From assembly GCF_964188315.1 (NCBI RefSeq), contig NC_135673.1, positions 50,406,001 to 50,470,000 of the forward strand: a DNA stretch of 64,000 bases, read 5' to 3'. The position numbers were made by a program, and so were the translations under genes. Below, in pieces: positions 1-64,000 of this stretch. This stretch comes from Podarcis muralis. Its lineage: Eukaryota. Every line of letters starts with the position of its first letter. Position 1 is the stretch's first letter. Below the pieces are notes generated by a model. That model ran no database searches. It was not told where the DNA came from and worked only from the letters and a program-made list of their open reading frames with translations.

Positions 1-66
1 CGGAAAAGCAGATTCCCGACTTGCCAGGGGGTGGGGGTTGAGATGGATGACCCCCGGGGATCTCAC

Positions 67-2397
<2,331 letters not shown>

Positions 2398-2699
2398 TCG
2401 CGGCGGCAGGGATCTCAAGAGAGAAGCCTGGAATCCAGTGAGGTGACATTCGTGGTTCCCCCAAACCTTTTCACACGTGCTACGAGCAGCGGGTCAGACT
2501 GGATGACCCTCAGGTACCTTCCCATCCGAACCTTCCATTCGCCAGGCAATCACTGGTGCCGGGGAAAGGATCGAAATGGACTTACCCGCTTGGTGTGTGT
2601 GTAAAGAGGACTTTGGGGGGGAATCCTGTCCCCCATCTGTCCCAATGGGGGTCCCCCACGCCCCACATTCGCCCCACAACCGTCGCCATCCGTAGCCTC

Positions 2700-3250
2700 C
2701 CAAAAGCACGAGGCGAGATGGGGCGCCGGGGCCGTTGCATCCCCCTTTGTGAAAGCGGGGTGGGGAACCAAAGGGATTTGCCCGCCGGGGGGGGGGCACA
2801 TACCCTCCAAACTGCCCCCTTCGTAGCCTCCCAAGTGTATGCTTTGGGCTACGGGGCCGCCCATCTTTCGAGAAAAGAGGGGCAGGAAGAGGGAGGGAGC
2901 CGTTTTGGGGGGGCATTAGGAGAACTTGGGGGCCCCTCCACCTGATCCGTCGGGAACCCCAAAACCAGAAGGGGAGGGCGCATACCTCGGGCGCAAGCAG
3001 ACCCCCTCCCTAGTTGTGGTTTTTTTATGGGGGTCGCGGGCCTTACCGGGACTCCCTGCGGCCCCCCGAAATCGGGCCGGGAAGACGGCGGGGGGGGGGG
3101 CAGCTCCGGCCGCGCCTGCGCACTCGCAGCGCTCGTCGTCACTGCAGTACACGGGAAGGGAGGGGGGAAGCGAAGAGGGGAGGGGCGCCCCAAAAGTCAT
3201 CCAGACTGACCCCCCCGCGAGGCGGGAAACGGAGCGCAGGATCCTAGAAT
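2700..3250 (-). promoter_or_regulatory. CpG island / probable FRMPD3 promoter and non-coding first exon
   Basis: CpG-dense segment with a strong - strand donor CCG|gtaagg at 3047/3046, upstream of the FRMPD3 coding exons. Confidence 0.5.
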
Positions 3251-3917
3251 GGGGGAGCTAGAAGAGAGCCCTAAAAGTAATCCAGTCTGACCCCCCTACA
3301 ATGCAGGGATCTAGAATGGGGGACCCAGAAGGGAGCCTCAAAAGTCATCCAGTCTGACCCCCCCGGTTGTATATAGATTCTAATAATAATACTGTAATAA
3401 GATTATGATGAGATTCCTGCCTTGCTTGGGGGGGGGGGTCAAACTAGATGAAACCGGATCTAGTCCGGCTGTCAGATTTTCCCCCTATACATCTTTTGGG
3501 GAGGCGGCGGCGGGTGGAAATGGGAGGTTTCGGGCCTCGCCAGAATGGAGCAAAGCATTGTGGGAGAATCCCTGGAATGCGGGGTTGCTTAGCAACTGAC
3601 CACCGAGGCAGCAGAGGATGCTCTTTTTTCCCCGTCTGGAGGAACATACTGTAGGGGAATTGGAGAAGCGAAGAGAAAATCCTAGAAGGGCCAGGCTGGA
3701 AGGGGATCCCAGGGGTCATCCAGTCGGACCCCGAGCAAGGCATGAACCTCATGAGAGATTAATAATAATAATAATAATATACCACCCCATACCCGGGAAA
3801 TAACCCTAGAATGACGGAGGCGGAAGCGGGTCAGACTAGATGACCCCATCGACCCTTTTCTCCTCTCTCTGTACTCTCTCTCTCTTCCCCACTCTTTCTC
3901 TCGTCTCCACTCATCTG

Positions 3918-4097
3918 NNNNNNNNNNNNNNNNNNNNNNNNNNNNNNNNNNNNNNNNNNNNNNNNNNNNNNNNNNNNNNNNNNNNNNNNNNNNNNNNNNN
4001 NNNNNNNNNNNNNNNNNNNNNNNNNNNNNNNNNNNNNNNNNNNNNNNNNNNNNNNNNNNNNNNNNNNNNNNNNNNNNNNNNNNNNNNNNNNNNNNNN
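3918..4097. other. Assembly gap (180 N) inside a CT-rich tract
   Basis: Run of N seen directly. Confidence 1.
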
Positions 4098-6160
4098 TTC
4101 CCCTCCTCTCTTTTTCTCCTCTCTTTCTTTCTCCTTCCCTCTTTCCTCCATCCCTCTCTTCTCTCTCTTCCCTTCCTTCCTTTCTCTTCTCTTCCTTTCT
4201 CCTCCTCTCTCTTTCCCCATCCCTCTCTTCTCCCTCATCTCTCACTCTCATTCTCCTCTTTTTTTCTCGTCTCCCTCCCTCTCTTCCCCCCTTCTCTTTC
4301 TGTCTCCCCGCCCCCGCTTTCTGCGCTTTGAGGGCGATTTCCCTTTATTTTGTATAAAAAATTGCTTTTTTCTTCCGGATTCTCATTTCCTTTATTTTTG
4401 GGGTTCTCCCCCCCCCAAAACTGCTCTTCCTATCACGTGATTCCTTCTCCCTCCCTCCCTCCCTCCCTCCTCCTCTCGGAAAGGCGGAGCGCGGAGCATC
4501 CTCTGCAGCGGCCGCCGGGCCAAACAGAGGCGAGGGCCTCCCTGCGCCCCCCCCCCGGAGCGGATCCCACCCCCTCCCCGGCGCCCCCCGAGCGCGGATT
4601 TCGAGGCCTGCGCGCCCTTCCCCCCGAAAACGCGCATTTTTACGCATCCAGACAGATCCGGCGGCGACCCCCGCCCTACGCCACCCTCCAGGAGCGCATC
4701 GTCCACCGGCGCCCCCCTAGTGCGGGTATTTGTGCCCCCTCCCAAAAGGCATCGGGACCCCCCTGCGGATTGGGCCCGAGTGAGGATTTCGCGGCCTGGC
4801 TGCGCCCGGCGAGAGCGCATTTCGCCGCCGGAGGGATCCAAGGATCCGGCCTCGTCCTGCTCCACTCCTCCCCCCGAGACCGGATTCCACCTTTTCCCGG
4901 AGGTCGGCGCATTTCCCGCTCTACAGCCTTCGGGAGCGCAACTTCCACTTTGTCGGATCCGTCCGTGGTCCCGTCAATCTCGCCTGCACCGCCCCCCCAC
5001 CCTGAAAGCGCATTTTCCCACGCTACGCGCAGACTCTCCTCCTGCAAAGGCGCATCTCCTCTCCAAAGGCGGGATCCTCTTCTTGGCGCATTTCCACGTC
5101 GGCGCGCAGCTTCTCCTCCTCGGATCCGGCCCCGGTCCCGCCATCCTCGCCTGCACCCCCCGAAGGCGCATTTCCCACGTTGCGCACAGATTCCATTGAG
5201 GGTCTGTCCTCCTCCAAAAGCAGGACCCTCGGGCGGCTTCTCCTGGGCGCATTTCCACGTTGGCGCGCAGCTTCTCCCCCTCGGATCCGTCCCTGGTCCC
5301 ATCGTCCTCGCCTGCGCATTTCCCACCTTTGGGCGCCTTTCCCCCCAGCGCATCCTTCCCGTGGGCCGGAGCGTCTCCATTCGCGGCCTGCGGCCCCGAC
5401 AGCGCATTTCCCGCCTTTGGGCGCGCAGCCTTTCCTCGCATCAGTCCTTCCCGTTGGTCTGCGCGCCCGCCCATCCTCGCCTGCGCGCCCGACGGCGCAT
5501 TTTCCTTCTGACCGTCTCCAAAAAGCGCATTTTCTGCATTTGGGCTTAGCCTTTCTTCGTCTGTTCAGACAGTCTCCGCCGGCGGCCGATCCTCGCCTGC
5601 GACCCCCAAAGCGCATCTCCCTCCGTTGGCGCGCAGCCTTTCCTCGTCTCCACGCTCAAGAGCGCATCACTCCTCTTGGCCAGAGACTCTCTGCCGGCGG
5701 CCCATCCTCGCCTGCGCCCTCCAAAGCGCATCTCCCTCGTTGGCGCGCAGACTTTCCCTGTCTTCGCGCTCAAGAGCGCATCAATCCTGTTGGCCGATTC
5801 TCGCCTGCGCCCCCCAAAGCGCATTCCCCATATTGAGCGCAGCGTCCCCGATTGCGGCCTCTGGAGCGCAACTTCCGCGTCCCGCCGCCGTCTCCCAAAG
5901 CGCCTTTTCCACGTGCGCCCGCTCGCCGGAGACTCCGTTGGCTCTTCTCCGCCGCCACCCTGCGCGCAACTGGAGCGCATTTCTTCTCCCGTACGTTTTG
6001 CGCCATGGCGAGGCTGCCGGGAGGAGCCTTTTCCAGCGCCTGCTGAGCGCCACTCTTCGATTCGGATTTCCATTCCCTTCAGGTGAACCGGCCGGCCCCA
6101 CCGCTGCCCCCATTTGGGGGTGCTGCCCCCCACTCCACCCCGACCTCCCACCCCTCGGAA

Positions 6161-11473
<5,313 letters not shown>

Positions 11474-11594
11474 CGTCCAACAGGGAGAGCTCCAGGCGCC
11501 GGGTTCAGGTTCTGCCCCCACTCCTACCCCAGCCTTGCCTCCTCTCCGCTTCCCATTTGTTCTGTCCCCTCACTGTCCCTTCCTCTTCCCTTAA

Positions 11595-12150
11595 GAGTCA
11601 CTTCCTGTACACTCTCAGGCACTTCCTGTTCCCTTACAGGCCCCTCCTGTTCTCTCACCGCCCCTTCCTATTTTCGAACAGCCCCTTCCGGTTTTACCCC
11701 TGTCCCTTCCTGTTCCCTCCAATTCACTTCCTCTTTGCTCTCAGGCACTTCCAGTTCCCCCACAGTCCCCTTTACTCTCCCTCAGAGTACCTTCCTGTTC
11801 TCTCACAGCTACTTCTGTTCCCTCTCAGGGACTTCCTGTTTCCTCATAGTCCCTTTCATCTCCTTCACAGTCCCTTCCTGTTCTCTCCCAGTCCCTTCTT
11901 ATTCTCTCTGAGTCCCTTCCTGTTCCCTTAAAGTCCCTTTCATTTCTCCCTCACAGCCACTTCCTGTTCCCTCTCAGGGACTTCCTGTTCTCTCACAGTC
12001 CCTGCTTATTCTCTCTCAGTCCCTTCCTGTTCTCTTAAAAGCTCCTTCCTGTTCCCTTAAAAGTTCCTTCCTGTTCCCTCACAGCACCTTTCTGTCCCTT
12101 TCCCTCTCCTTTCCTCCCCACTTCCTGTCCCTTTGCAGCCACTTCCTGTC
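11595..12150 (+). repeat. Degenerate pyrimidine-rich tandem repeat built on (CA)CTTCCTGTTC, in the GABRB4 3' region
   Basis: CTTCCTGTTC/CACTTCCTGT recurs well over a dozen times at roughly 25-30 bp spacing immediately after the stop codon. Confidence 0.8.
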
Positions 12151-12742
12151 CCCAAACAGCCATGGAGAACCCACCGTTTCGAGTAACGGGAAACGAGGAA
12201 CAAGCCACGCCTCCCAACTTCCAGTACTTTCTCTTCCTCCTCCTCCTCGGACCGGCTGGGCTTCCTTCCCACCGGCCACTTCCCTTCCGTTGCTTCTGCC
12301 ATTACAGGTTCCGGTGGACGGACTTTTCCGGAACCGACTTGAACCGAGTTTACAGTTTTCTACCTAGCGACCGACCGACCAATGGGATCTCTCCGTTCTC
12401 ACATTTTGGGTTTTTCCCCCCTTGTTGTTCTGGGAGGGATTTTGGGAAAGTGCTCCTGAGCGTGTGCAGAGTTCCTTTCCCCCCCCTAAGCAATGTACAT
12501 GAACCTTAAAAAAACACATTTTGGAAACTGTTCGATATCCGTCGGTTGGGAATCTTTCTCGTCTTTTTTTTCCCCTTATAAAATCGGGAGAATTTCACTT
12601 TAAATATACGGCCTTGGAAGAAAAACAACAACCGGTGTCCGTTTCTTTCCTTTCAAAAACAGGGCTGCGGGGCTATGTTTTATTATAAAACATCATCTAT
12701 AATATATAGATATTAATTAGATCTCATTTATATTTATATGAT

Positions 12743-13098
12743 GGGACGCGGGTGGCGCTGTGGGTTAAAGCCTCAGCGCCTAGGACTTGCCGATCGAAAG
12801 GTCGGCGGTTCGAATCCCCGCGGCGGGGTGCGCTCCTGTCGCTCGGCCCCAGCGCCTGCCAACCTAGCAGTTCGAAAGCACCCCCGGGTACAAGTAGATA
12901 AATAGGGACCGCTTACTAGTGGGAAGGTAAACGGCGTTCCGTGTGCTGCGCTGGCTCGCCAGATGCAGCTTGTCACGCTGGCCATGTGACCCGGAAGTGT
13001 CTGCGGACAGCGCTGGCCCCCGGCCTATAGAGATGGGCGCACAACCCTAGAGTCTGTCAAGACTGGCCCGTATGGGCAGGGGTACCTTTACCTTTACC
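12743..13098 (+). mobile_element. Sauria SINE, full length, 15-bp TSD
   Basis: tRNA-like head GGGACGCGGGTGGCGCTGTGGGTTAA...GGTTCGAATCCC and (ACCTTT)n tail. TSD TTATATTTATATGAT at 12728-12742 and 13099-13113. Confidence 0.92.
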
Positions 13099-14620
13099 TT
13101 ATATTTATATGATATACACACATGCTTAGACATATTATTGATATATCCTTATATTATTGATATATATTTATATTCAATATATTATTAGATATATATAAAT
13201 AATATAATGATGTGTTGCATAATATATCATATATTTATCTTGTTTATGGTTATATATATAAATATTGGCAGAAGAAATGCAACCACTATGCAGTGAAATA
13301 TAGATGTATATATCATTTAATATTTCTATATATATTATTTTTACTTACCATTTATATTTATAATTATTTATAATTATTTTCCATGAACCGCCCTGAGACC
13401 ACCAAGTATATATGTGTGTGTGTATACTTTTATATCATATGTATAATATATCATAATGTATCTCTAAATTAGCTATATAATTTATATTGATTTGCATCTT
13501 TCTATCTACCCATATTTACAATCAGCTCCAAGCAACAAACTTTTTCACTTCTAAAATGAAAACAGGAGGGGAAGTGTGTGGGTTTTTTTGGGTGGCGGGG
13601 AGAAAATTGTGATTTGTATGAGAATTTTTGGGCAATATCATTAAAATTACGAATAAGTGAATAAACTTTCCATTGAAGAGTAGAGAAACGAAGAGGCTGT
13701 GGAGAGGATTCGAACTCGGAGATGTGGACAGGAAATGGCTACAAGATATCTAAATATGCAACACATTTAGTAGCATTTCATAGTAGGATTTCATTCTCCC
13801 AAATCGTTTTGAAAGCAAAATCATTTCAAATCGAAAAACGAAATTAAGGCATTTTATTGGAGACTTTTGATCGCCAAAATCATTTCAAAACCAAAATCAT
13901 TTCAAATCAGAAAATAAAATTAAGGCATTTATTGGGAAACTTTTGATCGCCAAAATTGTTTCAAAACCAAAATAATTTCGGAAAACGGATTAAGGCATTT
14001 AATTGGAGACTTTCAATCTACAAAATCATCATTTCCAACATAAAAAGGACATTTTATAGAAGTTATCAAAATCATTTCAAAACCAAAAGGAAAGGAATAC
14101 ATTTTATTTGGGGCTTTCCATCACCTTCCTTGGCGCATGGTATTTTTAATTTTTAATAATCATTTAAATTATTATCTTTAAGAATTATTAAAATGATTAA
14201 ATACTTTGAATAATTAAAGGATTGATGTAATTAAAAAAAATTATAAACCCATGCATTTATTTAAATCATTTAAATTATTAAATAATCTTTAAATTTTAAA
14301 ATTATAGAAATGATTACATAATTTTTAAATTTAACAAACATTGAAATGATTAAATCATTTTTAAATTGATAATTGAAATGATTAAATGATTGTTAAATTT
14401 AAAAATCATTGAAATGATTACCGGGTAAATGATTTTTAAAATTCAACAATTAAAACCATACTTTTCATAATTTCAAGCCTTCCAATGCCACACAGCCTTG
14501 AAAAATCTTCCCTCCCTGAATAAAAAACTCCCTTTAATTGTGTTGGGAAACCTAATTTGCATATAATTTGCAAGGCAAAGGCAATATAGAAAGACTATTG
14601 AGAGATTTGTTCATTCTCGG

Positions 14621-17600
14621 CTACTGCATGCTGCAGCTGGCTTCGGGGAGGAACTCCTGCAGGTAGGTGATGGCCACTTTGGACAGGTAAGTCATGGTGC
14701 CAAAGCGCCCGCTGGGGGCGCTGTCATAGAGCAAGGTGCAGATGCCTGTGGCGGGGTCCCTCTCCAGCATGGCGTCATCCGCACCCAGGACTTTCTGCAT
14801 TTGGTGCAAAAAAGGAAAGAGGAGACAAGAGTCAAGGCCAGAGAGCAGAAATCTGTGCCATTATTTCATTTTTGACACCAATGTCACCAGCTTAGCTGCT
14901 CCGTTTCCCCAGGAACTATGCTGTGGGGCCGGGTGATCGATCAATAAATCATCCCAAACAGGTGCAGAAAATCAATAAAGACAATCGGCCAAAAATACGG
15001 GTGAGATGTCGCCGTTTGGCGCCACGATCCCACTTCTAACACCAATTTTGCAAGCAACGCTGCTCTGTTTCCCTGGGAATGGTGCTGTGGGGCTTGGGTG
15101 ATCAATCAACTGCCCTGCCCAAGGGTGCCCGCCCTCACCTGCTCCTGGCGGAACGCTTCATCCGCCATCTTGATGATGTCATCGATGCTGACAAGCCTCC
15201 CGGCTCCATCAAAGTCGACCTCAGCCAACAGGGTCAACACCCAGATGGTTTCCACGCAGAGCTGTCGGTATTCTGGCTGCGGGATCTTGTTCAGCGCCGA
15301 CTCGACGCCAACGGCAAACTTGATCTCACCCGGTGTCATCTGTCAAAAATAGAAAATGGGCGTCAGGATTTGAACCCGTGTCCAGCGGGAAATGGTAAAG
15401 AAACCAGGGGAGACTCTCCTCTCTCTCGTTCTTGCTCTTTTCATCTCTGTTTTGATCCCTCTTTTTTTAACTCTGTTTCAATCTCTCTCTCCATCTCTCT
15501 CTTGATGTCTCTCTCTCTCTACATCACCATCTGTCTCCCTCTTTCTCTCCCTCTTATCTCTTTCCTTCTTTCTCACTCTTTCAACCTCTCTCAATCTTTC
15601 CATCTTTCTCTCTCTTTCAATCTCTCCATCTCTCTGTGTCTCCATCTTTCCCTCATTCTCTCCCTCTCTCTCTTTATCTGTCTTTCAATTTCTCTGCCTC
15701 TCCCTGTTTCCATCTTTATCATCATCATCATCATCATTAGTATTATTATTATGTGCCAGTAGGGAAACCGAGTTGTCATTACCTCTTGGGTGGCGGAAGA
15801 CGGGAGGACAAAGCCACCGATGGATAGACCGTGGCACTAGGAAGAAAAGAGTGGAAATGGAGTCACCCTCTTGACAAATTTGCACCCAGGACCTGCTCCA
15901 GAGTCACACTCAGATTTGTGCTCGCTCTAGATTCAGACTCAAAGAGACTAGCGCATGCACCAGATTCAGCCTCATGCACTTAGGATCCGAATTCAGGAGA
16001 TCCGCATTCACTCCAGATTCAGCCTGGCACACTTTGGATTCATACTCAGATGTGTGCGTGCTCAGATTTGCGCACACACCAGATTCAACCTTGCACACTT
16101 CAGATCCAAACCCAGGAGATTCGCATTCACTCCATATTTGGCCTCATAAAACTCAAATCTGGGAGATTCGATCCTGTTCTGGAGTCACACCAGATTTGGC
16201 ACTCACCTTCTGCAGGACCTTCCACACCTTCGGATAGAAGCCCACTGGCACCCGGTTGAGGGCGCCATCGAGACGCCGTCGCCGTCGCCACCCGCCTTGA
16301 CGCGTCTCCTTGGTGGGGCGCCAATCACCCCCCTGCTGGATTTCGCTCCGGAGCTGGGCGATTCCGGCACGCTCTGTTTTGGTGGCGCCAGCCATTTCGT
16401 GGATGGAGACACCTGGTGCTGAGTCAGCGGTCCGCACTGCAGGGAGACAGCGGGGTTCTCAGTGCTGGATCAGGGTGGAAGGGAGCCCCCAGAGGAATCT
16501 AGTCTGACCCTGCAAGGACTGACCGCTGCGCTCGACGCCGAATTCCTTTCCGCTCAGAATGTGGTGCAGGAGGCTTTTGACGTCTGATGGGCTGAGGTTC
16601 AACAAGGTCTGCGTGGCTTCGTCGGCTGGGAGATAGGGAGGGAGAGGGGAAAGGAAGAAAGAAGGGAAGAGGGAAAGGAAGGCAGAAGAAGCAGAGAATG
16701 AAAGAAAATAAAGAAGAGCAAGCAAAGAAAGCAGAGAAAGGAAGAAGAGAAAGAAAGAAGAGAAAGCAACAAGAAAATGCAGAGAAAGGTAGGAAGAAGA
16801 AAGAACAAAGAATGAAGAGAAAGGAAGAAGGAAGAGAAAGAAGAATGAAAGAAGAGAGAAATAAATAAAAAGCAGAGAAAGGAAGAATGAGAAAGGAAGA
16901 AAGGAGAATGCAGAGAAAGAAAAAACATAAAAAGAGAAAGAAGAGAAAGAAAGAGATAAAGAAGAGAAGGAAGAAGACAAAGCAGAGGAAGAAGGAAAAT
17001 GGAAAGGCAGAAAGAGCAGAAATAGAAAGGAAGAAGAGAAAGCAGAAAGAAGGAATGAATATAAAGAAAAAAGAGAAAGAAAGAAAAAGAAGCAGAGGGA
17101 GAAAGAAGAGAAAGAAGCAGAGAAAGAAAGAGAAAGACAATGCCATATATCTGCTATTATATGGGGAAAATACAGTATTTCTCCTATTATACGGAGCAAT
17201 CCCCTACATCTGCTATTATGCGAGGGAGGGGGTATACTGTATTTCTCCTATTATATGGCACAATGCCGTATATCCATTATATGAGAAAAATACCGTATTT
17301 CTCCTATTATATGGGACAATTTCGCCTATTTTATGGAATTGGTGGCCTTGTGACTAGGCTCCTGCCTACCTGAGCACGACAGCGACTGCGCCAGCTCGGT
17401 CGCCATCACCTGGATGATGAGCCCAATGCGGAGGCGGAACATTTCGGCAAAGAGGGCCGGCTGCGTCCGGATGTACATGGCCAGGTAAACCATAATTTCC
17501 TGGAACCAGAAGAGAGGGAGAAACTACGAAGCCCAGAGGATTACGGTTCCTGGAGAGTAAATCTCCAGGGAATGAACTACGACTCCTGGAGGACTATAGT

Positions 17601-20600
17601 TCCCAGGGAGCAAATTTCCGGGGAACAAACCACTGTTCCCGGGAAAGCCGGGTGCCCAGAGTTCCTGGAAAATGGGGTCCCCGCCACTGTTCTCCCCAGC
17701 ACCCAGCACTCACCTGGGTCAAGATGCAGACGCTAAGGTTCCCCTCACTGGCATCCTCGATCAGGCGCGTGAGCTCCTCATACGGAAGGGGGCTGGCAGG
17801 GAAAAACAGCAGAGTTGGGAAGCCGAGAGTCATCTAGTCTGACCCCGATGAAGGGAATAATGTCTCACCCAACATGAACATTGAATCCAGGACACTGGGA
17901 TCGAGAGTCGCCAGCTCTACCAACTGTTTTGTATTTTTACGCAACATTTCAATGACAAATTTAATAAGGATCATAATTTAAATTTAAATAATTTAGATTT
18001 ACAGAAATTAAGAATAATTTAAAAAAGTGATAATACTAAGTTAAAAATTTTAAGCTTACATTTAATTTAAATCTGAACTTAAATTGGCAAATCTAAAAAA
18101 ATTAATTTAATTTAAATGATTTAAATTTATGGAAAGTAAATATTTAAATTTTAAAAATAAGGCATTATGGTAAGTCAAAAAATTTAAGCTTACATTTAAT
18201 TTAAATCTGAAATTGAATTTAAATATTTAATACCTAACCACTTTAATTTGAAAATTTAAATGTAGAATTTAAATTCAAGTTAAATGTAAATGTAAACATT
18301 CAATAATAATCATTTTGTTTTTAAGTTGTAATCATTCAACTTGATTTATTATTGCTTGTAAGCCGCTCTGAGCCTGGCCTTGGCTGGGAAGGGCGGGGTA
18401 TAAATAAAATTATTATTATTATTATTATTAAAATTTCAAAATTTTAAGCAAATTGAATTTGGATTGTACTTAAATTTAGAAATTTTATTAGTAATTTAAG
18501 TCTAAAAATAATTTTAAATTTTAAAACAAAATTAGCATTAAATTTAAATCAATTAAAATGAAAAAAATGACAATAATTTATAATTTAAAATTAATATTAA
18601 ATTTAAAAATTCAATCAGTAATAACAATAAATTCATACCTTTAGTATTCTACCTGTCATGGCCCATTTTCAGTTGGCCTGTACCAGCAAATTAAAAAGCT
18701 TTAAGTTAAGTTAAATTAAATTAAATTAAGTCTCTGAAAGGAGAGATGACTTTTGCACAAGAATGCAAGAAAATCAAATTAATTAATTGATTGATTGATT
18801 AACCTAGGAAATTAAAACTGAGCCCATTCTCCAGCTCCCAGTAAGGATACTGGGACTAAGGCCAACGTGCCCCTGGTGCAAGAGACATGGGTTTGACCCC
18901 TTCTGGAGGTCCAGATACCCCCCATTTTGCCCCCGATTATCTCCCCAGTTGGGATTGCCCCCCCCCGATTGCCTTCCCTGTTGGGATGGCCCAGTGCCGG
19001 AATCGAGTGGTGACCCCAAAAACTCACGCCGAGATGGTCCGTTCGCGAGGCTCCGGGGGGAGACCCACGGTGAGGTGCTTCTGGTGTGACAGGAGGCTGG
19101 TACAGGCCTGGGGAGAGAGAAGGGTACCTTCTCATCTACATTGACCTCCTTGAACTCTTCCCAAAAGGAGGCTGCCCAGAACCCTATTTTTTCTTCAAAA
19201 TTTTAATATTTTTTCAAAATATCCCAACCTCATCTAAAGCTTCTGCCTTCTTTCTCAGGACACCGGAAATGTAGCGGATCAAGCCCCACTGCCGAGCGGT
19301 GCCAGCTTTCGAATACAGCTCCGTAAGGAGGTCACCCACAGTGGCTCCCGCCTCACCATATAGCTCCGTCTCCCAATCGGGACCCCTAAAAGGAAGTGTC
19401 CAAGTCAGAAGGGGACCCCAGAAGGTCATCCAGTCCAACACCAACTTAAAAGCCAAGAATGGCAGAGAAATAGCATTTGAGTGGGATTATGGGAAAGATT
19501 ATGGGAAACAATAACATAAAATAAGGAAGGAGGGAAGAGAGAAAGGATCCTGTGCAAGTGGTCTTAAATCCCAGAGAAAGGACCCGGGGTCATCCAGTCT
19601 AACTCCCTGCAACGCAGGGCGATATACAGATTTAATCAATTCACCAAGGCCCGAAGTTCTCATGAAGGAAACGCCAATGGAAGAAAACTTTAGTTCCTAC
19701 TTGAGGCTGTACAATATGGATAGGCAGTTGGCTTGATCCTGCAGGGTGGCGCAAGCCCGGAGCTGATCCACCAATGACCGGCAGTCCACGTTCCCGTCGG
19801 CATCTTTTGGGAGGTCCGCCTCGGCAGGGAAAGATGTCTGGGGGCAGTGAGGGAGGCTGGTTGAGTGAGGAGGCACCCCAAATGTCACCCAGCAAAACCC
19901 ACTACGAGGGGTCTCAAAATGGAATGGGAAAACGCCCTCCCTCTTATGTAGCTTTTAAAAAAGGGAAAGAAAGAAACCTTCCCTCTGGCTTGGCTTTGAG
20001 AAATGGGAGTCTGGCATTGCGAGGGAAAAGCCTCACTCCCAATGGGCTTCAAGAAATGGGAGGTTCGGGCAGGAGGGGAAAGCCCTCCCTCTTACGTGGC
20101 TTTAAAGAAAGGGAGGGGAAAAGGGGTTTTTACCTTCTATGGGTTGGCTTTGAGAAAGAGGGTTTTCTGCAGAATTGAAAAGCATGGCTTTTCCCGCCCC
20201 CAAACCCAATCAGAACTGGCTACTCACCTTGCCATCTCGCGGCGACCCCAGAAGGTGGACTGAGTGGCGTGACTCCTGGAAGAGGCTGGAAGGGATGTAC
20301 ATGTCAACGTCTGCAAGGAGAAGGTGGAACGGTTGGGCTGGAACCCAGAGGTCATCCAGTCTGACCCGCTTCTGGGAGGCCATACTTACTCTCCACGTGG
20401 AGCTCCTTCGCCTTTGACCGCAGAGACACCAGGTCCTGGGTGGTGCGCACCGCCGCCCGGAAGCGGTGCAAGCCGGCTTTCTGACCCACGGGCGGGAGGT
20501 GGGCCTTGGGAGCCGCCTGTTGGAGGAGATGGTCCAGGTATTGGGCCACCTCGTCACAGATGTCCGCTGGAAAAGAGAGAGGGATGATGTTTCTCTGTGA

Positions 20601-23600
20601 AAAGAGGGGACGTCCTACCATCCCTTCTGACATCTCTCCGATGGGATCTGGGACACCTTTAAGGCAGCGTCTGTGTAGCCCAGAAGGTCCGGATTTATAA
20701 CAACAACAACAACAACAACAACAACAATTTATTATTTGTACCCCGCCCATCTGGCTGGGTTTCCCCAGCCACTCTGGGCGGCTTCCATAGAAACCAAAAA
20801 ACACTAAAATATCATACATTAAAAACTTCCCTGAACAGGGCTGCCTGTTTGAACCCTTTGCCAAAAATGGAGATGACCTATTCCATCCCCTCCGGCTTTT
20901 CTCCGATGACATGGGACAGCACTCCGACTGGGATGCTTTTAAGTCTGCGATCAGAACGATAAGGTTCGTCTCCAGTCCGAGTGAGCGATTGCAAAGAGGG
21001 ACATCCGGAGGGTATGTTCTGCGTTCAAGCCATCAATGCCCTCTTATCGTTCCGGGTTCGAATCACAAGCCAGGATGGCTTCAAAAAAGCTGCGGCATGG
21101 GAACACACCAAGGGCTTACCATCCGGCCCAGCGTCCATGAAACTCAGGTGGGAGTGGCACGAGGTGGTGAGGAAGTCCAACAAGCGACCGGTCTGGATCC
21201 TGCAAGGATCAGAGAATCATAGGTGACCCCCGAGGGATCCCTCCGAAATCGACCATCCTAAGAATGAAATCCTGGCAAAAGCTTCCCATAGATAAATTAA
21301 CCCAGAGCCAGATTCTTCTGTTGGGCTGATAATGATAACAATAATAATAATTTAATTATTTGGATGCCTCCTATCTGACAGCATTAAACGATTCCTGCAA
21401 TCCTCACCTCGCTCCTCCAAAATATCCGTCCTGCAATTTCCGCAGCATGGCCAAAACGGCCGGGTGGATGCCATCACCACTGTCATCTGGCCAGGCGGAT
21501 GAAAGGAATGAAAAGGGAAGAAAGGGAAGGAGAGAGAAGTTAGGATGGGAAAAGACAGCCATCAGAATAGAAGAGAAGAACGAGATCGAAATAAGCAGCG
21601 TAAAAGGGTGGCCATGAAAATTCAAGTCAAATCAATCCCTGAAATTCAGTGGAATTTCTGAATTATATTTTTTAAAGGAAGTCAACAGGTTGAGAGAAAG
21701 TTGAAGGAAAGTTCAAGTTAATTTGTTAAAAAGTATGATATTTAATAAATTTTTGAAATTTAAATTCCTGAAATGTTAAAAAAAAGTAGGTCCAAAAGTT
21801 AAGAGAAATGCGCATTGATTTGTTAACATTTCTGAAATGTCATAAAAATTCAAGACAATCTGTTAAGGGAAATGCGGACTAAAGTTGAATTTGTTAAGAT
21901 TTATAACATTTAATAAATTCCTGAAATTGAAATTTCAAAAAATATGGAAGTCAAAAGATTAAGGGAAAGATGCGTTGATTTGTTAAAATTTCTGAAATGT
22001 AATACGAATTAAAGTCAAGCTGTTGAGGGAAAAACGTATCAAAGTTGAAGTGAATTTCTTTAAACTTCTAACTTTTTTTTTAAGCGTTTATTAATTTTCC
22101 AATAAGAACATCCAATTAACATATCAAATCAAATCCAAAAAAAAAACAAAAACAAAAAAAAAACTCACAAAAAACTAAAAAAAAAAAATTCCAATTGTCT
22201 TCCAAATTGTAATAATTTTTGTTTTGGCTTCCCACGGTCTGAATTCTGAAGCGTTTTCAACATCATAGTCCTGCCTCTCATCATCATCAGTGGTTTTCAT
22301 AATTCCATATCGCGATTTTATCCTCCACGTTTTGTCTCTGGTTCTGTGATCCTCATTCATGTCAGAAAACAGACACTTTTTTTTCTATGGAGTTCAGATT
22401 TGTCCGTATATTATACTCTTTCAGCTGTTTTTGTTTTTCATCGCACCGCTTCATTTAATTGCATCCATTCCAGACTCTTTGAGAATTATTTTGGCAGCTC
22501 CCAGATCGTTAATCTTTCCCGTCAAGCTGTTATCAAAGAAACAGAGAGAAACCTCCTTCTGAAACTCCTTGTTGATTTATTCTTAAGCTGCCTGTTTGCA
22601 ATGTAGCCATATATCAGACAGTTAACAATTGGCCTTTGGAATCAACCCAATCCAATCCCCCCTCCGGGCCCTAGAGGGGGGCTGCCAGACATCCATTTAG
22701 CCCTTTCTCTTGCTCATAATAAAAAACTTCTTTTTGCAAACAGTTGTATATATAATATTGTTTCCAGTCTTTATGACCAACCATCAGTTAGCTCCTGTTT
22801 CTCTTAATCAGGGAGGTATTTCAGATATTCCATAAGTGCGTAGTGGGTAGACACCATTTTGTTCTTTGTTTTCGTCTTTAACGGGCATTTCAAATCTTAA
22901 AAGAAAAGTGGCTGCGAATAGGTCCCAATTACATATAAAAGTCCATCTGTACTCACTTTTTGAAGAGCAATTTAGGTTCTTAATGAGGCTTGGCATGCAA
23001 AACGAATTGTTAATGTTAGAAGAAGAAGAAAAAACATACCAAGCCCCTCCAGATCCCAAACATCATGATGAGGATCTCTTTGAACTTCGATCTTTTACAC
23101 CAGAGACTGTACATACTGCAGGTTTTTTTCCAGCTTCATCAGTTCAGAGCGTGTCTGTTTGGTTTTCAAATCTTTATATTTTCCCAAACAGATGCCTCTG
23201 GCTATGGGTGGCATCACAGGAGTGTCCGTCCGTCCCTTGCTCCGTGACCCAGTGCCCCTGCCCTGGGGCAAACCGCGGGTCATCGAGACAGTCCTCCCCT
23301 GCCCTGGGGAGGCTGCCAGGGCTAATTACCCCCATATCAGCCCTGAATTATCGGAACGGCTGGAGTCCGATCGTGTGGGAATCTGCCATTTCCCACCGCC
23401 AGAAACAGGAAGCCAAAACTTCTGACTTTTAATAAAGATCCAATTTGAGCTGTTAAGGGCAATATGTATGAAAGCTGAAGCAAAGTTGTTAAAAATTGTT
23501 AAAAGGGAAACGTGTACAAAAGTTGATTTGTTAAAAATCAGGCAATTTAATTGAACTTTCTGAAATTTCAAAAGGGTTTTAAATGTCAGAAATTTAATTG

Positions 23601-24251
23601 AAATTTAGTTGAAAATTCCAAAATTTAATTTCTGAAATTCAATTGAAATTTCTGAAATTTAAATTTATTAATTTTTTTACAAATTTATTTTAAATTTAAA
23701 ACAGCATGAGACACACCAAACATCATGTGCGAGACGGGGAAGATGATGGTGGGACGCCCTGTCATCCTCCAGCGGCTGCACAGGTAAGAGAGATCTGTCC
23801 GGAGCATTTCAACGATCATTTTGTTATCGAGTGCCAGGAAGAATTGCTGCTGGTCAAGGAACTGTGAGGAGGGAGGGAGAGGTGGATAAACAAGGGGGGG
23901 AGGGGAAGGGGGGATATATTGAAACATTTTTTTGATCGTTGTACCCATGAAAGAGGAGAATGGAAAACGGTGCTTTCCCCCCAGAGGGGGAAATAACAGC
24001 TATGATCAAATTGGCGATTTTTTGTTAAGAGGATAAACTAATTGGCGGCGTTCTCCTGATTCACCAAATTTGCGGGGCGGGGGGGATTTGAAGGGGGTTG
24101 GACTGGATGACAGCCAGGGAACTTCCCACCTGTGGCGTGAAGGCAAAGATGGTGCTCCGGATATCGTAGAACTTGGAGGTGCCCAGAACGCCCATGTGGC
24201 GGAAGGGGCGCCCACTGAGGGTCATGTGCTGGTTACGGCCTGTGGAGAAGA

Positions 24252-24294
<43 letters not shown>

Positions 24295-27200
24295 TATTAT
24301 TTACTCCCTGCCCATCTGACTGGGTTTCCCTAGCCACTCCAACAAAAGAAAATAGAAATACATTAAAACATCAGCGGAAGGCAGTGGAAGACAGGAGTGC
24401 CTGGCGTGCTCTGGTCCATGGGGTCACGAAGAGTCGGACACGACTAAACAACTAAACAACAACAAAGCATCAGTTGTTTAAAACTTCCCTAAAATGTCAT
24501 TCAAGGAAATGTTATAGGGTTTCGAACCCGCACCTTAGATGTTGCCTTAAAGGCGTCCCACATATCTTCTGATTCTATCCTGCTCATTTTATGTTTATTT
24601 CCCATAATCCCACTCGAATACCTTTTCTCTGCTGTTCCTCCCCTTTATTTCTAAACGGAATCAATTACCGCACGTTTTGGGGTCAGACTAGATGACCCAA
24701 GAGTCTCTTTCTCCTCTTCCAATTCTATCTTGCTCATTTTATTTTTATTTTATTTCCCATAATCAATCCCACTCAAATGCCTTTTCTCCACTGTTCCTCC
24801 AATTTGTAATTTTTTGGGGTCAGACTAAATGACCTGGGCTCCCTTTCCACATCACCTAATCGGGCGTAGATATGGCTGAGGATCCTCGCCGGTTGCACCC
24901 GGATCGGACAGACGCCGGAAACCGTCTCCGTCTCAATCCCCTCCTTCCTCAAAGCCGATTGGATCCCCTCCGTCTCGGCCAAGATGCAAACTATGGGGAA
25001 ACTGGAGTTAATTTGGAGCTGCTCCGGTCCCGGAAAACCCCGAAACAGGCGTCAATCAAGGAATCAGAATTCAAACCCCAAACCCAAGTCTGGCTCAACC
25101 TGGGTCGTCAAAGCCTCCCGGACTAAACTCGGCTCCAATTTTATGAAATATCCTATTATCCTGGAGACTATTAAAGCACCCATAAAAATTTGGATGAATA
25201 TAAATAAAAATAATAAGGATGACCCCTATCAACATGAGAAATTAACAATATGGGCCAACCCAAAATTAAAAATTGGAAATCAAGTAATAATTTGGCAAAA
25301 TTGGATGCAAAAAGGTATTTTGACATTGAATCAATTAATTGATGAAAATTAAAAATTTGTGGAATATAAGACTGCAAGTAAAGTCTGGATTAACCAGTGA
25401 AACACCATGGCAATACATCCAATTGAAACATATGTTGGAAAGGCAGTTTGGCTATAGCAGCATCGGAAACAGCCATGCTGCTACAAGATTCAATTTGTGC
25501 AACAAAAACAAAAAGCTCTTGCACTATATATACAAAAATACACTTGCACTATATAAAACCCTACTCAACAGGAAGAAATATGATTTAGAATATGATAGAC
25601 AAAAATGGAGTGAAGTGTTGGGGGTACAGATAACAAATGATTTATGGGAGTCAAGTCAACAGAAATAGTCTCCATGAATCTAAGACTAAGACTTATTCAG
25701 CAGAAAATAGTAATATTCAGAGTCCACTGGACTCCAGCAAAACTATACCAGAAGAAAATAACAAATGCAGACAACTGCTGGAGATGTGGGAGTAAAAATG
25801 TGAACTTAGTACATATGTTGATTAACTGCCCAATGATAAGATCATTTTGGTGTGAGGTGAGGATATTTATAGCAAGAGTAATAAAAAGAAATTGTTATTT
25901 AGGGGAATTGAATTTAATTCTAAATTATATTCCAGAAATGTGGGAGATTTCTTTTTTTTTTTTTTAAATATTTTTTTATTGCTTTGTTTTCCAGGGTCAA
26001 AGTACAACGTCAATACATCGTCGATAACACAACAAAAGCTTTTTTTTTTTTTACAAAGTGAAAAAAAACAAAAAAGAATACACTTTTCCAAATCTTTTTT
26101 TTTTTTCATCATCAACTGGACTTCCCCACATCCTCCATCCCTGCATTCTTTACAATAAAAATCAACAGCAAATTAATACCTTGTTTCATGTGTTTTTGTA
26201 TTTTCATCTAAATATTTACTCTAAAAGTTAAGCTTTTCTCAGTCATAACTTAGTTTCAATCATTTCCGAATCTCAATACTGAAGCCTGTTTTTCTCGAGA
26301 CTTAGCAAATTCTCAACATTCATATAACTTAAAATGTTTTTGTAAATAGTCCTTAAATTTTTTCCAGTCCTCTTCCACTGCCTCTTCTCCCAGGTCTCGG
26401 ATTCTGCCAGTCATTTCAGCCAATTCCATGTAGTCCATCAGTTGCGTGTGCCACTCTTCCAGTGTGGGTAACTCCTGTGCCTTCCAGTATTTGGCTATAA
26501 GGATTCCTGCTGCTGTAGTTGCATATAAAAAGAAAGTTCTATCTTTCTTTAGCACTCTCTGGCCCACAATGCCCAGGAGGAAGGCTTCTGGTTTCTTATG
26601 AAAGGTATACTTAAATACCTTTTTCAACTCGTTATAAATCATTTCCCAAAAAGCCTTCACCCTCGGGCATGTCCACCAAAGGTGAAAGAATGTTCCTTCA
26701 GCCTCCTTACATTTCCAACATTTATTGTCAGACAAATGATATATCTTTGCAAGTTTGACTGGGGTCATGTACCACCTGTACATCATTTTCATAATGTTTT
26801 CTTTCAAGGCACTACATGCCGTAAATTTCATACCGGTGGTCCATAACCTTTCCCAGTCTTCAAACATAATGTTGTACCCAATATCTTGCGCCCATTTTAT
26901 CATGGCTGATTTGACTGTCTCGTCTTGAGTATTCCATTTAAGCAACAAGTTATACATTCTTGAAAGCACTTTCGTCTTAGGTTCAAGTAGTTCTGACTCT
27001 AATTTTGATTTTTCCACCTGGAAACCAATTTTTTTGTCCTTTTTAAAGGTCTCTAAAATTTGGGCGTAATGAAACCAGTCTCGCACCTTTCCTTTCAATT
27101 TTTCAAAGCTCTGCAACCTCCAAGTGTCCCCCACTTTTTCTATTATTTCACAATATTTTGCCCAGCCACCCCCCATATTAAGTATTTTTGTGGCTTTTGC

Positions 27201-30200
27201 CTCCATCGGTGACAACCACCTCGGAGTCTTATTTTCGAGTAAGTCCTTGTATTTAATCCAGACAGTAAACAAAGATTTCCTGACAATATGGTTTTTAAAT
27301 AACTTATGAGACTTTACCTTGTCGTACCACAAATATGCATGCCATCCAAAAGCATTGTTAAACCCTTCCAGATCTAGGACATCAGTGTTTTCTAGCAAGA
27401 ACCAATCTTTCATCCAGCAGAAGGATGCAGCTTCATAATACAACCTTAAGTCCGGCAGGGCAAATCCCCCTCTTTCCTTCGCATCTGTTAGTATTTTAAA
27501 TTTTATTCGGGGCTTTTTGCCCTGCCAGACAAACTTCATAATGTCCCTCTGCCACTTTCCAAAACACTCCACCCTGTCCACGATCTGCAGGGCCTGAAAC
27601 AAAAACAACATTCTTGGCAATACATTCATCTTAACTGCTGCGATTCTTCCCAACAAGGAAAGTTTCAGTCTTGACCAGATTTCTAAGTCCTTTTTGATTT
27701 CAGACCAACATTTTTCATAATTATCTTTAAACAAATTCAAATTTTTCCCAGTCAAATTAACCCCCAGGTATTTCACTTTTTTAACTACATTTAGTTCCGT
27801 TTCCTTCTGAAACCCCTCTATTTCTAAAGGTGTCAAGTTTTTCGCCAGGACCTTAGTTTTTTGTTTATTTAACTTGAATCCCGCCACCCGACCAAACTCA
27901 TGGATTAGTTCTAAAGCTCTTTTTGTACTGGGTTCTGGCTCCTGTAGTGTCAAAACCAAATCATCTGCAAAGGCCTTCAGTTTATATTGTTTTCCTCCGA
28001 CCTGTATTCCTTCCACCCGCTGGTCCTTCCTAATCAAGTTCAGCAAAACCTCCAGAACAGAAATAAATAGCAAGGGTGATAGGGGGCACCCCTGTCGTGT
28101 TCCTTTTTCAATTTTAAACTCCTCTGTCACCACATTGTTTACTATCAATTTAGCTTTTTGTTCTGAATAGATTGCTTCAATACCGTTTTGGAACGCCCTT
28201 CCCACTCCCATCCCTTCCAAATTTTTCTTCATAAATTTCCAAGATATGTTGTCAAAGGCCTTCTCCGCATCTATAAATATCAAAACTGCTTTCGTATTCA
28301 AGTTTGTCTGTAGTAGTTCCAGGACATCCACAATGTTCCTAGTGTTGTCAGACAAATGCCTGCCAGGGAGGAAGCCTGCTTGGTCTTTATGAATTACTTC
28401 GTTTAAAACTTTTTTCAATCTGTTTGCCAAAATATCAGCAAAAATCTTGTAATCCACGTTTAGGAGTGAGATAGGACGATAGTTCTTAAGTTGAGTCTTT
28501 TCAGATTCCAATTTTGGTATCAAAGTAATGAATGCCTCTTTCCACGATTCTGGTGCCCCCTTCCCCTCCATAATTTGGTTGCATACCTCCATCAATGGTT
28601 GGGTCAAATATTCCTTCAATGTCTTATAATACTTGGAGGTAAGTCCATCTGGGCCCGGGGATTTGCCTAATTGCATGTTCTGAATGGAACTTTCAATTTC
28701 CTGTTGTGTTATTTTATAATTCAGGGTTGTTTGTTTATCTTGTGTTAGTTTTTCCAGGCCGTAGCTTTTTAAAAATTTATTTATATCAGTCTCCACTTGG
28801 GGTCCTTGAGTGAACAATTTTTTGAAATATCTCTGGAAACACTTTCTAATTTCTTCTGGTTTCTGAATACATTCTCCTTCAACCTCTAGATTGGTAACAA
28901 AGTTCAATTTTTGTCTCCTTTTCAGCTGCCATGAAAGCAGCTTCCCACATTTATTTGCCGATTCAAATGATCTTTGTCTCATCTGTTTAATTTTCCATTC
29001 AACTTCTTGATTTATCAGTTTCGCATATTGTGCTTGATGGAGTTTTATTTCTCTTAAAACTTCTTTTGATTTTGGATTAAGTCTCAACCTTCTCTCTCCG
29101 TCCTTTATCTTTTCCAAAATCTTGTCCTTTTTACCATTCCAGAATTTTTTCCTAATAGTATTCTGTTGTATCAGAAACCCTCTCATAACAGCTTTACTTG
29201 CGTCCCAGATTGTTTTCTTTTCCACCGAAGTGTTCAAATTTATTTCAAAATAGTCTTTCATCGTTTTTTGGGCCTTCTTTACAATCTCCTGATCTCTGAA
29301 CAAAGAGTCATTCATTCTCCATCTGAAGGATCCAGCTGGTGTGAGTCTCAAGTCTATTTTCAAGGCGTTATGGTCGGAGCAAGTTTTGGGGCAGATCTCT
29401 ATTTTTTTAGTCTTAGGTGCCAGTCCTCTAGATATCCAGATTTGGTCGATTCGTGTCCAAGATAGGTGGGCCTCAGAAAAGAATGTTCCCTCTTTACCTA
29501 GAGGGTTCTTTATCCTCCAAATGTCAATCAAGTCCATGTTGTCTGTAAGTTCAAAAAAAGTCTTTGGTAGTCTGCCATCTTTAGTCAAATTTTGGTTTTG
29601 TGACTTATCCATGTGTGTGGAGACAACCCCATTCATATCTCCCATCAAGATGATGTTATTATAGTCAACATGGTCCAGCATTATCTCATGCAGCTTCTTG
29701 TAAAATTCCGATTTCCCCTCGTTCGGTGCATAAATTCCTACTATCAGAAATTTTTCTCCTTGTGATTGTATTTCAATCGCCAGAATTCTTCCTTGTTCAT
29801 CTTTAAACACAAATTTTGGTGCTAGGCTCTCCTTTGCATATATCACTACTCCTCTTTTCTTTACTTTGTCTGATGAAATAAATTCTTGGCCTAGTCTCTT
29901 GTTAATTAATACTCTTCTGTGGAGCCTGGTCACGTGAGTTTCTTGAAGACAAATGACGTCTAGTTGTTCTTTCCTCAATATATGAAAAATCCTTTTCCTT
30001 TTTTCGGGGGAGTTTGCACCATGAATGTTCCAACTGAAGAGCTGCAGAGACATCCTGGATCAGTTTGTCAGCCAATAGGGTTGTCTCCCTTGTCGTCTAT
30101 TTCTGGAGGTGGGTCTTTTTCACCAGGCGGGGGGGGGGTGGCCAAGTACCTGCTGTTCCTTTCCGAAGGTCCTCCCCGTGGTCGTTCAGGAACTTTTCTT

Positions 30201-33200
30201 GCTCCTTTGCTGTTCTAATTCTTACCTTCTTCTCTTTCCAATTAAAAGATAGTCCTTGGGGGAATTCCCACCTGTAAGGAATTGTGTTGTTTCTCAGTAA
30301 TCTTGCCAGATCTTTATATGTAATTCTTAAGTCCAACAACTGTTTTGGTATATCTCTGAAGATTTCTGCTGTCTTTCCCTGTATCACCAATGAATTTTTG
30401 AAGTGTAGGCCGAGTATGTTATCTTTTTCTTGCTTAGATCTCAATATGATCAAGCAATCTCTTGGTTTATCCTTCTTAGCCACTCTTCCCAGTCTAAAGG
30501 CGGTGACAATTTTGAAGTCCTTCTCTTCTGCCAAGCCCCAGAACTTGGATATTTCTGCTGTCAAAAAGCCGGTCAGATCTTCCTTTTCTAATTCTGGGAT
30601 ATTTCTAAGCCTAAGATTGCTTTCTCTGTTTTTCAGCTCCGCCATAGACAGGTAGGCCTGCTGTTCAGTAACCTGTCTGCTCAGTGGTCTTACTTCTCCT
30701 CTTAGTTCCTCTATCCTTTTTTTATTTTGGTCTGCTTTTGCACTTGCTTCCTCGGCTAATTTTCGATTCTCTGTTGTAGTCTTTTCAATATTTCCTATCG
30801 CCTGTGTATTTTGAGCAACTTGGTCTGTCAATTTATTAATTGTAGCTGTCACCTGGTCAAATTTAGCCGCTTGTTCATCAGCTTTCTTGTTTAAAGCTGC
30901 CAGTTGGTCCAATATTTCTTTAGAGATAGGGTCTAGCCCTCCTGCAGCCATATCCTCCAAAACTGGCTGTTTAAGTTGTCCTTCTTGCAAACCTGTCACA
31001 ATTGGAACAGATGACCTGCGTTGCTGCACAGGCAAAGTTAATTGCACTAATTCGGCTTGTTTTGCTTTCTTGCCAGCCCTTGTTTTTCCTGCACCACTCA
31101 TTCCACAGCTGTCTATGTTTCAAGGTCAAATTGTAAATCCCATGGGAAAAGCAATCCAAAAAGTAAACATCCAGACATAAAAAATTCCAAAACAACCAGC
31201 AGTTCTCAGAGACTGATAATTCCACAATCCAGCAGGGGGAGCACCCCAGAGGTTAGAGAGAAAGATGAAAATTTTCCATTAAGTTCCCAAGTAAAGTAAA
31301 ATCCAAAACAGAGGGGGGAACCCTCTAAATTCCCTTTAAACTGCAGAGAGTAAAAGTTCCTTACAAAGGTGCTTGCAACAGTTCCTTTCTTGTAACTTGC
31401 AAAATAGCCCAATGAAACTTTATATCTCTATACACAGTCACCACAGTCTGATGTTACTTTGTATCCAGACAGCCCGAGAGCTGGGTCTCATAACTTTATA
31501 ATCCACAAAAGATAAAGAGGAATAACACAGTCTCTGTCCACTTATAATACAGTTTTAATTTTTCCTTAACTTTTTAGCAATCAAGTCCGAATTTGCAGGG
31601 TAAATTCCAAGTTCTTTTGAACTCCTTTCAGCGCTTCCGTTTTAGAAAGACTTTGCTCAGCACTTTAAACAGAGACGGAAGACTGACTTCCTTTTTAGCG
31701 TCTCCCGCTTTCAGCCGAAATTCACGAATTACTGTTCAAATAGAGTCTCAAATTTCTTACTCACGAGTATGTTGTTTCAAATCAAATGTTCAAAGAAGAA
31801 AGGTCAGCGCTCATCATCAGCAGCCGCGCGGCTTCACTTCCGCGGAAAGAGCGATGGATTCACAGCACCGCTACCCCCTCCACGTTCCGGAGCCCCTTAC
31901 GGGGTCCCTTCTACGTTTCCGAGGTCGCTCCTGGTGCCCGCCGAATCCCACGGCCACGGGCTCACTCTACCCGTGGATTTTCTGAATGGGTCGTCACCGT
32001 GCCGCAGCGCACGACCCTTTTCCGCGGAGCCGCTCTTCAACAGCTGAAGAGGACCGCCATTGCCGTTTCGCGCCGCCTCCGGAAGTGTGAAATGTGGGAG
32101 ATTTCAAGGGGTAAAAAAAAATGGATGTACCGTGCTATGTTAGAAGCAAAGCAACTTGTTTTGATGAATTGGACTAGCCGCAAAAAGTTTCCATTGAGCA
32201 CATGGATTGATAATATGGGCAGACTAGCTACATACGAACGAATTGCATGTCGGCACAAATTAAGAATGGATAAATATCAATAAATCTGGAAGGAATATTT
32301 AAGCGATAAGGCGGATAGTGGTGGGAAGTAGGGGGAGGAGAGAGAGGCGGGGAAATATTGTTAAAAAGGTGGTCATAGGTATATCAATGTATCCAAATCT
32401 GAATTGTCAAACTGTGTTATTATTAAAACAAAAAAAATCCTTCCAGTAGCACCTTAAAGACCAACTAAGTTAGTTCTTGGTATGAGCTTTCGTGTGCATG
32501 CACACTTCTTCAGATACACAGGTATCTGTGTATCTGAAGAAGTGTGCATGCACACGAAAGCTCATACCAAGAACTAACTTAGTTGGTCTTTATGGTGCTA
32601 CTGGAAGGAATTTTTTTGTTTTGACTATGGCAGACCAACACGGCTACCTATCTGTAACTGTGTTATTATTGTTATTATGGTTTTTGTTCTACAGTGGTAC
32701 CTCGCAAGACGAATGCCTCGCAAGATGGAAAACTCGCAAGACGAAAGGGTTTTTTTGTTTTTTGAGCTGCTTCGCAAGACGATTTCCCCTATGGGCTTGC
32801 TTCGCAAGACGGAAACGTCTTGCAAGTTTGTTTCCTTTTTCTTAACACCATTAATACAGTTGCGACTTGACTTCGAGGAGCAACTCATAGAACGCGGTAT
32901 GGTAGCCTTTTTTGAGGTTTTTAAAGACTTTGGTGATTTTTGAAGCTTTTCCAAAACTTTCCCGACACCGTGCTTCGCAAGACGACAAAACTCGCGGAAT
33001 GAATTAATTTCGTCTTGCGAGGCACCACTGTATGTGTCTTTTGTGGTTGGTGTTTTTTCCCCCCCAAATAAATTTTTATTAATTTTTATTAATTTTCCAA
33101 CAAAATTATACAATTTTATCCAAATTTTAACAAATTAATTCAAATTAATTGGTTGATGTTTGTATCAAAAAAATTATTAAATAATTTTATTTTATTTTAT

Positions 33201-36200
33201 TTTTACCCCCCCCCCCCGGAATGGGCTTACCTTGGACCACCACGTCTGGCTTGGGGACAGTCGAGAAGCGCCGGTTGAGAGGATCAATTTCGCCCGGCGC
33301 CAGGAAGCCCTAAGGAGGGGGGGGAGACGGGTTTGATTCCGGAGCAGGATCCTGAACCTGGGACCCCGGGCACCCAAGGGTGCTCACCTCGGAAAGGAGG
33401 CACCCCAAGATGTACAAGGACTGGCCCCACATCAACGGCAGCTTCCCCATCGGAACCCGGTCCACCGTGTGAGGGTTTTGGCATTCCTCGTCGACCTGCA
33501 GGGAGAGAAGGTTGTGGGTTCTAGAAATGGGAACCCAGACGGCAGACCCCCCCCCCAAATAAAACCGCTCACCTTGTCCGATGGGACGCTGTAGAGTTCT
33601 GGGATCAAGCGGATCCCGTCCTTCCCCTTGATGAGGATGCCTTCCAGGGCTTCCCGGTACTCCTGGACCTTTGGACAGACATGCATCAATCAGGGAATCG
33701 GAATTTGAACCCTGAACCCAACCTGGGTCATCAAACCCCCCCCCCCAACCTGCTCGTCATTGCCACGAAAGATTCCATCAATCAGCAGGTAGGTCCAAAA
33801 GAGTGGCCACTCGCACTCGATACTCTCGAAAAGCTTCAGCTCGGAGGGTTCGTAGTAGAGGCGTTGGGGGTCCTGGGAAAATAAGAAAATAAATAAGTTA
33901 AAGTAAAGAAATAAATATAAAAATGAAATGAACAAATAAAATAAAAACTAAAAACAAACAAAATTAAAATTGAAAAACATAAAATAACAAAACAAAACAG
34001 AACAGAACAAAACTCACCTCTTTGGGAGTCCGGTAGCCATCGCGGAGGAACCGGCAACAACCATAGCGACCCTTTGGAAGAGGAGGAAGGGGAAACTGCT
34101 TTACAAATAATTTTTACTGATTTTTCCCAATGTGACTTTTTAAAAAAGAAATGAGAAAATGATTAATTTTTAAAGAAAAAAATAAAAAATTATTTGTTTT
34201 CTTTTTTTTTCCCTTAAAAAAAAATACATCTCCCCCCCCCCCAATCTGATTTCCCCCCAATTTTCCCCCAGAAAAATTCTTTGATTTTTGGGGGGAGAAA
34301 TTTCATTTTCTTTGAATGCTTTTTTTGCCTGAGAAGAATTAATTGTTTTGAGAAATCCTTATTGTTTCCAAATGATTTCGGCCATTCCAAAAAAAAAAAC
34401 TCTGAATCTTTACTGAAAATTAATTTTAAAAAATCAATTCCCCCCCCCCGAAAATTCTTTGAATCCTTTTTATTCCCCCAGGAAATGGAATATTTTTTGA
34501 AAATTTTTGCCTGCAGCTTGTCGATGATTTCCTGCTTGGTTTTCTCCACCACCTCAGTGTCCTCGACGGCAAAGGCTGGGTACGAGATGATGGACAGGAG
34601 GCTGGCGTCAATCTCCTTGGAAGCCGACGCCCTCGGCAGCATCGAATGGAGGATGGACTGCAGGGAGAGGCAGACAAATCATAGAGCACCATCCTAGAAG
34701 GGTCATCTGGTCTAACCCCCTCAAGAAAAGGGAGACCAGGAAAGCAGGATGCAATCATAGAGCCAGAAGAGACCCGAGGGCCACCAAATTTCAAGGCTAA
34801 TTTCAAATTGTGAAAGTGAGTTTAAAATTTTTAACTTTTAATGTTAATTTAAAATTTTTAATGTTTTCAATTTCAAAGTTCCCATGTTAGTTTTAAATTT
34901 AATTTTTTTAATGTTAATTTAAAATGTTAATTTATTTTTTCTTTATTTTAAATTTTAAATGTTAATTTTAAGTTTTATTTTAAAATTTTAATGTTAATAA
35001 TTTTGTTTGATGCCATTTTTTTGTTAATTGTTCCATTTTCCTTGTTAATTTAAAATTGTAAAGTTTCAATGTCCATTTAAAATTTCCATTTCTATTCAAT
35101 TTCAATTTTCAATTTTAAAAGTCTCGGGCATCCGGGACGGGTGGCCCTGCAAGCTCTGCATTCAAAACAAACACCCTGAGGAGGAGGCTACCTAGAACCC
35201 TCTGGATCTTAATTTTGGGAATTTGGGGGAGAGTGTTGGTCGCAATTTTTCTTGATTTGTCTCAGAGTGGTTACTATCGTGGTTTCCTTGCCGGGGAGGA
35301 GGGAGAGACGCAGAGCCTGCTTGTTTTAAAGGAGCAAAGCCGGAGAGGAGCCTCTCCTGCATTATTAGCAGCATCCTTCTCCACACACCCCACGCGTGCT
35401 GCTTGTCCCTTGAGTGCTTTTCCTTCCCTCCCCACTTAAAATGTGGTTACAAAGCACGGATCCACATGGATCCTCAGGATTTTTGCACTGGGTCACCCCA
35501 AACTCACCGTCAGATCACATGTCTGTGGCCACAGCATGAACCACAAAAAAACATACATCCACTGTTTCGTTTAGAATACCTTTTTCTTGTTTTCCTCCTC
35601 TAAAAACTACGTGCGTGTTATGGTCAGATGCGTGTTACAGAGCGAAAAATACGGTATTTCGGTAACTCAACCCCCCGCCAAACCCAGGTCTGTACCAGGC
35701 AGTGCTGCACCTCGTCCGACAACACATGGATCACTGATTGGGGGCTTCCGTTGGCCCCGAAGAGGTCCAGCTCGTCCAAGGCCTCCAGGGCCGCCTGCAG
35801 AGGGAGAAAGAGCACCCATGGATGAGCACCCATGCTTAGGCACCCCTGAGTGGGCACCTGATCCCGCCTCGCCCCGTGCCCCTCACCTTGGCCATGCCGA
35901 CTGAGCTGGCGTTAAGCTCTGTGATGCCCCGGTTAGTCTTGTCGCCACGTTCCCAGATCCCGAAATCCTGCCCCACAAAAAACATGGGTTATTATTATTA
36001 TTGGGGGTATTAGGGGCTACTGTTTTTATTATTGCTATTACTAGCAGCTATTATGATCCTGAGTTCGGATTATGGACTTATTATTTTTATGAGGAATTCT
36101 TCTGAGGGGTGTTTGTTATTCTTAGGGGTTTGTTATTCTTATTTGGTTGACCATTTTTATTAGGGGTTATTATTATTGATATTATTAGGAGTTACAGTAG

Positions 36201-39200
36201 TACCTCGGGTTACAGATGCTTCAGGTTACAGACTCCGCTAACCCAGAAATAGTACCTCAGGTTAAGAATTTTGCTTCAGGATGAGAACAGAAATCGTGCT
36301 CTGGCGGTGCAGTGGCAGCAGGAGGCCCCATTAGCTAAAGTGGTGCTTCAGGTTAAGAACAGTTTCAGGTTAAGAACGGACCTCCAGAACGAATTAAGTT
36401 CTTAACCTGAGGTACCACTGTATTACGATCATGGGTTCCTATAATTTTTTATTTTTTAGTGGGTTTATTCTTCTTAGGTTTGTTACTCATAGGGGTTATT
36501 ATTATTGTGGTTTATTAGGAGTGACTGTTTTTATTAGGGGATATTATTATTGCTATTATTAGGGACTTATTACAATCATGGGTTCGGATCAAGCGTTTAT
36601 TATTTTTATTAGGGGTTCTTCTTCTTAGGTGTGATTCTTTGGGGTTTCTTATTCTGTGGGGTTATTATTCTTATTAGGGGCAATTATTATTGCTATTATT
36701 AGGGGTTATTATTTTATGGGTTATTTTTATTATTTTATTGGTTATTTTATGGGTTATTCTTATGGCTTATTATTATCATCGGTTATTATGGGTTATCTTT
36801 ATTATGGATTAGTACTAGGGGTTATTATTTTTTATGGATTACTAATATGGGTTATTATTCTTATGAGGTATTATTCTTATATTATTCTTATTAGGGGTTA
36901 AAATTTTTAATTAGGGGTTATTTTTCTTGCTATTATTAGGAGTTATTATGATCACGGGCTCGGATTAAGGGTCTATTATTTTTATTATGATTTATTTTTA
37001 TGGGTTGTTCTTATGGCTGATTATTATTATTATGTGTTAGTATTAAAGGTTATTACTTTCATGGATTCCTACTATGGTTTATTATGCTAATAGGTTGTTC
37101 TTAGGGGCTTTTATTCTAATGGGTAATTTTTATTTATAATTTTTATTATGGGTTGTTATTATGGGTTATTTTTATGGATTATTTTTTTTATTAAGGATTA
37201 TTCTTACAGCTTAATATTATCATGGTTGTTATGTTTTTTATGGGTTAGTATTAGGGGTTGTTATTTTTACAGATTCCTATTATGGGTTTGTTATTCTGAA
37301 CGGTTCTTATCATAATGGGTTCTTATCGGTTTCTATTTTTATTGTGATTATTTTTCTCAGGGGCTGCACTCGGCGCCACCCTCCCCAACCCACCGCCGTT
37401 TTATACGCTGCTTCTATGTAGAAAACCAGGTTTTGCACGAAGTTGACTTCATCCAGGCTGTGGACGATATGCAGCCCTGCAAAAAGAAAGGTAATAATAG
37501 AATNNNNNNNNNNNNNNNNNNNNNNNNNNNNNNNNNNNNNNNNNNNNNNNNNNNNNNNNNNNNNNNNNNNNNNNNNNNNNNNNNNNNNNNNNNNNNNNNN
37601 NNNNNNNNNNNNNNNNNNNNNNNNNNNNNNNNNNNNNNNNNNNNNNNNNNNNNNNNNNNNNNNNNNNNNNNNNNNNNNNNNNNNNNNNNNNNNNNNNNNN
37701 NNNNNTAAAAACCAAACCAAACAATAGTAATAANNNNNNNNNNNNNNNNNNNNNNNNNNNNNNNNNNNNNNNNNNNNNNNNNNNNNNNNNNNNNNNNNNN
37801 NNNNNNNNNNNNNNNNNNNNNNNNNNNNNNNNNNNNNNNNNNNNNNNNNNNNNNNNNNNNNNCCTGATGCCGTCATCTGGGCCAGCATTAGGAGGTACAA
37901 GGAGGTGGCGTCCAGTTGCAAGTGACCCCACTGGTCGTCACCGACGACGGTGGCGCAGGTTCCGGGTGCGAATTTGGCATGCAGAGCATCGCGGGGGCTC
38001 TGGGTATATTTAAAGGTCTCCACTTTGTCCACCTGGAAGAAAAATGGGACATCTAACCTGACCCCAAATATCAGCTCTGGGAAATGCTGGGAAAACCTCC
38101 CTGTGTGGTCCATAAAATGGCAGGGAATTGAGGGATGGGACACCCCAGTGGTCATTTAGCCGGACCCCGAATATCAGATCCGGGAAATGTTGCAAAAACA
38201 TGGGAAGGTACACCTAGCGGTCATCAAGCCAGACCCCCTACCTGTCTCATCATGCACTGCAGCAGGCCTCGCATCAGCTTGACCACACTCTGCGGGGAGA
38301 AGAAAAACGCCGCTGTAAACTCCAAACTTGAACTCGGGACGAACAACTCCAAAGCTCCTCCAACCCAGGCCCGAGGCCAGGGGTTCGAATTGCCGACCTG
38401 GAGATCCGCAGCCAATAGAGTTTGTTTGTCTGTATCTCGTTTTTTCCGCTCTGCTTTTCGACTTGGCATTTCAGGTATTCGGCCTAGGAATCGGGTTTCG
38501 ATCTCGCCCACACCCCCGCCCCGGGGTCATGTCAGGACAGGTCGAAAACAGCTGCCCCGGCTGCGAGGCGCTGCGGCTCTCAGGTTACAGCGCGAGGTAG
38601 GGAGATGTATTGCCAGCAAGGAGGACCCAAAAGAGGATTCCCAAGAAGGGTGCTTCCCCACCCCAGGGTCGGGGGGAAGGGAAAAGCCAGTCTTTTGGGG
38701 AATGGGTTTTTGGGTTGTGGGTGCGAGTTCTTTACCCGCCAGGAAGCCTTCAGGCCAGAGGGGCGGCAGCCTACCAATATGCTCGGCGCCTTGGAAAATA
38801 TTATTTTAATTTCATTTCATTTTCATTTTCACTTTGTTATTGTGTTCTATCTTATTGTATTGTATTTTTCTTTTCTTTTAATTTTCTTTCCATTTCTCTC
38901 GTCCTAATTTAATTTATTATTGTATTTTTTATTGTATTTTATTTTATCTTATTATTATTATTTTATTTTTACTTAATTATTATATTCCATTTCTATCTTA
39001 TTGGACTTTATTACATTATATTATTTCATTTTTCTCTTGTCTTTTAATTTCTATTTTTTTCTGTTATTTTTTCTTTTCTTTTTTTCTTTTCATTTAATTT
39101 CTTTTTCCCCCTGTTATTTTTTCTTTTTTTCTTTTCATTTAATTTCTTTCCTTTCCATGTTATTTTCTTTTCATTTCCTTTATCTTAATTTCTTTCCTTT

Positions 39201-41292
39201 CCTTTCAATTTATTTATTTTCATTTTTTCTTTTATTTTAATTTCTTTCCCTCCCTATTTTATTTTATATTATTTTATTTTATATTATTTTCCAACTTTGC
39301 CCTAGTTACCTGCTCCAGCTCATACGCCTTGGCCTTGTCCTCGTCGCGGTCAGCATTCTTGCGGTAAGCCAATCCCAGCGCCCAAACTGCCAGGACGCTG
39401 TAGACATTGTCGCGGACCCAGGCGTCCGGGTGGTCAGCGCTGGCTGGCAGCAGGCCCGTCACGGGGTTCTGCAGAGAGATGGGCCTGTTGAACACCTGCC
39501 TGCTTGCACACCCTGTAAAAAGCCCTGTTGAATATCTGCCTGCCTACCAGACATTTCCATGCCTTCAAACCCTTTAAAAAAAACCTACTGCTCCACCTGT
39601 TGAACTTCAACTGCTTGGGTGCCGGACATTTCCATACCTGTCCGTCGTACAAAAAGCCACCGTCTGCTGCTCTGACTTGAACTCCTGCCTGCCTGCCTGC
39701 TGAACATTTCCATGCCTTCACACAATGCAAAAGGCCGTTTGCTGCTCCACCTGTTAAACTTTTGTCTGCCTAGGTGCTGAACATTCCCATATGCCTTCAT
39801 GTCCTGCAAAAAGCGCTGTCCAACTGCTTCCATGCTGAACATTCCCATGCCTTCCCATCCTGCAAAAAGCCCGTCTTTGCCACTCCGCCTGTTGAACGTG
39901 CCGAACATTTCCATGCCTGTAAGCCCTGCAAAAAGCCTCATCTGTCGCTCCACCTGTTGAACTCCCATCTGCCTGCACATCCTGAAATTTCGCTCATCCA
40001 CCTCTCCACTTGTAAATCCTGCCTGCTTACTCATCCTTGAAAATGCCCCATCCACAGCTCCACCCGTTGAAATTCTGTCTGCCTGTTGAACATTTCCATG
40101 GCTTCATGCACTGCAAAAAGCCCTAGTCTGCCGCTCCACCTGTCAAACTCCCATCTGCCTGCACACTGAGCATTTCCATACCTGTCACCCACTGCTCTGC
40201 CTGTTGAACATCCGCCTGCCTGCATGCTGAACATTTCCAAAGTCTTCCCGCCCTGCAAAAAGGCCCCATCCGCTGCTCCACCGGATGACCTCCCGCCTGC
40301 CCTCACACAATGCAAAAAGCCCTGTCCGCCACTCCACCTGTTGAACTCCCGTCTGTGTGCAAACCCTGAAAAAGCCCTCATATGCCACTTCACCTGTTAA
40401 ACTTCCACCTGCATATGTGCTGAACATTTCCATATGTTTACGCCCAGCAAAAAAACCCATCCACTGCTAAACCTGTTTAACTCCCGTCTGCCTACTCACC
40501 CTAGAAAATGCCCCATCTGCTGCTCCAGCTCTTGAACTTCTGCCTGCCTGTGTGCTGAACATTCCCATGCCTGCCCATACTTGAAAAAGCCTCATCTGTT
40601 GCTGCACCTGTTGAACTCCCACCTGCCTGCACACCCTGAAAAATCCCTCATCCGCTGCTCTACCTGTAACTCCCGCCTGCCTACTTGTCCTAGAAAATGC
40701 CCCATCTGCTGCTCCGCCTGTTGAATTTCTGCCTGCCTCCATTCAGAACATTTCCATGGCTTCATGCACTGCAAAAAACCTCACCCATAGTTCCACCTGT
40801 TGAACTTCAGCCTGCCTGTGTTCTGGATTTTCATTCCAACCCCCACCCACTGCTTCATCTGTTGGGCTCCCGCCTGCCTGCAAAAAACCCACCCACCTGC
40901 TGAACTTCCGGCCTGCACCCCGAACATTTCCATGCCTGTATTCAAGGCAAAAAAGACCCGTCCGCCGCTCTACCTGTTGAACTCCTTCTTGCCTGCAAAA
41001 AAGCCAACCACTGCTCCGCCTATTGAATTCCCGCCTGACTCAAAAACACCCACCCACCTGTTGAACTTCCGCTGGCTTTCAGGCCGAACATTTCCACGCC
41101 TGCATTCAAGGCAAAAAAGCTCTGTTCGCTGCACCACCTGTTGAACTCCCACCTGCCCGCCTACACCCCAAACCCTACGCTCCGCTCCATCCGTTGAACC
41201 TCCGCCTGCCTGACCTGGTGCCCGAGGATCGTTTTCTGAACGAGGCGGGCATAGCCGTCCAAGCGGACCCCAGAATTGCTCCTGCTCCGCAT
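14621..41292 (-). CDS. PHKA1: Phosphorylase b kinase regulatory subunit alpha, muscle isoform (30 exons, 1158 aa)
   Basis: Exons (- strand, 5'->3'): 41292-41215, 39468-39310, 38289-38242, 38032-37864, 37476-37394, 35967-35887, 35794-35696, 34657-34511, 34071-34018, 33872-33750, 33668-33573, 33495-33388, 33309-33231, 24990-24856, 24239-24130, 23861-23717, 21486-21408, 21199-21120, 20566-20390, 20310-20228, 19837-19701, 19385-19229, 19107-19028, 17792-17714, 17499-17370, 16625-16524, 16436-16207, 15836-15783, 15339-15139, 14794-14621. Sum 3477 nt, open frame from [18 protein letters not shown] to the CaaX ending CSMQ*. The exon 4 donor falls in an N gap; intron 8 has a GC donor. PHKA1 rather than PHKA2 is inferred from residues and linkage to RPS4X. 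Confidence 0.93.
15900..16200. repeat. Degenerate intronic tandem repeat (CACTC/CACAC-CAGATT modules)
   Basis: CAGATTC/CAGATTT recurs about every 15-25 bp through the intron between PHKA1 exons 27 and 28. Confidence 0.65.
16640..17140 (+). repeat. Polypurine (GA-rich) low-complexity tract
   Basis: About 500 bp almost entirely A/G on the + strand; a similar tract lies at 1700-2120. Confidence 0.9.
24376..24465 (+). mobile_element. BovB/RTE LINE 3' end fragment
   Basis: GGCAGTGGAAGACAGGAGTGCCTGGCGTGCTCTGGTCCATGGGGTCACGAAGAGTCGGACACGACT followed by a (CAA)n tail. The same tail occurs at about 43003-43080 and 56790-56872. Confidence 0.8.
26313..30053 (-). CDS. L1 ORF2p: APE endonuclease + reverse transcriptase + CCHC (1246 aa, intact)
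   Basis: EN motifs SWNIHG, LQETH, GDMN and SDH; RT motifs [21 protein letters not shown] and FADD; C-terminal CWKC..HLWWTC. No stop codons. Confidence 0.96.
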   Translation of the reverse strand: MSLQLFSWNIHGANSPEKRKRIFHILRKEQLDVICLQETHVTRLHRRVLINKRLGQEFISSDKVKKRGVVIYAKESLAPKFVFKDEQGRILAIEIQSQGEKFLIVGIYAPNEGKSEFYKKLHEIMLDHVDYNNIILMGDMNGVVSTHMDKSQNQNLTKDGRLPKTFFELTDNMDLIDIWRIKNPLGKEGTFFSEAHLSWTRIDQIWISRGLAPKTKKIEICPKTCSDHNALKIDLRLTPAGSFRWRMNDSLFRDQEIVKKAQKTMKDYFEINLNTSVEKKTIWDASKAVMRGFLIQQNTIRKKFWNGKKDKILEKIKDGERRLRLNPKSKEVLREIKLHQAQYAKLINQEVEWKIKQMRQRSFESANKCGKLLSWQLKRRQKLNFVTNLEVEGECIQKPEEIRKCFQRYFKKLFTQGPQVETDINKFLKSYGLEKLTQDKQTTLNYKITQQEIESSIQNMQLGKSPGPDGLTSKYYKTLKEYLTQPLMEVCNQIMEGKGAPESWKEAFITLIPKLESEKTQLKNYRPISLLNVDYKIFADILANRLKKVLNEVIHKDQAGFLPGRHLSDNTRNIVDVLELLQTNLNTKAVLIFIDAEKAFDNISWKFMKKNLEGMGVGRAFQNGIEAIYSEQKAKLIVNNVVTEEFKIEKGTRQGCPLSPLLFISVLEVLLNLIRKDQRVEGIQVGGKQYKLKAFADDLVLTLQEPEPSTKRALELIHEFGRVAGFKLNKQKTKVLAKNLTPLEIEGFQKETELNVVKKVKYLGVNLTGKNLNLFKDNYEKCWSEIKKDLEIWSRLKLSLLGRIAAVKMNVLPRMLFLFQALQIVDRVECFGKWQRDIMKFVWQGKKPRIKFKILTDAKERGGFALPDLRLYYEAASFCWMKDWFLLENTDVLDLEGFNNAFGWHAYLWYDKVKSHKLFKNHIVRKSLFTVWIKYKDLLENKTPRWLSPMEAKATKILNMGGGWAKYCEIIEKVGDTWRLQSFEKLKGKVRDWFHYAQILETFKKDKKIGFQVEKSKLESELLEPKTKVLSRMYNLLLKWNTQDETVKSAMIKWAQDIGYNIMFEDWERLWTTGMKFTACSALKENIMKMMYRWYMTPVKLAKIYHLSDNKCWKCKEAEGTFFHLWWTCPRVKAFWEMIYNELKKVFKYTFHKKPEAFLLGIVGQRVLKKDRTFFLYATTAAGILIAKYWKAQELPTLEEWHTQLMDYMELAEMTGRIRDLGEEAVEEDWKKFKDYLQKHFKLYEC
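30097..31101 (-). CDS. L1 ORF1p (334 aa, intact)
   Basis: ATG start, coiled coil, RRM-start motif [20 protein letters not shown], and C-terminal YRWEFPQGL; located directly upstream of ORF2. Confidence 0.9.
   Translation of the reverse strand: MSGAGKTRAGKKAKQAELVQLTLPVQQRRSSVPIVTGLQEGQLKQPVLEDMAAGGLDPISKEILDQLAALNKKADEQAAKFDQVTATINKLTDQVAQNTQAIGNIEKTTTENRKLAEEASAKADQNKKRIEELRGEVRPLSRQVTEQQAYLSMAELKNRESNLRLRNIPELEKEDLTGFLTAEISKFWGLAEEKDFKIVTAFRLGRVAKKDKPRDCLIILRSKQEKDNILGLHFKNSLVIQGKTAEIFRDIPKQLLDLRITYKDLARLLRNNTIPYRWEFPQGLSFNWKEKKVRIRTAKEQEKFLNDHGEDLRKGTAGTWPPPPRLVKKTHLQK
32480..32517 (-). ncRNA. Minimal type I hammerhead ribozyme motif (- copy, sense in PHKA1 pre-mRNA)
   Basis: Exact reverse complement of the + copy (GTATGAGCTTTCGTGTGCATGCACACTTCTTCAGATAC on +). 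Confidence 0.72.
32530..32567 (+). ncRNA. Minimal type I hammerhead ribozyme motif (+ copy)
   Basis: GTAT-CTGAAGA-A-GTGTGC-AT-GCACAC-GAAA-GC-TC-ATAC: helix I GTAT/ATAC, CUGANGA core, 6-bp helix II, GAAA, ultra-short palindromic helix III (AGCT), predicted cleavage after C32563. Confidence 0.72.
32692..33030. mobile_element. Tc1/mariner-pogo (Tigger-like) MITE, family A
   Basis: TA | CAGTGGTACCTCGCAAGACGAA ... TTCGTCTTGCGAGGCACCACTG | TA. Same family at 58661-58939 (complete) and 49490-49625 (partial). Confidence 0.85.
36195..36420. mobile_element. Tc1/mariner-pogo (Tigger-like) MITE, family B
   Basis: TA | CAGTAGTACCTCGGGTTA ... TTAACCTGAGGTACCACTG | TA. Close copies at 53359-53557 and about 62893-63134. 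Confidence 0.85.
37504..37862. other. Assembly gaps (37504-37705 and 37734-37862) in PHKA1 intron 4
   Basis: N runs seen directly; the second covers the exon 4 donor. Confidence 1.
39480..41200. repeat. Degenerate modular tandem repeat filling PHKA1 intron 1
   Basis: Repeated modules CCACCTGTTGAACTCC, GCCTGCCTG, TGAACATTTCCATGCC and TGCAAAAAGCCC run from the exon 2 acceptor to the exon 1 donor. Confidence 0.85.
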
Positions 41293-41720
41293 GACTCTCT
41301 CGAGCTGCTCTGGAGCCCAGCTGGTGCGTCAACGTAACCAACCTCTCCTGGCCCCGCCTACTTAACCCCTCCTCTGCAGACACCGAACTCCCGATCCACC
41401 CGCTCTATACGACGCTGCCCAGCAGAAAAGGGGTTAAACCGCCTCTTGCCGACCCTGGCAGCGCGGTAGCCCAAGAGACCGAAACCCTTACAAAAAAAAA
41501 AAAAAGCGGGGCTCAGACTAATCCCCGGGAGCCGCTCCACCAGAAGAAGCGGGGCTTCTGCGCCGAATCCTCATCTCCGCCCCGCCCCGGTCATCGGAGT
41601 GTGGACTAGCGCCCTGCCAGGACCTGCACCCGGCGTCTCCGGATAGCTCCCATTATACTGAGCGGTTTGGCCTGGAGCGCTTCGGGAAAGGCGTTCAACC
41701 TTGCGGGCAGAGAAGGAACT
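41200..41720 (-). promoter_or_regulatory. PHKA1 CpG-island promoter / 5' UTR
   Basis: CpG-rich region around and upstream of the ATG at 41292, with GC boxes (CCGCCCGCCCC at about 41577). Confidence 0.65.
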
Positions 41721-41959
41721 GCGTCTACTCCTTCGTGTTTTCTTACTAGTTTTTTTTTGTTATTATTGCTTTCTTCCTAATAATTATAAGAAAACAATCA
41801 TAATAACGCTTTCTCCCTCTTTTTATTATTTTCTTCTTAAGTTGCTTTAATATTAGTATTGCTTTCTTCTTAATAAGCAATTTTTCTTTTTGCTGCTTTG
41901 TTTTCTTTCTATTCTTTCCTTCTTACTGATACTACTACTACTACTACTACTACTACTAA

Positions 41960-42390
41960 ATTTTTATTTATACCCCACCCTCCCCAGCCAAGACCGGGCT
42001 CAGGGCGGCTAAAAACCAATAATAAAAACAAGTTGATGAAAATACAATTTAAAAGATTAAGATACAACATTAAAACAATTAGGGAGCAATCTCATCATAG
42101 GGGGAGAAAGGAAAAAGAAAAAGGGGGAGGGAATCAAACTGATTCTGAGCCAAAGGCTCAGAAAGAGATCAGATCCCGCAGGGCCCTGGTCTCAAGAGAC
42201 AAAGCATTCCACCAGGCTGGAGCCAGTGTTGAGAAGGCCCTGGCTCTGGTTGAGGCTAATCTAACTTCCTTAGGGCCCGGGACCTCTAGGGTGTTGCTAT
42301 ATATGGACCTTAAGGTCCTCTGTGGGGCATACCAGGAGAGGCGGTCCCGTAGGTACGAGGGTCCTAGGCCGAGGAGGGCTTTAAGAGCCT
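41960..42390 (-). mobile_element. LINE 3' fragment (L2-like) with (TAG/AAT)n tail
   Basis: Shares sequence (GGACCTTAAGGTCC, GAGCCAGGGCC, AGCCCGGCCTTGGCTGGGGAGGGCG..ATAAATAAA) with 49626-49718 plus 51082-51470 and with the tail at about 18340-18420. Clade assignment is from memory. Confidence 0.6.
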
Positions 42391-43494
42391 TTCACATTTT
42401 CTTCCTATTATTGCTTTCTTAATAAGCAATAACACTTATTGCTTTATTATTACTGCTTTTTTCTTATTATTGCTTTCTTATTGTTAAGAAGGAAGCAATA
42501 AGAAAGCAGCACTAAGAAGGAACAATTAAGAAAGCATTATTATTATTGCTTTTATTATTATTAAGAAAAAAGCAATAATAATAATGATTTCTTCTTACTG
42601 CTCCTTTCTTCTTCTTAGTATTGTATGGCTTTCTTATTCCTTCCTTCTTAACAGTAAGAAAGCAATAACCCACCATGATGGGCAGAGATGGGACCCAAGG
42701 TTCATCTATCCCAACCCGCTGAAATGCAGGAACTGCAGCATAGAATAGGCAGAGTCAGCTAGTCAGGAGAAATGCCCTGGAAATGCCACTTATATTTAGC
42801 CTGCCACTTATATTTCGGTCTCAGGTTCGGATTTAGATCAGAGCAAGGAGTCCCTCCAAAAGGCATTGGCGGCTGTCACTTGATATTCCTCTCTCTCTAA
42901 GGGCCACCCCTGGAGCTGTCACTTGATATTCAGCTCCCTTCCCTGTGACTCAAAAGGCCTTTTTGTTGGCTGCTAATAACTGCATTTTGACCAAACTGCG
43001 GGAGGCAGTGGAAGACAGGAGTGCCTGCCGTACTTTAGTCCATGGGGTCATGAAGAGTCAGACATGACTAAATGACAACAAATAATTACATTTGTTACTG
43101 TAAAAACTGCAACCGTTATTTGCGATAATAGCTGCAATCATTATTGTAATAATAACTGCAATAGTTATTGTAATAATAACTGCAATTATTGCAATAATGG
43201 CAACCATCATTGTAGTACTAATGGCGATCATTATTGCGATAATAATGGCAATCATTATTGTATGCAATTATTTTTTGTAATAATACCTGCCACCGTTATT
43301 ATAATAACTGTAACCGTTATTGTAATAATAATTGAAATTATTTTTCCAAGGGCCAAGTAGGAGCCGGCCCCAAATGTTTCCAGGTGGAAATAAGAATAAA
43401 GCCACTCAAGAGAAGAGGAGCCCCAGAGCCACATTGCAAGATGCTTTTATTGGCGAAAAAAATTTCTGCTTTCCTCATTCCTCCGCACACGTCT

Positions 43495-48011
<4,517 letters not shown>

Positions 48012-49347
48012 GGCTGCGGGCTCTCGACGCAAAAGGAGAGCGCTTCTGCCGGCCGGGGGTTATATATCCGGGTCGGAAAGGGCGGGGTGACGAAGCACAG
48101 CGCAGGTCGGGCTGTGGGCGGAGCCAGCCATTGGGCGCTTTTTCTCTACACCTGTTTTCTCCTCAGTGTTTCTCACACGCGAAGGAAGCTGGTAAGTTTT
48201 GTCGTGTTTTTAATGCTGTATTCTGATGGCTGGGGAATAGTAATAAATTATTATTATCATTACTTTTTAAATTATTATTTTTTAGTTATTATAATAAAAG
48301 GCTGAGTGGAGTTTGTAATATATATTGTTTTGTCGCGTTTTTAATATTCTGTTGGGAGCAGCCCACAGTGGCTGGGGAAGGATAATAAATTATGATTATC
48401 ATTAATTTTTAAATTGTTATCATTATTATAATTGTTATTCTTATAAAAGGGTTAGGGAAGTTTGTAGTATATTATGTTTTATCGTTTTTTTAAATATTCT
48501 GTTGGTGGCTGGGAAATAGTAATAAATTATCATTATCATTAAATGTTAAATTATTATTATTATTATAAATCACACCCACCCAAGTGGGACATGGCCTCTT
48601 CCCCCCTAAGCCTTAACAGTATAGTATTTTTATTTATTTGAATTGGGGCGGGGAAGCTCCCCCTGGCTACAGCAACTCCAGAGTAACTGGCTGTGAGTTC
48701 AGATCTCCATTGCTTTCCCCCTCAGGCCACCTTTGTGAGCCTAACCAAGGGTGACCAAGCAGTGTATTGAAAACTGTATCTGAAACAATGTATTGAAAAA
48801 ACTGTATCTGAAACAAAGTATTGTTCAGATGAACCACTTCTTTAAGCAGTGGTTTTGTAACCAGGCACCATATGTTTCGCTCCATAAGACGCACCTGACC
48901 ATAAAGACACACCTAGTTTTTAGAGGGGGAATACAAGAAAAAAATATTCTTTAAAGGGAGCGCTGAGCAGAGCCTGTATGCATCCCAGGCTCTGCTCAGC
49001 GCTCGCTTTAAAGAGCCACGCTGAGCGTGTGTGTGGCTCTTGCTGGCTTTTCCGGGAGGTGGGGGAAGGGACAGAGGGCAGCCCATCAGTTCCTTCCCCC
49101 ACCTACCAGAAAAGCCCCCAAGAGCCACGCTCCCTTTAAAGAGTCGCATGGAGCGTGTGTGTGGCTCTTGGGGAAAACCACATTTATTCCAGTTAGTCGT
49201 ATGATAGCTCATAGGGAAGGGAGGCTCCTTTCCCACTTTATTATTTCTTCCACTGCTATCTGTGCTTGACATATTATATGTCTGCTTTTACGTGGACCCC
49301 CTCTTTCCCTTCTTGTGAAAATAATCAACCCTACGGATATTTCTTAG

Positions 49348-51439
49348 GTCTGTATGGGCTCTGTTGAATTCCTGCTCTGAAAAGGAGGAGGAGGAAGCTT
49401 CGTCTGACGAAGGGAGAAGAGGAGGTAGAGGAAAAGTCAGCTGCAGGCATGAAGGTAAAAGGGGAAAAATATAAATAGAAATTGACATACAGTGGTGCCT
49501 CGCAAGACGAAAAGAATCCGTTCCGCGATTCTCTTCGTCTTGCGGTTTTTTCATCTTGCGAAGCAAGCCCATTAGCGGATTAGCGCTATTAGCGGCTTAG
49601 CAGATCAGCTGATAAGCGGCTTAGCCTCTCCTGGTATGTCCCACGGAGGACCTTAAGGTCCATAAATAGCAACACCCTAGTGGTCCCAGGCCCTAAGGAA
49701 GTTAGATTGGCTTCAATCTTGAGAACACAGACATTTTGGATCTGGAAGGGTATGACAATAGATTTGGTTGGCATGCATATATATGGTATGACAAGGTAAA
49801 ATTACATAAAGGTTTTAAAAACCATATTGTTAGGAAAGCACTATACAATGTTTGGATAAGATACAAAGATCTACTGGAAAGTAGAACTCCCAGGTGGCTA
49901 TCACCAATGGAAGCTAAAGAGATAAAAAAACTTAATATGGAGTCCAAATGGCCAAAATATTGTGAAATCTTAGAACAAGATGGTGAAAGGCTTAAATTAC
50001 AGAGTTATGACAAATTAAAGTCTAAAGTACGAGATTGGTTGCATTACCTTCAGATAAACGAGGTATTTAAACAGGACAGAAAAATAGGTTTTCAGATGGA
50101 GAGATCGAAATTAGAAACAGAATTGTTAGAACCCAATACTAAGAACTTGTCAAGAATGTATAATTTGCTGCTGAAATGGAATACACAAGATGAAACAGTA
50201 AAATCAGCTATGATCAAATGGGCACAAGACATAGGTCATGACATTATGTTTGATGACTGGGAAAAGTTATGGAATACTGGTGTTAAGTTTACGGCTTGTA
50301 ATGCCTTGAGAGAAAACATAATGAAAATGATCTATAGGTGGTACATGACCCCAGTCAAACTTGCAAAAATTTACCATTTGCCCAATAATAAATGTTGGAA
50401 ATGTAATGAGACTGAAGGTACTTTCTATCACCTTTGGTGGACCTGCCCGAAGATTAAAGCCTACTGGGAAATGATCTATAATGAAATTAAAAAGGTCCTT
50501 AAATGGACATTTTCTAAAAAACCAGAGGCTTTTCTCCTGGGCATGGTGGGCCAATTGGTGCCAAGGAAGGACAGAATTTTTTTCATGTATGCTACCACAG
50601 CAGCAAGAATTCTTCTAGCAAAGTATTGGAAGACGCAGCAGCTACCCACTCTGGAAGAATGGCAAGCGAAGGTGATTGACTACATGGGAATGGCGGAGAT
50701 GACCGGCAGAATCCGTGACCAGGGGAGTGAGACAGTGGAAGAAGATTGGAAGAAATTTAAAATATATCTTAAAAATTGTTGTAACATTGAGGAGTGCTGA
50801 GATGTTATGGTGTTAAGAAACAGAGAATTGCAGCTGTAAATCATAAGTTTAAGGAAATTATAATGAAGATGAGTCAATTAATTAAATGGAGGGTTGCTGA
50901 GAAAAGGTAAAAATAAGGATGCAGAAAAAGGGAGGTATGGGGAAGTCCGGGAAGTAAGGTGAAGGAAAATAAGTTTATGAAATTATACATGTTTATTTGT
51001 TTGTATGTTTTGTTCTGTTTTATTGTTTGTTTTTAATACATGTTTGGAAAATTAATAAAAATTATTTTTTTTTAAAAAAAAAGATTGGCTTTAATCAGAG
51101 CCAGGGCCTTTTCAACTCTGGCTCCGGCTTGGTGGAATGCTCTGCCTCATGAGACCAGGGCCCTGCAGGATCTGATTTCTTTCCTCAGGGCCTGTAAGAC
51201 AGAGTTGTTCCACCTGACCTTTGGCTTGGAGCCAATTTGATTCCCTCCCTCCCCCTCTTTCTTTTTTCTTTTCCTTTCTCCTCCTGCGATGAGGCTACAT
51301 TTTAATATTTTAATGCTTCAATATTTTAATGTTGTATTTTAATTTTGTTTTTAAGTTGTATTCATTCAACTTACTTTATTATTGCTTGTTAGCCTCCCTG
51401 AGCCCGGCCTTGGCTGGGGAGGGCGTGGTATAAATAAAA

Positions 51440-51474
<35 letters not shown>

Positions 51475-54400
51475 AAGCCATTTGAGTAATTCAGATTAAT
51501 AAAGTAGGAATAATTAATATTTACAAACCAGCAACCTCTCACCAGTTTTGGACACTTGCAGCAGCTTGCAATGTTAAGAGAGGTGCTCTAAAGAAAAGCA
51601 CTTTCTACATTTATAAGCCTTCAGAGTAGGCTCATGTTTTTTCCTTTGCCTGGAGGTATAAATGTTGTTGCGGGACGCGGGTGGCGCTGTGGGTAAAAGC
51701 CTCAGCGCCTAGGGCATGCCGATCGAAAGGTCAGCGGTTCGAATCCCCGCGGCGGGGTGCGCTCCCGCTGCTCTGTCCCAGCGCCTGCCAACCTAGCAGT
51801 TCGAAAGCACCCCCGGGTGCAAGTAGATAAATAGGGACCGCTTACTAGCAGGAAGGTAAACGGCGTTTCCGTGTGCGGCTCTGGCTCGCCAGAGCAGCGA
51901 TGTCACGCTGGCCACGTGACCCGGAAGTGTCTCCGGGCAGCGCTGGCCCCAGGCCTCTTGAGTGAGATGGGCGCACAATCCCAGAGTCTGTCAAGACTGG
52001 CCCGTACGGGCAGGGGTACCTTTACCTTTACCTTTATAAATGTTGTTAGCATATGTGCAATCACCCTGAGAACTTCAGGCAGCACTTCCTCTGCTCTCAG
52101 ACAGCAAAAGGGGATGGCAAGGGGTGCTTCATGGCATAACTTAACTTGCAGCTGCAGGAGAAGTGTGGATCCCTCAGCCATACCTAAATAGCCTTCAAAG
52201 TGCCATTTAAGAGTGCAGCATCTAGCTGTGCTGTAGACACAAAGGTTGTGGGGTTGATCCCCGTAAGGGACACCTGCAAATTCTTGCCTTGTAGTGTAGC
52301 CTTTTCAGGCTTTGCCTTCGGGTGGGAAGAGCATTGCGCCTGGGACAGGGAAGTGGGAGTCAAGCAGACACTCAAGGGTTGATCCAGAGAAAGAGCTTTA
52401 TTACTACTTTTATTACTCCTTGGTAGAAGGAGCAAGCGCAATAACTCACAAGCTTAGCACAAGTTCACAGCCATTTGCACAGAGCATATATTCCCCTCCA
52501 GTTCCCTCCCCCTTCTCCCCCTCCTCAGAAGTCTTGCCTCATGAGTTTCCCTGAGCATGAACAGAAAGCTCCTGTCTTGGGACTCTTGGCGCCCTTCCCA
52601 GGAAAGGGGAATGAGAAGCCAAGGGGGTTGAGGAGCCTTGCGTTTCAGCATGTCCAAGATGTGTTGCAACTGGATGAGATAAGACTCAGTTCCCAGGCCT
52701 GCTTATTCTTGGCATTGATAGAGTCTATTCATTAGCTTCTTGAAGTTCTCTCGTACTGATAGAAATAACGTTTTGCCTATGCAGCAGCATCTTGTGAGAA
52801 AGCAGAGAAGAGCAGAGAAAAGCTGAAGCTGTGGATTTTTAGAAGAGAGAAAGGGAAAATTTGGTTTTGAGGCCTGGGGTGAAGTCTTGAGGCCTGGGAT
52901 GACTTCGGGCCTAGGTGGGGTCACCTGTCCTCACCTCCTTCAGTAGCAGGTTGGACTAGATGATCCTTGGGGTCCCTTCCCAATATATACTCACCCACTC
53001 ACCCACCATCTTTGGAAAGTGCTTCAGAAAGAAGAAAGAGAAATAGCATTCCTTTAAGTTAGTTGTAGTTGTTGGCATGCAGAGGGTCGCAAGGCCAGCT
53101 GGGTAGCCCCAGCTGGGTCGTCTCCTTCCAGCCATCCCGCTGCGAAGACCCATCTGCCTCTGCTCCAATGTAAATCAGTGACCCAGGCTTCAAAGCCAGG
53201 GTACAATATATCAGCCGAGTGAACTGCGCACACAGAATAGGCGTGAGGCTTGTGGAAGCATACTACAACTATGGAATTATTAATCATAAATAAGGACAAA
53301 GAAACATGTCATCTCTCTCTTTGTCCTCTCAGAGAGACAGAGAGAAGCAAAAGCTATGCAGTGGTACTTCGGGTTACAGACGCTAACCCAGAAATAGTAC
53401 CTCGGGTTAAGAACTTTGCATCAGGATGAGAACAGAAATCGTGCCGTGGCGCCAGCGGGAGGTCCCATTAGCTAAAGTGGTACCTCAGGTTAAGAACAGT
53501 TTCAGGTTAAGAATGGACCTTCAGAACGAATTAAGTTCCTAACCTGAGGTACCAGTGTATTTATTATTAGGTTGAAAATTGTAACTAAGGACAAGCAAGT
53601 AAGTGTCCTCACAGGCCTTGGGATCTAGCTCCTGACTTTAGGAGATACAATCTTTTATCTTATCTAAATAATGTTCCTTGCCTATCATGGTGATAGAAAA
53701 CCATTTAGCAGAAAATCAGCTAAATGAAAGTGTTGGAGTGTGCAGCTTTGTGACAAAAACCACACTGGTTCTCCTTTGTTCCCTTTTGCCACTCCTGTCT
53801 TTGTGCCCTTCTAACAAGCCCTTCCCTATTTCTGGAACAAGTTGCTCCTTTCTATTCGGCCTTGCTTACTTGCTTCCTCATTCTGTTTCAAATCCTTCAT
53901 TAAGCTTTCATTCGCTCGTTCATAAAATGTGTGCTTCCTCCAAACTTGAAGACTCAGGACTAAAAATGGATTTAAGTATATTCAGTGTGAAAGTTCTCAC
54001 CTTGGCTACCTTAGCCTTCACCAAGTAAAAAAATGAAATGAGTATTTGTAACTTTTTGGAATGATACTCAGGCTTGTGCTTCAGTTAACGGACAGCCTTT
54101 CTATTCATTACTTGCATCAGAACATAGTTCGTGGATGGCATTGTTCGTGGATGGCAAGATCAACCAATTTGTTGATCTTGGCGTTCACAAGAGAAGGAGG
54201 CAATCTCCCTTGTATTCAAGGTTTCTCAGTCAAGCCCAGCACCTTGAATTGTACCTAGAAAATATTCTAGTCTTTTGAGAGGTGCTACATCAGAGAAAGC
54301 TTCCAGGCAGTGTTCAGTGGCAGCTATAATCAGAGTGCACTACAGTAGTATAGCTTCTCTTGGAAAGTCTTTCCATATCGGTATTGGCATTTGTACAACT

Positions 54401-57400
54401 TCTGCTGCCTTCAGCATCCTTTGCAACGCTCCTGGGCTCCTTTTACCTTTGCCCAGCTGTATTGTGTAGTCTATGGCCACACTCACTTTGTGATCATGAT
54501 CTCAGCAGCAGCTTTGGAAATTTGCCATGTGCCTGACACCTTTTGCACCTGCCTATCAACTACTACAACAACTCTTGGGAGAAAAGCAATGACAAACCTA
54601 GACAGCATCTTAAAAAGCAGAGACATCACCTTGCCAACAAAGGTCTGTATGGTTAAAGTTATGGTATTCCCAGTAGTGATGTATGGAAGTGAGAGCTGGA
54701 CCATAAAGAAGGCTGATCGCCAAACAACTGATGCTTTTGAATTATGGTGCTGGAGGAGACTCTTGAGAGTCCCATGGACTGCAAGAAGATCAAATGTATC
54801 CATTCTTAAGGAAATCAGCCCTGAGTGCTCACTGGAAGGACAGATCCTGAAGCTGAGACTCCAATACTTTGGCCACAGCATGAGAAGAGAAGACTCCCTG
54901 TGTTAAGTTGTGGGTGAACATATCAGACAACACAGTGATTCTTCAAACAGCTCTTGTTTATTCACAGGCCAGAACAGAACTGAAATGAAGGGTTCAGTCA
55001 GCCTGCTTATATAGAGCTCCAGTACAATGTAACTGTAACAACTTTCTGTAACTATCCAATCACTGAATGTCACTTTCGATCCCATATTTGCATAACTACA
55101 GTACCCCCCTGCTGGCCCAGGGTGAGAACTTCAGTACATAATACCCCTCCCCACCGAGATAAGGCATTAGTTACAATCGTAATGGTTTCCTTATATACAG
55201 CACTACACGTAATAGTTCAATTAGGCACAAAAGCATATCGGTTACATTTCACCTACTTCCATTAGACTGGCAGTATTACATGTCCAACAACATAGTCCTT
55301 TAAATAAGTTAGGCGCTTGGAAACTCTGCCAGACCGCCGGGGACTGGTACCCAAGTCCGGGGGGCCGCCCAATTCTTGCTGAGGCTGTGGCGAGACCCTA
55401 GGTGGCGTTGAAACCAAGTCCCCTGGATCTGCTGCTGTGGGTGGAACCTCCGCAAGTGGAGTTGGCGGAATGTCAGGCACGGCAGTGGTCTGAGTCTGTG
55501 GGAAGTCCGGCAGACCCTCTGAAGCGGCATGGTTCGGCTCCATGCCTGCAATTTGCGAGAGAGGTGTAGGTGGAGCCTCGCCATCTGTAAGTGTCTGTTC
55601 CGGAGCCATGAGCGCAGTTGGGGGCACCACGGTAGTGTCCAAGTCCCCAACCCTGCGCCTAAGCTGGTCTATGTGCCGGCACCACAAACGTCTGTTTTCG
55701 AGTGCCACCTGGTATGAGCGAGGTCCAGTGACTCCCACTACTGTGGCTGGCACCCAAGGAATGTCCCCCACAAAGTTCTGGGCAAAGTTTCCTGGAACAA
55801 ATGACCGTGGTGCATTGGCACAGCCTGGGGGTTCGGCCACGGCAAAGTCCGGGTACAGCCGGTCGAGTGGGGACCTGAGGCGGCGGCCCATAAGCTGTTC
55901 AGCAGGACTCCGGCCTGTGGCCGCATGAGGGGTGATGTGTTGCACTAACAAGTATTTGGCGACCCGCTCGTGGCAGTCTACCTGGTCCAGGTGCGCCAGT
56001 GCCTCTTTTGCCGAGCGCACCATTCTCTCCGCTTGCCCATTGCTGGATGGATGAAATGGTGCCGTTAGGATATGGCGGATGCCCAGTCCCAAAAAGTATC
56101 GCTCAAAAGTGCCTGAGGTGACCTGCAGTCCGGTCTCGGAGACGAGGACATCAGGACACCCATGCGTTGCAAAGAGGCCTCGCAGCACCCGGATGACTGC
56201 CTGGACTACCTCCAGCCATTTGTTGTTGTTTTTTTAATGATATTTATTAAGAATTTAAAATTTACAGAAAAACAGAAAAAGGAGAGAGAGAAAAGAAATT
56301 AAACAATACAAATCAACATTTTTTTTAAAAAAATACAAAACACACAATACATCAAAACCAAAACCAAAAGAAAAAAAAGGATTAAAAACAAATCCAATAT
56401 TCCCATATCTTTATCTTTCATTACCTTGTTTCATCGACCTCCTCACACCTTCCTTTTTTGTATTCTAATTATGGCGGATGCCCAGTCCCAAAAGATATCG
56501 CTCAAAAGTGCCACCACCTCGGTAGTGGTGGTGGGCATCAGGGCCACCTCCAGCCATTTGGATTAGGCGTCCACCACTACCATAAAGGTCTGGCCGCGAA
56601 AGGGGCTTGCCAGATTGATGTGCACCCTCGACCAGGGTGTCTTGGGCGTCTCCTAGGTGTGTCCCTTAGTTGCCGGTGTTGCAGGCCTGATGTTGGGAAA
56701 GATGGAGGGCACAAGGAGAAGGGGATGACAGAGGACGAGATGGTTGGATAGTGTTCTCGAAGCTACCAGCATGAGTTTGACCAAACTGTGGGAGGCAGTG
56801 GAAGACAGGAGTGCCTGGCGTGCTCTGGTCCATGGGGTCACGAAGAGTCGGACACGACTTAGCGACTAAACAAGTTGTGCCCAGGTGCCAGGATGGTGCC
56901 CAACGTCTCCACCATCTGGAGGTACGTGCCTGGGGATCCTTGCATCTTGACTATTTCATACAGGAGCAACACATCCTGTAGAATTATATCTGTTATACTT
57001 ATCTACACCAGCAGAATAAATTTCAGGAACCAAAAAGTCATTGAGCCATCTGGCCCCAAAATGGCAACTAGGCATTCCATTTAGGTGAGGGTCATGCCAC
57101 ATCAAATCAACGCAAAAAAAAAAAAAAAGGTTTCGCCACCCACCATCTCAGATTTTGATGAAACTTTCAACATGTAGCAGAATAAAACAGAAATCCCTTC
57201 TTCAGCAAACTTCAATGCGTAAGCAGATATTGGAAGATGGTAAAAGAAGAAGACAAATTCTGCTCCACCAACCACAGGCACTTTTACTCTGCATTTTGCT
57301 TAATAAAGTATGTTTCACATCTCAGATATTCTCACTCATCCTCACACAATTTTTGAGCATGCTCTTTGCAGGGCCCTGTTGACCTGTACAACCTTTACCA

Positions 57401-57510
57401 GTAACGCTTCTCACAGGCCCTGTTGCTGTGATCCTGAGTTGCCCTTGGGGTTGCCCAGAGGCCTATAACTAATACCGGTATTTTTTAAAACACTCAGACT
57501 CATACTGTTA

Positions 57511-57593
<83 letters not shown>

Positions 57594-60500
57594 TATACAC
57601 ACACATCATATGTCATTCCCTTTCTCCTGCTACTGCAGGGGCCCTTTGGACCTTACTCCTGTCATGGTCTTTTTCCTGGAACCCGTTGTCTTTAAAGTGT
57701 GGCCTCCCGGCGCCAGGAACAGGGAAGGATGACTCTCTTCGGAAATCCCCGAGTGCGCGCTTGAGTCAGGATTCGCTTCCTCAGCTAATAAGAATGATGC
57801 CAAATAAAATAAATTCAGATACAATCAATGAGACGATATACCAAAACAAAACAATAATACTTCACCAAAGAAGAGGTCTGAGAGGGTACCTAGGCTACAA
57901 ATGGTTCAGCTTTCACTAAGTAGTGTAATTAGCTGACACTGTTAGTTAGTACAAAGTTGCATGCTAAAGGCCTCCAGCAGGTGAATTAGATGACATCCAG
58001 ATTTCAAGGTACAGCACCTAATACACACACCAGCAATACAGATAACAGCAACACTTACAACTGCAAACCCAAACCTGGAATTACACAAAACAATTTAGGT
58101 CTAGTTCAGTGTTTAAACCTTTGGGGTGTAAGGATTTAAAAAAGGAAAATCAACCTGGCTTCTTGCTGATGTAACATAGTGACTTTTAAATTCACTTTCC
58201 ATAACTTTTCCCAGTCTTCCATTTGTATGTTGTGTCCTATATCTTGTGCCCCACTTAATCATTACACTTTTTACCTCTTCATCTTTAGTTTCCTATTCTA
58301 ATAATAAATTATACATTTTCTTTAGGAGTCTGGTGTTCTCATCTATAATTTCTCTTTGGAATCTAGCTATGGTGCAACTGAATCCTTTTCTTGTTATCTT
58401 CTTTTAAAATCTCATTTATTTGATGATGTTGCAGCCAATCATAAACATAATCTTTTATTTCATTAAACTCCTTGAGTTTTAATTTCCCTTCTCTCTCTTC
58501 TAGTAGATCCCTATATGTAGGCCATACTCTTTCCCTATTTAATCTTTTTAATTGGGATACCAACCAATTAAAGTCTTTATGTACCTTCCCTTTATTATAC
58601 CATAGATATGCATGGCATCCAAATCTGTTATCATGTCCTTCCAGATCTAACAAATCTGTACAGTGGTGCCTCGCAAGACCAAATTAATCCGTTCCGCGAG
58701 TCTCTTCGTCTTGCGGTTTTTTTGTCTTGCGAAGCACGGCTATTAGCGGCTTAGCGGCTATTAACGGCTTAGCGGCTTTAAGAAAAAGGAAACAAACTCG
58801 CAAGAACTCGCAAGACGTTTCGTCTTGCAAAGCAAGCCCATAGGGAAATTCGTCTTGCGGAACGACTCAAAAAACGGAAAACCCTTTCGTCTAGCGAGTT
58901 TTTAGTCTTGCGAGGCATTCGTCTTGCGGGGCACCACTGTATTTTCTAATTTGATCCAATCCAAGTAACACAAACCGCTTCATAATAAAGTTTAAAATCT
59001 GGAAGGGAGAATCCTGCTCTGTCTTTATGTCTGTATTGTATATTTTATACTTGGTTGCTTCCCTTTCCAGATGAATTTTGAAACATCTTTTTGCCATTTT
59101 TGAAAGCATATTGTGCTACTTATAACTGGAATTGTCTGGAATAGAAACAACATTTTTGGCAATGCGTTCATCTTGATTGCCGCAATTCTTCTCGATAATG
59201 ATAAATTTATGCTACTCCATATTTCTAGATTCCTTTTTATTCCATTCCAGATTTTTTCATAATTATCTTTATAAATATTAATTGACATTACTTCTAATGG
59301 AGATACCCATCAAAGGTGGGGGGGCTCTTTTCAAGTTTGTCTAGATCATGGAGCACCAATTGGTAGAACAGTGTGATAGATGGGTTGGAATTAGGTGGAA
59401 CGAAGGAAGATTTGTGTTTAAACTGCTGTAATGGCTGAGTCATTGAATTAGAAACTACTAGGGACACAACATATTAAAATGTAGCTTATTTGGTGAGTTC
59501 TTTTTGCTGAGTTGCTCTTCTGATCCTTTCTTGCTCTCATCCTTTCTTGCAGGATGGTTTTTTTCTAAAGAAAAAAGAAAAAAAAAGAAAATTTACCCAG
59601 ATGAAGAGGCCCCTGCAGGCAGTATGCTGCTGGCATTGGCGAAGCCTTCTCAATCAGCTGCAGAGGCCAGGAGGAAAACTCAGGCCCCACCAGTAGTCTT
59701 GTCAGGGTTGGTACAGCCCCAGACCAGCACTCTTCATCCGGTCAGCAGCAGGCAAGACCCAAGGCAGCAGCGGCCCTTGTCCCTGCTCAAAAAGAAGAGC
59801 CTCGAGGTCTCTACTCAGGCCCCACCAGTAGTCTTGCCAGGGTTGGTACAGCCCCAGACCAGCACTCTTCATCCGGTCAGCAGCAGGCAAGACTTGAGGC
59901 AGCAGCGGCCCTTGTCCCTGCTCAAAAAGAAGAGCCTCAAGGACTCTGGGCCAGCGTTCCCAGGTGAGTAGGCAGAACCAGATCCCTTTTGGGTTTTCCT
60001 TGGCAAGGCCTGCATCATACAAGGCCGGGGTCTCTCTTGGTTTCCTTGATGGCTGGGTGCAAGTCCCCCCCACTTCACCTCTCCTTTTTAAGAGGCATGT
60101 AACATGGAGCAGGGACTTCCGGGTGGCTGCCCCTGTTCTGCATTGCTGGGGGTTGGACTAGGTGACCCCACAGGTCCCTTCAGACGCTACAGTTCTATGA
60201 TCCCTGTTCAGATATGGCTTGCACCCGCTCATTGCAACAGTTGAGAAGCCCCCCGACAAAGAACTTGCCATCTTTTCTCGTGTATAAGACGAGGTTTTTT
60301 ACCCCAAAAATCATGTGTCAAATTGGGGCTCCTCTTCTACATGGGTAGTGCTGAGGGGGCACGGGTGCTTGGTTGTAGCCACTCGGAGGAGATTTACAGC
60401 CATGATTTCTTTGCTGTGGAAAGGGCTGTTGTCGATTGGCTGCTGCTGTGGCAATCGGGCAGACGATAGGTGACTTGGTGGTTGATGTGTGCAATTTGAT

Positions 60501-60847
60501 TAATGGCTCCCCCCCCCCAAAGCTCTGGGCAACCCCTCCCCAAAAAAGCTTAACAAGTCTTGGCAATCTTCCCCCCATTTTCTAAATTTTGAGTACCCAA
60601 AAATCTTATACATGGGGGGGTGTTATACATGGAAAAATACGGTACCTTTGCCTCTTGTCTGCCTCATTTACTCACCTCTCTTTCTCTCTCTCTCTTTCTT
60701 TCTCAAGAACTCTCAGATGAAAACTTCGGGTACTTGTGGATGGGTAAGAAGATGCTGGGAGGAAGAACACTCAGAGAAACTTTGGAGATGATGAATAAGA
60801 GGGAAATTTTGGACACCATCCTCCAACACCTCCAGCCACCTCCCCAG
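49348..60847 (+). CDS. Unidentified multi-exon gene, candidate exons 49348-49454, (57639-57873), 59601-59963, 60708-60847; probably continues beyond the window
   Basis: Each segment has a polypyrimidine-AG acceptor and a GT donor, and phases chain (1-1-1-0) into one open frame: SVWALLNSCSEKEEEEASS...HE / DEEAPAGSMLLALAKP...DSGPAFP / ELSDENFGYLWMGKKMLGGRTLRETLEMMNKREILDTILQHLQPPPQ. I do not recognise the protein and the start codon is unresolved. Confidence 0.45.
49719..51081 (+). mobile_element. 5'-truncated L1 (sister subfamily of the full-length copy) inserted in an L2-like fragment
   Basis: Uninterrupted 354-codon ORF2 C-terminus (49736-50800), colinear with the end of ORF2 at 26313-30053, then 3' UTR and poly(A). 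TSD AGATTGGCTT(C/T)AATC at 49704-49718 and 51082-51096. Confidence 0.9.
51670..52034 (+). mobile_element. Sauria SINE, full length, 13-bp TSD
   Basis: Same family as 12743-13098. TSD TATAAATGTTGTT at 51657-51669 and 52035-52047. Confidence 0.92.
54573..56872 (+). mobile_element. BovB (RTE) 3' fragment split by a Gypsy piece (halves 54573-54900 and about 56683-56872)
   Basis: LGRKAMTNLDSILKSRDITLPTKV...LRLQYFGHSMRREDSL on the left half resumes as (L)MLGKMEG..EDEMVG plus the BovB tail on the right half. Confidence 0.85.
54901..56682 (-). mobile_element. Gypsy LTR retrotransposon remnant: 3' LTR (about 54901-55142), PPT and decayed integrase
   Basis: LTR begins TGTTAAG; a purine tract (GGTGGGGAGGGGT on -) adjoins it. 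Integrase peptides PWSRVHI..FMVVVDA*SKWLEV, LFATHGCPDVLVSE and APFHPSSNGQAERMV contain stop codons and deletions. Confidence 0.82.
57510..57605 (+). repeat. Compound (CT)n(CA)n microsatellite
   Basis: Direct reading. Confidence 0.97.
58200..59290 (-). mobile_element. Degraded L1 ORF2 fragment interrupted by a family-A MITE (58661-58939)
   Basis: Peptides DNYEKIWNGIKRNLEIW..KMNALPKMLFLFQ and LDLEGHDNRFGCHAYLWYNK, with deletions and stops; homologous to ORF2 above. Confidence 0.8.
60270..60645. mobile_element. pogo-type MITE remnant (CCGTATTTT.. TIR family)
   Basis: Right end TTATACATGGAAAAATACGG|TA; eroded left end TTTTCTCGTGTATAAGAC. Confidence 0.55.
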
Positions 60848-61249
60848 GTGTGTGTGATGCAGGCTGGATTTGATTGAAATCAAATCAATTTAAATCATGA
60901 TTCAAATCACTAGTCAGGAAAACTTGATTTAAATAATGTTTTTACATTTTTGCTGGTATAATCTTAATATTTACAACCAGATGAAGGTTTCATTTTGGGA
61001 ATAATAATTTTTCAGAGTAGTTTTTACTACTGATTTGGTTATACTGTTAGGAATGCATAGACAGATACCGTATTTTTCGCACCATAGGACGCACTTTTTC
61101 CCTCCTAAAAAGCAAGGGAAAATGTGTGTGCGTCCTATGGAGCGAATGCAGGCTTTCGCTGAAGCCTGGAGAGTGAGAGGGGTCGGTGCGCACCGACCCC
61201 TCTCGCTCTCCAGGCTTCAGGAAGCTATCCGCTAGCCGCGGCATTAATC

Positions 61250-61900
61250 CCGAAGCTTGGGGCGCGCGGAGCTCAGCGCGCCCCAAGCTTCTGGGTGCCG
61301 GCAAGGTCTCGCTAGCCCTGGGAGAGCCCCGCGACGTTGCGTGGCTCTCCCAGGGCTAGCGAAGCGCCGCGCTAATCCCAAAGTTTGGGGCGCGCGGAGC
61401 TCAGCGTGCCCCAAGCTTCTGGGCGCCGGCAAGGTCTCGCTAGCCCTGGGAGAGCCCCGCGACGTTGCGTGGCTCTCCCAGGGCTAGCGAAGCGCCGCGC
61501 TAATCCCGAAGCTTGGGGCGCGCGGAGCTCAGCGCGCCCCAAGCTTCTGGGTGCCGGCAAGGTCTCGCTAGCCCTGGGAGAGCCCCGCGACGTTGCGTGG
61601 CTCTCCCAGGGCTAGCGAAGCGCCGCGCTAATCCCGAAGCTTGGGGCGCGCGGAGCTCAGCGCGCCCCAAGCTTCTGGGCGCCGGCAAGGTCTCGCTAGC
61701 CCTGGGAGAGCCCCGCGATGTTGCGTGGCTCTCCCAGGGCTAGCGAAGCGCCGCGCTAATCCTGAAGCTTGGGGCGCGCGGAGCTCAGCGCGCCCCAAGC
61801 TTCTGGGCGCCGGCAAGGTCTCGCTAGCCCTGGGAGAGCCCCGCGACGTTGCGTGGCTCTCCCAGGGCTAGCGAAGCGCCGCGCTAATCCCGAAGCTTGG
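61250..61900. repeat. Tandem array, 128-bp unit x5, two hairpins per unit
   Basis: Period 128 (ORF-track starts 61257, 61385, 61513, 61641, 61769); units nearly identical. Confidence 0.95.
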
Positions 61901-61934
61901 GGCTTCGGGATTAGCGCTCCGCTAGCCGTGTCTA

Positions 61935-62750
61935 GGCTGCGGATAGCAGCCTGCTTCCCGGAGCGCCGGGCGCCCTGAAAGCAGAGCTCCAGGCGCTTCG
62001 GGAACACATCCGCAGAGTGGGGAGGCTTGCAGGAGTTCCCCACAGGGCTCCCCACGCTGCGGATAGCAGCCTGCTGCCTGGCGGGTGGGGCGCCCTGAAG
62101 CAGAGCGCCCCTCGCGCCAGGCAGACATCCGCAGAGTGGGGAGCCTTGCAGGAGTTCCCCACAAGGCTCCCCACGCTGCGGATAGCAGCCTGCTGCCTGG
62201 CGGGTGGGGCGCCCTGAAGCAGAGCGCCCCTCGCGCCAGGCAGACATCCGCAGAGTGGGGAGCCTTGCAGGAGTTCCCCACAAGGCTCCCCACGCTGCGG
62301 ATAGCAGCCTGCTGCCTGGCGGGTGGGGCGCCCTGAAGCAGAGCGCCCCTCGTGCCAGGCAGACATCCGCAGAGTGGGGAGCCTTGCAGGAGTTCCCCAC
62401 AAGGCTCCCCACGCTGCGGATAGCAGCCTGCTGCCTGGCGGGTGGGGCGCCCTGAAGCAGAGCGCCCCTCGCGCCAGGCATACACCCGCAGAGTGGGGAG
62501 CCTTGCAGGAGTTCCCCACAGGGCTCCCCACGCTGCGGATAGCAGCCTGCTGCCTGGCGGGTGGGGCGCCCTGAAGCAGAGCGCCCCTCGCGCCAGGCAG
62601 ACATCCGCAGAGTGGGGAGCCTTGCAGGAGTTCCCCACAAGGCTCCCCACGCTGCGGATAGCAGCCTGCTGCCTGGCGGGTGGGGCGCCCTGAAGCAGAG
62701 CGCCCCTCGCGCCAGGCAGACATCCGCAGAGTGGGGAGGCTTGCAGGAGT
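61935..62750. repeat. Tandem array, 119-bp unit x about 6.5-7, internally self-complementary
   Basis: Period 119 (ORF-track starts 62085, 62204, 62323, 62442, 62561); units nearly identical. Confidence 0.95.
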
Positions 62751-64000
62751 TTTTTCCTTTATTTCCCCCCCAAAAATTTTTTCCTTTATTTCCCCCCCAA
62801 AAAACTAGGTGCGTCCTATGGTCCGGTGCGTCCAATCGTGCGAAAAATACGGTAATTATGAAATTATTGTGAGGTATAATAAGTTAACTGTATACAGACG
62901 CTTCAGGTTACATACACTTCAGGTTACATACGCTTCAGGTTACAGACTCCGCTAACCCAGAAATAGTACATCAGGTTAAGAACTTTGCTTCAGGATGAGA
63001 ACAGAAATCGTGGGGCGGTGGCATGGCACCAGCAGGAGGCCCCATTAGCTAAAGTGGTGCTTCAGGTTAAGAACAGTTTCAGGTTAAGAACGGACCTCCA
63101 GAACGAATTACGTTCTTAACCTGAGGTACCACTGTATATTTGGACAACTTTTCTGCTGTACTTTATTGGAAGGAGAAAAATAATCATTTCCTTAATAACA
63201 ATTTAAACAATTTATTTAACTAAAACAATAACATTATAGCATATATATCCATGTTTGCTTACTGATGTGGTTAAACATTTTTTTTAAAAAAATTCTTAGG
63301 CTGAATTTTAGCATATATGAAAAACTTAAAAGAAATCCTTACTTCCCAGTGAATCGCCTTTGGACAAATATCTTTCGAAAGATTTTTCCTCCAAAAGCAT
63401 TTTATTTTAGAAATCCAATTTAAATTTTTTAAAAATGTGATTTAAATCAAAGAAATCCATTTTTAAAAAAATTAAAAAATTGGATCATTGATTTTTATCC
63501 ACCCTGGTCTGATGTCGCGCAGCGTGAACCAGGATTCTCCAACCTGGTGCCCTCTAAATGTTCTGGACCATATGCTGCCTGGGGCTGGTGGGAGCATGTA
63601 GAAGGGTTCAAGTTGAGGGGAACTGCCATGAACTATCACAGGCACTCCAGCTGTTTTGGGACTACAACTCCCATCATCCCTAGCTAACAGGACCAGCGGG
63701 TCAGGGGTGATGGGCATTGGAGTCCCCAAACAGCTGGAGGGCCGAGTTTGCCTAGGCATGAACCATTGGGACCCCAGCTTGGAGGAAGGTCCTATTTGCA
63801 GATGCAAGAGGCGACTTTCCCCTGGTGAGAAGGAGTGGTGACCGCCAGCCTGGGGGGCTTGAAAAGAGGACCAGGCAAACTTGGGGAAGCAGATCAGTGC
63901 AGGATCTGTGGACCGGAAGAAGAACCAACCCATGAAATATATTTGGTGGGGTGACTTGGACCCCAGGAAATGTTGCATGTTTTTTTCTTTAACTTTTGCA

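What the first reader, a model, noticed from the sequence alone, without database searches (positions are those of the whole stretch)
16207..16436. PHKA1 fused exon deletes the RRLS/PKA segment of the multiphosphorylation domain
Seen: one uninterrupted 230-nt exon reads ...[32 protein letters not shown]...LQK. Only 21 nt separate EIQQ from KETRQ, so no intron can lie there. Established (recalled): mammalian PHKA1 has an exon boundary after EIKQ, then alternatively spliced VEFRRLSISAESQ (the PKA site, rabbit Ser1018) and a Ser-rich stretch before KDSRQGQWQRRRR. Inference: a genomic deletion or intron-loss event permanently removed the main PKA-target segment of the alpha subunit, while upstream ERS and SIHE motifs and the CaaX box are retained. 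This would change adrenergic control of muscle glycogenolysis in this lineage.
Basis: partly seen in the sequence, partly recalled or inferred. Interest (0 to 1): 0.72.

Follow-up and report, generated by a model that had tools for sequence, protein, structure and literature searches.

The report
Lizard PHKA1 lost its PKA-site exon
In this lizard, a small in-frame deletion in the muscle phosphorylase-kinase alpha gene fused two exons and removed the optional 13-residue mini-exon carrying the protein-kinase-A site, which a rattlesnake, bird-like genomes, a frog and mammals all keep. The change is real but modest, because mammals already make the same site-less form by splicing.

Summary
Window 16207-16436 (minus strand) is one 230-nt PHKA1 exon with AG/GT splice sites. 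It joins ...LRSEIQQ to [22 protein letters not shown] through only seven codons (GGDWRPT).

The whole PHKA1 gene lies in the window (41292 to 14624). It has a CaaX end and no stop codon in the 30 exon segments checked.

Relatives split this stretch into four exons:
- A, ending ...EIKQ
- B, a 39-nt mini-exon with an RRxS site
- B2, an optional 15-17 codon exon
- C

I found B with good splice sites in a rattlesnake genome (QLDRRRRSLSESK) and in bird-like contigs (QLDKRRQSLTGSK). It also appears as a 13-residue isoform difference in a bullfrog (LDRRRQSLAAEGQ) and in mammals (VEFRRLSISAESQ).

The lizard therefore carries a derived in-frame deletion, or an intron loss. It removed B, B2 and about 17 codons of C after the split from snakes.

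The functional claim is overstated. Mammals splice B out naturally, and the literature treats alpha Ser1018 as non-essential, secondary to the beta-subunit sites.

I could not search the joined protein model or other lacertids. A second PHKA1 copy elsewhere in the genome is not excluded.

The parts
14624..41292 (-). Complete PHKA1 gene (phosphorylase kinase regulatory subunit alpha, muscle type), from exon 1 (MRSRSNSG...) to the CaaX end (...CSMQ)
   Evidence: tblastn of a whale PHKA1 (P0332) finds hits along nearly the whole protein, in order on the minus strand. The 30 in-frame exon segments I extracted carry no stop codon. Two N runs (37504-37705, 37734-37862) lie inside the gene and were left untouched.
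16207..16436 (-). Fused exon, made of exon A plus the 3' part of exon C of relatives (230 nt, entered in phase 1, ends in phase 0)
   Evidence: It is continuous coding sequence flanked by ctgcag| and |gtgagt.
16312..16332 (-). Seven codons (GGDWRPT) between EIQQ and KETRQ. The fusion junction lies at 16333|16332.
   Evidence: In DNA alignment A2 these bases align with the last codons of the variable part of exon C: Crotalus GGGGATTCCTCCACC, and the L004 and L006 equivalents. They are therefore exon-C remnants, not intron.
16333..16434 (-). The exon-A-equivalent part. It keeps the motifs holding the autophosphorylation serines of mammalian alpha (VSIHE, LRSEIQQ).
   Evidence: Alignment to 8jfk_M residues 979-1012. 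The site list comes from PMC11950179.
16437..16523 (-). 87-nt intron upstream of the fused exon (gtcagt...ctgcag). It has an in-frame stop if retained.
16524..16626 (-). Upstream exon ...[34 protein letters not shown] plus the first base of the split Val codon
15837..16206 (-). 370-nt downstream intron made largely of a short repeated unit. It holds no coding match.
15780..15836 (-). Next exon ([18 protein letters not shown])
15139..15342 (-). Next exon ([27 protein letters not shown]...), notably diverged from other tetrapods
14624..14803 (-). Last coding exon with the CaaX box CSMQ and the stop codon

Best explanation
This is the wall-lizard orthologue of PHKA1. An in-frame genomic deletion of roughly 1-1.5 kb (sized on the snake locus) joined the end of exon A (after ...EI[K/Q]Q) to the interior of exon C.

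The deletion removed:
- the exon A donor site;
- mini-exon B, 39 nt, which carries the RRxS protein-kinase-A site equivalent to Ser1018;
- optional exon B2;
- the three introns between these exons;
- about the first 17 codons of exon C.

Consequences (inferred, not tested): the alpha subunit of this gene cannot carry the PKA site in any isoform. It does keep the autophosphorylation motifs, the basic [13 protein letters not shown] calmodulin-binding region and the farnesylation box. The enzyme would then resemble one built from the natural mammalian alpha isoform that skips exon B. PKA activation would run through the beta subunit alone, with at most a modest loss of the secondary enhancement that alpha phosphorylation gives.
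For: Exon anatomy and frame. Gap against human alpha.

Four-exon structure in Crotalus horridus locus L005:
- A at 4264-4383
- B (QLDRRRRSLSESK) at 4725-4763, with a ccag acceptor and gtgaac donor
- B2 at 5535-5579
- C at 5659-5832

Other relatives:
- B in bird-like contigs L001 and L002, with ttgcag/gtgaag sites.
- Bullfrog isoforms differing by 13 residues that contain RRRQS.
- Mammalian isoforms with and without B and B2.

Within the lizard:
- The GGDWRPT codons align to the 3' end of exon C.
- No B-like open frame in 14000-42000 rises above shuffle noise.
- The only R[RK]x[ST] motif in the exon cores is one that mammals also have.
- The gene is constrained. dN/dS is about 0.15 against the snake over about 516 codons.
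- 14 runs guessed as DNA or untyped, from 5 studies, hold the sequence.

Literature on the secondary role of alpha Ser1018.
Against: - There is no transcript evidence.
- No other lacertid, teiid, skink or gecko could be compared. The event is dated only as 'after the split from snakes', and fixation in the species is not shown.
- Synteny is only partly as expected. RPS4 lies upstream as in the human X-linked block, but HDAC8, which follows PHKA1 within 1 kb in the snake, is replaced here by a Cys-loop receptor gene.
- The lizard C-terminal exons look faster-evolving with two outgroups but not with the frog.
A second, canonical PHKA1 elsewhere is therefore not excluded.
- The mechanism is not resolved: plain deletion, or cDNA-mediated intron loss of a B/B2-skipping transcript that used an internal CAG acceptor.
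Confidence: 0.78

Rival explanations
1. The window holds a diverged second copy of PHKA1, either a duplicate or a copy in a rearranged sex-linked block. A canonical PHKA1 with exon B exists elsewhere, so the lineage has not lost the alpha PKA site.
For: - HDAC8 does not follow PHKA1 here, as it does in the rattlesnake.
- There are 39 lizard-unique versus 16-18 snake-unique residues with bird-like and beaver outgroups.
- One exon of the neighbouring RPS4 gene differs from human RPS4X at 8 of 50 positions.
- Earlier notes report a fast-evolving, expressed TAF1 duplicate about 4 Mb away on the same piece (not checked by me).
Against: - The gene is complete across all exons, with no stop codon in the 30 extracted exon segments and a retained CaaX box.
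- dN/dS is about 0.15.
- RPS4 next to PHKA1 fits the ancestral X-conserved block.
- The rate excess vanishes with the frog outgroup.
- The notes I could query name no other PHKA1 in this genome, but they cover only a small part of it.
Confidence: 0.1
2. The outcome is the same but the mechanism differs. A reverse-transcribed mRNA that skipped B and B2 and used a cryptic CAG acceptor inside exon C recombined with the gene and erased the introns. There was no simple genomic deletion.
For: - The junction is exactly at the exon A boundary and is in frame.
- The snake exon C has an in-frame CAG a few codons upstream of the retained part.
- Transcripts that skip B exist in birds and mammals.
Against: - The flanking introns (87 nt and 370 nt) are intact, whereas cDNA-mediated loss often takes neighbouring introns too.
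- A deletion between the two CAG(G) microhomologies gives the same product.
- Nothing here separates the two mechanisms.
Confidence: 0.09
3. Assembly artefact: a collapsed or mis-joined region hides the introns and exons B and B2.
For: The gene contains two N runs further upstream, and no raw reads could be laid.
Against: - Contigs of 14 runs guessed as DNA or untyped, from 5 studies, hold 95-99% of the sampled words of 15100-16650.
- The junction is in frame and flanked by good splice sites.
- A collapse would not be expected to leave an open, conserved reading frame.
Confidence: 0.02
4. The short form is ancestral, and mammals gained the RRLS segment.
For: Invertebrate alpha subunits have short acidic linkers without RRxS.
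Against: - Exon B, at 39 nt with RRxS, is present in a snake, bird-like contigs, a frog and mammals.
- An unnamed fish-like transcript (P0380) has QLEDRRLS.
Confidence: 0.01

Closest known systems
Mammalian PHKA1 splice isoform lacking residues 1012-1024 (UniProt 'isoform 3'; for example P0114 beaver and the 1151-residue RefSeq X-isoforms)
   Same: The alpha subunit lacks the 13-residue VEFRRLSISAESQ segment and so lacks the Ser1018 PKA site. The flanking EIKQ and [22 protein letters not shown] are kept.
   Different: In mammals this is a regulated splicing choice, and exon C is complete (22 residues between EIKQ and KDSRQ). In the lizard the absence is fixed in the gene, B2 is gone as well, and only 7 residues remain.
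PHKA1 of the timber rattlesnake Crotalus horridus (P0356; locus L005, GCA_051820455.1)
   Same: It is the orthologous gene in a compact squamate form, with the same flanking exons. DNA identity in exons is 68-85%.
   Different: The snake keeps separate exons A, B (QLDRRRRSLSESK), B2 and C across about 1.3 kb, and has HDAC8 directly downstream.
[quoted passage not shown] 1993, J Biol Chem 268:23208; cited in PMC11950179; the paper itself is not held)
   Same: The lizard change lies exactly in this variable, alternatively spliced, disordered segment.
   Different: That work describes splice variants and the alpha-M versus alpha-L divergence in mammals. It does not describe a genomic loss of the PKA-site exon.
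PHKA2 (liver alpha subunit)
   Same: Same family and domain order, with a variable Ser-rich linker before RQGQWLRRRRLDG.
   Different: All PHKA2 sequences seen have LDGAINRVP and a long Ser/Pro-rich linker. The window has LDGALNRVP, as PHKA1 does.

Membership tests
Phosphorylase kinase alpha/beta regulatory subunit family | C-terminal KPBB_C domain (Pfam PF19292) | tested here: met
   The exon peptide hits PF19292 at E 1e-07 and 31.9 bits, above the 27-bit cut-off.
Phosphorylase kinase alpha/beta regulatory subunit family | N-terminal glucoamylase-like (GH15) region, with hits along nearly the whole protein | tested here: met
   tblastn of a 1220-residue mammalian PHKA1 finds ordered hits from residue 1 to 1220 on the minus strand. 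Pfam was not run on the N-terminal exons themselves.
Alpha (not beta) subunit | Closer to the alpha chain than the beta chain, and a C-terminal CaaX box | tested here: met
   PDB alpha chain E 9e-22 versus beta chain E 9e-06. The gene ends ...CSMQ.
PHKA1 (muscle) rather than PHKA2 (liver) orthologue | PHKA1-type residues in the conserved block (LDGALNRVP, not LDGAINRVP), and best matches to named PHKA1 proteins | tested here: met
   All named PHKA2 sequences carry AINRVP, and PHKA1 of mammals, frog and snake carry ALNRVP.
PHKA1 (muscle) rather than PHKA2 (liver) orthologue | Conserved neighbourhood (HDAC8 downstream, RPS4X nearby) | tested here: inconclusive
   RPS4 (Ribosomal_S4e) lies about 3 kb upstream. 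HDAC8, which follows PHKA1 in the snake, was not detected downstream, where a Cys-loop receptor gene lies instead.
Vertebrate alpha subunit with a complete multiphosphorylation domain | 39-nt mini-exon B encoding an RRxS protein-kinase-A site between exons A and C | tested here: not met
   A and C are fused with 21 nt between them. No B-like frame in 14000-42000 rises above shuffle level. B is present in snake, bird-like contigs, frog and mammals.
Vertebrate alpha subunit with a complete multiphosphorylation domain | Motifs around the autophosphorylation serines (GVERS, SIHE, L[KR]SEI) | tested here: met
   Actual phosphorylation cannot be tested with these tools.

The most novel reading that the evidence does not exclude
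Lacertid lizards have taken the alpha subunit out of cAMP/PKA control altogether. On this reading the loss of exons B and B2 and the apparent excess of changes in the C-terminal regulatory exons are parts of one rewiring of phosphorylase-kinase hormonal control in this lineage. That would make these lizards a natural knock-out for asking what alpha phosphorylation contributes in vivo.
Probability: 0.12. Interest if true: 0.5.

Novelty: new variant of a known kind. Interest (0 to 1): 0.3.

Why it matters
Phosphorylase kinase is the textbook example of hormonal control by phosphorylation, yet the contribution of the alpha-subunit PKA site has never been settled. Mammals can only be studied as mixtures of splice forms.

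A vertebrate whose gene cannot encode the site would be a clean natural comparison for enzymology and muscle physiology. That holds only if this is the sole muscle alpha gene.

The finding also shows that the 39-nt PKA-site mini-exon is conserved from frogs to mammals, snakes and bird-like genomes. I did not find that stated in the papers I could search.

On present evidence the physiological effect is probably small.

Tried and rejected
   - Local scripts kept the whole window as a BLAST subject or scan target.

2. Exon-level word search. It returned only exon-sized ORFs from host DNA in other samples. None was lizard-like and none was fused.

3. Big profile-free search. It gave mostly fragments. 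One strong-looking hit (P0118, a 3055-residue HYR-repeat protein) was spurious.

4. Word search with a beaver protein region.

5. Profile from an invertebrate or eel scaffold plus the window's exon peptides as separate rows, meant to pull out full-length squamate proteins. MAFFT scattered the fragments, so I dropped it.

6. Joined spliced model.

7. Teleost QRYRLPSIES. I first took it for the homologue of exon B. P0380 carries both QLEDRRLS and a later RQRLSS motif, so it is more likely part of exon C.

8. W-linked gametologue. I considered this and think it unlikely. The scan's notes lie on 19 pieces, which fits a male 18+Z assembly, but this is indirect.

9. Run accessions of the unnamed contigs. 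I found them in no paper.

10. Wullrich et al. 1993. The paper is not held.

Full report
**Observation**

On the minus strand the sequence reads ctgcag|TG CGG ACC ... CAG AAG|gtgagt between 16436 and 16207. This is a 230-nt exon. Its first two bases complete a Val codon started by the G at 16524 of the upstream exon (...[16 protein letters not shown], donor gtcagt). The intron between them is 87 nt.

The peptide contains ...[16 protein letters not shown], then GGDWRPT, then [35 protein letters not shown]. Against solved structures it matches the alpha subunit of human phosphorylase kinase (8jfk_M) in two blocks, chain residues 979-1012 and 1040-1081. Residues 1013-1039, which include the RRLS site, have no counterpart. 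The beta subunit matches far more weakly. Pfam gives KPBB_C.

**The gene**

tblastn with a mammalian PHKA1 finds hits along nearly the whole protein, in order on the minus strand. They run from MRSRSNSG at 41292 to ...CSMQ and a stop at 14624, a compact gene of about 27 kb. The 30 exon segments I extracted carry no stop codon.

Two N runs inside the gene were left as they are. The conserved block has LDGALNRVP, as in every named PHKA1. All PHKA2 sequences seen have LDGAINRVP.

Against the rattlesnake orthologue, about 516 C-terminal codons give pN 0.17 and pS 0.62, so dN/dS is about 0.15. The gene is under purifying selection and is not a pseudogene.

**What relatives have at this place**

- **Mammals.** Mammalian proteins returned by the searches differ by presence or absence of VEFRRLSISAESQ (exon B) and of a further SNGGH...LMSPS.. 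piece (B2) between EIKQ and SPGT.... Exon-sized ORFs from mammalian DNA show an intron directly before SPGT.
- **Bullfrog.** Two NCBI isoforms, P0343 and P0115, differ by 13 residues, LDRRRQSLAAEGQ.
- **Bird-like contigs.** Two unnamed Logan contigs (L001, L002) have exon A ending EIKQ|gtgagg. They then have a 39-nt exon, ttgcag|QLDKRRQSLTGSK|gtgaag (RLDKRRQSLIGSK in L002), followed by exon C.
- **Rattlesnake.** The genome of Crotalus horridus (L005, found through the partial protein P0356) has four exons:
  - exon A at 4264-4383;
  - exon B, QLDRRRRSLSESK, at 4725-4763 with canonical sites;
  - a B2-like exon at 5535-5579 with a GC donor, which makes it less certain;
  - exon C at 5659-5832.
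- **Other squamate-like sequences.** Two further unnamed sequences (L004, and transcript L006) show B2 and a full exon C.

Exon B with an RRxS site is therefore old and widely kept in tetrapods. It is optional in mammals, the frog and bird-like transcripts.

**What happened in the lizard**

The 21 nt between EIQQ and KETRQ align with the last codons of the variable part of exon C in the snake, L004 and L006. They are a remnant of exon C, not of an intron.

A scan of the minus strand of 14000-42000 for B-like peptides gives nothing above shuffled sequence. The top score was 26, against 21-31 in shuffles. The true B exons score 27-44 inside introns of 1.3-1.7 kb.

The simplest reading is one in-frame deletion from the exon A donor into exon C. 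It removed B, B2, three introns and about 17 codons of C. In the snake an in-frame CAG lies a few codons upstream of the retained part. This suggests either a deletion between two CAG(G) microhomologies, or cDNA-mediated loss of an A-to-internal-acceptor splice. I cannot tell these apart.

Because the snake keeps the four-exon state, the event postdates the split of this lizard's lineage from snakes. Earlier notes of this scan name the genome as the common wall lizard, Podarcis muralis. I did not verify that.

**Function**

The motifs around the autophosphorylation serines, the basic calmodulin-binding block and the CaaX box are kept. The only R[RK]x[ST] motif in the exon cores is NRRFST, which mammals share. 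No replacement PKA consensus is evident.

PMC11950179 lists Ser1018 as the PKA site of alpha. It notes that the segment is a disordered loop invisible in cryo-EM, and that Ser1018 phosphorylation is considered non-essential and merely enhances the effect of beta phosphorylation.

Natural isoforms also lack exon B. Together these points suggest the lizard enzyme behaves like a constitutive exon-B-skipped form, with at most a modest change in PKA responsiveness. This is inference. Nothing functional was tested.

**Caveats**

- **No transcript or raw-read evidence.** After that I gave no tool call a reference or letters from those places. Local scripts still held the whole window. The only support for the assembly is that 14 runs guessed as DNA or untyped, from 5 studies, hold 95-99% of the sampled words of 15100-16650. 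Six small runs guessed as RNA hold 32-56%, which is about the exon share.
- **Joined model left out.** I could not retrieve this species' annotated protein or any other lacertid.
- **Synteny is only partly as expected.** RPS4 lies upstream, but HDAC8 is not downstream as it is in the snake. A Cys-loop receptor gene is there instead.
- **Possible second copy.** With bird-like and beaver outgroups the lizard has 39 unique residues against 16-18 for the snake. With the frog it is 22 against 24. I therefore keep about a 10% chance that this is not the only PHKA1.

**Verdict**

The deletion reading is supported and refined: B, B2 and part of C were lost, the change is derived within squamates, and the snake is intact. 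The physiological claim is unsupported and probably overstated.

This is a new, lineage-specific variant of a known gene in a segment already known as a hotspot of splicing and evolution. Its interest is modest.

Noticed in passing
L005:5535-5579; L004:494-538; L006:1-47: A second optional exon (B2, 15-17 codons, for example SGGLHSLEASMEASQ or AGALHFLEDGADPAQ) lies between the PKA-site mini-exon and exon C in squamate-like sequences. It matches the mammalian SNGGH..LMSPS.. insert. The lizard has lost it too. The snake copy has a GC donor.
   Followed up: partly
window 44045-44866 (-): Exons of a ribosomal protein S4 gene (Ribosomal_S4e, KOW, 40S_S4_C) lie about 3 kb upstream of PHKA1. One exon differs from human RPS4X at 8 of 50 positions, all conservative changes, which seems high for this very conserved protein.
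   Followed up: partly
window 6766-11473 (+): A Cys-loop (GABA-A/glycine-type) receptor gene (Neur_chan_LBD and Neur_chan_memb hits) lies convergent to the 3' end of PHKA1. In the rattlesnake, HDAC8 follows PHKA1 within 1 kb, so there is a synteny break right after PHKA1 in the lizard.
   Followed up: partly
window 15139-15342 (-) and other C-terminal exons: The lizard C-terminal exons carry many unique replacements at positions conserved in snake, bird-like, frog and mammal sequences. For example, 42 of 67 residues are identical to the snake, which itself is much closer to mammals. The relative-rate test is significant with two outgroups but not with the frog.
   Followed up: partly
window 16627-17200: The intron upstream of the GVERS exon is a long purine-rich (AG/GAA-type) low-complexity tract.
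   Followed up: no
window 15900-16200: The 370-nt intron downstream of the fused exon is built of repeated units of roughly 60-70 nt (cagattc...cacactt...).
   Followed up: no
window 37504-37705 and 37734-37862: Two N runs lie inside PHKA1. The second abuts the end of the exon that ends ...LAQMTASG.
   Followed up: no
window 61756-62872: A tandem array of units about 119 nt long, open on both strands over several hundred codons (repeated ...GRPEAERPSRQADIRRVGSLAGVPHKAPHAADSS...).
   Followed up: no
window 49736-50800 (+) and 55262-56188 (-): Long ORFs that look like mobile-element remains: an ORF of 354 residues, and a 308-residue ORF with an integrase-like start. I only noted them and did not analyse them.
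   Followed up: no
P0380 (unnamed Logan transcript): A fish-like PHKA1 fragment carries both QLEDRRLS (exon-B-like) and a later VRQRLSSFESFD motif. The teleost QRYRLPSIESLD motif at the start of exon C is therefore probably a second basophilic site rather than the homologue of exon B.
   Followed up: no
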